Assembly (NCBI GenBank): GCA_963790045.1
Contig: CAWBMS010000011.1
Coordinates: forward strand, 260,715-324,714
Source: Ignavibacteriota bacterium
GTDB lineage: Bacteria > Bacteroidota > Ignavibacteria > UBA10030
Reading direction: 5' to 3'
Length of the DNA stretch: 64,000 bases
Made by a program: the position numbers and the translations under genes. Under the pieces are notes generated by a model. The model was not told where the DNA came from and made no database searches. It saw only the letters and a program-made list of their open reading frames with translations. Numbering within the stretch: position 1 is the first letter of the stretch; each line of letters starts with the position of its first letter. Positions 1 to 64,000 of the stretch are shown here, piece after piece.

Positions 1-796
1 AGAGATGCTCTTCAATCAAAAGAAATATGATGCTGCGGCTCGCGCATATCGTACGTTTGTGGAAAACTATCCGCATTCGTCATCGGTAGCAAATGCCGAT
101 TATGAAATTGCACGCTGCTATCAAATCGAAGGAAATCCTGACGAAGCAGCTCTGGCATTCGAGCGTGTTGCGTCTATAAAAAATGCACCGGAGAAAATTA
201 TGGTGCAAGCATTGTTGGATGCCTCTGAAATTTATACATCACAAAAGCGTTATGAAAAAGCAACGGCTGTGTTGCGCCATGTCCCATCTTTGACCAAAGA
301 ACCGGAATTGCTTGCTGCGGCACAAGTTCAAACCGGAGAAATTTATCTTGCCAATGGAAATCCGGCAGAAGCCAGTTCACAATTTGAAGCGACGATCAAG
401 CAGTACGGCGAAACCGATGCGGCAGACGGTGCACGTGTGGCACGCGCTCGCATGTATTTTGCCGCCGGCGATTTTCAATCCATTCCACCGTTAGTAGAGC
501 GCGTTGCGACTTCCCGCACGGATGAACTCGGCGCAGAAGCGCAATATCTTGTCGGTGCGGCGTTTGCCGGAAAACAAGATTGGCAAAATGCGATCACGAC
601 ATTGCTGCGAGTACGATATGTCTTCCCGACATACGAGCGATGGATTAGCAGAGCAAATCTTGGATTGGGGGATGCGTATGAACATGTGAGTGATACGGTC
701 CATGCACGTCAATCCTATCAAGCGGTTCTGAAATTGAAAACCGAAAAATCCGTCATCGACGAAGCACGACAACGTTTGAACAAGCTGGGTCAATAG
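1..796 (+). CDS. TPR-repeat envelope protein (CpoB/YbgF- or BamD-like), 5'-truncated by the window edge
   Basis: Repeated TPR-like helices (YPHSSSVANADYEIARCY, AEAQYLVGAAF, ANLGLGDAYE); ORF is open at the window start. Confidence 0.8.
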   Translation, partial: EMLFNQKKYDAAARAYRTFVENYPHSSSVANADYEIARCYQIEGNPDEAALAFERVASIKNAPEKIMVQALLDASEIYTSQKRYEKATAVLRHVPSLTKEPELLAAAQVQTGEIYLANGNPAEASSQFEATIKQYGETDAADGARVARARMYFAAGDFQSIPPLVERVATSRTDELGAEAQYLVGAAFAGKQDWQNAITTLLRVRYVFPTYERWISRANLGLGDAYEHVSDTVHARQSYQAVLKLKTEKSVIDEARQRLNKLGQ

Positions 797-801
797 CAGC
801 G

Positions 802-2469
802 ATGATTCGATGTAAAAATATTTTGTTGTTGCTGCTGGCGGGAACAATGGGGATGGTCGCGCAGGAAAAAGTAAATCCAGAAATGCATTCGCTTGAGGTA
901 ACGGATTCGACATCGGCAGCTGTACAAGAATCAAAACCGCGAGACAAGCGGCCGCTGCCCCAATTTGATTTACCGGAATTCGTGATTACCGGCGTTGCTG
1001 CGACGGATTTACCAAAGTTCGATAAGTTGGCAACGAGTACTGATGCTGCAGAACCATTATGGTCTCAGCATCAAACCATGGTTATACGCGATAATGAAAC
1101 GGTCGATCTTGGTGTAACGAGCCGTGATCTGTTCACACGGACATTGCCGCTCGGCTCGACCGGTATAGCACGATTTTCCACCGGTACGTTTTTTTCAACG
1201 CTAGCCGATGTCCGTTCTGCATACATCCTGCCGGATATGCGTTTTGTCTTCGGAGGAAATTATCATCTTTCAAAAGGATTTGCCGATCACACCGACCAAT
1301 CCGGCGGGGGAATTGATGGAACGATTCACACGACGATTGAACCGGAGATTGCAGTGCTTCGCCACACGGAAGTAGATGGCGGTTTTGGATATCAGTCCGA
1401 AGCATATCACTTCTACGGATCAGATGTTCCAGACCGAGAACGAACAGCTTCGTTGTTTCATTTGGGAACAGAGTTGAGTAACAATGTCGATCCCGATCAT
1501 TTTGTTCTTGCGCATTTGAACTTTTCTACTCTTTCCATCAACGATTCATCGTCAAACACAGAAAATCAACTTCAACTTGGTGCACAAACCACGTTGCGTG
1601 CATGGAATCTTCCCATTGATACGCGAGGCGAACTATCGATTGCATCGCATGGTGTTTCCATTGTTGATTTTTCTGGAAGAGTGAACGATTTAAAACTTTC
1701 TGATGTGTTTTTACAAGCGGCATTCCATGTAACGTGGGCAAAGGGAACGGGACAAAACATTCTTCGTATTAAGCCGCAGCTTTTTGCACGGTATTCACTC
1801 ACGTCTCAGTATAGTTTGTTTGCATCCTACTCGCCCGAAATTGTTCCGATGTCGCTTTCCAATATTCTTGAAACGAATCGATATGTTTCTGCTTTTACGG
1901 CAATACAAAATCAAGACATAACGCATGCCGGAGAACTCGGCGTAGAAGCGCAGTGGACAAATGATATACGCAGCCGTGCTGCATTTCAGGTTCGTTCTGT
2001 CGCAAATTACGGTGTGTTCACTGATTCGGTTACATCAGGTATCTGGAATATCCAATACTCGGGGCGTGCAACTTTTTTCGCTTTCGTGATCGAAACGTTT
2101 GCAACATTGGCGCGAAATGATTATTTTTCTTCAAGCTTGGAATTACAATCTATGCATCATGAGGTCTATGGCAGTCACATTCCTTATGTATCATCGCTGG
2201 AATTCAGCGGATATTATGTGCATGATTTTACGCAGCAACTTTCCGGTATGCTCACTATGCATTGCGTCGGAAAACGTGATGCGGATGTGAATGGAAACAG
2301 TACGTTGCCTGCGTATGTCCTATTTAATTTGCAAGGCCAGTATGCTGCGTTGCGTTGGTTGGATGTGAAATTAGAAATAAAAAATATCACCAATAAAAAA
2401 TATGATGTCTGGCAAGGGTATCAAGAATTTCCGTTTATGTTCCTTGCCGGTTGTGCTGTACAATGGTAA
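802..2469 (+). CDS. Outer-membrane beta-barrel protein, TonB-dependent-receptor-like
   Basis: Signal peptide, LPEFVITG box-like motif, C-terminal LEIKNITNKKY and terminal aromatic residue (VQW). Confidence 0.65.
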   Translation: MIRCKNILLLLLAGTMGMVAQEKVNPEMHSLEVTDSTSAAVQESKPRDKRPLPQFDLPEFVITGVAATDLPKFDKLATSTDAAEPLWSQHQTMVIRDNETVDLGVTSRDLFTRTLPLGSTGIARFSTGTFFSTLADVRSAYILPDMRFVFGGNYHLSKGFADHTDQSGGGIDGTIHTTIEPEIAVLRHTEVDGGFGYQSEAYHFYGSDVPDRERTASLFHLGTELSNNVDPDHFVLAHLNFSTLSINDSSSNTENQLQLGAQTTLRAWNLPIDTRGELSIASHGVSIVDFSGRVNDLKLSDVFLQAAFHVTWAKGTGQNILRIKPQLFARYSLTSQYSLFASYSPEIVPMSLSNILETNRYVSAFTAIQNQDITHAGELGVEAQWTNDIRSRAAFQVRSVANYGVFTDSVTSGIWNIQYSGRATFFAFVIETFATLARNDYFSSSLELQSMHHEVYGSHIPYVSSLEFSGYYVHDFTQQLSGMLTMHCVGKRDADVNGNSTLPAYVLFNLQGQYAALRWLDVKLEIKNITNKKYDVWQGYQEFPFMFLAGCAVQW

Positions 2470-2483
2470 AGGGTAAAAGCAAC

Positions 2484-3251
2484 ATGGAACCCTTAATTGA
2501 AAAACGAATGAACGTCACCAGTTTCCACAACAACAGGAGGAATGATCCAGTGCCAGATTTAAATCTCATCGATGAAGGCGAGTTTGAAGAACCAACGAGC
2601 CATGCTCCAACGCCGCCGATCAAAAAGAAAAAAAGCAGCGGAGGCGGGGGTGGCGGAAGTTCTGCTCTGATTTTTTTATTGATCCTTGTCATTGTTGGTG
2701 CCGGAGTGTACTTCTTGAACAAGCGCGGCATTATCAACGTGACAAAGCTTTGGAAAAAGCATCCGCCTGTTGCGCAAGTACAGGAAGAACCATTGCCGCC
2801 GGAACAATCGGCAGAACAAATGCAGCAGCCCGCAAAATCGGATTCTTCGGAAGTAGCGTTGTTAGAAACTTCGCCGGTCGAAGATTCGTTAAAAGCAGAT
2901 CAAACAACGGAAGCAGCTTTTCAATCTTCGAAGACTCCGGTTTCTGCACCAAAGCAAAAAAAGGCGATAAAAGAAACAAGTTCTGTCTCAAAACAATTGG
3001 ATGAGATGAAGGGCGAGTTCACGGTGCAAGTAATCGCGTATCGCGAAAAAGCGCAAGCCGAAGCAACTGCAAAAAATCTTGAGTATGTCGGGTATCCTTC
3101 CTTTGTGGAAAGAGTACCGATGAAAGGCGGCGATTGGTACACCGTCCGCATTGGGCGATATGCATCGCGTGAAGACGCAAAAGCTGCTGTCAAGTCATTT
3201 GCTGCACAACTGCAAGCGAGTTATGTTATTGATAAGGTGCGTTCGAAGTAA
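2484..3251 (+). CDS. SPOR-domain membrane-anchored protein
   Basis: Single TM segment, low-complexity linker, C-terminal FTVQVIAY...WYTVRIGRY SPOR motif. Confidence 0.85.
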   Translation: MEPLIEKRMNVTSFHNNRRNDPVPDLNLIDEGEFEEPTSHAPTPPIKKKKSSGGGGGGSSALIFLLILVIVGAGVYFLNKRGIINVTKLWKKHPPVAQVQEEPLPPEQSAEQMQQPAKSDSSEVALLETSPVEDSLKADQTTEAAFQSSKTPVSAPKQKKAIKETSSVSKQLDEMKGEFTVQVIAYREKAQAEATAKNLEYVGYPSFVERVPMKGGDWYTVRIGRYASREDAKAAVKSFAAQLQASYVIDKVRSK

Positions 3252-3361
3252 TTGTTGCAATATTTATTGAAGAAAATTTGTGAGACGATGATCGGTGATG
3301 AATCTGTTCAACCGATATTACAAGAGGTAAATGTTCTTTTGAGAATGATGGGGCGTGGCGA

Positions 3362-4309
3362 ATGGAAACGATAAGGGAAATAACGCCGCGATTTGGAAAA
3401 ATTCGATATGGTGCGCCGGAATTACAGCGTGCATATCAAAAATACATGTCGTATGCAATGATGTTGTCGATCATTCTTACGATCCTGTTAGTGAATCTGC
3501 TTCGATTTTTAGTTTCTGAAGAATCTTTCAATCCGAAAATTCCTGCAAAACAAATCCGCATATTTGTCTATTCTGAAATTGAAACGCCGCTGCCGATAGG
3601 CAACGGAAATTTTGGAATGACTGCGTATCCTGTCCTTCAGCAGCAAGAAACTCCTAATGTGTTGGCAGAAGTAGCAATTATTCCTGATCGAACGAAAAAA
3701 CCGGGACGCCGTGTACCGGGGTTGCGACAACTTGCCGGTTCCATCGGCGGCTTGCCTGATGCAATGCCGTCTGATAAATATTCCGATGAACGACAATCGA
3801 TGCGTGATTATTCTGTTGCTAACATTCCAGATGATCGCCATGATATTGCAGGCGGCAGCGGATATTCTGATGATCCGAAACGGAAGGGTGGCGTTCCTGT
3901 GGCAGGAAAAACGGGAGAGCCGCCAAGCGGATTCGATCGTTCCGGCGTCGGAAGCTCATCGAAACCAACAGCCGGCGGAATGCCGTTAGGATATGGAAGC
4001 GGTGTCAATGGTGAAGGCGGCGGTGCGGGATATTCACTACAATGGGGACAAGGATTGGTACGGCGAAAGTTAAGCGGCGCGTTACCGAAATATCCAGCGG
4101 GAGTCAATACAAGCGGACAGGTTCAAATTCTTGCTTTGGTGCAGCCGAATGGAACAGTGAAATCAGTTCAACCAATGCAAAAAGTGAATGCACGGCTTGA
4201 AGAAGCGGCAATGAATGCGGTACGCTATTGGAAGTTTGAATCCTTACCTTCTACGTTGGCACAGGTGGATCAAACGTGTGCGATTACATTTCTGTTCAAG
4301 CTGAAGTAA
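3362..4309 (+). CDS. TonB-family energy transducer
   Basis: N-terminal YGAPELQRAY plus TM helix; C-terminal PKYP...GQVQI..V.PNGTV...AAMNAVRYWKF TonB_C domain. Confidence 0.75.
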   Translation: METIREITPRFGKIRYGAPELQRAYQKYMSYAMMLSIILTILLVNLLRFLVSEESFNPKIPAKQIRIFVYSEIETPLPIGNGNFGMTAYPVLQQQETPNVLAEVAIIPDRTKKPGRRVPGLRQLAGSIGGLPDAMPSDKYSDERQSMRDYSVANIPDDRHDIAGGSGYSDDPKRKGGVPVAGKTGEPPSGFDRSGVGSSSKPTAGGMPLGYGSGVNGEGGGAGYSLQWGQGLVRRKLSGALPKYPAGVNTSGQVQILALVQPNGTVKSVQPMQKVNARLEEAAMNAVRYWKFESLPSTLAQVDQTCAITFLFKLK

Positions 4310-4321
4310 AAGAACAGGATT

Positions 4322-4690
4322 TCAGTTTGTAATCTTCGGAGTTCCTTCAGAAGATGTGGTTTTCTGCTTCTCGGGTAAGAAGAAAAAATAATAAAAAAAT
4401 ACTTCACAGAATGTCAGCAGAAGAAGAGAGAGTGTGTCCTGACGAAATTCTCTAACTTGTATGTAATGCAAAACCGGCTTTGTGTCTGTTAAGTGCCAAT
4501 ACCAATCATGAAACCATTGCATTTTGAACGCTACATCTGTTGCCATATTGGTTAGCACCCATCCCACGGAGAAAACGATTCCGACAAAAGCCATCGCAAG
4601 AAAACGCTCGCCAATGGGTTCATCTTTTTTGGAGAAAAATGCGTACGCAAGAAGAATTCCGTGTAGAAGAAAAATATATGCATCGACCAT
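4322..4690 (-). CDS. Hypothetical membrane protein
   Basis: 122-aa ORF with three hydrophobic segments, co-oriented at the end of the alaS operon. Confidence 0.65.
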   Translation of the reverse strand: MVDAYIFLLHGILLAYAFFSKKDEPIGERFLAMAFVGIVFSVGWVLTNMATDVAFKMQWFHDWYWHLTDTKPVLHYIQVREFRQDTLSLLLLTFCEVFFYYFFFLPEKQKTTSSEGTPKITN

Positions 4691-4711
4691 AATTCGTATC
4701 CTATTGCTTCA

Positions 4712-4868
4712 TTAATACGCATCGTCTCTGAAGAAAACAGCGTGTATTGTTTTCAAAATTATTTTTAAATCGAACACCAAATGAAAATAAAAACGCTGCG
4801 TCAATCGCTATTGCATCAGCGATCAACGTGATTAACGGAATGTAAAAATCTTTACGATGCGTGGACAT
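4712..4868 (-). pseudogene. Internally deleted undecaprenyl-phosphate glycosylphosphotransferase (WcaJ/WbaP-like) remnant
   Basis: ATG at 4868 gives MSTHRKDFYIPLITLIADAIAIDAAFLFSFGVRF; another frame from the same junction gives FDLKIILKTIHAVFFRDDAY*, the typical C-terminus of bacterial sugar transferases. Confidence 0.6.
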
Positions 4869-4874
4869 TCGGAT

Positions 4875-5459
4875 TTAGCCGTACAATTCCTGTTCGACTT
4901 CTTGGAAAATAATGTGGCCGATAGTGATGTGCCCTTCTTGAATGCGCTGCGTATCGATGGAAGGAACAATGATGGCGAGATCGACGAGCGATTTGGATTT
5001 GCCGCCGTCTTTGCCGAGAAAACCGATAGTGACTAATTTTTTTTCACGAGCTTTGACAAATGCATTGTTGATGCTGGCAGAATTACCGCTGGTAGAAATT
5101 CCAATGAGAACATCGCCTTCATTGCCGAGCGCTTCGATGGAGCGCATAAAAACATTGTCGTAACCGAGATCATTTGCACATGCTGTGAGATTCGAAGTAT
5201 CCGTCGTTAAAGCGATGGCAGGAATACCAGGGCGTTTGATAGTAGGATCAAGACGTATGACAAATTCTGTCGCAAGGTGCTGTGCATCGGCAGCGCTGCC
5301 GCCGTTGCCGCAGAGCAAAACTTTTTTCTTATTCTTTAAAGCGGTAATGAGAAGATCGATGGCTTTCGAAATATCTTCCGCACACTGTGAAGCAATGCGC
5401 TGTTTGGTTTCACTGCTCGCGTGCAGCGAGTCTGCAATAAATTGTTGTCGTGATGTCAT
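4875..5459 (-). CDS. gmhA: D-sedoheptulose 7-phosphate isomerase
   Basis: CGNGGSAADAQH, STSGNS and QRIQEGHI motifs. Confidence 0.93.
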   Translation of the reverse strand: MTSRQQFIADSLHASSETKQRIASQCAEDISKAIDLLITALKNKKKVLLCGNGGSAADAQHLATEFVIRLDPTIKRPGIPAIALTTDTSNLTACANDLGYDNVFMRSIEALGNEGDVLIGISTSGNSASINNAFVKAREKKLVTIGFLGKDGGKSKSLVDLAIIVPSIDTQRIQEGHITIGHIIFQEVEQELYG

Positions 5460-6217
5460 ACGATCCTTTTATCATGATGAATTGCATCTGCAAATTCCTT
5501 AAGCATAGATGAATTGCCGTTTTCTTCGATGATTGTTCCTGTAACGATGAACGATGCTCCGGCTTCAACTTTTTTCCGAGCTTCTTCAGGATTACGAATT
5601 CCTCCGCCAACAATGAGCGGCAGGGAACAATACTTCGAAACTTTTTGAATCATAATATCCGGCACAGGATGTTCAGCACCGCTGCCAGCTTCGAGGTATA
5701 AGATTTTCATACCGATCATTTCTGCGGCAAGTGCATGCGCCACAGCGATGTCTGCTTTGTTGCTTGGAATTGGTCGGGTGTTGCTCATAAATTCCACGGA
5801 AGTCGTTTTGCCGCCGTCGATGAGCATATAACCTGTGGAAATTGTTTCCAATCCCATGCGTTTGATGATCGGTGCAGCGATGACATGATTGCCGATAAGA
5901 TTCTCGGGATTGCGTCCGCTGATGAGCAGCAAGAACAACATTGCATCGGCAAACGAAGAAACTTGTGAAACATTCCCCGGGAAAATGACAACAGGAACTT
6001 GCGTGTGCTGTTTGATGAGTTTGATGGTCTCATCGAATTCATTGGAGAATAACAAACTTCCGCCGATGAGAAATGCGTCAACACCCGCTGCGGTTGCCGA
6101 TTGAACAAAATCCGGAATCTGTTGCGGTTTAATTTTATCCGGATCGATGAGGACAAAATATCCCGCACCGCGTTCGGATTTTATTTTGAGCAATCGTTCG
6201 TAGGTATTCATTGGCAT
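5456..6217 (-). CDS. Geranylgeranylglyceryl phosphate synthase family protein (group II, PcrB/GGGPS)
   Basis: LIDPDK, IGGS, ISGRNP, YLEAGSGA and VGGGIR motifs. Confidence 0.9.
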   Translation of the reverse strand: MPMNTYERLLKIKSERGAGYFVLIDPDKIKPQQIPDFVQSATAAGVDAFLIGGSLLFSNEFDETIKLIKQHTQVPVVIFPGNVSQVSSFADAMLFLLLISGRNPENLIGNHVIAAPIIKRMGLETISTGYMLIDGGKTTSVEFMSNTRPIPSNKADIAVAHALAAEMIGMKILYLEAGSGAEHPVPDIMIQKVSKYCSLPLIVGGGIRNPEEARKKVEAGASFIVTGTIIEENGNSSMLKEFADAIHHDKRIV

Positions 6218-9170
6218 TTATTTTTTCAATAGAGATTGAATGATAGAAGGAGCTTGCGCAATCGTATCGTCTAATTTAGAAACATCTTTGCCGCCTGCCG
6301 TGGCAAGGTGCGGTTGTCCGCCGCCGCCGCCGCCGAGAAGTTTTGCCACTGCGCCGACAATTTTTCCTGCTTCTGCTTTTTTACTCTTTACTAAATCGTC
6401 TGTAACGACACACACCAATTGCACTTTGTCTTCGATAACCGTAGCAAGTAATCCGATACCGCTGCCGAGTTTAGAACGAAGCGAATCGCCGAGCGATTTT
6501 AATTCATCGACGGACGATGCGGTAACTTTTGCAGCGACGATTTTCATTCCATTGATTTCTTTTGCTGAAGTAACTAATTCCTCGATGGAACCGGAAAGAG
6601 ATTGCAGACGGATTTTAGAAATTTCTTTTTCGAACGATTTTCTGATATCAATGACTTTTGATGTAAGCTCGGCAAGTTTTTTGTCATTCTCAGACAATTT
6701 TTCAAACGAATCGGAAAGAGTGGTAGAACTATTCGTAGGAATTGGAGGCAATTGTTTTAGCTTGTTAAGATTTCCTTCGATTGCAAGAATCTCTTGTACA
6801 GAAATGAAGGGCGAACCATTCAATTGAATTATTCCGTTGTAGTAATTTCCCAAGTCTTTACACTGTTGTATTGTGCTTTGAAGACGTTGATAAAAATTTT
6901 GTTCTTGTTCTTTATAGAGATCGAGCGCATAAGCTCCCGTGACCGCTTCAATACGTCTTACGCCGCTTGCCACGCTGCCTTCACTGCGGATTTTAAAATA
7001 TTGAATTTCGCCGGTGTTATTTACGTGCGTGCCGCCGCAGAATTCTGTGCTGAAGTCTCCGAACTGAATCACATTGACGCGCTCGCCGTATTTATCTCCA
7101 AAGAACATCAACGCGCCGGTTTTCTTTGCTTCTTCAATCGGAATATTATTTAAATTTTTTGTGCGCGGAATGTTTTCACGAATTTTTTCATTCACAATTT
7201 CTTCGATTTGCTGAACTTGTTCGTCAGTCACTTTCGCGAAGTGTGCAAAATCAAATCGTAAATAATCCGGTGCTACGAACGATCCGGCTTGATGCACGTG
7301 CGTGCCGAGAACTTTTCGTAAAGCTCCGTGCAGTAAATGCGTTGCGGAATGATTGCGCATAATGGCGAGGCGCCGCTCGGTATCAACCTGTGCTTTTACT
7401 TTATCGCCGATCTTTAGATTTCCGCTTTCAATTTTATGTCCGAAGATAGAATCATCCTTTAGTGTATCGACAACTTTTATTTTGCTGCCGTTGGCAATAA
7501 GAACGCCGGTATCACCGATTTGTCCGCCGGATTCCGCATAGAACGGAGTTTTATCTAATACCGCATATCCATCGACAAGATCAACGACGGTTGCATCGGT
7601 TTCAAATGAAGAGTAGCCAAGGAATTCTGTCTTTGGCGCTTTTACGGATTCTGCAGAAAATTTTAATTCTGCATACGCCGTATCTTTTCCCGATGTGCGT
7701 GAACGCTCTTTCTGTTCTTCCATCAATTTATTAAAAGCATCGACGTCAATTTTTAAGCCGCGCTCGCTTTCTATTAATTCGGTAAGATCGAGTGGGAAGC
7801 CGAAGGTGTCATAAAGTTTGAATGCATCAACACCTGGAAATATTGGTGGAGTACCGATTAATTTGGTTAATTCCAAACTCCAACCTTTTTCAGGAAAATC
7901 TGCAATTTTATTAAAAGTATCAAAGGGAATAATAATACGGTGTTTAGTTATTGAATTATCTCGATGAACGGTTTCAAAAATAACGCGATATCCATTTCGT
8001 TCAAGATGTTTTATCTTTGCTTCTCTTTCCATCTCTTCGCAAATTTCTAAACCGCGATCCAATGTTGCGTTGAAACTTTCTTCTTCACCTTTAATTATTT
8101 TTTGAATGTACTCTTGCTGTGTCTTAATTTCGGGGAAGATATAGCTCATCGTTTCGACGAGTGTCGGCACTAATTGATAGATGAACGGATTTTGCATTCC
8201 GAGATTTCTGCCAAACCGTGCAGCGCGACGGAGAATTCTTCGCAGCACATATCCGCGTCCTTCGTTGCCGGGCAACGCGCCATCGCCAATAGCAAATGTC
8301 AACGTGCGGACGTGATCGGCAATCACGCGCATTGCGGTATCGAGTTCCATTTGATGCTGATCGATGCCGGAAAGTTTTCCGTTGTACGGCTGGTTTGTTA
8401 TCTTACTGATTGCCTGAATGATCGGCGTGAAAACATCGGTGTCATAATTTGATGCTTTATTTTGCATCACCGCACACACGCGTTCAAATCCCATTCCTGT
8501 ATCGACATGCTTTGCGGGAAGAGGATTTAATTTCCCGGTTTCATCGCGATTGTATTTGCATGAACACAAGATTCCAGATTTCAATAACATCCGGTGTTCC
8601 GGCATTCACTTGCGAAGCTGTTGCAATTCCGTTTGGAGTTCTATCGATATGAATTTCCGAACACGGGCCGCACGGGCCGGTTTCACCCATCTCCCAAAAA
8701 TTTTCTTTTTCAAATCGTAAAATGTTTGCGGGATTAATATCGGTTACCGTTTTCCATAATTGTTCAGCTTCGTCGTCATCTTTGTAAACGGTTGCCCACA
8801 ATCGTTCTTTGGGAAGTTTCCAGACGTTCGTCAACAAATCCCAAGCCCATGAGATTGCTTCTTTCTTGTAATAATCACCGAACGACCAGTTGCCGAGCAT
8901 TTCAAAAAATGTGTGATGATATGTGTCGCGACCGACTTCTTCCAGATCATTGTGCTTGCCGCTGACACGGATGCACTTTTGTGTATCGGCGGCGCGTGTG
9001 TAGGAACGTTTGCCGGTGTTGAGGAAGACATCTTTAAATTGATTCATTCCCGCATTGGTGAACAGCAATGTGGGATCGTCGTACGGAACGACTGGTGAAC
9101 TTGCAACAATCGTGTGTGCGTGTTCTTCAAAGAATTTTAAAAAGCTGTTTCGTATTTCTTGAGATGTCAT
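6218..9170 (-). CDS. alaS: Alanine--tRNA ligase, apparent +1 frameshift at ~8557
   Basis: [35 protein letters not shown] and GGGGG motifs; WNLVFMQ/YNRD is broken by an extra A (ATG CAA A TAC). Confidence 0.95.
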
Positions 9171-9235
9171 TTTTCGTTTCGTATGAATAGACAATATGAT
9201 GCTGATGCATCACCGTTCCACATCAGGTAAAAAAA

Positions 9236-9514
9236 TTATACTTCAATCTGTGTGTGCAAAGCAATCTCTTCCAGCGTGCCGGAAACTTTCAAACATTCCG
9301 GCATCGCGCCTTCGTACACAGCGGCTTTGCCGGAGTTGTGCACTTCAAATGTCAGCGCTTCCGCTTTTGTTTTATCGCATCCGATTGCTTTGATGATTTG
9401 CTCAATCACTTCATCGAATGTGTGGACTTCATCATTATACAAAATAACGGTTGCCGGCTGCCCGGTCAGGACATCGACATCTTTTTGATCTTGTTGTAAC
9501 GGATTAGAATTCAT
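9236..9514 (-). CDS. clpS: ATP-dependent Clp protease adaptor
   Basis: VILYNDEVHTFDEVI...EVHNSGKA motif. Confidence 0.9.
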   Translation of the reverse strand: MNSNPLQQDQKDVDVLTGQPATVILYNDEVHTFDEVIEQIIKAIGCDKTKAEALTFEVHNSGKAAVYEGAMPECLKVSGTLEEIALHTQIEV

Positions 9515-9737
9515 ACACACATTAAATTTATTTCTTTTCAATAATACTGAAAATTAGGAGGGAATTCAAGGTGGGCTGTGCCTTCCGATACTTGCCTTTG
9601 TTTTCTATCACGCGGACGGAATTGGAAACATACATCGCATCTTTCCAAAATTTATTGATATTCTGGATAGAATCGTCTATACTATAATAATTTCTTTGAT
9701 TTGCTGCCAACCACACGAACACATTGAGGAATGATGA

Positions 9738-10749
9738 ATGATGAATTTTAATGCCCGAGATTGGGTTAGACAAATTCTTGAGTCGAAGAAAAAACATACG
9801 ATGCCGATTATTACCTATCCCGGCCTTCAACTGACAGGCAAAAAAGTGATGGACTTGGTGACCGACGGTAAAGATCAGGCGGAATGTGTAGAGGTACCTC
9901 GCTTCTCGTTTTTCGTCGGTCGCTGGTGTGATGGTGATGGATTTATCCGTAGAAGCAGAAGCGTTTGGTGCGCCGGTAACATTCAGCGACCATGAAATTC
10001 CTATGGTCAGCGGCCGTCATATTCATGATCGCGATAGCATACGCGGATTGGCTGTTCCTGCAGTCGGAAAAGCACGCACGGGCGAATATGTAAAAGCTGC
10101 GGCAATGGCAGCAAAAGCCGTTGTTCATAAACCGGTTTTCGGAGGAATGATCGGGCCGTATTCTTTGGCAGGTCGGCTGTTCGATATGACGGAAATTATG
10201 ATGTTGATCTTGATCGATCCAGATGCGGCACATGCGTTGCTCAAGAAATGTGCAAGTTTTCTTATCGATTATGCATGCGCCTATAAACTCTCCGGTGCAT
10301 CCGGAATCGTCATTGCGGAACCTGCTGCAGGATTGCTTTCGGCAGATTCCTGCATGGAATTTTCTTCCGTCTATATCAAACAAATTGTTGATGCTGTTCA
10401 GGATGAAAAATTTATCGTCATTCTCCATAATTGCGGCAACACGGTTCCTCTAGTACCGGCAATGCTATCGACAGGAAGTATGGGATACCATTTTGGCAAT
10501 GCTGTGGATATGATGGATATTCTACCGCAAATTCCAAAAAATGTGTTGGCATTTGGCAATCTGGATCCTGTTGGAATTTTTAGAATAGCGGATGCTGCAA
10601 CAGTGAAATCAAAAACCAAATTATTACTGGAACGTTGTAACGAATACCACAATTTTGTCATTTCTTCCGGCTGTGATGTTCCTCCTGGTGCGCCGTTAGA
10701 AAATATTGATGCCTTTTACGAAGCCATCAACGAATTTAACAATAGATAA
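9738..10749 (+). CDS. Uroporphyrinogen decarboxylase/MtaA-CmuA methyltransferase family protein, +1 frameshift at ~9897
   Basis: MDLSVEAEAFG, GPYSLA, LHNCG, GNLDP and SSGCDVPP motifs; removing one C gives VEVLASRFSSVAGVMVMD. Confidence 0.85.
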
Positions 10750-10787
10750 TTTTTTTGAAGAAATCGTGATAGAAAATATTCCGAGCC

Positions 10788-12038
10788 TTATGCCATGTGT
10801 TTAATAATGGCATCGCCGAATTCGGAACATTTTATTTCTGTTGCGCCTTCCATCTGCCGTGCAAAATCGTACGTAACCGTTTTTGCTTGAATGGCGCCGT
10901 TCAATCCTTTTAGAATCAAATCAGCAGCTTCCGTCCAGCCAAGATAGCGCAGCATCATTTCGCCGGAAAGAATCACGGAGCCGGGATTGACTTTATCTAA
11001 GTTCGCATACTTCGGTGCAGTGCCGTGTGTTGCTTCAAAAATTGCATGGCCGGTAACATAGTTGATGTTCCCACCCGGTGCAATGCCGATGCCGCCGACT
11101 TGTGCGGCAAGTGCGTCGGATAAATAATCGCCATTCAAGTTTAATGTTGCAATCACATCAAATTCTTCAGGACGAGTCAAAACTTGCTGAAGCGTAATAT
11201 CGGCAATCGCATCTTTAATGACGATGCCGTTCGGAAGTTTTTGCCACGGGCCGCCGTCGATTTCCACACCGCCGAATTCCTGCTTCGTTAATTCATATCC
11301 CCAATCGCGGAATCCGCCTTCTGTAAATTTCTGGATGTTACCTTTGTGCACAATCGTAACGGATTTTCTTTTGTTGTCGATGGCATATTGAATTGCAGAA
11401 CGAATCAGTCGTTTCGATCCTTCTTCCGAAACCGGTTTAATGCCGATGCTGGAAGTTTCCGGGAAGCGGATTTTTGTCACACCCATTTCTTTTTGCAGAA
11501 AATCGATAATCTTTTTTGCTTCTTGTGTTCCGGCTTTCCATTCGATGCCCGCATAAATATCTTCTGTATTTTCACGGAAGATGATCATATTAACTTTCTC
11601 GGGATGTTTGACGGGAGAGGGAACGCCGTTGAACCATTGCACAGGACGAAGACACACATACAAATCTAATGTTTGCCGCAGCGCAACATTGAGTGACCGG
11701 ATGCCGCCGCCAATCGGTGTGGTGAGCGGGCCTTTGATGCCAACAAGATATTCTTTGAATGCTTCAATCGTGTCATTGTGCAGCCACGTGTTCGGTCCAT
11801 ACACAACGTTTGCTTTTTCGCCGGCATACACTTCGAACCAAATAATTTCCTTTTTTCCGTTATATACTTTTTTCACGGCAGCATTAAATACGCGTTGCGA
11901 GGCGCGCCAGATATTGGGACCGGTTCCGTCGCCTTCGATGAAAGGGATGATCGGATGATTCGGCACAAGAAGGTTGCCGTTGTGAATCGAAATTTTTTCT
12001 CCGTGTGTAGGAGGCGTTAGTTTAACGTACATAGCCAT
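10788..12038 (-). CDS. icd: NADP-dependent isocitrate dehydrogenase
   Basis: [26 protein letters not shown] and HGTAPKYA motifs. Confidence 0.97.
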
Positions 12039-12040
12039 CG

Positions 12041-12475
12041 TTAGTTTTCCTTGTTCGTCGATGAATGAATATGTGCGCGAATGAGTTCACCATAACGATG
12101 AAGTTCAGCGTCGGTATAATCTTTAAGATGCAGGATAAAACGGATATTGTCGTCGTGATATCGCGGTGTGACATGCAGATGAAAATGAAATACCGATTGT
12201 CCCGCTATTCGTCCGTTGTTGTTAAACAGGTTGAGGCCTTCAAGCGGCTGCATTGTTGTCAGTGCATCGGCAATTAATTTTGCAGCATGTAAAACGGAAT
12301 GATATGCTTCTTCCGGCAAATCAAAAAAATCTTTACAATGCGTTTTGGAAATGACCAAGGAATGCCCGTAATTGATCGGATGAATATCCAGAATAGCGAT
12401 GACGTGTTCGTCCTCGTATAAAATTTCTGCGGGAATTTGTTTTGAAATGATTTTACAAAAAATACAGTTGTCCAT
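12041..12475 (-). CDS. HIT family nucleotide hydrolase
   Basis: CIFCKI start and [11 protein letters not shown] histidine triad. Confidence 0.92.
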
Positions 12476-12572
12476 TTTTTCTTTTTAGTTGATAGAAAAA
12501 TCTATCCAAAAATAAAGGCAAAGTCAAAAATATTGGCGAGAATAATTCTTGTTATTCTTATTATACTTTGAT

Positions 12573-12612
12573 GTTGCAATGGCGGAATTGGTAGAGATGT
12601 CAGACTTAAAAT
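12573..12612 (+). pseudogene. Degenerate 5' half of a tRNA-Leu gene
   Basis: AATGGCGGAATTGGTAGA (12578-12595) is identical to 18871-18888; it is followed by an anticodon-loop-like GACTTAAAAT; no 3' half. Confidence 0.65.
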
Positions 12613-12764
12613 GGTTGTTGTATTACTGCGATATTGTTTTGCTGGAGATTACAAGACGTTCCTTCTAAATAGTTATCTGTAAAAACGGTTACTTGCAGTC
12701 TCAAAACTGCATCTTCGATTATGCTTTTGTGTTTCTAAAACAATGTCAGTATCTTTTGTTAACT

Positions 12765-15700
12765 ATGAAATTTAATCAATTTATTTTCGTATTTCTATTC
12801 TTCAGCATCATTGATTCTCATATTGTTTCTGCTCAGATGCCGGATATCAAGTTCAAGCAGATAACAACAAGTGAATACAGGGCGATTGTTCAGGATCATC
12901 AGGGATTCCTCTGGTTTGGTTCATCAGAGGGCTTGTATCGCTTCGATGGATATGAGTATCGCAGATTTACCAATGATCCGATGGATTCTACGACTCTTTC
13001 TTCCAATTGGATAACGGATATTCTTGTTGACCATCATGGATATATCTGGATTGGCACAAAAAATGACGGTTTGAATCGATACGACCCGCGTACTGAAAAA
13101 TTTTGTTCCTATCTCCATAATCCGAACAATCCAAAGAGTCTGTCAGATAATAATATTTCTGTTCTTTGCGAAGATTCGACAGGTAATCTTTGGATTGGTA
13201 CAGAAAGAAGCGGATTGTGCTGTATGGATGCTTTCGGAAATGGCTTTGTTAACTTTAAAAGTGATTCTAATATCTCGACGACGCTTAATAATAATTACGT
13301 CAATTCGATTCTTGAGGATTCCTATGGTGATCTGTGGGTCGGAACTACAACAGGTCTTTGTCGGTTGTGTAAAGAGAAACGAGCTACGGGCGAATTTATT
13401 CGTTACTGCCATGATCAGCACAACTCAAGGAGTATCGGCGGGCCTGTATTCTCCATCTATGAAGACCGACAGAGAAATCTTTGGCTGGGAACGGTTGATG
13501 CTGGTTTATGTCGATACAATCGAGTAACTAATGATTTTACGACATTTCATCATTCAGGAGCAAAAGGAAGCATTAGTGATAATAATATAACATGTATGCA
13601 CGAGGACATTTCTGGGAAAATGTGGATAGGAACCCAGAATGGAGGGGTCAACATATTTAGCCCGACCAATAATACATTTTATCATTATAAACATGATGTT
13701 AATGACGTAGAAAGTATATATGATAATTATGTTGTGTGTATGTGCGAAGACAATGCTGGGACAATGTGGTTCGGCACGTACGGTGGACTTGCAACCTTTG
13801 ACAATAACAAAAAACAATTTATGGGATTTCAACATCAAGCAAATGATTCGTCGAGCTTGAGTGATGCTGTTGTTACAGATTTATGGCCGGATGCTGATGG
13901 CGGTATCTGGACTGGAACACATGGCGGCGGCATTAATTATCTTCCGTTTGGTTCGAAGCAGTTTAAACACTATCGGTATCAATTGGATAATCCTGCGAGT
14001 TTGAGCAGTGATTTTATTCTCTGTATTTCTGGAAGCCGCAATAATATATTATGGGTTGGTACTCGTGATCAAGGATTAAACAAGTTTGACATGCACACGG
14101 GAAAAAGTATTCGATTTATTCATAATCCAAATGACTATTCAAGTATTAGCGAAAATTGTATCATTGCATTACATGAAGATATGTCAGGAGATGTATGGAT
14201 AGGTACCAACCATAATGGTTTAGACATGCTGGATCAGAAGAATGGAAAAATTATTCATTACCGGTATAACCGGTATGACAATACATCTATCAGCAGCGAT
14301 CGTGTTATGGCAATTCTTGAAGATCACCATGGATATTTATGGGTGGGTACGCTGGGCGATGGTTTGAACCGGCTTGACCGCAAAGCAGGAACATTTACGC
14401 GCTATTATTATAAGAAAGGTGATCCTCGTAGTCTCATCAATAACGACATCACATTCCTGTGTGAAGATCCTCGAGGCGTTCTTTGGGTTGGTACTCTTGC
14501 CGGTATTTCCCGCTATGATGAAGCAGAAAATAGTTTTACGTCATTCACAAAACAAAATGGCATTGTCGATAACGATATTGGAGCCATTATTCCGGATACA
14601 AAGGGATATCTTTGGGTTACGACCAATAATGGCTTATCAAAATTTGATCCACGTACAGGAATGTTTAGGAATTTCGAAAAAGCTGATGGACTATTGGTAA
14701 CAGATTTTATGCAGGCATCAGGTTGCCGTCGCAAAGATGGATGGATGCTTTTCGGCGGCCAGGAGGGAATTGTTACGTTTCATCCTGACAGCATTCATGA
14801 AAATAATTTCATTCCGCCAGTTATGATTACACGATTTAAAATTTTTGAGCAAACGATGCCGATTCCTTTTAATAAACAAGGTGATGCAGAGATCGTTTTG
14901 TCGTATGAGCAGAATTTTTTCTCGTTTGAGTTCGCTGCACTATCGTTTACTGCACCGGAAAAAAATATGTATCGATATATGCTTGAAGGTATCGATGACA
15001 AATGGATATTCAGTGGAACACGCCATTATGCTGCCTATACACATTTAAGTCCGGGTGATTATATTTTCCATGTGCAAGGCAGCAACAATGATGGTGTGTG
15101 GAATGCAAAAGGTACATCGGTGGTGGTTCGGATTATTCCTCCATTTTGGGTCACATGGTGGTTCCGATCGATAGTTATTCTCATTTTTGTGTCGTGTATT
15201 ACCACTGCCGTATTATGGAGGATTCATTACCTCAAACGACGCACGGTTGAGCAACAGAAAGTATCGCAACAGCTCATTGAGTTTCAAGAGAATGAACGGA
15301 AGAGAATAGGTACAAGCTTGCATGACAGCCTGGGGCAAAATCTTCTCGTGATTAAAAATCTCGCTATCTTAGGATCTGAAGCAAACAAGCAGCATAAGTC
15401 CACAGATGAACAGCTTGATGAAATTTCTTCCATAGCATCTCAAACGCTCGCAGAGGTTCGTGAAATATCATACAACCTGCGTCCGTACCATCTCGATCAA
15501 TTAGGATTGACTGGCGCGTTGCGTTCAATAATAACAAGAATTGAATCCTCATCACAAATTACATTTGCAAAAGATATAGATACATGATAATCTTTTCCCG
15601 AAGCAGCAAGAGATCAATGTCTTCAGGATTGTGCAAGAATCTATCAATAATATTATCAAGCATTCACATGCTACAAATGCCTCGATACAAGTCAAGCGTG

Positions 15701-15888
15701 AAAACGATACTGCCGTTATTATCGTCTCTGATAACGGCATTGGCTTCGATCAAAATCATTATGGCTTTGGATTGACAGGTATTGGCGAAAGAGTCCGCAT
15801 ACTTGGAGGATCTTTTGTTATACGATCAAAACCGGGATCAGGCACAGCTATTACATCAACAATTCCCTTTGGGAGAACATCTTCATGA
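12765..15888 (+). CDS. Sensor histidine kinase with beta-propeller (Reg_prop) repeats, Y_Y_Y domain, HisKA_3 and HATPase; frameshift at ~15583
   Basis: Many D..G.LWIGT repeats, YRYMLEG...GDYIFHV, ERKRIG.SLHDSLGQ; second frame gives QESINNIIKHS...DNGIGF...GFGL. Confidence 0.9.
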
Positions 15889-16540
15889 AAGAAACAATAA
15901 CGCTTATTATTGCTGACGATCATCCGGTATTCAGAAAAGGATTATTCCATATCATTGAAGCAGATCCATCGGTTATTCTTTTAGGTGAAGCGGGGGACGG
16001 TGAGGCAGCTCTTGCTCTCATCGAAGAAAAAAAACCCGACGTGGCGTTGCTTGATATTTCTATGCCGCGGATGACCGGATTGAAGGTTGCAAAAATTGTT
16101 CAGGAACGCGGCCAATCGATAAAACTTGTCATCATAACGATGAACGCCGACGAAGAATTATTTAATGAGGCAATGGACATTGGTGTAAACGGCTATATCC
16201 TTAAAGAAAATGCTGTCAGCGAAGTGCTGAACAGCATTAAAGCCGTGGTGCAAGGGCAGTATTATATTTCGCCATCCATTTCAGGTCTTCTTATAAAGCG
16301 CTCACAAAAAAGGCAGAATGCCCTTCAACGTATGCCCGGACTTATCGATCTCACTCCAACCGAATTGCGTATCCTTAAACTTATTGCCGGCAATAAAACC
16401 AGCAAAGAAATAGCCATTGATCTTTGTATCAGTCCAAAGACTGTTGAAAACCACAGGGCAAATATTGCAGATAAACTTAAGCTCTCTGGTAATAACGCAC
16501 TCCTCAGATTTACTCTATAGAACACAAATCGCTCCTGTAA
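15885..16540 (+). CDS. NarL/LuxR family response regulator (likely small frameshift near the 3' end)
   Basis: ADDHP REC domain and LTPTELRIL...SPKTVENHR HTH; tail IEHKSLL* lies in another frame. Confidence 0.92.
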
Positions 16541-16651
16541 GTATATAGGTGAAGCCCCCTATATGCAATAGGGATGATCTGGCTACATTTTAGGTTATTC
16601 ACACCTATTTCCATCCTTTTCACTTCTCTGTAAATTTTCACAACAATTTTA

Positions 16652-17026
16652 GTGAAAACCATAATGACCGTACTTGTAGTAGATAATGACGCACGAATGC
16701 GCCGGACAATTATCAATATCCTCGCGTCCCAAATGATTACCTGCATAGAATGTGACGACGGCGCCAAAGCGCTTGAGCTTTATCGTAAAATTCAACCTGC
16801 TTGGATATTGATGGATGTTCTTATGCCGGGTATGAACGGATTTGAAACGACAAGAACAATTATTGCGTCATTTCCTCATGCCCGTATTGCGATCGTCACG
16901 GATTATAACGATATTGAATTTCGCGATGCTGCACGACGGTCCGGTGCATCGGCGTATATTCTTAAAGAGGAATTAATGCAGTTAAGAGAAAAAATTACAC
17001 AAACAACCAACACGGAGGAGTTATGA
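16652..17026 (+). CDS. Single-domain response regulator
   Basis: VLVVDN...LMDVLMPGMNG...YILK. Confidence 0.88.
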   Translation: MKTIMTVLVVDNDARMRRTIINILASQMITCIECDDGAKALELYRKIQPAWILMDVLMPGMNGFETTRTIIASFPHARIAIVTDYNDIEFRDAARRSGASAYILKEELMQLREKITQTTNTEEL

Positions 17027-18513
17027 AACTAAGACACGTTTTTGTATCCGTTGCAATGCTTACCGCTTTAATGCTCACTGTTCCTACATTTGTGCAATGT
17101 TCGGCAGATACGCCTTCAGGGTCCGGCACTTCAAGTGATCCTTATCAAATTGCTACACTGAACAATCTCCATTGGATAACACAAAACAGCAGTTCATGGA
17201 GCGGTTATTTTATTCAGACAGCAGATATTGATGCTTCAAGTAGTTATACATGGGCGAGTGGTGCAGGGTTTTCTCCTATTGGAAATAGTGCGACACAATT
17301 CACTGGTTCGGACGATGGCAAGACATACAAAATCACCGGACTGTATATATACCAAAGTAGCACGAACTACATTGGTTTTTTTGGATATACAAGTGGTGCA
17401 ACAATCACAAATGTAAAGATCGAGAGCGTTTCCATAACTGGAGATAATTATACCGGTGGTTTGATTGGTGAACAATACGGTGGTACAACTACAAGCTGCT
17501 ACAGCACTGGCTCTGTAACTGGTAATTATGACGTTGGTGGCTTGATTGGGTTGGGAAATTCTTCTTCCATCGAAAGTAATTGTTATAGCACTTCTTCTGT
17601 AAAAGGTTATGGTTCTTATGTCGGCGGATTGATGGGGGCGCAAGTAAATAGCACCGCTACGAACTGCTATTGCACTGGTTCTGTAACAGGTAATTTATCT
17701 TTTGGTGGATTTATTGGATCTCAATCTGGCGGTACTGCTGCGAATTGTTTTTGGGATATAACAACTTCCGGTCAAACAAGCAGCGTCGGCGGAACCGGTA
17801 AAAGCACCGCCGATATGAAAACAGCTTCCACTTTTCTAAATGCGGGGTGGAGTGGCAGTATCTGGAATATTGGAGATGGAATAAATAACGGCTATCCGTA
17901 TTTAAAGTGGCTAAATCCAAGTGGTACTCCGCTTCCAGTAGAACTCACTTCCATTACTGCAAGCGAAGCACTATCCGGTGCTATACTGCAATGGAAGACC
18001 GCAACAGAAATCAATAATTATGGCTTTGATGTAGAACGGAGAGCAGTGAACAGTGAAAAGTTAACAGCCAACAGTTGGAGTAAGATAGGATTTGTGCAGG
18101 GCAATGGCACAAGCAACTCTCTGCACGAATATTCCTTTGTCGATGCACAGCTTGCGGCAGGAACCTACGCCTATCGCCTGAAGCAGATCGATAATGGCGG
18201 AGCAACAAAATACTCCAGCGAAGCAGAGGTGACGATTGCCGTACCAAAAGTATTTGCACTGAGCCAGAATTATCCTAACCCGTTTAATCCAACGACGATG
18301 ATAGAATTCACTGTGCCTGAAGACGGGATGACAACATTGAAGGTATATGATATCCTTGGTAAAGAAGTGGCAACATTAGTGAATGAGAATTTGCAAGCGG
18401 GTATCATTCATCAAACTTCATTTAATGCTTCTCGGCTTTCGTCAGGGATGTATTTCTATCGTTTGGAAACCAACAGTGCCTCATTGGTAAAAAAACTTGT
18501 GTTGCTGAAATGA
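17023..18513 (+). CDS. Secreted GLUG-motif protein with T9SS-type C-terminal sorting domain
   Basis: GSGTSSDPYQI, repeated GGLIG/YSTGSVTG GLUG motifs, PLPVELTS, LSQNYPNPFNPTT. Confidence 0.85.
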   Translation: MKLRHVFVSVAMLTALMLTVPTFVQCSADTPSGSGTSSDPYQIATLNNLHWITQNSSSWSGYFIQTADIDASSSYTWASGAGFSPIGNSATQFTGSDDGKTYKITGLYIYQSSTNYIGFFGYTSGATITNVKIESVSITGDNYTGGLIGEQYGGTTTSCYSTGSVTGNYDVGGLIGLGNSSSIESNCYSTSSVKGYGSYVGGLMGAQVNSTATNCYCTGSVTGNLSFGGFIGSQSGGTAANCFWDITTSGQTSSVGGTGKSTADMKTASTFLNAGWSGSIWNIGDGINNGYPYLKWLNPSGTPLPVELTSITASEALSGAILQWKTATEINNYGFDVERRAVNSEKLTANSWSKIGFVQGNGTSNSLHEYSFVDAQLAAGTYAYRLKQIDNGGATKYSSEAEVTIAVPKVFALSQNYPNPFNPTTMIEFTVPEDGMTTLKVYDILGKEVATLVNENLQAGIIHQTSFNASRLSSGMYFYRLETNSASLVKKLVLLK

Positions 18514-18603
18514 TGTTAATATAATATCAGATGATTGCAGACATAGGAATAAATAAAAAACGTTTTGCCGATAGATGATAATTGGTTGGAGGAATAAGGA
18601 GGC

Positions 18604-18636
18604 GCATCCTCGGATAATTCCGGAGGATGCTGTTTA
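18604..18636 (+). terminator. Probable hairpin terminator after the GLUG gene
   Basis: GCATCCTC...GAGGATGC inverted repeat followed by TGTTT. Confidence 0.45.
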
Positions 18637-18865
18637 TGTGTTTGTGCTGATTTTTATTTTAATCACAATGGCTGTGTATCGAGTGATTTCTACGAAAAAG
18701 AATTTGCCTTAGAGGAGAAACTTCAATACATTTAATTGTTCCCCTTAAATGAATGGGGATTTTTTACTTGACTTGAAAGTAATCAAAAGTTACAAGTGAT
18801 TACTCTGGCGGCAATAAAAAAACTTGAGGTCGATTTAAGATCTTCAAATTTAGACTAAAATCGAT

Positions 18866-18951
18866 GCCGAAATGGCGGAATTGGTAGACGCGCTGGACTC
18901 AAAATCCAGTCTGGCTTACACCAGGTGAGAGTTCGAGTCTCTCTTCCGGCA
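18866..18951 (+). tRNA. tRNA-Leu(CAA)
   Basis: D-arm TGGCGGAATTGGTAGAC, anticodon arm CTGGA-CTCAAAA-TCCAG, long variable arm, GTTCGAGTC T-loop; one acceptor-stem mismatch; CCA not encoded. Confidence 0.93.
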
Positions 18952-19111
18952 CAGAATGAAAGTCCTTTTACAAAGATAATTCAGAGTCGCTTTGTTGATT
19001 GTGAAGAGGTAAATCAGCAAAGAAGAATGAGCTTGTCTTTTACACGCGTTGGAGAATGTATCGGTCACACTGCTACAGTTCTGAAATAGAAGTCATCTTC
19101 AACGTGGACGA

Positions 19112-22100
19112 ATGAAGTTTTATTTTCCCAAAATTTTTTTTCTGCTGCACCTGTTGATTGTACCGCTTACCGGTCAATCGTTACAGCGAATCATTTTTTC
19201 CCCAACTCTAGTCCACATTTTACTGTCTCTCGCAACGATTCCATCATTCAATTGCCGCGTCAATTTATTTTTGAACACAGCGATGAAACACTGCTTGATT
19301 CCACGCAGCATCTTCTTCGTTCAAAGGATTATGAAATCGATTATCGATCCGGCAAAATTACTTTCGCATCGTCACTGCGGGAACAATTAAAGCGCGATAC
19401 ACTTCATCATTCTTTTGTCGTTCATTATCAGGCATTGCCGATTATGTTTCAGCCGGAATATTCTCTGCGGCATCTGGAAGTGCGGCGGGATTCGACAGGA
19501 AAAAAACAAACATATATCGCATCAACTACTGCGAGTATTTTGTCAGAAGATTTATTCGGTTCCGGATTGAAGAAGAGCGGTTCGTTGGTGCGCGGTTTCA
19601 CCGTCGGTACGAATCGCGATATGTCGCTCAATTCCGGATTGCGCTTGCAGTTGTCCGGCAAGTTAGCGCAGGATATTGAAATCAACGCTGCGTTGACGGA
19701 TGAAAATTCTCCCATTCAACCGGAAGGAACAACGCAAACACTGCGCGAAGTGGACAAAGTGTACGTCGAAATTAAAAGTCCAAATTATGCCGTGACGCTC
19801 GGTGATTTTAATCTCAACGTCAGTCAGTCGGAAGGCGGGGAATTCGGACAACTCAATCGGAAACTGCAAGGTGCTCATGGCACAGCGACGTTCAGTAAAA
19901 TTGGCGGAGCAGATTTCGATGGCTCGGTTTCCGTTACAGCCGGCACAGCGCGCGGAATATTCATGACGAATCAATTGCAGGGAATGGACGGCGTTCAAGG
20001 GCCATATCAGTTATCTGATCAAAACGGTCAAAAGCAAATTTTGATTATTGCAGGATCGGAACGTGTGTACTTAAACGGCGAATTGATGATGCGCGGAGAA
20101 ACAAATGATTACACCATCGATTATTCAATCGGCGAAGTAACATTTTCCAGCAAACGATTGATGACGAATGCTTCGCGTATTGTCATTGACTTTGAATACA
20201 CAAACGAAGAATATACGCGGAATGTGATCGGCGGAAGTGTGGCGGGACAAACACTGGGACGCGCAGTGAATTTCAATGTCTCATTTTTTCAGGAAGCGGA
20301 TGACCCTAATGCGCCGGTGAATTATGCGCTGACGGATTCCACGCGCAGGATTCTTGCGCAGAGCGGCACAAACAAATTCAAAGCGTCGGTTTCTGGACTG
20401 TTGCCTGCGGGACAAGATTCCGGTCAATATATCTTGCGAGACACGATGATCAATAACAAAATCTATCCGTTACTCGTCTATGCACCAGGAAATTCTTTGG
20501 CAACCTATTCCGTGACATTTTCGTATGTTGCTGTTGTTCCAGTAGATTCTGTCGGTTACACACGTATTGCGGCGGGTGAATTTCAATTTGTAGGACCCGG
20601 CAGTGGCAACTACATGCCGATTCAATTTCTTCCGATGCCGCAACTACATCAAGAAATGGACGTTCATGCCCAAGCAAAGGTCAGTAAAGATTTTTCTGTC
20701 GCAGGCGAATATGCGGTGAGCCGATTCAACGCCAATCGATTTTCCACCGATGACAGTGCGAATGTTACCGGGGGTGCTATGAAAATTTCTGCACGATACG
20801 ATCCGAAACAAATAATGATTGGCGGGAAAAATTACGGCGCCATGGATATTAATGTCTCCGAACGATTTGTGGATCATCGATTTGTTTCGTTGGATCGAGT
20901 CGATGAAGTAGAATTCAATCGCAAGTGGGATGTTGCAACGACGACGACTGCCGATGAACAAACGTATGAAATGTCGCTTGCATATTCTCCGGTGAAAACG
21001 GTACAGGGAACAATCGGTTACGGATCGTTGGAACGATCTGGAGAATCGAAATCCAATCGCACGCAAGTCGATGTTGCTTTGAATGATTCTACATTGCCGG
21101 CAGCGCAATATCATTTTGAAAATATTCAATCCTCGGATTTTATTCTAAATAGCAATTCGCAATGGATCCGGCAGCGTGGCACGTTGGAGTATGCAATTGC
21201 TCGATGGCATCCGGGCATTCGAATTGAAACAGAAGATCGCAATGCCGCGCAAACGGGAAGTGACTCGGCATTATCGGGAAGTTTTCGTTATTTGGAAATT
21301 GCGCCGAAACTCTCGACGCCGGAATTCTCGCACATGACGGCAAGCGCGGAAATACAATTTCGTTCGGAAGACAGCGCCTCTATCGGTTCACTCAAACGAG
21401 CATCCAACGCGATAACGCAATTGTATTCGTGGCGGCTTGCCGACTGGCACACATTGGCAAGTTCGCTGACACTTAATGTTCGCAATGTACAGTTCACGGA
21501 TGAATTTAAACAGCATGGGAATGTCAATACCGATGCAGTATTAGTTCGGTCAGAAACGCGGTATGCACCATTTCAGCGCGCGGTTGAATCCGAATGGTAT
21601 TATGAATTTTCCGATCAACGCTCTGCACGGCTGCAACGTGTCTTTGTGCAAGTACCGAAAGGATCGGGAAATTATCGATACCTTGGCGATTTGAACGGCA
21701 ACGGAGTGAAAGATGAAAACGAATTTGAACTGACAAATTATGACGGCGATTATATCGTAACTTATTATCCCAGCGACGAATTGTTTCCAGTTGCCGACTT
21801 GAAAGCAAGTACGCGCTTAAAATTGCAGCCGGCGCGATTGCTTCCTCATCCAACGACGTTGTTCGAAAAAATTCTTAAAGTCATTTCAAGCGAAACCAAT
21901 CTTCGTGTGAACGAAACAAGCAATATTTCCGACACGAAGCAAATCTATTTGCTGCATTTTAGTAAATTCCAAAACGACAGCACCACGCTAAACGGCTCGA
22001 ATCAATTTACGCAGGATGTATTTCTTTTTGAAAATAGTCCAGATCTTTCATTCCGGCTTCGATACAATGAACGCCGTTCATTAATGCAGCTTGTTTCTTC

Positions 22101-22650
22101 GGTGGAACGCGGGTACTTACAAGAGCGTTCTGTACGCGTGCGGTCGCAGTTGATTCCTGAAATCAGCAATCAAACAGATTTTATCAATACCACAGACCGG
22201 CTTGTCTCATCGGTGCAGTCGATAAGCCAGCGCGATCTCTCATCCAATGCGTTGCTAACAGATTTTTCCTATCGGCCGGATATGATCTGGGAAATAGGAT
22301 TCAATTTCGATGAAACAGAAATTGTGGATCGATTTATCAATACCTCAGCAACCTCGGATATTAATCAACAAGGATTACGCATTACACAATCTTTCCCATC
22401 GATAGGACAGCTTCGGATAGAATTTACACGAAAAGAAACTACGCTCTCGAATGTTCCCTCATCTTCTCTTATTTCACTGCCGTATGAATTTACACAAGGA
22501 AATGTCGTTGGAAAAACATTCCTCTGGCAGGTGACATTCGAATATCGCCTTACATCCAACATTCAATTATCTGCAAACTATACCGGACGTTTAGAGGGTG
22601 CCACCACGCCGGTGCATCAAGTGCACATGGAAGCAAGGGCTTTTTTCTAA
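19112..22650 (+). CDS. Large outer-membrane protein of unknown function; frameshift near 19190
   Basis: Signal peptide in the 19112 ORF, body in the 19252 ORF; repeated DYxIDY..G.ITF motifs; terminal aromatic residues (RAFF). Confidence 0.7.
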
Positions 22651-22834
22651 AATCTGTCAAGCAATGTTTCGAAATATATTCTTAAAATAAAACTTGTGCT
22701 TGCCTTTGTTGCACCTTTTGGCTATACTTTTTTACACAAAAAGTGAATTACATCGTTCGATATTGTGTATTGCCATGCAGTGAGAGAATAAATAAAATTC
22801 CCTTGGCATGTTCCTATGGAGGCAGGTGAAGGTG

Positions 22835-23344
22835 ATGGAAAAAATATTCTATACGTCGTTCGATTCAAAAATCGGGACCATTTATGTCGCTTCAACAGAA
22901 GTCGGGGTTTGTAAAATCAGTATTCCTGCACAAACGAAAAAAGAATTTCATGCATGGCTTCAAACACACAGCAACGGCGCGGAAGTCACCGAATCTACTT
23001 CAAAGAATCGTCAGATCATCGATGAGATCAATCGCTATCTTGACCGTCGCCTTGTGAAATTCCATAGCAAGCTTGATCCATTGGGAACGGAATTCCAGAT
23101 CTCTGTGTGGGGACAATTAAAGCGAATAAAATACGGCGAGACAATCACATACAAACAACTTGCACACCGTGTCGGTATTGCAAAAGGATATCAAGCGGTC
23201 GGCCGTGCCAACGGCGCCAATCCGCTGCCGATTGTTGTACCATGTCATCGTGTAATCGGTTCGAATGCGAAGTTGGTCGGGTATGCGGCGGGATTGAAAA
23301 CGAAAGAATTTTTACTTCGCCTTGAAGGCGCACTGCAAGCGTAA
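22835..23344 (+). CDS. ogt: Methylated-DNA--protein-cysteine methyltransferase
   Basis: GTEFQ..VW, AVGRANGANP and PCHRV active site. Confidence 0.93.
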   Translation: MEKIFYTSFDSKIGTIYVASTEVGVCKISIPAQTKKEFHAWLQTHSNGAEVTESTSKNRQIIDEINRYLDRRLVKFHSKLDPLGTEFQISVWGQLKRIKYGETITYKQLAHRVGIAKGYQAVGRANGANPLPIVVPCHRVIGSNAKLVGYAAGLKTKEFLLRLEGALQA

Positions 23345-23561
23345 AAACGGGACTTGCCCTCGCAACAAATTTTGCTTACTATTTCTCTGTAATGAGTTGA
23401 TGAAAAAATAGTAAGAAATTCCGAAAGCGTTCTATCCCATTTCAAACAATTTAAATTGGTCTTTTGGTGAAATTCACTGAGAGGTGAAAGTTATTGTTTG
23501 AGAGAATGTACAAGCGTATAAAAAACGTTTTCTTTTTAAATTTTGAAATTGATATTACCTC

Positions 23562-25805
23562 GTGCAGATAAAATTTCTTCAAGACCTTAACGTAGTTCAA
23601 CAAGAAGCGGTGCAGGCAGCGAACGGCCCGGTGATGATAATCGCCGGTGCCGGCAGCGGTAAAACGCGCGTATTGACGTATCGCATTGCCTATCTACTTT
23701 CGTGTGGTGTGCCGCCATACCAAATTCTTGCGCTGACATTTACCAACAAAGCCGCCAATGAAATGAAAAATCGTATTTCGGTTTTGGCGGGCGAGCAAGC
23801 ACGCGATCTGTGGATGGGAACATTCCATTCTGTGTTTGCCCGCGTGCTGCGGAAAGAATGTAAGCATCTCAATTTCACATCATCATTCACGATTTATGAT
23901 TCGGATGATTCGTTGAATGTGATAAAAAAAGTGATGTCGAAATTGAATCTCTCCACGCAGCAATTTGCTCCGCAAGCCGTGCGTGCCCGCATCAGCATGG
24001 CAAAAAATCAATATCTTTCGCCCGATAAATTTTCTGCTTCAGCGCATGATTTTTTTGACGAAAAAGTTGCTTCGGTCTATGAAGAATATCAAAAGACCTT
24101 ACTGCAAAGCAACGCCATGGATTTTGATGACTTGCTGATGAAACCGGTGGAGTTGTTCGAAAAAAAGAAAGATGTGCTGGAAAAATATCAACAGCGATTT
24201 AAATTTATTTTGGTGGATGAATTTCAGGATACGAACAGCACGCAATACCGCATGGTGAAACTGCTCGGCAGCGCGCATAATAATATTGCCGTGGTCGGCG
24301 ATGATGCGCAGAGTATTTATTCGTTTCGCGGCGCAGACATCCGTAACATTCTCGACTTCGAAAAAGATTTCCCGGAATGCAAAACATTCCGGTTAGAACA
24401 AAATTATCGTTCGACAAAATCGATTATCTCTGTCGCCGATAAATTGATTCGCTTTAACAAAGAGCAGATACAGAAACATCTCTGGACGGACAATTCCGAA
24501 GGCGATCCGATCAGTGTGATTGAATGTGTGGATGACCGCGAAGAAGGTGGACAGATTGTGCATGCGATTCAGCAAGAAAGCCACAAGCGAAATCTCAATT
24601 TAAAAGATTTTGCCGTGTTGTACCGCACCAACGCACAATCGCGTGCGATAGAAGATGCCTTTCGGCGCAGTGCGATACCGTAAATGATTGTCGGCGGCAT
24701 CCGGTTCTACGAACGGAAAGAAATTAAAGATGTGCTCGCGTATTGGCGATTGATGGCGAATCCTTCCGATGCGGAAAGTTTATTGCGCATTATCAATTAT
24801 CCTGCACGCGGCATCGGTGATACCAGCTTAGAATACCTGCGAAGATTTTCTGTTGAAAAAAAATTGTCTCTGTTCGACGCGCTTGACAGAGTAGATGACG
24901 TTGTTGAGTTGACTGAACGTGCGAAAGCAAATTTCAAACAGTTCAAAACGTTGATCGAAAAATATCGTTCGCTTCGTCCACAGATGTCGCTGAGCGAATG
25001 GACGCGTTCGTTGGTCGATGACCTTGGCATTCTCTTGATGTTCAAAGAAGAACGAACCGCTGAATCGATGAACCGCTGGGAAAACGTGCAGGAATTACTT
25101 TCCGCCATCACGGAATACAGCCACGAACATCAAGATGCAACGCTGGAATCGTTCCTGGAAGAAGTTGCACTCGTTGCCGACATCGATCAATGGGAAGGCG
25201 AAAAAAATGCCGTAACACTGATGACGCTGCATGCAAGCAAAGGTCTGGAATTTTCTGTTGTGTTCATCGCCGGATTGGAAGAAGGGTTGCTGCCGTTTTA
25301 TTCCAGCACCAGCGAATCTGCCGATGTGGAAGAAGAACGCCGTTTGATGTATGTCGGTATTACGCGCGCCGAACAAAAATTATACATCACACATACACGC
25401 ATGCGGTACCGTTTCGGCGATGTAACCTATCCCAGCGAATCGCGATTTCTTTCCGAACTTGGCACTGCACACATCGAAAAAATCGGGACACATCCTGTTC
25501 ATAAACAACCGGCAGCATCGCTGTTTGCCTTCGACACTTCGAGAAAAAACAACAGTACGCCTGTTCACCGAACAGCGTTGAATGATGATGCGTTTGTCGG
25601 CGATACGATGCCGGATTACGAATCCGAATCGCAAGAACAACGACTGACGTTGAAACGCGGTATTGCAGTTCAACATGAACAATTTGGAAAAGGAAAAGTT
25701 ATCGAAGTGAACGGTGCAGGTGAAGCACAAAAAGTTGTTGTTCGGTTTGATGGCTGCGGTTTAAAAACACTCATTGCGAAGTACGCAAAACTTCGTCCGG
25801 CATAA
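23562..25805 (+). CDS. pcrA: UvrD/PcrA DNA helicase, interrupted by an in-frame TAA at 24681-24683
   Basis: AGAGSGKT, DEFQDTN, LEQNYRS, TLHASKGLEF and EEERRLMYVGITRA motifs; both halves are in the same frame, with IP*MIVGG where IPY is expected. Confidence 0.93.
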
Positions 25806-25818
25806 AAAGGAATTTTGT

Positions 25819-26094
25819 ATGACCAAAGAACAGCAAATTAAAGAACTGACGGTTATTCCTGGCGTCGGAAAATCGATCGCCCAGAATTTTTGGAACATCG
25901 GGATCAAAAAAGTGTCAGATTTGCAAGGCAAGAAGCCGGAACAATTATATAAAAAGCTGGAAGCGTTTGAAGGTGGTCATCAAGACCGGTGCGTGTTATA
26001 TGTCTTTCGATGTGCTGTCTATTTTGCAGAGACCGAGGGAAAGATACGCGATACGGAAAAACTCAAATGGTGGAATTGGAAAGATAAAAAGTAA
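25819..26094 (+). CDS. Helix-hairpin-helix protein (Cdd1-like)
   Basis: LTVIPGVGKSIA HhH motif, DRCVLYVFRCAVYFA and WWNWKD. Confidence 0.8.
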   Translation: MTKEQQIKELTVIPGVGKSIAQNFWNIGIKKVSDLQGKKPEQLYKKLEAFEGGHQDRCVLYVFRCAVYFAETEGKIRDTEKLKWWNWKDKK

Positions 26095-26129
26095 AACCTT
26101 CTACTGTTGTTCCCTTCCAAACTCACTTT

Positions 26130-27581
26130 ATGCAAAAACTTCTTGAACTTATCGACATATCCGTTTCATTCGGAACAAACATCGTCCTTCACAATTTGAA
26201 TTTTACGATTCACCACGGTGAACAATGGGCGATTATTGGAAGTTCGGGAAGCGGCAAAACGACATTAGTCCGTGTTCTCGAAGGATCGATCTTTTTTACC
26301 GGCGAAGTTCTTTTTCATTCTTCGAAAACAAATGATCGAAAAGTTTCTCTTGCGCTCATCGAGCAACAGCATCGCTTTAAAAATTATTCTTCATCAGGGG
26401 AATTCTATTATCAACAGCGATTTCATTCCGTCGATGCAGACGATGCAATCACCGTCGAAACATTATTACGCGAATCCAATGAACTTTCCGAAGATGAACG
26501 GCAATATTGGCTGAAGGAATTGCATCTCACTCCGTTATTGCAGATGCCGCTCATTCAATTATCCAACGGCGAAAATAAACGATTGCAAATTGCTCAGGCA
26601 TTACTTAAAAATCCGGACGTCATCATTCTCGACAATCCGTTTATCGGATTGGATGCGGAAGGATGTTTGCGATTGAATGCCATTCTGAAAAGCATTTGTG
26701 ATGCCGGCACACATATCATTTTATTATCATCTCGGAAAACTATTCCCGGCTGTATCACACACGTTGCCGAATTGAGACAAGGAACCATCGTGCGCGCAGT
26801 GCCGAAAGATCAATTCCAAAACGAACAATCTTCTGAATATAAAAGAATCAAGATGCTTCCCGCTACAATTCCCCATGATCTTTTTTATGAAGTCCCATTT
26901 TCAACTGCCGTAAAAATGGTAAACGTTCATGTGCAATATGGTGAGAAGAAAATATTAGACAGCGTGAATTGGGAAGTGAAACGCGGGGAATGCTGGTGCG
27001 TTGCGGGACCAAACGGAGCAGGGAAATCAACATTGTTAAGTCTCATTACGGCAGATAATCCGCAGTCATACGCAAACGAACTATATTTGTTCGATAGACG
27101 ACGCGGCAGCGGTGAAACAATTTGGGATATTAAACGCAATATCGGATTTGTTTCGCCGGAACTGCATCTCTATTTTCCGTATAACGCAATTTGTGATGAT
27201 GTGATTGCTTCCGGATTGTTCGATTCAATCGGCGTCTTCCGAAAAATATCCGATCAAGAACAAAATCAAATCGAGTGGTGGATTGATGCACTGCATTTTC
27301 AAGATGTTCGTTCATCCATGTTATCATCTTTGCCGCTTGGACAACAGCGGATGGTTTTTCTTGCTCGAGCATTAATAAAAAATCCTCCATTACTTATTTT
27401 AGATGAACCATGCCAAGGGTTGGATGAGGAACAAGCCGGATTATTCAAACAACTTGTTGACGATAGTTGCAGAACATTGCATTCGACATTAATTTATGTC
27501 AGTCACGTTGAAAATGATATTCCTTCCTGTGTAACGCATATTCTACGGTTGGAACAAGGAAAAGTCGTTGATGGTAATTGA
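26130..27581 (+). CDS. ModF-like ABC ATP-binding protein (two ABC domains)
   Basis: GSSGSGKT and GPNGAGKS, LSNGE, GSGETIWDIK, LDEPCQG. Confidence 0.88.
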   Translation: MQKLLELIDISVSFGTNIVLHNLNFTIHHGEQWAIIGSSGSGKTTLVRVLEGSIFFTGEVLFHSSKTNDRKVSLALIEQQHRFKNYSSSGEFYYQQRFHSVDADDAITVETLLRESNELSEDERQYWLKELHLTPLLQMPLIQLSNGENKRLQIAQALLKNPDVIILDNPFIGLDAEGCLRLNAILKSICDAGTHIILLSSRKTIPGCITHVAELRQGTIVRAVPKDQFQNEQSSEYKRIKMLPATIPHDLFYEVPFSTAVKMVNVHVQYGEKKILDSVNWEVKRGECWCVAGPNGAGKSTLLSLITADNPQSYANELYLFDRRRGSGETIWDIKRNIGFVSPELHLYFPYNAICDDVIASGLFDSIGVFRKISDQEQNQIEWWIDALHFQDVRSSMLSSLPLGQQRMVFLARALIKNPPLLILDEPCQGLDEEQAGLFKQLVDDSCRTLHSTLIYVSHVENDIPSCVTHILRLEQGKVVDGN

Positions 27582-27625
27582 TTCACTTTGTGTTGTTATG
27601 TACATTCATAGAGTAATAGAAAATA

Positions 27626-28312
27626 ATGGAAAAAGAGAAGAATGCTATGACAATAACCAAACAAGAAATACTAAATGCATTTTTATTTCGGCATGCATGT
27701 AAAGAATTCGATCCCACTAAAAAAATATCGGAAGAGGATTTTCAGTTTATTCTGGAAACAGCGCGGTTATCTCCCAGTTCGTTCGGATTCGAACCATGGA
27801 AATTTATTGTCATTCAGGATAAAACATTGCGAGAAGAATTACGAACGGTTACTTGGGGAGCACAAAAAACGCTGCCGACGGCAAGTCATTATATTGCTGT
27901 GCTTGCACGCACCAAAGCAGATTTGCTTGCCGATTCAGATTATATTCAATCGATGATGCGCGAGACACATCACGTGCCGGAGGAAGCACGGCAACAGCGC
28001 ACGAAGAAGTATGCAAATTTTCTCGAACATGATTTTAACTTATTGGAAAGCGAGCGTGTGATATTCGATTGGGCAGGTAAACAAACATACATTGCACTCG
28101 GTAATATGATGACGGCGGCTGCTCTGATTGGAATCGATTCCTGCCCGATTGAAGGTTTCAATCGCGAAGATGTCGATCGTGTCCTCGATTCAAAAGGATT
28201 GTTAGAAAACGGCAAATATGGAATTTCCTATATGGTTGCTTTCGGTTACCGAATCAATCAGCCGAGAGAAAAAACACGCCAGCCGCTGGAAGCGATTGTA
28301 ACATATTATTGA
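27626..28312 (+). CDS. NAD(P)H-dependent nitroreductase family protein
   Basis: RHACKEFD, SPSSFGFEPW and DSCPIEGF motifs. Confidence 0.92.
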   Translation: MEKEKNAMTITKQEILNAFLFRHACKEFDPTKKISEEDFQFILETARLSPSSFGFEPWKFIVIQDKTLREELRTVTWGAQKTLPTASHYIAVLARTKADLLADSDYIQSMMRETHHVPEEARQQRTKKYANFLEHDFNLLESERVIFDWAGKQTYIALGNMMTAAALIGIDSCPIEGFNREDVDRVLDSKGLLENGKYGISYMVAFGYRINQPREKTRQPLEAIVTYY

Positions 28313-28435
28313 ATAGTTGCTGTTGTTTGCATAGGTAATGGAGTGAATATATCGGATAGCAATAAACGATTTGCTTTTCAAAGCATCAATAGATAAACTA
28401 TGCGTTCAGATATAACTATGTAAGGGAACATTCCA

Positions 28436-29050
28436 ATGAAAAATAAAATTCTTCTTTGCACTCTTTTGTTATTTCCGCTCATCGTATGGTCGCAGCCCAT
28501 TCCGGATGCCGTTGTGATTGTGCATCAAAATACGATTAACGGATTCTTTAATGCCATCGGGCCTGTGAGCGGAACGGAACCGTATAATGTGCTGGGAATG
28601 CATGGCGATTACACATGGACTCTGGAGCATGCCCGCATCGAATTAAAACCGAATCAGGCAAAATTTATTGCGGATGCGCATATTAAGATCGGGCCGCTCT
28701 GGTACGGCTCGGTGGCGAACGGCGATGTGGAGGTAAAATATCATCCCGATAACAACCGTATTTCGATCAAGGTGTTAAAAGCGACGTTTGAAGTGTACAT
28801 CAGCGTTTTCGGCAAGAAAATTCATATTACCGATATTGATGCATCGCGGTTTTATCGTCCGGAGTTTGAATTTGCCGGGCCGCAGCCCATTCAGGCAAGT
28901 ATCGAGGTGGCATTACCCGGCAATAATAAGAAAATGATCTTCATTACACCGTACACGCAATACATGACGATCGAAAAAGAGCGTATCGTTGTGACATCGC
29001 AGTTAAAATTTTCCGATCAACCGCCGGCACCACAGCACGATCATCAATAA
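28436..29050 (+). CDS. Hypothetical secreted protein
   Basis: Signal peptide, beta-rich 204-aa ORF with RBS. Confidence 0.65.
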   Translation: MKNKILLCTLLLFPLIVWSQPIPDAVVIVHQNTINGFFNAIGPVSGTEPYNVLGMHGDYTWTLEHARIELKPNQAKFIADAHIKIGPLWYGSVANGDVEVKYHPDNNRISIKVLKATFEVYISVFGKKIHITDIDASRFYRPEFEFAGPQPIQASIEVALPGNNKKMIFITPYTQYMTIEKERIVVTSQLKFSDQPPAPQHDHQ

Positions 29051-29065
29051 ATTTCTTGAATCCTT

Positions 29066-29431
29066 ATGGCGCATCCTCATTTGGCACTCATTAATAAATT
29101 CTTTGCGGCATATAACCAGCATGATCTTGCCGCGATGCGCGAAGTCATGTCTGATGATGTTAAATGGTTCTTTCCGGGAATACATCCGTTGAGCGGAACG
29201 AAAAATGGAATCCCTGAAGTTGTTGCATTTTTTGATTTGATGGCGGATGGGATGAAAAAATCGTTTGCCAGAGCAGAAAAGTTAGTTGTAGGCAGCAATG
29301 ATGATTATGTGGTCGAAAGCCAGCATATCTGGATGACGGTCGATGGAGTTACATCGGAACATTACTGGTGTGTGCTGTGGAAGTTTGAAAACGGAAAAAT
29401 CGTGGAAGGAAAACATTTCGTGGCGGAATAA
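29066..29431 (+). CDS. SnoaL/NTF2-like protein
   Basis: FFAAYNQHDL...DDVKW..PG.HPLSG...GKIVE. Confidence 0.85.
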   Translation: MAHPHLALINKFFAAYNQHDLAAMREVMSDDVKWFFPGIHPLSGTKNGIPEVVAFFDLMADGMKKSFARAEKLVVGSNDDYVVESQHIWMTVDGVTSEHYWCVLWKFENGKIVEGKHFVAE

Positions 29432-29495
29432 GAAATCCTCTTTCCCAAGAATTATTAAAAGCCGTCTTAAAAATGTTCAATCTTAGAGGTTGCAC

Positions 29496-29565
29496 TGTCA
29501 TGCCCGCATGTTGTAAGCGGGCATCCAGAATTCTGGACTCCCGATAAAAACATTCGGGAGTGACA
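29496..29565. repeat. REP-like double palindrome (TGTCA...TGACA class)
   Basis: TGTCATGCCCGC-N-GCGGGCATCCAG-AATT-CTGGACTCCCG-N-CGGGAGTGACA between convergent genes. Confidence 0.75.
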
Positions 29566-29586
29566 CAGTATTCTTTATTATTATTT

Positions 29587-30708
29587 CTAATTCTTCTTCA
29601 GCACTTTTTCGTAATATTGTTCGTACTGTCCGACAATTTTATCCGATTCAAATTCTTTTGCCCGCTTCCGGGCTGCTTCTGCAAAGAGCTTGTGCTTGAC
29701 TGGATTGGTAAGAAGATCGATCGCATATCGCGCCATCCGGTCGATGTCACCGAATTCAGCAATGAAACCCGTTTCGCCATGCACTTGCAGTTCCGGCAAT
29801 CCGCCGACGCTGGAGGAAATCACCGGCACTTCGCATGCCATGGCTTCCAATGCAGATAATCCAAAACTTTCTGATTGGCTCGGCATAAGAAAAAGATCGG
29901 CAGAAGAAAGTATGGGAACCAACTCTACTTGCTTTCCCAAAAACTTCACACTGTCTTGAATGCCTAATTCCCGCGAGAGAATCTCGCATTGCGAACGATC
30001 CGGGCCATCGCCGACTAAGATGAGCACGCTGGGGATTTTCTTTTGCACTTCGTTAAAAATGCGGATCACATCCTGCACGCGCTTCACCGGACGGAAATTG
30101 GAGGTATGCAAGAGAATCTTTTTATCTGGAGGTGCAATACTGGGGCAGATGGTGTTCTTGTGCATACGAAAGTATTTTTCCGTATCGATAAAATTCGGTA
30201 TTACTTCAATATCTTTATTGATGCCATAATTCGTCAGTGTCTTCTCTCTTAAAAAACGAGATACAGCGGTGACGCCATCGCTTTGTTCGATGCTGAATTT
30301 TAGAATCGGCAAGAAACTTGGCTCCAATCCCACTAAAGTAATATCCGTGCCGTGCAGTGTAGTAATAATCTTGATTGATTGTTCTTTTAAAATTTGTTGC
30401 GCAAGATATGCACTGGTTGCATGAGGAATAGCGTAGTGGCAGTGCAGCAGATCGAGCTTTTCGTACCGTGCTACTTCCACCATTTTACTGGCAAGTGCAA
30501 GCGTGTAAAGCGGAAACTCAAACACAGGATAATTGGACATTTCCACTTCGTGATACACAATATTTTCTTGATAACCCGTCAGCCGCATCGGCAGGGCATA
30601 GCTGATAAAATGAATGGTATGCCCGCGTTTGGCAAGCGCTTTACCGAGTTCCGTGGCAACAACGCCGCTGCCGCCGTAGGTAGGATAACATGTTACGCCG
30701 ATTTTCAT
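29587..30708 (-). CDS. bshA: N-acetyl-alpha-D-glucosaminyl L-malate synthase
   Basis: MKIGVTCYPTYGGSG, HYAIPHA, TLHGTD, SNFRPVKR and ESFGL motifs. Confidence 0.95.
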   Translation of the reverse strand: MKIGVTCYPTYGGSGVVATELGKALAKRGHTIHFISYALPMRLTGYQENIVYHEVEMSNYPVFEFPLYTLALASKMVEVARYEKLDLLHCHYAIPHATSAYLAQQILKEQSIKIITTLHGTDITLVGLEPSFLPILKFSIEQSDGVTAVSRFLREKTLTNYGINKDIEVIPNFIDTEKYFRMHKNTICPSIAPPDKKILLHTSNFRPVKRVQDVIRIFNEVQKKIPSVLILVGDGPDRSQCEILSRELGIQDSVKFLGKQVELVPILSSADLFLMPSQSESFGLSALEAMACEVPVISSSVGGLPELQVHGETGFIAEFGDIDRMARYAIDLLTNPVKHKLFAEAARKRAKEFESDKIVGQYEQYYEKVLKKN

Positions 30709-30891
30709 ACTCTATCTCCGTGATGCAATAACATAGAAAGAAATGTCCTCAGTTAAAAGTTAATAGTGAGCGGTTCATTGTGAAATTAGGAGTTAGGGTT
30801 GGCTGTTCGTGGTGAGGAACGATACCATAAAGACCTTCTATGTGCTTTACAAAAATAAAAATATGTACGGAGTGTAAAGAAAAACGCAGGG

Positions 30892-31017
30892 CTGGATTCC
30901 CATTAACAACGTATGGGAATGACACCTTGGCCTATTTTGTCATTCCCAGCCGGAGGCATTATATAGAATCGCGCAACGCACGATACATTTTTAAGCTTCC
31001 AGCTATCGGGAATCCAG
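30892..31017. repeat. REP-like element pair of the same family as 29496-29565
   Basis: CTGGATTCCC...GGGAATGAC followed by GTCATTCCC...GGGAATCCAG. Confidence 0.65.
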
Positions 31018-31380
31018 AACAGAGGTACAGATAAAGAAAATAAGCAGTGAAAGAATAATTATAGGGCTGGATGTTCCATCATAAAGATTGCCGGATAGCC
31101 TGGTCACCCAAAGGCGGAATGGTTCGTGATGAGGCACAGTATAAAAAATGAAAAAAGTACTTGACTTTAAAAAAAATTAATAACAACATAGATCAACGAT
31201 TTAAATCCAAACAATAATCAGCAGCAAAATTTCTTTACGGGTAAGGTGGTTATGGAGGATGTTGGGAAAAATTGTATGAAGCACTCCGTTGGCGAGGTGT
31301 CTTCCGTTCGTTATCTCCTTTTGAAAGCAAAAAATATTCGCAAGAGAGAGTTATGTTCGTAAGAACATACGGAGAACAGT

Positions 31381-31854
31381 ATGAAACAGATTTTTATTTT
31401 CACTTTGATATTGATGGCCATCGCCGGATGCAGCAAAACCAGCAACCCCGTATCTCCGCCGAGTGATACTGTTCAATCCGGTAACTTGCAGTTCACATTT
31501 TCCATTCCCCAATCCACTTATGGAACTCGCGACACCCTCGTTGCATCGATGAAAGTATATAATCCAGAGGACACGGCGGTAAGTTTTCATGTCCCTGTGT
31601 GTTGGCCGATAGCTTGGTTTACAGTTGTGGACAGCAGCGGAACGACAAGACTCAGTTATAGCGCACCAAGTGATTTGGGCTGTAATTCCATAGCTATATA
31701 CAAGATTTCTCCGCATCAATCACAACAGATATTTCTGTTACAGGTCGAGTTTCCTATAGTTGCTCTTGATTCAACAAAGAAATTACAAAGTTCATACGTC
31801 TTGACAGTGAAAAACGTCGTTGGGACATTTTCACTAAAGTTCGCGGTCGATTAA
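31381..31854 (+). CDS. Putative lipoprotein (Ig-like fold, BsuPI-like)
   Basis: Lipobox IAGC; Cys pair in a beta-rich domain. Confidence 0.65.
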   Translation: MKQIFIFTLILMAIAGCSKTSNPVSPPSDTVQSGNLQFTFSIPQSTYGTRDTLVASMKVYNPEDTAVSFHVPVCWPIAWFTVVDSSGTTRLSYSAPSDLGCNSIAIYKISPHQSQQIFLLQVEFPIVALDSTKKLQSSYVLTVKNVVGTFSLKFAVD

Positions 31855-31876
31855 ATTCGTATGATGCCGAACAGAG

Positions 31877-32065
31877 AAATGGCATTGGGAATGAGAGAAA
31901 TGACGTTGGGAACGACACAAATGGTGTTGGGAATGAGAGAAATGACGTGCGGAACGAGAGAAATGGCCTCGGGAAAGAAACAAATGGCGCGGGGAATTGA
32001 ATAATTGCTCTGGCGAAAGGAATAAATGGACTGCCGGAAGGAATAAATGGCGTTGGTTATAGTAT
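31877..32065. repeat. Degenerate 21-bp tandem repeat, 9 units
   Basis: Units start at 31877, 31898, 31919, 31940, 31961, 31982, 32003, 32024 and 32045; consensus approximately AAATGGCGTTGGGAAtGAGAG. Confidence 0.85.
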
Positions 32066-32262
32066 TTTTGACAGAGGGAACGGTATTTTGACGCTGGGAA
32101 TGGAATAAGTGGTGAGCGGAATGGTAGATTGGAGAAAAAAAAGAATAAATGAGGCAGACGGACAATAAAATGTTTATGAGAAGAGAAGAAATAAAAACGA
32201 AATGCATGATAATAAGAATTAGACGCAATGCATATTTCAAACCCTTAAAATAATCTATTCAA

Positions 32263-34161
32263 ATGAACGAACAAAAGATTAAACTTAACTTTTTATCTTT
32301 GACACCGCAGAAGTTTTCATATACTGTATACAGAAAGGAATACGTTCACGCTGATTTATGTGATACCGTCTTTAAATACAGATTGCCAAACAACTTAGGC
32401 GAAGATAAGTTTTGTGACTTTTCGGTTTCATTTGAAGCCAAAGAAGGTTTCAACCAATTTGAATGCAAACAAGACACAAACAAGGATTTAACGCTTAAAG
32501 TTATTCATTATAACTTGACAAATTTAATTCGGAAAAATGGGATTGATTTTTCATTAGGCAATAAATTTTATGATAGGCATATTGATTTTACTTTAAAGAC
32601 GCATACAAAAGGAAAAGAAATAATCAGTTTGAATTCTTATTTCCTCAAACAAGAAAACTTGTATGGTTTTCTTGTTGATTTTTTCTTCAAGGTAAACGAG
32701 GATGAGAAGCTTGATAGGGAAATTCTAAAATTAAGTTTGGCTTTAGGTGGCGATGGTAGGTCAAACAAAAACTACTACTCTGACCATTTCCATAAAATTC
32801 AATCCTTCATCAATACTACCTTAAAACAGATTGACACTTTTAAAATAGGTGAAACAGATTTCAAGATTCACTCTGACTTGCTTGAGCTCAATTCAGGTTC
32901 GTTAAGCAAAAAAGTTTTCAGATTTAAGGAAGACAAAAACGATTTTAACCAATTTAACGGTTTGAGAAAATACGGTCCATACAGCGAAGTAACCCAGTCT
33001 GTGAAATATGCTTTTATTTTTGAAGATAAATACAAATCATTCGCAAATAATTTGTTTTTCAGCTTAATTGGGAAAAGCAATCCAGGAACATTCTCTGGAA
33101 TGACACAATTTTTCGGATTGCCATTCGCGACAGACCTTGTGAAGAGAATTCCTTTGACTAGTTACAGTAAAGAAGCTGTGATGAAGGCGGTTAAGGAGGT
33201 AATTGTTTTTCGTAATGAAAACCATAATGACAAAATCATTGCAATATTTTTAGAACCTGATGGGTTTGATGGTGTTGCCGATGATGTTTCACCATACTAC
33301 AATCTTAAATTCTATCTGACCAAAGAAAATATTCCTGTTCAAGTTGTTAGAGATGACAATTCAAATAACGCAAATGCGTTGAAGTGGAGCACTTCAAATA
33401 TTGGCTTACAAATATTTTCCAAGCTTGGCGGCATTCCTTGGATATTAAAGCCATCCCAAAATCATTGTTTAATTTTGGGTATTGGCTCATCCTATGATAA
33501 AGGAGAAGATGGTTCAATAAAAAAATATTATGCCTATTCGGTTTGCTTAGATTCGACAGGGCTTTACAAAAAATTGGATATACTTGCAGAGGAAGCAACT
33601 AAAGAAAAATATTTAGCAAACCTCGGTGAAAAACTTATTGAGCTTTTTAAAACGCCTGAATACAACCAATACAAGAAATGTGCTTTACACATTTCTGAAT
33701 CTGTAACACATGACGCTGTTACTTCAATTCAATCAGCACTGACAAAAATATCAAGCATTGAATTCAAGGTTTTGAAAATAAATACTCATCACCAGTTTTT
33801 TGGTTACAGTAACCACAATACTTATGTGCCTTACGAAAGCACATACATAAAACTTGCACGGAATGAATACTTGGTTTGGTTTGATGGATTAGTTCCAGGC
33901 AAAGAAAATATTTACCAGAAAGTTGGCAATCCAATTCATATTAAATTCCTGCATTCAGAAAATGTTACACCTGAATATGATTTAGAGTATTTGCAAGATG
34001 CAATTAACCTTTCAGGGGCAAACTGGAGAGGTTTCAATGCAAGGCAAACTCCAATTTCAATTTACTATGCAAAGATTGTCGCTGACTACACAGCGGCTTT
34101 TGCACACTTTGAAGATTATGACAAATCACAATTCTCAAACAATTTACCCTGGTTTCTATAA
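32263..34161 (+). CDS. Prokaryotic Argonaute, catalytically inactive, long-B-like
   Basis: MID 5'-phosphate pocket YYNLK...IPVQVV...QIFSKLGGIPW; PIWI LILGIG, GANWRGFNA...PISIYYA; catalytic Asp positions read GIG and HISE. Confidence 0.88.
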   Translation: MNEQKIKLNFLSLTPQKFSYTVYRKEYVHADLCDTVFKYRLPNNLGEDKFCDFSVSFEAKEGFNQFECKQDTNKDLTLKVIHYNLTNLIRKNGIDFSLGNKFYDRHIDFTLKTHTKGKEIISLNSYFLKQENLYGFLVDFFFKVNEDEKLDREILKLSLALGGDGRSNKNYYSDHFHKIQSFINTTLKQIDTFKIGETDFKIHSDLLELNSGSLSKKVFRFKEDKNDFNQFNGLRKYGPYSEVTQSVKYAFIFEDKYKSFANNLFFSLIGKSNPGTFSGMTQFFGLPFATDLVKRIPLTSYSKEAVMKAVKEVIVFRNENHNDKIIAIFLEPDGFDGVADDVSPYYNLKFYLTKENIPVQVVRDDNSNNANALKWSTSNIGLQIFSKLGGIPWILKPSQNHCLILGIGSSYDKGEDGSIKKYYAYSVCLDSTGLYKKLDILAEEATKEKYLANLGEKLIELFKTPEYNQYKKCALHISESVTHDAVTSIQSALTKISSIEFKVLKINTHHQFFGYSNHNTYVPYESTYIKLARNEYLVWFDGLVPGKENIYQKVGNPIHIKFLHSENVTPEYDLEYLQDAINLSGANWRGFNARQTPISIYYAKIVADYTAAFAHFEDYDKSQFSNNLPWFL

Positions 34162-34164
34162 AAG

Positions 34165-35265
34165 ATGAAAATGGAAATTAAAGAAAACAATATAGTATTT
34201 CTGTTAGGTGCTGGGTGCAGCAAGGAAGCGGGTATTCCAATATCAAACGAAATGGTAGAAAAAGTTGAAGAAAAAATTAAAAAAGAATGGAAAGGATCCA
34301 ATGACCTATATTACTATCTAAAAAGTAGTATTCAATATTCTGAGGGTATATTCGGACGATTTGATAATTCATTCAATATTGAAAAACTATTAATTGTAAT
34401 GGGGCATATTGAACAGCGAGATGAAAACATTATCTATCCATTTATTGGAAGCTGGAATATTCGTTTGCCAGAAGTAGCTGGGAAAGATTTTAAAAGAATT
34501 ACAGAGCTGAAAAATTTAATTAAAAACGAACTTTACGAATGGGTCACGCCCAAAGATATTATAAGTAAGGCTGAATATTATTCAGGTTTTAAAAACTTTG
34601 CAGAAGGCGTTGGAAAAACGATAAAAGTATTTTCACTAAATTATGACCAATGCTTTGAAAAGATTGTCGGTGATGAAAATGTAGAACAAGGGTTTGATGT
34701 GAAAACAAATGAGTGGCAACAATCAAACTTTGATACAGAAAGACAATTATTGTTCAAGTTATATAAACTACATGGATCAATTAATTGGTATGTTGATTCT
34801 GAAAACGGCAAATTAAAACAAAGTAGTTATCCTGTATTAAACGACCCCAAACTTATTTTTGGAATAGAGGCAAAACTTAATTCAAGTGATCCGTTCTTTT
34901 ACTATACGGCTGAGTTCAGGCGTTGGATGCTTGATAACGATTGCAAACTTATTGTTACAATTGGTTATAGTTATGCTGATCCCTATATCAACAACTTGAT
35001 TGCACAGGCAATTATCAACAAACCGACGAGACAAGTCCTTAATATTACTTATCTTGACCCCAAAAGTTCTGATGCTGAAAAAAACAAACTAATTGAAGAT
35101 ATTACCTTAAACAAATTGGACCTAAAACACGATTACAACAAAGACGGGGCAAAGCAATTTCAATTACACATTCAGGGAGCAAAAGACTTCCTAAATGAAA
35201 ATATTAAAACTGATTTTTTCACAAAATATTTTAAAGATGAAACCGATGCACCATTTGGGAAATAA
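34165..35265 (+). CDS. SIR2-family (SIR2_2-like) NADase
   Basis: FLLGAGCS, SLNYD, KLHGS and IGYSYADPYIN motifs; 3 bp after the pAgo stop. Confidence 0.9.
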   Translation: MKMEIKENNIVFLLGAGCSKEAGIPISNEMVEKVEEKIKKEWKGSNDLYYYLKSSIQYSEGIFGRFDNSFNIEKLLIVMGHIEQRDENIIYPFIGSWNIRLPEVAGKDFKRITELKNLIKNELYEWVTPKDIISKAEYYSGFKNFAEGVGKTIKVFSLNYDQCFEKIVGDENVEQGFDVKTNEWQQSNFDTERQLLFKLYKLHGSINWYVDSENGKLKQSSYPVLNDPKLIFGIEAKLNSSDPFFYYTAEFRRWMLDNDCKLIVTIGYSYADPYINNLIAQAIINKPTRQVLNITYLDPKSSDAEKNKLIEDITLNKLDLKHDYNKDGAKQFQLHIQGAKDFLNENIKTDFFTKYFKDETDAPFGK

Positions 35266-35475
35266 AAATGTAAATTTTATCTCGTTCCCAATTTGCATGT
35301 GAACGGATGTAGAAAAAGTTCTGCTTAAGGTAATGCGAAATAAAAGCGGAAAAACATAGAACATAAAAATATATTAACATATAAAATTATAACGAGCACG
35401 GAAACATAACACTGGTAGAGAAACGAAACAACATTTACTAAACAACCATTATCCATTAACAGAAAGGGAACCACA

Positions 35476-36168
35476 ATGGAAGAAGTCGATGTAGTAATTC
35501 AGGATGCCAATGTACTTTTAGCCACGGCTAAAAAATATGCAGCGGGAGCTTCCACAGACGGCATTGACGCCGATGCCATCCAGGGATTAAGCGATGCTCA
35601 TGACGACCTTTTAGATAAAAATACAAAACAGCAGAAAGCTGTAAAGGACGTCAACACACTGACGGAAGCGCAAAACGATTCGCTTGACAGCGGTTTGACG
35701 TTGATCCGCAAAGTGCAAAACGCCGGCAAATCCGTGTACGGGGAAAGCAATAAGCCGATGATGAAATTATTAGATGTCGGCGGCGATGCGCCTACTTCCG
35801 TAAAGAAAATGACGACCAAACTTGTTTACATGAAAGATGTGGCAACGGATAAGCTTGCCGATCTGAAGAAGGGCGGTGTGAAAGACAGCGACCTTCCACA
35901 GTTCGATACCATTGCTGCTGCGTTAGCAGAAAACGATGCGACGCAGGAAAAAGCAAAGAAGGCACAGAAGGCGGCAACGCTGGTACGCGATGAAGCGCTC
36001 GATGCGTTAAAAAAAGCTGTGCGTAAAGTACGCAACAATGCAAAATCCGTGTTTGCGGATAACCAGTCCGTGCTGATCGAGTTTGAGCCGGTGGCAGCCG
36101 GACGCGGCAGCGCGAAAGCCAAACCGGAACCTGCACCTGCGACGACAACAGATACACAGAAGAAGTGA
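35476..36168 (+). CDS. Hypothetical all-helical protein with an internal duplication
   Basis: RBS AAAGGGA; halves align (LDSGLTLIRKVQNAGKSVYG versus LDALKKAVRKVRNNAKSVFA). Confidence 0.75.
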   Translation: MEEVDVVIQDANVLLATAKKYAAGASTDGIDADAIQGLSDAHDDLLDKNTKQQKAVKDVNTLTEAQNDSLDSGLTLIRKVQNAGKSVYGESNKPMMKLLDVGGDAPTSVKKMTTKLVYMKDVATDKLADLKKGGVKDSDLPQFDTIAAALAENDATQEKAKKAQKAATLVRDEALDALKKAVRKVRNNAKSVFADNQSVLIEFEPVAAGRGSAKAKPEPAPATTTDTQKK

Positions 36169-36207
36169 TGAAGAAGGAAATAGGAATTAGGAGTTAGCAT
36201 TACACCG

Positions 36208-36253
36208 AACCCCCCTATCCCCCCTTCGTATGAAGGGGGGAGTAAGAGGGGTT
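36208..36253. repeat. GC-rich palindrome just upstream of the DUF559 gene
   Basis: TCCCCCCTTC-GTAT-GAAGGGGGGA inside an outer AACCCC/GGGGTT pair. Confidence 0.7.
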
Positions 36254-36260
36254 AGAAGTT

Positions 36261-36635
36261 ATGGTACGCATTTATAACAAAAAACAGTTTCAAAAACGCC
36301 GACGGGCGTTGCGAAACAATATGCCAAAGTCTGAAATTGTTCTATGGTCGAAGATCAAGAACAGACAGATATATGGTGAACGATTTTTACGCCAGTATGG
36401 TGTCGATCAATATGTTTTGGATTTCTATTGTCCGCGTTTGAAGCTTGCCATTGAAGTGGATGGAGATTCTCATTTTATGCCCGGAGCGGAAGAGCAAGAC
36501 AAATCCCGGCAAGAATATGTTGAAGCATTAGGGATTCATTTTTTGAGATTTACAAATGTTGATATATTGGAAAATCTTGATGGAGTTTGTCAAAGGATAT
36601 TCCAAGTAATTGAAAAGTACAAAAGCAAAGAATAG
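36261..36635 (+). CDS. DUF559 (Vsr-like) endonuclease domain protein
   Basis: RRALRNNM..SE..LW, FLRQ, YVLDFYC...LAIEVDG.SH, LRFTN. Confidence 0.9.
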   Translation: MVRIYNKKQFQKRRRALRNNMPKSEIVLWSKIKNRQIYGERFLRQYGVDQYVLDFYCPRLKLAIEVDGDSHFMPGAEEQDKSRQEYVEALGIHFLRFTNVDILENLDGVCQRIFQVIEKYKSKE

Positions 36636-36690
36636 AAGAAAATCCACGTTGTTCAGAAGTTCCGCCCGCAGGGGAGAAAATTGCAAGCGC

Positions 36691-36738
36691 ATGTGACCGT
36701 CACCTGCAAAGCTTAAACCAAGTAGGTGACGGTCACAT
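36691..36738. repeat. Perfect 15-bp inverted repeat (REP-like or bidirectional terminator)
   Basis: ATGTGACCGTCACCT (36691-36705) and AGGTGACGGTCACAT (36724-36738). Confidence 0.75.
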
Positions 36739-36751
36739 ACCCAACAAAGAA

Positions 36752-37585
36752 TCAATAATCCCGCTTCATAAAATACCACGAAGCAAGCCCGTACAGCAAC
36801 GCTGTGGAACCCAGGGAATACACGTACGGCATAATGGTGAACACGGCAGGGGAAAAAGGACTTTTACCAATCACCAACGTTGAGTTACTGAGCATGGCGC
36901 TTAATTGCGGCGTGATGTAATAGAGTCCATCAAGAATGTGATGATAGATAACGTTATCCGATAAGCGGAATAAAAAATGTTCTCGTCCTTCCAACAAAGA
37001 AGAAATAAAAACAAAGATGAACGTTAACAGAATCGAAAAACCGGAACTGCGCGTTGTCAATCCGACGAGCGCGACAACAGAAAACAAGCATGCAAATGCA
37101 AATATTACATAAATAACTGACGACAAAAACGCCCAGTTCCACACACCGAGTTTCAATCCGAAGACAAGCCAGATGCCGACGAAAAAGTAAGCAAGATTTG
37201 CGGCGATGCCTGCGGTTGCACCTACAGCGCGTGCCATCAACATTTCTGCGCGGAGTAACGGCTTGCTGAGAAAGAGATCGATAGTTCCTTTCTCTAACAT
37301 CGAAGGAATAAGTCCTGCCACGCCGAAAATTCCGAATAAAATAATCCAGAAGACGGAAGTTGAATGCATCTGCATCAATATCGTCTGCGCGATATCGATG
37401 TCGCCGGACATTTGCGGTGCAATCGGTTTGCCGAAGATGGCGATCATATTCGGATCATCTGCCGGATGCCCGATGGCAAACCCAAAGAATCCGATGATAA
37501 TTGTTGCGACGGCGAAATAAAAAATCAAAGTGCCTTTGCGAATGGATTCGCTAAAGGTAAAACGAAACATGCCCCAGAATCTCAC
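36752..37585 (-). CDS. ABC transporter permease
   Basis: Multiple TM helices; EKGTIDLFLSKP motif. Confidence 0.85.
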   Translation of the reverse strand: MRFWGMFRFTFSESIRKGTLIFYFAVATIIIGFFGFAIGHPADDPNMIAIFGKPIAPQMSGDIDIAQTILMQMHSTSVFWIILFGIFGVAGLIPSMLEKGTIDLFLSKPLLRAEMLMARAVGATAGIAANLAYFFVGIWLVFGLKLGVWNWAFLSSVIYVIFAFACLFSVVALVGLTTRSSGFSILLTFIFVFISSLLEGREHFLFRLSDNVIYHHILDGLYYITPQLSAMLSNSTLVIGKSPFSPAVFTIMPYVYSLGSTALLYGLASWYFMKRDY

Positions 37586-38514
37586 TGCGCTTCTCCTTTC
37601 ACCAATTGAATGAAATAATCTTCCAGCGAAGTTTTTTGCTGGGTCATTCCTTCAATGGCAATACCGGCAGCGCGGAGTGCATCGATAATGGTGTTCAACT
37701 CCGATTTATCATTCAATGTTACCGTTAATAAATTTTCTGAATATGAAACAGACGGAAGCGAAGTTTTGAATCGCTCTTCCAATTCCAGCGGCAAATGCGC
37801 GGAAAGTTGAATGGCGTAAACGAGCTTTTGCGAATTGATCTCCGCAATGGTTCCGGTTTTAATCACTTCGCCTTTATTCAAAATTGCAACGCGGTCGCTA
37901 ATGAGCTCTACTTCAGAAAGTAAATGTGAATTTAAAAAGATGGTCTTGCCTTCCGCTTTCAATCCGAACAACATGTCGCGAATTTCTTTTCGTCCCACCG
38001 GATCAACGCCATCTGTTGGTTCATCTAAAAAAATAATTTTCGGATCATTGATGAGCGCCTGCGCCAATCCCAACCGCTGTAACATTCCTTTGGAAAACTT
38101 TTTCGTTTTCACTTTTTTCCAATCGGTCAAACCGACACGATCCAGCAAAGTCGTTGCGCGTTCGCGCAATACTTGTTCCGGCAAACCATTTAATCTGCCG
38201 AAAAACAACAGCGTATCGTAAGCGTTGAGGAAGGAAGGATACTTGTGGCTTTCCGGCAAGTAACCGATTTCTTCCTTGAGCGCCCGCTCGCCGAGCGAAT
38301 GCCCGAGCACGGTTGCCGATCCCGAAGTCGGGAAGGCAATCGAGAGCAATAATTTGATGAAGGTTGTTTTTCCAGCGCCGTTCGGCCCCAGCAGTCCAAA
38401 AATTTCGCCTTGATGGACGGTTAAGGAAACTTTATTGAGCGCAAGGATGTTCTTTTTAGTGAACGTACCAGAGCGATACTGCTTGGTGAGTTCGAGAGTT
38501 TGAATTGCTTCCAT
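37582..38514 (-). CDS. ABC transporter ATP-binding protein
   Basis: GPNGAGKT, FSKGM and LDEPT motifs. Confidence 0.93.
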   Translation of the reverse strand: MEAIQTLELTKQYRSGTFTKKNILALNKVSLTVHQGEIFGLLGPNGAGKTTFIKLLLSIAFPTSGSATVLGHSLGERALKEEIGYLPESHKYPSFLNAYDTLLFFGRLNGLPEQVLRERATTLLDRVGLTDWKKVKTKKFSKGMLQRLGLAQALINDPKIIFLDEPTDGVDPVGRKEIRDMLFGLKAEGKTIFLNSHLLSEVELISDRVAILNKGEVIKTGTIAEINSQKLVYAIQLSAHLPLELEERFKTSLPSVSYSENLLTVTLNDKSELNTIIDALRAAGIAIEGMTQQKTSLEDYFIQLVKGEAQ

Positions 38515-38667
38515 AGTGCATTCAAGGTAAGTAAAAATGTGGAGTGGTTCAATTTGAAAATTTTAAAGCCTTCTTGATTCAAAAGGAATTTAGCGGGATA
38601 TTGTAGAAGAGAGCCGATAGTGGCTCTCATTTTTTTGGAGTAATATAAGACCTGAGAGGTCGTATTT

Positions 38668-39066
38668 ATGCTTCAGCTTTCTAAAAAAGTTGAATACGGA
38701 TTGATTGCCTTGCGGCACATGGCGATGAACCCGCAAGTGTACACCGCAAAAGAAATTGCGGTGAAGTACGATATTTCGTACGAGCTTCTTGCAAAAGTTT
38801 TGCAGAAGCTGACGAGAGCGGGAATTGTCACTTCGCTGCAAGGCATGCGCGGCGGTTACACGCTTGCACAGAAGCCGAGCGAAGTGCAGGTAGGGCGCAT
38901 CATCGATATTATTGAAGACGAGAAGGCGACGATTGCGGAATGCTATGCAGAAGGAAGTGATAATTGTTCGCTGTTCGATGCATGCACGATTCGCCGGCCG
39001 TTGGAAAAAGTTCAACAGAACTTGAATACGCTTTTAGAAAAAACGACGCTGGAACAAATTATATAG
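38668..39066 (+). CDS. Rrf2 family regulator (IscR/SufR-like, three Cys)
   Basis: SKKVEYGL, G.RGGY.LA, C-x7-C-x5-C; heads the suf operon. Confidence 0.9.
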   Translation: MLQLSKKVEYGLIALRHMAMNPQVYTAKEIAVKYDISYELLAKVLQKLTRAGIVTSLQGMRGGYTLAQKPSEVQVGRIIDIIEDEKATIAECYAEGSDNCSLFDACTIRRPLEKVQQNLNTLLEKTTLEQII

Positions 39067-39077
39067 TTTGAAAAATT

Positions 39078-39395
39078 ATGGCAACACATTATCCAGTATA
39101 TACTATTCCACACGAAGAATTTCTTGCGTTTATGAAATCGAAATTTCAATTGTATCATCTTTCGAATGTTTTCTTTCGGGATTTGCAATATGGTGTGATA
39201 GAATTTCTTCAACGCCGAGGGTTCTCTGTAAAATATGGGGCATCGGAAGCGGCAGCGAATGATTTGATTGCCTCGCTGGAAGAAAAAAATATCTTGAAAA
39301 AATTAGATGGGCAAACATGGCTGTTAAATTATCCATCCTTCAAGCTGATCCCGATGAAGCGTATGGATATTGCGATACCGGCAGCGGTGCGTTGA
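39078..39395 (+). CDS. Hypothetical protein within the suf operon
   Basis: 105-aa ORF tightly spaced between Rrf2 and sufB. Confidence 0.7.
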   Translation: MATHYPVYTIPHEEFLAFMKSKFQLYHLSNVFFRDLQYGVIEFLQRRGFSVKYGASEAAANDLIASLEEKNILKKLDGQTWLLNYPSFKLIPMKRMDIAIPAAVR

Positions 39396-39410
39396 AAGAA
39401 AAGGATTCCT

Positions 39411-40858
39411 ATGACGACAGAAACAAACACGATTGAAGAACTTGCTGAGAAAGAATATAAGTACGGCTTTGTGACCGATATTGAATCGGACAGCATTCGC
39501 AAAGGATTAAATGAAGATGTTGTTCGTTTGATCTCGGAACGAAAAGGCGAACCGGCATGGCTCTTAGAATGGCGATTGAAAGCGTACCGTCATTGGCTGA
39601 CGATGGAAGAACCGCATTGGCCCAATGTCAAGTTTCCACCGATTGATTATCAATCGATTGTCTATTATTCCGCGCCGAAACAAAAAGTGAAACTCAACAG
39701 TTTGGACGAAGTCGATCCTGAATTATTGAAGACGTACGAGAAGCTGGGAATTTCACTCCGCGAGCAAGAATGGCTCGCCGGTGTTGCGGTGGATGCGGTG
39801 TTTGACAGCGTTTCAGTGGCCACCACATTTAAAGAAAAATTAAGCGAGCTTGGAATTATATTCTGTTCGTTTTCCGAAGCGGTAAAGAATCATCCCGATC
39901 TGGTAAAGCAATATCTTGGTTCGGTTGTTCCGGCGAACGATAATTTCTTTGCCGCGCTGAATGCGGCAGTATTTAGCGATGGTTCATTCTGCTTTATTCC
40001 AAAAGGCGTACATTGCCCGATGGAGTTATCCACGTACTTCCGAATCAATGCAGCAGAGACGGGACAGTTTGAGCGCACATTGATTGTTGCGGAAGACGAT
40101 GCGTATGTAAGTTATTTAGAGGGATGCACCGCGCCTATTCGCGACACAAATCAATTGCATGCAGCGGTTGTGGAATTGGTGGCGTTAGATAACGCGCGCA
40201 TAAAATATTCCACTGTGCAAAACTGGTATCCCGGTGATAAAGAAGGCAAAGGTGGCATTTACAATTTTGTGACCAAGCGCGGAAAATGTGCCGGCGATGA
40301 ATTCCAAAATTTCATGGACGCAGGTGGAAACCGGTTCTTCGATCACGTGGAAATATCCGGGCGTTCTGTTGATTGGCGATAATTCTGTTGGCGAATTTTA
40401 TTCCGTTGCGGTGGCAAACAATTATCAGCAGGCCGATACCGGAACGAAAATGATTCACATCGGAAAAAATACGAAGAGCACGATTGTCTCGAAAGGTATT
40501 TCCGCCGGACACGGACAAAATTCCTATCGCGGTTTGGTGGAAGTAAAAAAGAATGCCGTCAATGCGCAGGAATTTTTCGCAGTGCGATTCGTTATTGCTC
40601 GGTGATAAATGCGGCGCGCATACGTTTCCATATATCGAAGTAAAAAATACTTCTTCGAAAGTTGAACACGAAGCATCGACATCGAAAATCGGCGAAGATC
40701 AGGTTTTCTATTGTAAGCAACGGGGCATTTCAGCGGAAGATGCGGTGAATTTAATTGTGAACGGGTTTTGCAAAGAAGTTTTCCGAGAGTTGCCGATGGA
40801 GTTTGCTGTAGAAGCGCAACGGCTGCTTGGCGTAAGTTTGGAAGGAAGCGTTGGATAA
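39411..40858 (+). CDS. sufB: Fe-S cluster assembly protein SufB, two +1 frameshifts (~40298, ~40567)
   Basis: [35 protein letters not shown] and EHEASTSKI...LEGSVG spread over three frames. Confidence 0.95.
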
Positions 40859-40896
40859 AAAAGTTTTCGATTTGACGACAAGAAAAGGACAATGAA

Positions 40897-41661
40897 ATGA
40901 GTTTGTTAGAAATAAAAAATATCCATGCATCAGTGAACGGCACAGAGATTCTTCACGGTATCAATCTAACGGTGAATGCCGGAGAAGTGCATGCGATAAT
41001 GGGGCCGAATGGTTCCGGTAAAAGCACGCTTGCCGGTGTGCTCGCAGGCAAGGAAGCGTACGTCGTTACCGAAGGAAGCGTGCAGTATGAAGGAAAAGAT
41101 TTGCTCGCGTTGCAGCCGGAAGAACGTGCACGCGAAGGGTTGTTCCTCGCGTTTCAATATCCGGTAGAAATTCCCGGCGTCAATAATTCCTATTTTCTCA
41201 AAGCGGCACTGAATGCTATTCGCAAGCACAAAGGATTGGAAGAATTGGACGCGATGGATTTTCTTGCGCTCGTAAAGAATAAAGTAAAGTTGGTAGAGAT
41301 GGATGAGAGTTTGCTCAATCGAGCGGTGAACGAAGGATTCTCCGGCGGCGAGAAAAAACGTAACGAGATTTTTCACATGGCGGTCTTAGATCCGCTGCTT
41401 TCCATTCTTGATGAAACCGATTCTGGGCTTGATATTGACGCGCTGCGCATTGTGGCGAACGGCGTCAATCAATTACGGCGAAAAGACAACGCAACAATTG
41501 TTGTCACGCACTATCAGCGATTGTTAGAATATATTGTTCCCGATTTTGTCCACGTGCTTGCAGATGGAAAAATTGTGAAGTCCGGCGGAAAAGAATTGGC
41601 GCTGGAACTTGAAGAACGCGGCTACGATTGGCTTCGCAATTCCGTGGAACAGGAAGCGTAG
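40897..41661 (+). CDS. sufC: Fe-S cluster assembly ATPase
   Basis: GPNGSGKS, FQYPVEIPG, FSGGEKKR and DETDSGLD motifs. Confidence 0.97.
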   Translation: MSLLEIKNIHASVNGTEILHGINLTVNAGEVHAIMGPNGSGKSTLAGVLAGKEAYVVTEGSVQYEGKDLLALQPEERAREGLFLAFQYPVEIPGVNNSYFLKAALNAIRKHKGLEELDAMDFLALVKNKVKLVEMDESLLNRAVNEGFSGGEKKRNEIFHMAVLDPLLSILDETDSGLDIDALRIVANGVNQLRRKDNATIVVTHYQRLLEYIVPDFVHVLADGKIVKSGGKELALELEERGYDWLRNSVEQEA

Positions 41662-41669
41662 GAGCAACG

Positions 41670-42989
41670 ATGCCGACGACAGAAAAAAATATTCAGTGGT
41701 ATCAAACAAAGTTTCACGAGTTTGAACAGGGATTGAACGGCGAGAAATTAACGCCGTTGCATGCGTTGCGCCGCAAGGCGATAGAACAATTTTCCGCCGT
41801 CGGATTCCCGACAGCGAAGCAGGAAGAGTGGCGCTTTACCAATGTTTCGCCTGTAAGCAAAATAGAATTCCAACCCGTGCTACATTATGAACGAGAGGGA
41901 ATGAAGGAGGCGGACATTGCGCATGCTTTTTTGCCGGATGCAATTCGGTTAGTGTTTGTCAACGGATTCTATGCTAAAGAGTTTTCCGATCTTCGGTTTG
42001 TTCCGAAGAATGTTGTTATCGAAAATCTTGCAAGCGCAAAAAAGAAGTATGCGGATGTGATTCAGCAATCTCTCGGTAAAGGTGTGAAGACGGATGAAAA
42101 CGCTTTTACGGCGCTGAATGCGGCTTTCATTCAAGATGGAACGTTTGTGCATGTGCCGAAAGGCGTTGCCGTTGAAAAACCATTGCAACTTCTGTTCGTA
42201 TCGACACAAAACACATCTCCATTTATTTCGCTGCCAAGAAATATTATCCGTGTTGATGAGAACGCGCAGTTGACGGTGTTTGAAAGTTATGTTCATCGGA
42301 TGGATAATATTTATTGCACGAATGTTGCGACGGAATTCTTCCTTAGCGAACATGCCAATGTGGAATATGTAAAATTGCAGACGGAAAGCATCAACGCATT
42401 TCATATCAGCAATACAGTTGTTCGGCAGAAAACGGCAAGCGTGTATCGTTCTAATTCTATTGCATTGGGCGGAGCTATCGCGCGAAACAATATTACCGCG
42501 TCGTTGGATGCGGAACACATAGAATGTACACTCAACGGATTAACTCTTGCCGCTGGAACCCAGCTCATCGACCATCACACCACTATCGATCATGCCAATC
42601 CGAATTGTATTAGCCACGAATTGTATAAATTTGTTCTTGATGAAAAATCGCGTGCCGTGTTTAACGGGAAAGTCTATGTACGCAAAGACGCGCAGAAGAC
42701 GGACGCAAAGCAAACAAACAAAACATTGCTGCTCTCCGATGAAGCGACGATCAACACGAAGCCGCAATTGGAAATTTTTGCGGACGATGTGAAATGTACG
42801 CACGGCGCGGCGGTGGGACAGTTGGATGCAGAACAAATATTTTATCTCCGTTCGCGCGGGCTTGGAGAAGCAGAAGCGCGTGAAATGCTGACCTACGCAT
42901 TTGCAGGCGATGTCGTGAATCGAATTGGGAATGAAACCATCCGCACGTTTGTGGAAACATCCGTGCTTGAACGGTCAAATCACGCATAA
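41670..42989 (+). CDS. sufD: Fe-S cluster assembly protein
   Basis: EEWRFT and KPQLEIFADDVKCTHGA motifs. Confidence 0.95.
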   Translation: MPTTEKNIQWYQTKFHEFEQGLNGEKLTPLHALRRKAIEQFSAVGFPTAKQEEWRFTNVSPVSKIEFQPVLHYEREGMKEADIAHAFLPDAIRLVFVNGFYAKEFSDLRFVPKNVVIENLASAKKKYADVIQQSLGKGVKTDENAFTALNAAFIQDGTFVHVPKGVAVEKPLQLLFVSTQNTSPFISLPRNIIRVDENAQLTVFESYVHRMDNIYCTNVATEFFLSEHANVEYVKLQTESINAFHISNTVVRQKTASVYRSNSIALGGAIARNNITASLDAEHIECTLNGLTLAAGTQLIDHHTTIDHANPNCISHELYKFVLDEKSRAVFNGKVYVRKDAQKTDAKQTNKTLLLSDEATINTKPQLEIFADDVKCTHGAAVGQLDAEQIFYLRSRGLGEAEAREMLTYAFAGDVVNRIGNETIRTFVETSVLERSNHA

Positions 42990-43004
42990 GAATACGAGAA
43001 CTTC

Positions 43005-44270
43005 ATGGCAGAATTAGAATCGATAGTATCAGAAAAAATAAAAACAGAAAAGTTTGATATAGAATCCGTGCGGAGGGATTTTCCCATACTTGGTATTCGT
43101 GTGCACGGTAAACCACTTGCATATTTAGACAATGCGGCAACGTCGCAGAAACCGCAGATAGTTATTGACGCTATCAAGAAATATTATGAAGAAGAAAATG
43201 CGAACGTCCATCGCGGCGTACATTATTTAAGCGAACTGGCAACGCAAAAGTATGAACATGCGCGCATCAATATAAAAAACTTTCTCAACGCCGCATCAGA
43301 AAAAGAAATTATATTTACGCGTGGTGCAACAGAAAGCATCAATCTTGTTGCGGCAACATTTGGCAAACTTCGAGTGCATGCAGGCGATGAAGTGTTAATT
43401 ACCGGATTAGAGCACCACTCCAATATTGTGCCGTGGCAAATGCTGTGTGAAGAACGCGGTGCGAAGTTATGCGTTGTGCCCATTACGGACAGCGGAGAAG
43501 TTGTTGTAGACGAATATATCCGGCTGCTTTCCGAAAAAACAAAAATTGTTGCGATCAGCCATATTTCCAATGCGCTGGGAACGATCAATCCCATTAAAAA
43601 AATGATTGAACTCGCGCACGAGCGCAATATTCCCGTGCTGGTGGATGGAGCGCAGGGCGTGCCGCATTTGAAGGTCGATGTGCAGGATTTAGATTGCGAT
43701 TTCTATGCTATTTCATCGCATAAAGTTTTTGGGCCGACAGGGTTCGGCGTGTTGTATGGAAAATTGAACTTGCTGGAATCCATGCCGCCGTATCAAGGAG
43801 GCGGGGATATGATTCGTTCCGTGACGTTTGAGAAAACGATCTTCAACGATTTACCGTATAAGTTTGAAGCAGGAACGCCTCATATCGAAGGGGCCATCGG
43901 AATGGGCGCGGCAATCGATTACGTAAATGCACTTGACTGGAATGCGGTAGAAGCATACGAAAAGCACTTGTTACGTTATGCAACAGACGCGCTTTCGGAA
44001 ATTAACGATCTTCAAATTATCGGAACGGCGCGCGAGAAGGCAGGAGTGATTTCCTTTGTGTTGGAAGGCGTGCATCCGCACGACATCGGCACGATTCTCG
44101 ATCAGGAAGGCGTTGCCATTCGCACCGGGCATCATTGTGCGCAGCCGGTGATGGATCGATTTGGAATTCCCGCAACGGCGCGCGCATCGTTTGCGTTCTA
44201 CAACACGACAGAAGATATCGATATGCTCGTGAACGGCATTAAAAAAGTGAAAGAATTGTTTCATGTCTGA
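43005..44270 (+). CDS. sufS: Cysteine desulfurase
   Basis: YLDNAATSQKP, EHHSN, SHK and RTGHHCAQP motifs. Confidence 0.96.
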   Translation: MAELESIVSEKIKTEKFDIESVRRDFPILGIRVHGKPLAYLDNAATSQKPQIVIDAIKKYYEEENANVHRGVHYLSELATQKYEHARINIKNFLNAASEKEIIFTRGATESINLVAATFGKLRVHAGDEVLITGLEHHSNIVPWQMLCEERGAKLCVVPITDSGEVVVDEYIRLLSEKTKIVAISHISNALGTINPIKKMIELAHERNIPVLVDGAQGVPHLKVDVQDLDCDFYAISSHKVFGPTGFGVLYGKLNLLESMPPYQGGGDMIRSVTFEKTIFNDLPYKFEAGTPHIEGAIGMGAAIDYVNALDWNAVEAYEKHLLRYATDALSEINDLQIIGTAREKAGVISFVLEGVHPHDIGTILDQEGVAIRTGHHCAQPVMDRFGIPATARASFAFYNTTEDIDMLVNGIKKVKELFHV

Positions 44271-44715
44271 ACTCCAATCATTATATCAAGAAGTCATTCT
44301 CGACCACAATAAAAAGCCGCGCAATTATAAAGTGATGGACAAACCGGACGCGTTTGTGGAAGGATATAATCCGTTATGCGGCGACCGTTATACGATTTAT
44401 GTAAAAATGGATGGCGATGTGATTCAGGAAATTACATTTCAAGGATCGGGCTGCGCTATTTCCAAAGCATCCGCGTCTGTGATGAGTACGATGATGAAAG
44501 GAAAAACGCGGGCGGAAGCCGAAGCGTGGTTCGAGAAATTTCATCAGCTTGTGCGCGGCGAACTCAAAGTAGATGATCATCTGGAAGAATTAGGAAAGCT
44601 GGCGGCGTTCGGCGGCGTCAGCGAATTTCCTGCTCGCGTGAAGTGCGCCATCCTTCCATGGCATACGATGAAAAATGCTATCGAAAAGAAAGCGGAATCT
44701 GTTTCAACAGAATAA
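44263..44715 (+). CDS. sufU: SufU/NifU-type sulfur-transfer scaffold
   Basis: LYQEVILDH, NPLCGD, GCAIS and RVKCA motifs. Confidence 0.93.
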   Translation: MSELQSLYQEVILDHNKKPRNYKVMDKPDAFVEGYNPLCGDRYTIYVKMDGDVIQEITFQGSGCAISKASASVMSTMMKGKTRAEAEAWFEKFHQLVRGELKVDDHLEELGKLAAFGGVSEFPARVKCAILPWHTMKNAIEKKAESVSTE

Positions 44716-44775
44716 TTCAACAGGAAAAATAATTTTATTTCTCACAATTTAATCATTATGTCTAAGGAACAACTA

Positions 44776-45171
44776 ATGGCAGAAGAAATCACGATCACGC
44801 CGGAAGCGGCAGTAGAAATCCTGCGGATCAAAGCGGAAAACAAAATTCCCGATGTATGCACACTTCGGCTCGGCGTAAAAGCGGGCGATTGTTGCGGCAA
44901 ATCTTATTTTATGGCGTTTGACGATAAAACCGGCGAGACCGACCGTGTGCTTCAGTTGCAGGGTTTAGCGGTGGCGGTGGATGCTGCAAGTTTGGTACAA
45001 ATGAACGGCGCAATTCTGGGCTTCGACAATGCACCCGAAAGCCGTGGATTCTATTTCACCAATCCAAATGATGAAGGCGATTCATGCGGATGTGGAGATG
45101 ATGCATGCGGTTGCGGTAGCGGCGAAAAATCTTGCGGCTGCAATGATGAAGCGTGTGATTGTGGACATTAA
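44776..45171 (+). CDS. HesB/IscA-family Fe-S carrier with a Cys-rich tail
   Basis: ITITPEA, LRLGV..GDCCG, GF.FTNPN...CGCG. Confidence 0.85.
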   Translation: MAEEITITPEAAVEILRIKAENKIPDVCTLRLGVKAGDCCGKSYFMAFDDKTGETDRVLQLQGLAVAVDAASLVQMNGAILGFDNAPESRGFYFTNPNDEGDSCGCGDDACGCGSGEKSCGCNDEACDCGH

Positions 45172-45174
45172 GTA

Positions 45175-45567
45175 ATGAGCGACGAAGAAAAAATAATAGA
45201 TCGCAAACCTGAAAAAGCTCCGACAACGGCTACAGGTGAAGTAGCGCAGAGAAAAGTTTCCGAAGCAATAGTGTGGGATGCGTTGAAGCAGTGTTATGAT
45301 CCGGAAATTCCTGTGAACATTGTGGATCTTGGGTTAGTGTACGAGTTAGGTGTTGAAGAAGTGCTGCCCGGAGAAGCGAATATTTTTATCCGTATGACGC
45401 TGACTGCGCCTGGATGCGGCATGGGCCCGATGATTGCCGCTGACGTGAAACGACGCGTGCAGCAAATTCCCGGCGTTAGTAATGTGCTGGTTGATTTAGT
45501 GTTCGATCCGATTTGGAATCCCGACATGATGACGGAAGCGGCGAAGTTGGTTTTGAATATGTACTGA
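45175..45567 (+). CDS. sufT: SufT/DUF59 Fe-S assembly protein
   Basis: YDPEIPVNIVDLGL and MTLTAPGCGMG motifs. Confidence 0.88.
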   Translation: MSDEEKIIDRKPEKAPTTATGEVAQRKVSEAIVWDALKQCYDPEIPVNIVDLGLVYELGVEEVLPGEANIFIRMTLTAPGCGMGPMIAADVKRRVQQIPGVSNVLVDLVFDPIWNPDMMTEAAKLVLNMY

Positions 45568-45671
45568 GCATGGAAATTGTTTCAGCAAGGGAACTGTTCG
45601 TTCAAAGAAGTCGTTATATAGTTTGAATTGAAAAGAGAAACGATTATTCATCTTACAGAGAGGAACACATT

Positions 45672-46299
45672 ATGGCATACGAGTGGAAGTTTAAAGCGCG
45701 TCCGTATTCGGATGAAGAGGCAAAAAAATTGTTAGCTGATGTGGTGAGTCCCGAAACAACGGACTGGCATTACAATACACATCAAAAAGGATATGTTACA
45801 GCACTCAATAACATTGAGAAAGCGTTAGAAACTGCCGATCGCTCTACTGCAAATGGAAATTACAGCCAGGTGGGAGAATTAAAACGGCGGCTGACGTGGA
45901 ATCATTCCGGCGCGTTGTTGCATGAAATTGTACTGGGAAGGACTCGGCGGCGACGGCGATCCGAACAAGGGGCCGGAAGTAAAAGCGGCCATTGAAAAAG
46001 AATTCGGTTCGTTCGATGTTTGGAAAGCGGATTTCAAAGCAGCAGCCGTATCTGCAAAATTAAGCGGCTGGGGATTGTTGGTGTTCGATAAATTATATTC
46101 CGGCAGATTGTTGAACGTGTTGGTGGATGAACATCAATACGGAGCGATCTGGGGCGGCATTCCATTGATTGCGCTTGATGTGTTTGAGCACGCTTACTAT
46201 CACAAGGATGGACCGGCTCGTGCAAAGTACATCGATAATGTCATCGCACATTTGCATTGGGGAAGAATTAACGAGCGCTACAAAAAGTTTGTCTTATAA
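45672..46299 (+). CDS. Fe/Mn superoxide dismutase family protein, +1 frameshift at ~45927
   Basis: WHYNTHQKGYV, HE(L)YW and LDVFEHAYY motifs; extra A in GAA A TTG. Confidence 0.9.
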
Positions 46300-46328
46300 A
46301 AAATAGACAACAATAGTTTAGAGGAGAT

Positions 46329-46362
46329 AAGGCCATGCAGGTATTGCTGGCCTTTTTTATTT
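46329..46362 (+). terminator. Rho-independent terminator after the SOD gene
   Basis: AAGGCCA...TGGCCTT followed by a T tract. Confidence 0.7.
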
Positions 46363-46487
46363 TGTTCAGATGGGTAGCATTTGTTTTTATTCCATTTTTT
46401 ATTTCCCCGACTTCTTTTTCATACCCTTCAACGTTATCTCAAAAATGAACGAGTATATCTTCATTATGAAAAAAGATTTCGTCCCTC

Positions 46488-46516
46488 TTGACAAATCAGC
46501 AGAAAAGAGATAAGTT
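46488..46516 (+). promoter_or_regulatory. Sigma70-like promoter
   Basis: TTGACA-N17-TAAGTT upstream of the 46696 ORF. Confidence 0.45.
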
Positions 46517-46695
46517 CCATCAGTTTTTTTCGTTGGAAACGCGATGAGCGTTTCGTTGTGCAATAGGTTCCAAATATCCGCATACTCAATTTCGACGAGT
46601 TGTATGCGTAACAGGTTGTGCGAAAATATATTGAATGAGATTTAGAACACTTTCTAATAATCATAAAATTTACTCACAATGAAGGAGCTATCGGT

Positions 46696-47379
46696 ATGAC
46701 AATTAACCAAACCAATAAGCGGGCAATGTTTGGAAAAGTTGCAGCGATCATCAATCAGCATATCGTTTTATTTGCGGGTCTCTCTGCGTTTGCATCAGCG
46801 TTTGAAAGATTTCAGAATTTATTAGAGATCATCGATGTTGCAGCAAACGATAAAGCCGGTGAATTCAAAATGCGCGATGCATCGGAAGAGACACTCATTA
46901 ATAGTTTAATGGATATTGGATCAGCGTTGGTTGCCTATGCCAGTAAGGCAAAACTTACGGATGTAAAAATTATGGCGGTAATGAAACGTTCGGAGTTAGA
47001 ACGCATGCCGTTAGAAGATTTGGGGCAAAAAGCAAAATCAATTTCGGAATTAGCGTCGCGGTATGCCATGCATCTTGCAGCACACGGAGCAGACGCGAAC
47101 AAATTGGCGAAGTTGAACGCCGCGCTGACAAAGTTTCTCGCTGCTGCAGCGACATGCAATGCAGGAACCGAACGAACGGGCACAGTAATCTCGCTGCGGG
47201 ATTTATTTCAGGAAGCGGATACCGTGTTACGTGAACAACTCGATAAAATGGTCGAAACGCTAAAGCGCAAACATCCAGAATTTTATCGTAAGTATCAGAC
47301 GGCGCGAGTGATATGTGCTATGGGCGAAAGCCAATTGAAAGAAGAATCGGTTGTAGATGCAACTGTTGCGGTGTTGTGA
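46696..47379 (+). CDS. Hypothetical all-helical protein
   Basis: RBS AAGGAG; helical; ends with LDKMV...PEFYRKYQTARVI. Confidence 0.75.
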   Translation: MTINQTNKRAMFGKVAAIINQHIVLFAGLSAFASAFERFQNLLEIIDVAANDKAGEFKMRDASEETLINSLMDIGSALVAYASKAKLTDVKIMAVMKRSELERMPLEDLGQKAKSISELASRYAMHLAAHGADANKLAKLNAALTKFLAAAATCNAGTERTGTVISLRDLFQEADTVLREQLDKMVETLKRKHPEFYRKYQTARVICAMGESQLKEESVVDATVAVL

Positions 47380-47446
47380 CCCTTGCAGTTCCAATGGCAA
47401 TGAAATAGCTCATTGTTTTGTGAGATGAGCGGTATGTGTTTCGTAG

Positions 47447-47478
47447 CGGGTGAAGAGTGATCTTCACCCGTTCTTTTT
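47447..47478 (+). terminator. Rho-independent terminator
   Basis: CGGGTGAAGA-GTGA-TCTTCACCCG followed by TTCTTTTT. Confidence 0.8.
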
Positions 47479-47659
47479 GAAAAATATAAAACGCTGATTT
47501 GAAATTGGAAATTTTCTCCACATAACTTCAGAACATCTCGGGGAAAACCAAAGAAGCTTCGGAAGATTTCGCTAAAAACAATTCCATTGGTTATTTGAAA
47601 TGTGTCTTGTTCCTCGTATATTCTAATTACGAAATTTGTTATCGTAAAAGGAAAAAAGC

Positions 47660-48583
47660 GTGCATACCCCCATTGTGTGGATCGGTTTTAATGTTTTTAT
47701 TTTATGCCTGTTGATGCTGGATTTGGTGGTGTTCAACAAAAAACCGCACGAAGTGTCTATCAAGGAAGCGTTGGTCTGGAGCAGTATCTGGATTACGCTT
47801 GCCTTGTCCTTTAACATCGTCGTGTATTATTGGTTCGGATATGATTTGGCGCTGCAATATTTTACGGGTTATCTCATCGAAAAATCCCTCAGCGTGGATA
47901 ATCTTTTTGTCTTTCTTCTATTGTTTTCGTTTTTCAAAGTTCCGCCAAAATACCAACATAAAGTGTTGTACTGGGGAATACTTGGCGCATTGGTGATGCG
48001 GGGCACTCTCATTATGCTGGGTGCTGCGTTGGTAGCGAAGTTTCACTGGATATTGCTTGTGTTCGGCGGCTTTCTTGTGGTGACGGGCATTAAAATGGCG
48101 CTTCAAAAAGAAGAGAAAGAAGTGCATCCCGAACGCAATATCGTTGTGCGCATGTTTAAAAAAATTATTCCTGTCACGCCGGGTTACCATGAAGAAAAGT
48201 TTTTTATCACGATCAATAAAAAACGATACGCAACATTGTTGATCATTGTTTTAATCGTGATTGAAACCACCGATCTTTTATTTGCTGTGGATTCGATTCC
48301 TGCCATCTTTGCGGTTTCTACCGATTCGTTTATTATTTATTCTTCCAATGTCTTTGCTATTCTCGGATTGCGTTCGTTGTATTTTGCGCTGGCGGGAATG
48401 ATCAATATGTTCTATTACTTGCGCCATGGGCTATCAGTGATACTCACATTTATCGGTTTAAAAATGTTGGTTGCCGATATTTTTCCGATACCCATTGGCA
48501 TAGCGCTGGGAGTTGTTGGATCAGTATTGTTGATCGCTGTTGTAGCATCGATCGTGCGTGCAAAGCGTTTACAACGGGTGTAA
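47660..48583 (+). CDS. TerC/Alx family membrane protein
   Basis: EKSLSVDNLFVF, DLLFAVDSIPA and SNVFAILGLR motifs. Confidence 0.93.
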   Translation: MHTPIVWIGFNVFILCLLMLDLVVFNKKPHEVSIKEALVWSSIWITLALSFNIVVYYWFGYDLALQYFTGYLIEKSLSVDNLFVFLLLFSFFKVPPKYQHKVLYWGILGALVMRGTLIMLGAALVAKFHWILLVFGGFLVVTGIKMALQKEEKEVHPERNIVVRMFKKIIPVTPGYHEEKFFITINKKRYATLLIIVLIVIETTDLLFAVDSIPAIFAVSTDSFIIYSSNVFAILGLRSLYFALAGMINMFYYLRHGLSVILTFIGLKMLVADIFPIPIGIALGVVGSVLLIAVVASIVRAKRLQRV

Positions 48584-48620
48584 TAATATACGCCGATAAA
48601 AAATTTCTTAATCAGAAAAG

Positions 48621-48830
48621 TTAGTTTTGAATCTTGCCGTGCATCACTGCTTCAGCGAAAGCGCGGAAACTCCGGTCGTACGTTTGTTCGATGGAATCGG
48701 GAAATACACACGCCGGTAGTTCTTGATTGCGACGGTGATAACTGATGCACTCGCAGCACAAACCCTTGCGCGGGCAAGGTTCGTATGTGCAATTGCAGCT
48801 TTTTAAATTTAGTTGCTTGTTGCATTCCAT
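48621..48830 (-). CDS. Small Cys-rich protein (DUF6485-like)
   Basis: CNCTYEPCPRKGLCCECISYH...LPAC.F...YDRSF. Confidence 0.75.
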   Translation of the reverse strand: MECNKQLNLKSCNCTYEPCPRKGLCCECISYHRRNQELPACVFPDSIEQTYDRSFRAFAEAVMHGKIQN

Positions 48831-48838
48831 ATTTTTTT

Positions 48839-49420
48839 TTATCGAATAGGAATTTTGAAATGAACGGTGGATGTTGTTTGCCCCAATTCATTTGAGACAT
48901 CAAAACTGTATAATGTAGCGCCGACGTATGCATCGACAATATTTAAGATATACGTGAGAGCAAGGTAGATGGCGAACTCGTCGCGTTGATCGTGATAAAA
49001 ATCCCGTTGTGTGAGATAGGTAGAACTGCCTTGATGTTTCGCTGTATCTAATCGAACAGATTCTGAAAATAGATTTGCATTATCGTGATACAGATTGTTT
49101 TGTTGATTCCATGTGAGTGCAAAATAAGTTCCTAATCCCCAAAAGAGCGGAATGGTGTAATAGCGGTGTGCGTAAATTTGCCCTGCGCCGGGGAGAAGAG
49201 CTGAAAGCAGCATAGCTTTTGTTCCCGACTTTGTTTCAGGAGGCACGAATTGAATGGTTCCTGCAGAAATGGTTGCAGTATCAATTTGATGTTGAGTTGT
49301 ATCTTGTCTGATGATGAGCGATGAAGAAACTTTTTGCTGTGCAATTGCGGAAGATGCTGCGAAGAGAAAACAGCCAAACGAAAGCACGACAGTATGAAGT
49401 ATGAAGCGAGATCGTTTCAT
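48839..49420 (-). CDS. DUF5683-like protein
   Basis: A.LLSALLPGAGQIY and NIVDAYV motifs; downstream of parB. Confidence 0.75.
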   Translation of the reverse strand: MKRSRFILHTVVLSFGCFLFAASSAIAQQKVSSSLIIRQDTTQHQIDTATISAGTIQFVPPETKSGTKAMLLSALLPGAGQIYAHRYYTIPLFWGLGTYFALTWNQQNNLYHDNANLFSESVRLDTAKHQGSSTYLTQRDFYHDQRDEFAIYLALTYILNIVDAYVGATLYSFDVSNELGQTTSTVHFKIPIR

Positions 49421-49429
49421 ACCGGAAAA

Positions 49430-49819
49430 TTATTTCTCGACAACGGCAATCGCTTCAATTTCCACGCGAACGTCGCGCGGTAGCCGTGCAACTTCCACAG
49501 CGCTGCGTGCAGGTGCAGCTGTGTTCAGGAATTCGGCATAAACTTCATTCATTGCCGCGAAGTCATTCATGTCTTTTAAGAACACGGTCGTTTTAACAAC
49601 GGATTTGAGCGATGCGCCGCCGGCAACAAGGACTGCTTCAAGATTTTTTAACACCTGACGGGTTTGCACTTTAATATCGTCTTCCATAATTTTTCCGGTA
49701 GAAGGATCGAGAGGGATTTGTCCTGCTGTGAAGATCATTTTTTCATGCACCATCACTGCCTGACTATACGGACCAATAGGCGCCGGAGCTTTGTCTGTCA
49801 GAATATTTTTAAGAGCCAT
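49430..49819 (-). CDS. ridA: RidA family enamine/imine deaminase
   Basis: [21 protein letters not shown] and VEIE motifs. Confidence 0.92.
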
Positions 49820-49846
49820 AATAAAATCTCATTTGATCATGCTTTT

Positions 49847-50761
49847 TTATTTCTCGGTAGATGTAAAAAGATCCAGCAGGCGATCAAAATCATCGAGCGA
49901 ATAAAATTCTACAACGATTTCACCGCGCCCACTGCCTTTTGTGTGGACTTTCACTTTTGTGCCGAGCGCTTGCCGTAACCGTTCTTCCAGCGATTGAATA
50001 CTGGCGGAGGAATGTGCGTCATCTGATGCCCCGACAGATTTATTTTTCGGTTGTTGTTTGGAACGGACCATGTCCTCGACTTTCCGTACGGAAAGTCCGC
50101 CATCGAGAATTTTTTCGTACATCCGTAATTGCGTACGTTCGCTTGGCAGCGTAATGAGTGCGCGCGCGTGTCCCATGGAAATTTTATCTTTGCGCAATCC
50201 TTCTTGAATTTTTGTCGGCAGTTTCAGCAAGCGAATAAAATTTGTTACCGTGCTGCGGTCTTTGCCGACGCGCTGGGCAATATCTTCCGGCACAAGACGG
50301 CATTCATCCATTAATCGCTGGTAAGCAATTGCGACTTCCATCGGATTCAAATACTCGCGCTGAATATTTTCGATGAGCGCAAGTTCCAACATTTCTTCGT
50401 CGGTGGCAACAGCGATGATGTACGCAGGAATGTTCCGCAATTTTGCACCCTGTGCAGCACGAAGGCGACGCTCACCGGAAATAAGCTGGTATCCATTCGA
50501 CACACGGCGAACTGTGATCGGCTGAATAATTCCTTTTTCTCGAATGGATTTGGTTAATTCTTCCAGCGCACTTTGGTCGAAATCGGTACGTGGCTGGAAT
50601 GGATTCGGTTGTATCTTAGAAATTTCAACGCTAGCAATAATACCGATCTCGCCGCTATCGCGTTCGACAGCACCTTCCTGTACGCTCACTTCCGTGAGCG
50701 GTGTCTTTGGAATTAAGGCACTTAGCCCACGTCCGAGTACGGATTTCTTCGGTGTTGTCAT
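49847..50761 (-). CDS. parB: Chromosome partitioning protein
   Basis: LGRGLSALI, PNPFQPR, GERRLRA and ENIQRE motifs. Confidence 0.95.
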   Translation of the reverse strand: MTTPKKSVLGRGLSALIPKTPLTEVSVQEGAVERDSGEIGIIASVEISKIQPNPFQPRTDFDQSALEELTKSIREKGIIQPITVRRVSNGYQLISGERRLRAAQGAKLRNIPAYIIAVATDEEMLELALIENIQREYLNPMEVAIAYQRLMDECRLVPEDIAQRVGKDRSTVTNFIRLLKLPTKIQEGLRKDKISMGHARALITLPSERTQLRMYEKILDGGLSVRKVEDMVRSKQQPKNKSVGASDDAHSSASIQSLEERLRQALGTKVKVHTKGSGRGEIVVEFYSLDDFDRLLDLFTSTEK

Positions 50762-50764
50762 CTC

Positions 50765-51574
50765 TTACAGTTCTCCCACAGAATGAGGTTGCATCATCGG
50801 CGCGACGGAGAAAAATTTATTATTCTTCAAAACTTCTTTTGCCAGGTCCATATAATGACGTGAGCCGGCGGAAACAGCATCGTACAAAATAATCGGTTTG
50901 CCGAAACTCGGCGCTTCACTCAAACGAATATTGCGCGAAACGATAGTGGTAAAAACTTTATCGCCGAAATATCGCTTTACTTCATCTACAATTTGATTAG
51001 AAAGCCGCAAGCGTGAATCGAACATCGTCATCAATACGCCTTCAATATCAAGATTGGCGTTCAATGTTTTCTTCACCATATTGATGGTGCTGAACAATTG
51101 TCCCAATCCTTCCAATGCAAAATATTCGCATTGGACCGGAATGAGGATTGAATCAGCGACGGTGAGGGCATTGAGCGTCAGCAAGCCGAGAGACGGCGGA
51201 CAATCGATGATGATAAAATCAAATCGGTCTTTAATCGGTTGGAGTGCTGTCGTCAACAGGTGCTCACGATTTTCCGCTCCGACCAATTCTACTTCTGCAC
51301 CCACAAGGTTGATGTGAGAAGGAAGGACGGAGAGGTACGGCATTTGTGTAGGGATGATGGCATCGGCTGCGGGAAGTTCACCAACGAGTACTTCGTAAAT
51401 GGTGCGTCCTTCTGTCCCGGATGCGCCGACGCCGCTGGTGGCATTTGCCTGCGGGTCATTGTCGATCAACAAGACACGTTTTTCCGCCGCTGCTAATGAT
51501 GCAGCAAGATTGATGGCGGTCGTAGTTTTCCCCACGCCGCCTTTTTGATTTGCCACAACAATGATTTTACCCAC
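50765..51574 (-). CDS. parA: Chromosome partitioning ATPase (Soj)
   Basis: NQKGGVGKTT, DPQANAT, DCPPSLG and EAPSFG motifs. Confidence 0.96.
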   Translation of the reverse strand: MGKIIVVANQKGGVGKTTTAINLAASLAAAEKRVLLIDNDPQANATSGVGASGTEGRTIYEVLVGELPAADAIIPTQMPYLSVLPSHINLVGAEVELVGAENREHLLTTALQPIKDRFDFIIIDCPPSLGLLTLNALTVADSILIPVQCEYFALEGLGQLFSTINMVKKTLNANLDIEGVLMTMFDSRLRLSNQIVDEVKRYFGDKVFTTIVSRNIRLSEAPSFGKPIILYDAVSAGSRHYMDLAKEVLKNNKFFSVAPMMQPHSVGEL

Positions 51575-51683
51575 GGAAATTATTTACACTCTCTGTTCAT
51601 TCAAAAAAATATACAGCTTTTTGTCTGTTCAAGCAATACAACGATTTTTGATGCGAAGTAAATATTTTTATTCCTGTGACGAT

Positions 51684-51711
51684 AAAAAAGGCGTTCGTGC
51701 TATGAACGCCT
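51684..51711 (-). terminator. Terminator after the 51745-52146 gene
   Basis: AGGCGTTC/GAACGCCT stem preceded on + by an A tract. Confidence 0.65.
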
Positions 51712-51744
51712 GATTAAGTATTGCGAAAACAACAAGTGCTGATG

Positions 51745-52146
51745 TTATTCAACGGATTGTTTTTTTCTTTCTTGATAGATGTGCATAATCAAAGCAGGCA
51801 ACTGTGTAACGTCGGACTGTCCTTTGACAAAATAATCGATTGCGCCCCATTTCCATGCTTCGGTGGCAATTTCTTCCGATCCATGTCCGGTAATAAGAAT
51901 TGTGGGTGTGTTCATCTTCATTCCGTACATCCATTGCAGAAGATTGATACCGCTAATACCCGGCATCATATAATCGAGAAGGATGAGATCAAAACGTCCT
52001 TCCTTTAACATGGCAACCGCCTCGCTTCCGCTGCTGCACACCTCAACGGTATGTCCACTGTTGCGCAAAGCCGTTGCAAGGACTAGCCGATATGTTGGTT
52101 CATCGTCAACGACCAATATTTTTAATACGAGCACTGGTTCACTCAT
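51745..52146 (-). CDS. Single-domain response regulator
   Basis: ILVVDDE, LLDYMMP and ITGHG...K motifs. Confidence 0.9.
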   Translation of the reverse strand: MSEPVLVLKILVVDDEPTYRLVLATALRNSGHTVEVCSSGSEAVAMLKEGRFDLILLDYMMPGISGINLLQWMYGMKMNTPTILITGHGSEEIATEAWKWGAIDYFVKGQSDVTQLPALIMHIYQERKKQSVE

Positions 52147-52474
52147 ACCATCACTCTCCTGTACTCATTGAATATAAATTCATGATACGATGATGTTTTT
52201 TGAGATGCAAATTATTGTGCAACGGATGGCCGGAGAATTACTATATTGGAAACATCAATAAAATCAAGGTGAAACTAAAATTTTAAGGAAGCACTTGCTT
52301 TTCGTCATTGCGTCAAGTAAATTGGCGCGACAGAACGATGAGGCACAAACAAAAAACACAATGGGCTTGGATCTGTGTATTAGAGGTGTCCAAGAAATGA
52401 CAACGCGCTCAACGAGGTGATGAGGAAAATGAAAAACAGCATACAGTACATTTCTTTGATTGATGGGAGATATT

Positions 52475-55340
52475 ATGCACTCATTTAAATTGTATTGGAG
52501 AGTAATGATCAACTTTTTTTTCTTGCTGGCGATTTTGACCATTATGACGTTTCTGACGCTTAGTGTTTTATCCCAGATAGAAAAAAACTTTACACAAGCT
52601 TCGGTGAATGTTAAGACGCTTCAAACGTTGGAACGGTTCCAAATTCTTTGCTCGGATATTCGCAATGCTGCAGATACGTATATGTTTATGCCATCTGAAG
52701 GAAAAAGAAATATCTATGACGAATGCTGGAAAGAATTTGATATTGATATTGCCGCGGTGCAACAATCATTTCCAGATTCTCTTGATCGTGAGACATTGAA
52801 AGAAATCCGTTCTTTGTTTCATGCGTGGGTTGTGAATATCGGAGATAAAAAAATGATGGTAACGTCAGAAAAAATATCTCCCGATGCATTTTCCAATGAG
52901 GTTCGGCAGTTGGTTCAGGCAGAGCAAGCCACACAGTATCTTGAGAATGCAACGCTCTTAGTGAAGAATTTATATAATCGTAAACTTATGGCAGTACCGA
53001 ACTATATTGATTCTTCCCTCGGATATGAAAAACGCATTCGAATTTATATCACCGTCATGAATGTGATGCTCGCCATTTTTTCTTTGGCACTTGGTTTTTT
53101 CTTGACCCGTTCTATTACCAAACCGTTGGCTCGGCTGCAAGAAGGTACGCACAACATTATGAAAGGCGATTTCACACCTATCGACCTGCGTTGTCATGAC
53201 GAGTTGGGAAAGCTTGCCGATGATTTTAATCAGATGTCCACGTTGCTTCAAAATAATTATCATCGCATCAATGCGTATTCAGAATTGATGACGACCTTGA
53301 ATAAACATGAAGGATTGGCGTCGGTGCAAAGCTCCAGTATTGAAATGCTCTGCCAACACACGCAAGCATCCGTCGGCGCGTTGTATCTCTGGAATACAGA
53401 AAAAAATATTCTGCAAATCGCAGCGAGTTATGCGTTGAGAAATGAGGCGGCTGTTGAATCGTATCGATTAGGAGAAGGCATTCCTGGACAATGTGCCGTA
53501 AAACGTACGACCATCGAAGTGAGCGATGTCGGCCGCGCCATAGATTTTGTGATCGATACGGGCATCGTCAGCGTGGTGCCGGAGCATGTTTTAGCGACAC
53601 CCATTTTATTTCAGGAAAATTTATTAGGCGTGTTGCTGCTCGGTTCTACTCAGCCGTTTGACGAATTGCGCCGGGAGATTATTCAAAACTCTGTGCCGCA
53701 AATCGGCGTTGCGTTGACGAACGCTATGAACTTTGAATCGACGAAACGGCTATCACATGAAGTTGCGGCGAAGAATGAAGAACTGAATACGAAGAATACC
53801 GAACTTCAACGAGCGTATCGTGTGAAGTCCGACTTTCTTTCCAATATGTCGCATGAACTGCGAACGCCGTTGAATTCTATTATTGGTTTTACGTCGGTTT
53901 TGCTGGAACCGCATGGCGATCCGCTGACGGACGATACAAAAACAGCGTTGGAAAAAGTTTTAAAGAACGGCAAACACCTCTTGCAGCTTATCAATGATAT
54001 TTTGGATTATTCCAAAATCGAATCCGGCCGGACGACAATTAACGTTGATGCCGATACGGTGGCGAGCATCGTAGCCAATTGTTTGGTAACCATCGAACCG
54101 ATGGTGACGACGAAAGGTGTCAAACTACAAACGCAAATCGAAGATGAACTGCCGATACTTCAGACAGACATCTTAAAAGTAAAACAGATATTATTGAATC
54201 TTCTGAGCAACGCTGCGAAATTTACCGATCAAGGAACCATTACAGTTGTTGCAAAAAATTCCAACGGAATGGTTGCAATCGCAGTCAAAGATGACGGTAT
54301 CGGAATCGAAAGTAAAAATCTCGGCAGTGTGTTTGAAGAATTCCAACAGATCGATTCCAGCAATTCCAGAAAGCATAAAGGCACAGGATTGGGGCTTGCC
54401 ATTGCCCGTAATTATGCGCGGTTGCTTGGCGGCGATCTCACGGTAGAAAGTGTTTTCGGAACGGGATCGACCTTCACACTTATTATTCCTCCGGTGTTTT
54501 CACCAGAACAAACCGGTACACAAACGCTGCGAGATAACCCTTCTCCATCCTCTGCATCAGTTGTTCCTTCCGTATCGCAAGCACTAATACGAAGAACGCC
54601 GATTTCTCCTACCGGTACCTTGGTCTTATGTATCGATGACGAACCGGATGTGATTGAGTTGATGAAACGCTTTTTAATTCCTGAAGGATATGCAGTGCAG
54701 TCGGCAACATCCGGCGATGAAGGCATACGGCTTGCAGAGCAGTTGCATCCCTCTGTCATTACATTAGATATTATGATGCCGGTAAAAGACGGCTGGCAAG
54801 TGTTGCGCGAATTAAAAAATAATCCGAAGACAAAAGACATACCCGTGATCATTCATTCCATCATCGACAATAAACCGCTGGCGATTTCTCTGGGCGCATT
54901 GGATGTCATTACCAAGCCGTCTGATGCAAAACAAATCCTTGCGGTTGTCGAGCATGCATGCCATACGAAAGATCAAACGATTTTAATCGTGGATGATGAT
55001 GGAGATTTTTCCGATGTGCTCCGGCAAATACTTCAGCGCGAAGGATATTCGGACGTTGTCGGTTCTCAACGGCGATGAAGCATTAAAAACGCTTGAGGAT
55101 CTAAATCCTGCCTTGATTTTTCTGGACTTAAAAATGCCTGGGATGGATGGCTTTGCGGTGTTGGAACATCTGCGCGCTGACGATCGATGGCAAAACATCC
55201 CTGTCGTAATTCTTTCCGGTGCCGATGTTTCGGATGCACAACGTGTCATGCTACAACAGCGCACACAGGATTTTATTGAAAAAGGAAAATTTTCAAAAGA
55301 ATTGATTTCTCAAACCATTAAACGGACAATTGCACGATAA
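52475..55340 (+). CDS. Hybrid sensor kinase (periplasmic sensor-HAMP-GAF-HisKA-HATPase-REC-REC), +1 frameshift at ~55048
   Basis: SHELRTPLNS and GTGLGLAI motifs, two REC domains; removing one T gives GYRTLSVLNGDEAL. Confidence 0.9.
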
Positions 55341-56485
55341 TGGAACAGACGGATACAAATCATGAAGCCGGTATGAATTCTCAACCATCGATTCTCGTGG
55401 TAGATGATACCGAAGACAATCTTGATTTTTTAGAATTTGCGCTCAAACGAAAACCGATTCGTATGTTGCGTGCCACGAGCGGTCCGCAATGCATCGTGAT
55501 CGCAACTGAAAAACAACCGGATGTGATTTTACTAGATATCCAAATGCCGGGAATGGATGGATTTGAAACGCTAAAACATCTGCGGTCTTCGAAAAAGACG
55601 ATGAATATTCCTGTGATCTTTTTAACGGCACAGCGAAGAGACCCAACCAGCATAGAGCAAGGTCTGGCGCTTGGTGCAGAAGAATATTTAACGAAGCCCA
55701 TCGATGTGGATGAACTTTTTGTCCGCACGCGTTCGTTGATTCGCTTGAAAAAGGCAGAGGCGGAGTTGGAACGCACCAAAGCAGATTTTACCGCAATGCT
55801 GGTACACGATCTTCGCGGTCCCATCGGTGGGATGAAAGGCGTACTGGAAACGATTAAAGACCAAATTGAGCAAGGATTGCCGCTGGAAGATGTGCACGGG
55901 CAATTGGTCGATACGGCGCTCGATCTATCGCAATATATTTTGAACATCATCAACAACATGCTTGATTTATCGAAATTCGAAGCGGGGAAAATGAAACTTA
56001 AATGTGAACCGCTTTCGGTTTCAGAAATTGTCACCTCGATCGTAACACAAGTGGAACATCAATTTGTAAAAAGGCAAATCCAATTAGTTGTGAACATTGA
56101 CACTAATCTGCCTGCTGTGAACGCCGACCGACAAAAATTTAGTCAAATCATTATGAACATCTTGCATAATGCGTTGAAGTTTGTTCCGTCGAAAGGATTG
56201 GTGACGGTTGCTGCAAAACGCACGTCTTTCATTTCTGCCGGATATGAAAAACGTGACGGCATCGAAATTTCGATCAGCAATAACGGGCCAACGATTTCGC
56301 CGCAAGAAATATCAACACTGTTTGAACGCTACAAGCAAACAGCTTCTTCAACACTGGTGATGGAAAAAGGAACAGGGCTAGGACTTGCAATTTGCAAAAT
56401 GATTGTGGAATCGCATGGGGGAACAATTAACGCGGAAAGCATTTCGCATGGGTTAACCACATTTCGATTTACGTTGCCATTGTAG
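55340..56485 (+). CDS. REC-HisKA-HATPase hybrid kinase/response regulator
   Basis: LLDIQMPGMDG, HDLRGP and GTGLGLAIC motifs. Confidence 0.9.
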   Translation: MEQTDTNHEAGMNSQPSILVVDDTEDNLDFLEFALKRKPIRMLRATSGPQCIVIATEKQPDVILLDIQMPGMDGFETLKHLRSSKKTMNIPVIFLTAQRRDPTSIEQGLALGAEEYLTKPIDVDELFVRTRSLIRLKKAEAELERTKADFTAMLVHDLRGPIGGMKGVLETIKDQIEQGLPLEDVHGQLVDTALDLSQYILNIINNMLDLSKFEAGKMKLKCEPLSVSEIVTSIVTQVEHQFVKRQIQLVVNIDTNLPAVNADRQKFSQIIMNILHNALKFVPSKGLVTVAAKRTSFISAGYEKRDGIEISISNNGPTISPQEISTLFERYKQTASSTLVMEKGTGLGLAICKMIVESHGGTINAESISHGLTTFRFTLPL

Positions 56486-56521
56486 CGTTGACGGACGATG
56501 TATTTCGCCGGAGTTGCGATG

Positions 56522-58129
56522 TTATTCGTCTGATTCCGGCGTGGTTATGTCCGTATGGCTGTTCAATCCTTCTTGCAGCGTTTTTTCATACACGGTTTTG
56601 TATTGCTTAATGCCGTTGAACAACGCTGCGGCAATTTTATCCTGCCCGCTTTCGCTTCGCAGCACCTGTTCTTCGCGTCGGTTGGAAAGATAACCGAGTT
56701 CCACTAACGCATTGGGCATCGACGCGCCAACCAGTACATAAAAGCCCGCTTGTTTGACGCCGCTGTTTTTGATTTTAAGATTTGCAGACATAGAATGAGA
56801 AGCAATAGACGCAAACTGCTCGCTGTATTTCATATACGCGCTTTGTGCCATCGTGACAAGGATAAATTCTTCTTCCGTTAATTTTTGGTAACGATTCTGG
56901 TAATTGTCTTCCAATTGCACCACTTCGTTTTCGCGCGAAGCAATAGCGATTGCCTCCTGAGTCCGCCCGGGGCGCAGTAAATAAATTTCAAATCCGCTGA
57001 TGCTGGTGGTAGGATGCGGCAGGGAATTGCAATGAATGCTGACGAAGAGTTTTCCGCCTGCTTCGTTTGCGATTTGTGTACGACGGTAGAGTTCAACGAA
57101 CTTATCGGTCTTGCGTGTATAGACGACCTTAACGCCAGGGAGATTTTGTTCGATCAGTGCGCCAAGTTTTAACGCCACGGCAAGCGTAATATCCTTTTCG
57201 CGCGTGCGCATGACACCGATGGTGCCTGGGTCTTTGCCACCATGTCCCGCATCGATAACGATGACGTCTAATTTCCATTTGTTGCGCGAGAGATTGCGCT
57301 TTGCTTGCTCTTGCTGCTTCAATGCTGCTTCTGCTTTGGCGCTTGCGCTCCGCGTATGCAGTGAGAAAAGAATATTGTCGGTTGTCGGATCGGTAACATA
57401 GTCCGCCTGTTCAACATCGGACGACACGCGGAATGTCAACTGCAACGATGACGGAGATTGAAACGCCATTATTCTTTTAACGACACCGAACGGTTTCGTA
57501 TTATTCAATGCAATGGTGTCGCCGCGCGCATTGTTGATGGTGAGGAACAGCCAGCCATCCGGCTTGAGCCAGTGCTCGATGTCTTTATCTTTAATGTTCT
57601 TTTCCGCTCCGATATTGATAAGATATCCGTTCAATTTTTTTTCAATATGGATGTCAGTAATATCGTATTTCGAACGACGTTTGGTTTTGAATGAAACGAT
57701 CTGTTGTGCGGTATCGTACCGGATATTATCTCCGCTCACTTGCTGATAGAACGGCAGGAAAGAAAAGGCAGGGACATACCATACACCCTGGCGACGGATG
57801 ACATTCGATGGCAATTGATAAACCGTGGAATTGTTCGAAACACGTTCGGTAATGACGACGAACGGACTATGCGACGTAAATCGGATGAGCTGCGCCGAAA
57901 TAAGCACTTCGATTTTTCCGAGACTATCGTTTATGGCGATGGGAATTTTCAATGTATCGAAAAAACTGTTCAACGCAATATAGGAAACGCCTGCGCTATC
58001 GAATCGTTCCACATTGGCTGTATCGCCAGTTTGTGTGATAAGCGTAAAGTACGTTGCACTGTTTTCACCGAACGCCGGTGTACACAGAAAAAGGAATAAT
58101 AAAACAGTGTTTCTGCCGATTGTTTTCAT
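56522..58129 (-). CDS. N-acetylmuramoyl-L-alanine amidase (Amidase_3)
   Basis: IDAGHGGKDPG, SIHCN and LVELGY motifs; signal peptide. Confidence 0.92.
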   Translation of the reverse strand: MKTIGRNTVLLFLFLCTPAFGENSATYFTLITQTGDTANVERFDSAGVSYIALNSFFDTLKIPIAINDSLGKIEVLISAQLIRFTSHSPFVVITERVSNNSTVYQLPSNVIRRQGVWYVPAFSFLPFYQQVSGDNIRYDTAQQIVSFKTKRRSKYDITDIHIEKKLNGYLINIGAEKNIKDKDIEHWLKPDGWLFLTINNARGDTIALNNTKPFGVVKRIMAFQSPSSLQLTFRVSSDVEQADYVTDPTTDNILFSLHTRSASAKAEAALKQQEQAKRNLSRNKWKLDVIVIDAGHGGKDPGTIGVMRTREKDITLAVALKLGALIEQNLPGVKVVYTRKTDKFVELYRRTQIANEAGGKLFVSIHCNSLPHPTTSISGFEIYLLRPGRTQEAIAIASRENEVVQLEDNYQNRYQKLTEEEFILVTMAQSAYMKYSEQFASIASHSMSANLKIKNSGVKQAGFYVLVGASMPNALVELGYLSNRREEQVLRSESGQDKIAAALFNGIKQYKTVYEKTLQEGLNSHTDITTPESDE

Positions 58130-58285
58130 GAATCGGTGTTCATAGATAATCTGGACACATAGTAATATTGTCACTTTCAGCTACAAAATCAATTGATAAC
58201 ACAAAGATGAAAAAAATTACATTTTCTCTCTGCGAACTTTGTTCCTACTTTGCAGTCACTGCGTTTTAAAATTTAGAAGAAAGAA

Positions 58286-58933
58286 CTATTTTAAAATTTC
58301 TCCCGTCTCGAAACTCCAGAACAGCAAATCCATTTCATTGATCGGAATGCCGGTAATCAATGCAAATCTCTGAAACCGGCGTTCGATACGGAAATATGCT
58401 TTGCGCGAAATCGTTTCGGGAATGGTGCGGATGGCGCCGTAACGTTTCAGATTTCGTAAAATATGCCTGTCGAGAATCGCAAGTTCGCCGTTCTGCCCGA
58501 TGTTGCGTAAAAAATGTGTTGCTTCTTTGTATCCCAATCCCTTCACATTCTTCACAAGCCATTCGCGTGTTTCTGATGCAGGATGCTGCTGGAGAAGAAT
58601 GGATTGAATTTCTGAAAACTGTTCTTTCAATAGTAAAAGGTGGTTGGATTTTGTGCGATGAAAACGGATGTAATGTTCTTTGTCCCGCAAGATCGATTCA
58701 GGATTGAATGTGTGATGTTGAAAATTGTTTGCAAGAAGAATTTTAACAACTGCCGCCGCATTGCGTGCGCTGGATTGCGGCGTGAGCAGGCAATACACAA
58801 GTTCATAAAAGTAATCGTTCGGCGAGACAGAACGAAATTCTTCCAATCGATTTTGAATTGCTTCTTTTCGTTCCTGATACAAAAGAAGTATATCCTCCGG
58901 CAATTTCGATTTTTCTTGTAAATGGGATTTCAT
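58286..58933 (-). CDS. ogg: 8-oxoguanine DNA glycosylase/AP lyase, archaeal/Thermotoga Ogg type
   Basis: ELVYCLLTPQS, REWLVKNVKGLGYKEATHFLRN, AILDRHIL and DLLFW...GEILK motifs. Confidence 0.85.
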   Translation of the reverse strand: MKSHLQEKSKLPEDILLLYQERKEAIQNRLEEFRSVSPNDYFYELVYCLLTPQSSARNAAAVVKILLANNFQHHTFNPESILRDKEHYIRFHRTKSNHLLLLKEQFSEIQSILLQQHPASETREWLVKNVKGLGYKEATHFLRNIGQNGELAILDRHILRNLKRYGAIRTIPETISRKAYFRIERRFQRFALITGIPINEMDLLFWSFETGEILK

Positions 58934-59844
58934 CAGGGAAGCGAAAGAAATATTTTTTTACGCGTTGTCGTTATCGCAACAAGTCCATCGCGTTGAAGGC
59001 GAAGGGCAAGTGTTTCAATCCAGTGCTTATCGGATAATGTGAAATGCTCTTTGATTCGTTTGCCAAGTTTTTGCAATTCCACCGGATGATGATCGTTTGT
59101 GTTGCGTAATAGTTCGATAATCTTTCCGCGATAAATTCTATCGGGAATAAATTTTGTCGATGCAGCTTTTGTTTTGTGGATTCGTCCGACACGATATGCG
59201 CTTGAACAATTTGGCTGTGCCGGACAATTTGCGCAGTCGGGATTCGATGCCGTACAAATCATTGCGCCCAAATCCATCAGCGCCTGATTCCAATTGTACG
59301 CGCTACGGCGGGAAAATGCGAGCGATGCAAGTCGCCAGTCATCGATGCGATTTGTTCTGCTGCCATAGATTCGCCTTAGGACACGTCGAATATTTGTATC
59401 GACTACAGGAACCTGCTGCTCAAATGCAAAGCACGCAACGGCATGTGCGGTATATTTTCCAATTCCGGGTAATTGTTGAAGTGCATCAATATCGTGCGGT
59501 AATGTTCCATGGAATTCATTCGTTATGATAATTGCGATTTGACGAAGACGCAGAGCACGATTGTTATAGCCCATTCCTTGCCATGCGCGAATGATTTCTG
59601 CCGGTGTAGAAGCGGCGAGCGAAGCAAAGTCCGGAAAGCGTTTGAGAAATTCCGGATACTTGATGAGTACACGCGAAACCTGCGTTTGTTGAAGCATGAT
59701 TTCCGAAACAAGAATGCGGTATGGATTACGCGTTTTTCGCCATGGAAGCTTGCGTTGATTCAGAAGATACCATGGAAGAATGGATTTAGTGATTTTCGAT
59801 TTTCGATCTTCGATTGCGGATTGTAAATGTGTCGAAGAACTCAT
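58933..59844 (-). CDS. mutY: A/G-specific adenine glycosylase (short form)
   Basis: SEIMLQQT, GMGYNNRA, LPGIGKYTA, VDTN, MDLGAMIC and Fe-S Cys motif. Confidence 0.92.
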   Translation of the reverse strand: MSSSTHLQSAIEDRKSKITKSILPWYLLNQRKLPWRKTRNPYRILVSEIMLQQTQVSRVLIKYPEFLKRFPDFASLAASTPAEIIRAWQGMGYNNRALRLRQIAIIITNEFHGTLPHDIDALQQLPGIGKYTAHAVACFAFEQQVPVVDTNIRRVLRRIYGSRTNRIDDWRLASLAFSRRSAYNWNQALMDLGAMICTASNPDCANCPAQPNCSSAYRVGRIHKTKAASTKFIPDRIYRGKIIELLRNTNDHHPVELQKLGKRIKEHFTLSDKHWIETLALRLQRDGLVAITTTRKKIFLSLP

Positions 59845-60236
59845 GCGGTCACAAGTTTTTCGACAAATGATTTATTGCCTTCCAGAATATCGAACTGCAG
59901 TAATTCGGAAGTTGGAACCCAGCGAAACTGTTCGAAGACGTTGTTTGTGAGTTCACCTTTAAAATTGCCGACATCGCAATATGTCACTTCAAATATTCCG
60001 CCGTCTTCGTAATATGCAGATTGTGTTTCAATGATTTGAATGGACGATGCTTCAATAGAAAGTTCTTCGCGCAATTCGCGAATGAGGCATTGTTCAACGG
60101 TTTCTCCTGTTTCTAACTTGCCGCCGGGAAATTCCCATTTCAATTCATATCTGCCACATTTTTTTCTCTGGCAGAGAAGTATTCTGTTATCCTGATGAAT
60201 AATTCCGACCGCGACTCGGGTTATTTTTTTATTCAT
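59841..60236 (-). CDS. mutT: NUDIX 8-oxo-dGTP diphosphatase-like protein
   Basis: WEFPGGKLETGETVEQCLIRELREEL Nudix box. Confidence 0.8.
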   Translation of the reverse strand: MNKKITRVAVGIIHQDNRILLCQRKKCGRYELKWEFPGGKLETGETVEQCLIRELREELSIEASSIQIIETQSAYYEDGGIFEVTYCDVGNFKGELTNNVFEQFRWVPTSELLQFDILEGNKSFVEKLVTA

Positions 60237-60387
60237 ACTAAAATATACCCAAACAGCATCCCACTTCCAACGTTCGTTATGAAATTATTATGAACGAGCT
60301 TTGGTGATTCATGATGTTGCATTGGCAGTGAAAAAGCGTATATTAAAATCAAGTGAATTTTTAATATTATAATAGTATAGGTGTTTT

Positions 60388-63300
60388 ATGAAACGGTTCC
60401 TAACGAGTTGTTTATTGTCTTTTTGTATTTGCACTCATTTTCTCCTTTCTCAAGCTTTAGATATTTCAGGATATAAGATTGTGCAAGCGAACGCCTCTTC
60501 GAGTATAACATTACCATTGGGTACGTCGATTGAACCGGGAGGGTACGTTGTTATTGCACGCAATCAATCACAGAGTGCATTCGAGACGGCATGGAACACA
60601 ACACTTGGTTCGAATGTCGTCTTTATTAATGGATATACCGTGATTGGTGGAAATGGATTTCCCACAATCAATGGAAGTGAAACCTATACGCTTCAGAACG
60701 CTTCCAGTGTGACTATCGATGGACCAACGGTTGCTGAATCAACATCAGGTGGTGACAATCTCACACGTTTGCATGTTAGCGATGCATCAAGCGTTGAAGG
60801 AAGTTGGACTCGTTCATCCGCATCAATAGTCACGAATGCGAGTCCGGGCTCTGGTATGACCAATACCAATACCGGTAAATTAATAATCAGTGAATTTTCA
60901 GATGCTTCGACGTATAACAATGAATTTGTAGAATTGTTTTATGATGTAACGCCAATAGCAAAAGGTCAGGGATCGGTCAATGTCAGTCCGACGTTATGGA
61001 AGTACCGATGTTTCGACAACACTTCAGTTTGTGTTTAAACCTCAGACTGGCACACTTAAAGGACTGCAATTTGTAAAACCTGCGCTATTCAATTGGAATT
61101 CTGCTTCCATCAATGTTCAGCCAGCTTCTGCAGCCGTTTCATTTGTAGCTGACACCGTCACCATCAGTAATATTCAATTAAGTGGAAGTGATAGTATCAT
61201 TGTTTCAATTCCCAATGTCACTACCGTGGATACCGTTGAGCAATTTGGATTTGGTTTTAAATCAAGTACGAACGACACCATTTTTTTACCACTGAATGTC
61301 CAGCCAAAAGTATCCGTGTACGGCAGTATACATCCGATGAGCTATGTGAAGACCAAAGACGGATCAGGAAATTATATTTATGCAGGAAAATATGTTGTAG
61401 TGCAAGGTATTGTCACAGTGGCAAATGAATTCGGCGGGCCAAGTTATATCCAGGATGCAACGGCAGGTATATCGGTGTACGATTCCAGTGTGTCGAAGAA
61501 TGTTGAGCGTGGCGATGAAGTGGTGTTGCTGGGTTTGGTCTCTCCTTATCAAAATATGTTTGAACTCAATCCATGCACACTTCTGCAAGTCATCAGTCAA
61601 GGAAATGCTGTCGATACTCCAACAGTATCCATTGCAGCAATTAAAGCTCAAAATCAAAATGGAGTTGAATCGTATGAGTGTCGTTTAATACGAGTCAATA
61701 ATATATCCTCTGTGCTGGGATCTACCAAATCACCTTCGGCGACATGGGGCGCGACTGGAGTTGCAACCACAATGTATTTGTTGTCTGGAACAGACACGCT
61801 GCAGACTTACATCAAAGCAAACAATAATTTGTGTAATACATCCACTCCGTCGGGGACATTTGATGTCGTTGGAGTATTGGGACAACATTATACCGACTAT
61901 CAAATTTTGCCTAGAACGTATGAGGACATCATTGTTGATAACGCTGGCCCTCGCATTACCAGCGGTGCACCGTACGAAGGCAATATGAACTCTACCAGCA
62001 TTACATTTAACTGGACAACAGATTCTCCCGGAAACTCCATCGTTATTCGCGGACTGACTTCAACCTACACTGACACGTTGATAGATACAAATAAGGTGAT
62101 GACGCACCAACTTGTTGTCAGCCATCTTGCTTCGGCGACTATTTATCATGTTAAACTTGGATCGACGAATGCTGTTGGTACAACCTATACCAATGATTAT
62201 CTTGTCTCGACAGCTTCAAAAACTTCAGCGGGAACGATGAATGTGTATTTCAATCATTCGGTTAATACAACATTGGCAAAGGGAGAAAATGCTCGTGCAG
62301 TTGGCGATAGTATGTATTTGAAACTGATAAATCGTATCAATGCTGCAACGTACCTCTGTTGATGTTGCCTTGTATAGTTTAAGTGGAACAGTGGGAAATA
62401 ATGTGGCTGCCGCATTGATTGCTGCAAAAAACCGCGGCGTGAAAGTACGTGTCATTGGTGAAGCAGACAACCGGGGCACAGCACCATGGTCAACTCTTTC
62501 CAGCGCGGGCATTACGGTGATCTTTGATACATTTGATGCGACAAATGCGGGCGCCGGTTTGATGCACAATAAATTTGTAATTATCGATAATCGAGATACA
62601 ACGTCCGACACAGATGATTGGGTGTGGACGGGTTCGTGGAATGCGACAGATCCTGGCAATACCAATGATGCTCAGAACGTGATTGAGATCCAGGATAAAG
62701 CGCTGGCGAATGCGTACACGACAGAATTCAATGAAATGTGGGGAAGTACCACAGATACACCGAATGCCGCAACCTCTCGTTTCGGCGCTCGAAAACTTGA
62801 TAATACTCCTCATTATTTTATTATCAATGGAACACCCGTAGAGTTGTACTTTAGTCCATCTGATGGAACAACGGGAAAAATCATTAAGACGTTAAACAAA
62901 GCGTCGAAATCAATTGATGTTGCTCTTCTTTCATTTACACGTAGCGACATAGCCAATGTGATGATTGCAAAAAAGAAAGCTGGAGATGCTGTGCATGCGC
63001 TTGCAGATGTGAAGGATGCGTCATGGTCGGTGTTCGATACTCTTGTCTCCAGCGGGATTGAAGTTCGAGTAAAGGGAAACGATGTTACCGGTTTTCTCCA
63101 TCACAAATATGCAATTGTTGATGCTGAGACGAATCATGCAGATCAATATGTGATCACAGGGTCACACAATTGGAGTAGCAGCGCAGAAAATTCAAACAAC
63201 GAAAACACACTCATCATTAACAGTCCGCACATTGCCAATTTGTATTTGCAAGAATTTTCGGCTCGGTACACTGCGGCAGGCGGCACAGATGTGTTAATGG

Positions 63301-63593
63301 GGATAGAAACAATAAGCAATATAGCACCCAAAGTATTTCGGTTGCTGCAAAATTATCCCAATCCGTTTAATCCCACAACATCAATTTCTTATGATGTACC
63401 GTTAAAGAGCAATGTAAGTTTGAAGGTGTTTGATGTCCTTGGACGAAAAATTGTCACGCTGGTACAAAAAGAACAATCTGCCGGATCATATCGAGTGCAG
63501 TTCGATGCATCGAAACTTTCCAGCGGTATTTATTTCTACCGCTTGCAAGCGGGATCGTTTGTGAATTCACGAAAAATGGTATTGCTGAAGTAA
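60388..63593 (+). CDS. Secreted multidomain protein: lamin-tail-like, OB-fold, Fn3-like, two HKD phospholipase-D/nuclease domains and a T9SS-type CTD; +1 frameshifts at ~61006 and ~62354
   Basis: IEPGGYVVIA, VVQGIVT..GDEV, MHNKFVIID, LHHKYAIVD, TGS.N and QNYPNPFNPTT motifs; extra C at TAC C twice. Confidence 0.85.
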
Positions 63594-63612
63594 AAACAGA
63601 AAGAAGTAATTG

Positions 63613-63653
63613 AAGCCGGCAATTTCTTTTTGAGATGGCCGGCTTTTTGTTTT
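63613..63653 (+). terminator. Rho-independent terminator
   Basis: AAGCCGGC...GCCGGCTT followed by a T tract. Confidence 0.75.
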
Positions 63654-63715
63654 GTACAATAGAGTTTGTCTTGCCTTTCACGCCAGCATTTCTTAATTTG
63701 AATTTGGCGATACAC

Positions 63716-64000
63716 ATGCCCCGATTCACACTGGAACAAATACGATCCGTTTTTGCGAATGGCAAAGATTTTAACGACATCTTCGACGTGTTCAAAGATG
63801 CGCTGGCGCAGGGTATTCAAGATTTAGAGTTATACCGATTATTATTTTGGAACACCTCTCTCGCGCCAGACGAGTTGTGTTTGTTTGGAGGAAAACTTGC
63901 ATGCGTGTTTCCACATCTTGCATACGATACGTATATGTGGCTTGCCAACGTGTTTGAAGTTACGCATTCTTCGTATGACAACTTTGAGCTTGCCGTCAAT
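63716..64000 (+). CDS. Hypothetical protein, 3'-truncated by the window edge
   Basis: Open frame MPRFTLEQIRSVFANGKDFNDIF...NFELAVN runs to the window end; absent from the ORF track. Confidence 0.65.
   Translation, partial: MPRFTLEQIRSVFANGKDFNDIFDVFKDALAQGIQDLELYRLLFWNTSLAPDELCLFGGKLACVFPHLAYDTYMWLANVFEVTHSSYDNFELAVN

Follow-up and report, generated by a model that had tools for sequence, protein, structure and literature searches.

The two genes at positions 32263–35265 of the window, meaning here the whole 64,000-nt stretch of Ignavibacteriota DNA that was analysed, very probably form a two-gene BPAS system, the pairing of a long-B prokaryotic Argonaute with Sir2, in which an inactive, PAZ-less prokaryotic Argonaute (pAgo) acts as the sensor and a Sir2 NADase brings about abortive infection. 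Observed in this work were the architecture of the domains, a dead PIWI site, a MID pocket and a SIR2 active site that are both intact, strict pairing of the two genes across phyla, and signs of horizontal acquisition. The locus is an intact member of a known, widespread pAgo/Sir2 family, and nothing separates it from its relatives. A role in abortive infection through NAD+ depletion had been proposed in an earlier note made on this DNA from its letters alone, and it is also the best reading now, by homology to the experimentally tested GbBPAS system.

The pAgo gene occupies positions 32263–34161 of the forward strand and encodes 632 amino acids from an ATG start; the assignment draws on the list of open reading frames, the Pfam Piwi and PADLOC pAgo_II matches and the AlphaFold2 (AF2) model. 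The SIR2 gene follows on the same strand at positions 34165–35265, also with an ATG start, and encodes a 366-residue stand-alone Sir2_2 effector of the bAgaS type, a predicted NADase without APAZ. The 3-bp spacer between the pAgo stop and the SIR2 start is typical of the family and is intact here. Re-derivation of these coordinates gave the same two reading frames and spacing as the earlier note. Both reading frames are full length and free of internal stops, and all family-invariant residues are kept. The AT-richness that had been remarked on in the pair was also reproduced, the GC content being 0.314–0.346 in each 500-nt bin from 32000 to 35499 vs 0.382–0.490 in the remaining bins between 24000 and 43999.

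Homology to a same-genus genome, G001, stops near position 32125 on the 5' side and restarts at position 35376 on the 3' side. Together with the GC profile, these limits define a low-GC segment without strand assignment (approximately 32125–35376) that is absent from G001 and is taken to be an acquired cassette. The cassette was not found in the 24 same-family genomes searched. The gene pair sits in a variable spot of the genome, and the cassette was probably acquired horizontally. No convincing flanking direct repeats and no integrase were found near the cassette, and the single tRNA gene near it lies 13 kb away. A 16-nt inverted match was seen between an upstream repeat array (31906–31921) and the spacer past the SIR2 stop (35276–35291); as an insertion signature it was treated as chance, being one of 20 similar weak pairs. 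The gene found at the same site in G001 reached only 18.6 bits against Pfam DUF3800 (cut-off 21) and had no PADLOC match, which leaves the idea of the site as a defence hotspot unsupported.

The pAgo matched the Pfam Piwi family above the curated cut-off (3.9e-12, residues 343–610) and the PADLOC model pAgo_II (PDLC02381) with 713 bits over profile positions 2–617 of 617. An NCBIfam search of both proteins gave sub-threshold matches only, the pAgo scoring 41 bits against the cut-off of 700 of an RsAgo-type model. The AF2 model (pLDDT 87.2, pTM 0.82) shows the full bilobed Argonaute fold, in line with the PIWI/MID fold proposed earlier. Compared with solved structures, it matched AfAgo with a Z score of 33.3 over MID-PIWI and RsAgo with a Z score of 28.9 over 577 aligned residues.

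All domains lie on the forward strand. The N and L1 domains span residues ~1–145 (32263–32697), with boundaries inferred from the secondary structure of the model and the match to AfAgo-N. A linker of 25 residues (146–170; 32698–32772) stands at the PAZ position in the structural and family alignments, and is followed by the L2 linker domain (residues ~171–229; 32773–32949), recognized in the models by a helix at 171–189 and strands at 192–210. The MID domain (residues ~230–399; 32950–33459, with its pocket at nt 33295–33423) was placed by alignment to AfAgo and EcAgo, the MID start of EcAgo (T308) aligning at about residue 230. The inactive PIWI domain (residues ~400–632; 33460–34158) was delimited by mapping the EcAgo tetrad through a profile alignment. 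The earlier estimate of some 200 residues ahead of the L2/MID region was therefore roughly right.

Neither a PAZ domain nor a reduced PAZ was found between L1 and L2 in the model or the family alignment, so that the earlier wording of "little or no PAZ" can be sharpened to absence. The linker that joins L1 to L2 is 25–26 residues long in all 34 family members aligned. Residues 5–213 of the N-lobe model correspond to residues 21–323 of RsAgo, 5–313 of TtAgo, 1–339 of CbAgo and 18–246 of the PAZ-less AfAgo-N; the lobe thus has 209 residues vs 303–339 in RsAgo, TtAgo and CbAgo. The N-lobe is nevertheless folded, forming an N-L1-L2 lobe of ~210 residues on the same polypeptide as MID-PIWI. It matched AfAgo-N, an N-L1-L2 protein, best, with a Z score of 13.7 (model residues 3–215 on chain residues 18–246); a chain of the SiAgo system gave Z 12.0, the APAZ of SPARSA Z 10.6 and RsAgo Z 10.0.

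The MID 5'-phosphate pocket is intact, as had been claimed. Its residues Y345, K349, Q360 and K387 are all present, do not vary among the 34 family members compared and align with the YY.LK...Q...K stretch of AfAgo; long-B pAgos carry the canonical YK motif (Ryazansky et al., 2018). The DEDX positions were assigned by profile alignment to EcAgo, whose tetrad is numbered G492/E532/Q568/D700 in the paper describing it. They correspond to G408 (33484–33486), E448 (33604–33606), S478 (33694–33696) and K604 (34072–34074), and therefore both Asp positions are lost. The GIG and HISE readings noted earlier at these positions were recovered as G406-I407-G408 and H476-I477-S478-E479. All 34 members have G at position 408 and either P or S at position 478. 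By sequence, the nearest proteins of solved structure all belong to long-B, namely EcAgo (2.3e-26), AfAgo (7.8e-26) and RsAgo (1.2e-12), while a long-A Ago matched at 1.6e-8 and the SPARSA short Ago at 1.9e-5. These best matches, and the PADLOC model shared with EbAgo, place the pAgo in the long-B clade at the level of sequence.

The SIR2 protein matched Pfam SIR2_2 above the curated cut-off (1.4e-10, residues 155–312). The PADLOC model Aga_SIR2 (PDLC02408) covers it end to end (409 bits, residues 3–364 on profile positions 1–343 of 343), as expected of the stand-alone, downstream protein without APAZ that had been described. The noted motifs are all in place on the forward strand: G15-A16-G17-C18-S19 (GAGCS, 34207–34221), N159-Y160-D161 (34639–34647), K201-L-H203-G-S205 (H203 at 34771–34773) and G267-Y268-S269 (GYS, 34963–34971). 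Among them G15, A16, G17, S19, N159, D161, H203, G267 and Y268 are the same in all 34 homologues aligned. The catalytic Asn, the equivalent of N155 in GbbAgaS, falls at positions 154–166 across the family and exactly at 155 in P0314, a 348-residue gammaproteobacterial member from a Pseudomonadales MAG. The position fits membership of GbbAgaS in the family, without identifying GbbAgaS. Prediction of the pAgo–SIR2 complex scored 0.20 against a mark of 0.32, a result with no bearing on binding either way.

The family, in which a PAZ-less pAgo of about 630 residues is paired with a SIR2 of about 350, counts 169 cluster representatives at E<=1e-30, and in genomes sampled at one per species 191 stretches were confirmed. 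In 78 of 79 related loci, which come from many phyla, the gene next to the pAgo on its 3' side encodes a SIR2 homologue, and the sole unpaired locus is cut by a contig end. Decay was seen at a few related loci, where an IS66 element interrupts one pAgo and two others have become separated from their N-lobe. A second pAgo and SIR2 pairing, of a 675-residue pAgo (PDLC02385) with a 422-residue SIR2 (PDLC02414), also exists, and therefore "long-B plus Sir2" is not one uniform family.

Song and colleagues (2023; Nat Commun, PMC10620215) reported that GbBPAS, a pAgo with a downstream Sir2_2 protein, causes NAD+ depletion and cell death with a CloDF13-origin plasmid. The N155A substitution in GbbAgaS abolishes the effect. 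GbAgo and GbbAgaS co-purify, whereas BPAN and BPAM pairs are described there as not doing so. The pair studied here shares with GbBPAS an inactive long-B-type pAgo placed ahead of a stand-alone Sir2_2 (og_44) in a simple operon, the pAgo-upstream order given for BPAS in that paper, and a catalytic Asn in the corresponding place (N155 in GbbAgaS, N159 here); by analogy, the detection of an invader would be expected to lead to loss of NAD+ and death of the cell. Placement of the two in the same subclade is based on shared architecture, the family models and where the catalytic Asn lies. In contrast, the same source describes long-B pAgos as holding all four domains, while the present pAgo has no PAZ; the host, judged by its pAgo relatives, groups with Bacteroidota and not Gammaproteobacteria. 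GbBPAS could belong to the 675-aa/422-aa pairing instead.

A published relative is EbAgo from Epilithonimonas bovis (WP_076783222.1), which is 43% identical over residues 6–632. In Manakova et al. (2024; NAR, PMC10954474), it is given as an example of single-chain long-B pAgos in which PAZ is reduced or lost and a ThsA-like Sir2 lies downstream. EbAgo belongs to the same family, matches the same PADLOC model (887 bits, vs 713 here) and has its SIR2 gene immediately downstream; it differs in species and in its diverged sequence, and its PAZ would be either absent or a remnant. The earlier note had held that placement in a characterised long-B/Sir2 clade would remove the novelty of the pair and leave its function standing. 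The family models and EbAgo provide that placement, as far as family membership and shared architecture go.

The best structural match is fAfAgo of Archaeoglobus fulgidus (AfAgo-N plus AfAgo; PDB 8pvv/8ok9), at the Z scores of 33.3 for MID-PIWI and 13.7 for N-L1-L2 given above. It is likewise a PAZ-less, inactive long-B system, but it is a heterodimer of two polypeptides where the present pAgo is a single chain, and its downstream effector is described as a helical-domain fusion of the Af1317 type, not a Sir2 (PMC10954474). The nearest solved full-length homologue by sequence is EcAgo of EcBPAN (EcAgo plus the EcbAgaN nuclease; NAR 2026, PMC13535254, PDB 23wq), which shares the pAgo-then-effector order and an inactive tetrad whose first position carries the same replacement (G492, equivalent to G408). 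EcAgo, however, has 731 residues with a hairpin-like PAZ of ~60 residues, and its effector is a PD-(D/E)XK nuclease; the system assembles into an 8:8 complex and forms no stable binary complex. A canonical four-domain long-B pAgo of the RsAgo/EcAgo type was rejected for the present protein, which has only the 25-residue linker where PAZ would be.

SPARSA (short pAgo plus SIR2-APAZ; PDB 8in8/8jkz/8y7z) also couples an inactive pAgo to a SIR2 NADase, and its pAgo and APAZ together resemble a PAZ-less long Ago in shape (Z about 29 for MID-PIWI and about 10 for APAZ). The N-L1-L2-like lobe is, however, fused to SIR2 in SPARSA and to the Argonaute here, with SIR2 as a separate protein encoded downstream. 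The two SIR2 families are only distantly related: the PADLOC SIR2-PNTD (Class I) models match the present SIR2 at residues 5–38 only, and Song et al. agree (PMC10620215). Membership of SPARSA was rejected, as the pAgo is more than MID plus PIWI and the SIR2 carries no APAZ fusion.

The features that set the pAgo apart from four-domain proteins might instead mark a separate, so far undescribed architecture intermediate between long-B and short pAgos, in which a compact N-L1-L2-MID-PIWI sensor and a free Sir2 work unlike both BPAS and SPARSA. The absence of PAZ and the N-lobe, which fits APAZ-type lobes almost as well as long-Ago N-lobes (Z 12.0 and 10.6 vs 10.0), speak for this, as does the lack of any BPAS structure in the literature searched. 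It is nonetheless quite improbable. A new compact variant of this kind, as suggested in the earlier note, has been overtaken by PADLOC v2 (2023), which has full-length models for both proteins (PDLC02381 and PDLC02408), by the pairing in 78 of 79 loci and by print: Manakova et al. (PMC10954474) already describe PAZ-reduced or PAZ-less long-B pAgos with a downstream Sir2-like effector, and 31 long pAgos without PAZ had been catalogued before that (Ryazansky et al., 2018). The operon order is also the same as in BPAS.

Two further readings are a shade less probable still, and about equally so. SIR2-fold enzymes show several chemistries, and the present one might act otherwise than by bulk NAD+ hydrolysis, as an ADP-ribosyltransferase or deacylase on a specific target or as a maker of a signalling nucleotide. 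Ryazansky et al. (2018) put pAgo-linked SIR2 proteins among putative nucleases. Against this, cellular NAD+ falls in the BPAS homologue that was tested, and mutation of the Asn equivalent to N159 abolishes the drop (PMC10620215); other cited defence SIR2 systems likewise deplete NAD+ (PMC10620215, PMC13535254), and the residues for NAD binding and catalysis do not vary. The cassette might also be a silent or decaying passenger without a defence role: it is a low-GC foreign segment, was not found in any of the 24 same-family genomes searched, and has relatives with the IS66 cut and the N-lobe separations. A sigma-70-like scan recognised no promoter above background (five sites vs a shuffle mean of 13.6), with Bacteroidota-type promoters outside its scope, while terminator-like sites stayed at the background level (3 vs 1.9 in shuffles). 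The full-length reading frames without stops, the invariant residues kept and the family-typical 3-bp spacing argue against this.

In the preferred reading of the pair as a BPAS system, RNA guides, DNA targets, Argonaute–Sir2 binding, NAD+ depletion and cell death are all expected from GbBPAS and from other inactive pAgos. With PAZ absent and the nuclease site dead, the pAgo would serve only as a sensor. Short 5'-phosphorylated RNA guides most likely occupy its MID pocket, and the guided protein most likely scans for complementary DNA of an invading plasmid or phage. The SIR2 protein is most likely the effector, kept inactive by the Argonaute until a target is bound. It would then hydrolyse NAD+, and the infected cell would stop growing or die.

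For annotation, a BPAS-type Argonaute/Sir2 abortive-infection system is the best label for both genes. The compact 632-residue sensor could interest tool builders. Within the literature searched, the structure and mechanism of BPAS activation, that is, how a PAZ-less long-B Argonaute activates its Sir2, are still unsolved, and the family merits structural work. We offer tentatively, as a doubtful rather than a favoured idea, that the PAZ-less BPAS family may activate in a mode so far unseen among pAgo systems. In this picture the Sir2, which is free and has no APAZ or helical adaptor domain, would be bound to the compact Argonaute constitutively, as the co-purification of GbAgo with GbbAgaS might suggest, until guide–target pairing released or oligomerised it. 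It might dock where the loss of PAZ has left a surface, near the conserved linker of 25 residues between L1 and L2. If this is true, activation in the family would resemble neither the SPARSA tetramer nor the 8:8 BPAN assembly.

The two genes of the cassette lie on the forward strand of the window, an ORF of 632 aa encoding a prokaryotic Argonaute (pAgo; 32263..34161) and an ORF of 366 aa encoding a SIR2 protein (34165..35265), with 3 bases between the stop of the former and the start of the latter. Both proteins score over the curated Pfam cut-offs (Piwi, 3.9e-12; SIR2_2, 1.4e-10). GC content is 0.314–0.346 in each 500-nt bin from 32000 to 35499 and 0.382–0.490 in the remaining bins of 24000–43999. 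Every particular observed in the earlier note, among them the ORF pair, its 3-bp gap, the AT-rich patch and the Piwi and SIR2 calls, holds.

The expectation that the pAgo has little or no PAZ domain was borne out by structural modelling. An AlphaFold2 model (pLDDT 87.2, pTM 0.82) was built with 34 homologues as input. Its top Foldseek match was RsAgo (E 3.5e-27, TM 0.72–0.74), which VIA-align superimposed over 577 residues spanning 4–632 (Z 28.9), while AfAgo was aligned to model residues 209–632 with a Z of 33.3. When modelled alone (pLDDT 90.7), the N-terminal 231 residues best matched AfAgo-N, a PAZ-less N-L1-L2 protein (Z 13.7, rmsd 3.2; 190 residues aligned, model 3–215 versus chain 18–246). 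The span of this N-lobe model equals 303 residues in RsAgo (21–323), 309 in TtAgo (5–313) and 339 in CbAgo. The L1-to-L2 segment has 25 residues in the window's pAgo and 25–26 in all 34 aligned relatives. Because this segment is so short and the N-lobe matches AfAgo-N, PAZ is absent from the protein.

In EcAgo, the pAgo of the EcBPAN system, the tetrad positions are G492/E532/Q568/D700 (EcBPAN paper, PMC13535254). Profile alignment places G408/E448/S478/K604 of the window's pAgo at these positions; 408 is Gly and 478 is Pro or Ser in each of the 34 relatives. The nuclease site is dead. In the MID domain, Y345, K349, Q360 and K387, invariant in 34/34 relatives, align to the YY.LK...Q...K stretch of AfAgo, where the matching residues are the 5'-phosphate ligands. 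A YK motif of long-B pAgos was stated by Ryazansky et al. (2018).

The SIR2 protein is matched over its whole length by the stand-alone Aga_SIR2 model of PADLOC (409 bits; residues 3–364 versus profile 1–343), and the SIR2-APAZ-type models align to residues 5–38 only. Alignment of 34 homologues, encoded downstream of related pAgos, revealed G15, A16, G17, S19, N159, D161, H203, G267 and Y268 to be invariant. By sequence, its closest relatives with solved structures are the SIR2-like defence proteins 8w9l (3.5e-25), 8yhx and 8j4u.

A scan for pAgo relatives, with one genome per species, yielded 191 encoding stretches, from which 79 loci were retained. A SIR2 homologue lies downstream of the pAgo in 78 of the 79, the sole locus without one having a contig end inside the pAgo. 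At 76/79 loci, the SIR2 begins within 0–35 nt once the pAgo match has ended; in L024 the distance is 174 nt, and L073 has its best SIR2 piece at 202 nt and a smaller one 12 nt past the pAgo match. Median lengths by our own ORF calls at the related loci are 636 aa (pAgo) and 358 aa (SIR2), and the hosts belong to Bacteroidota, Gammaproteobacteria, Chloroflexota, Acidobacteriota, Planctomycetota, Firmicutes and others. The anatomy of the cassette and its conservation are direct observations. Among the matches listed from a search of 5.8 billion proteins, 116/120 are 625–651 aa long and the closest relative is 83% identical to the window's pAgo. An all-against-all HMMER search returned 810, 453 and 169 cluster representatives at E<=1e-3, 1e-10 and 1e-30 respectively; full-length matches of ~610–655 aa prevail down to ~1e-50, and weaker matches include 750–780-aa relatives with roughly 90–130 additional N-terminal residues.

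Some loci depart from this arrangement. In two Firmicutes loci (Anoxybacillus/Anoxybacteroides; L065 and L066, 1224–1877 and 6007–8348), the pAgo ORF has just 422 aa (MID-PIWI, residues 214–632) with the SIR2 directly 3' of it. An N-lobe stretch (residues 1–216, 29% identity) shares the strand of the pAgo and is found ~4 kb upstream of it, separated from the MID-PIWI ORF by an opposite-strand heavy-metal P-type ATPase gene; the layout represents either a gene rearrangement or a BPAS (long-B pAgo plus Sir2) system split by nature. In a Prolixibacteraceae MAG (L078, 7389–9990), the pAgo is broken after residue 468 by a ~2.6-kb insertion with an IS66-family transposase, and the SIR2 3' of it is intact.

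The earlier note's suggestion of a new compact architecture was not sustained, as the family is already described and widespread. The pAgo matches the PADLOC v2 (2023) model PDLC02381, 'pAgo_II', end to end (713 bits; 617-position model). Epilithonimonas bovis pAgo (WP_076783222.1/A0A1U7PYU4), which is 43% identical to the window's pAgo and scores 887 bits with this model, is the EbAgo of Manakova et al. (2024; PMC10954474). It appears there in a panel on PAZ presence or absence in single-chain long-B pAgos, and ThsA-like Sir2 is given as one of two major downstream partner types. Ryazansky et al. (2018) counted 31 long pAgos without PAZ and defined the SIR2 orthogroup og_44; the operon of long-B pAgo and og_44 was named BPAS by Song et al. 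(2023; PMC10620215). No BPAS structure or later mechanistic work was found in the literature searched, and long-B systems are still called the least understood group (EcBPAN paper, 2026, PMC13535254). The window's cassette is a further member of this pAgo-SIR2 family.

The window's pAgo is the only Piwi gene in the source genome (2.89 Mb in 20 contigs, 88.5% complete). The window's pAgo was not found among 24 same-family genomes searched. Across 40 relatives in all there was one match, in a same-order genome (844–4127), where a different 675-aa pAgo (24% identity; PDLC02385, 367 bits) overlaps a 422-aa SIR2 (PDLC02414, 294 bits); since that pair is distinct, there are at least two families of non-APAZ pAgo-SIR2 systems.

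The locus was compared at the DNA level with five relatives. In three, the glycosyltransferase gene (window 29587–30708) is near the next shared block: 0.2–0.4 kb from the Rrf2-type gene preceding the suf genes in two, and 0.7 kb from an ABC-transporter permease-to-Rrf2-type gene block in the third. In the window, these block pairs stand 6.3–7.9 kb apart. Homology to the same-genus genome G001 covers the 21-bp repeat array upstream of the cassette, ends at about 32125 and picks up again at 35376 in the gene downstream; in between, G001 has other sequence, and both its contigs break there. At the cassette's position it carries a different AT-rich gene (contig C63, 2548–3351, minus strand; 267 aa or longer, as the contig ends inside it), which suggests that the site takes variable cargo. 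The product gave a sub-threshold DUF3800 match alone and no PADLOC match. The GC dip, the block spacing in relatives and the difference in G001 together point to probable horizontal acquisition into a variable spot. Integrase, tRNA and flanking repeats were searched for around the cassette and none was found. The tandem array directly upstream of the pAgo (31852–32050, to about 32125) comprises ~9 degenerate repeats of 21 bp, which follow a consensus near GAACGAGAGAAATGGCGTTGG and show a super-period of 63 bp. Since G001 has a copy at ~84% identity, the array is part of the host backbone and not of the cassette. A minus-strand ORF of 129 aa (31851..32240), with heptad-like repeats in its peptide, encloses the array.

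Nothing suggests a third component in the cassette. The gene after the SIR2 (35476–36168) has normal GC, is common to G001 and gave only a sub-threshold PQLLE-family match. A 124-aa DUF559 protein (Vsr-like endonuclease fold; 36261–36635; Pfam 4.1e-28), with a weak PADLOC match to a methyl-directed restriction enzyme model, is encoded 1 kb 3' and is probably outside the cassette because its GC is normal.

In the GbBPAS system, Song et al. (2023; PMC10620215) reported that the Sir2 alone is toxic, that the pAgo suppresses this toxicity and that the two proteins co-purify. A CloDF13-origin plasmid caused cell death and NAD+ loss, both of which were abolished by the Sir2 substitution N155A. This residue corresponds to N159 of the window's SIR2; the equivalent Asn falls at positions 154–166 across the family and at exactly 155 in one gammaproteobacterial member. 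By analogy we infer the guide type, target type, pAgo-SIR2 binding and output of the cassette. On the best-supported reading, guide-dependent sensing by the pAgo is coupled to NADase activity of the SIR2, and the functional proposal of the earlier note, a pAgo sensor with an NAD+-depleting SIR2, is sound as a predicted function. The pAgo would bind 5'-phosphorylated guides, which may be RNA by analogy with inactive pAgos guided by 5'-P RNA (refs 22, 24, 27 and 28 cited in Song et al., PMC10620215) and with fAfAgo, the AfAgo-N/AfAgo heterodimer (Manakova et al., 2024, PMC10954474). Pairing of the guide-loaded pAgo with invader DNA would then switch the bound SIR2 from an inhibited to an active state, and the active SIR2 would deplete NAD+.
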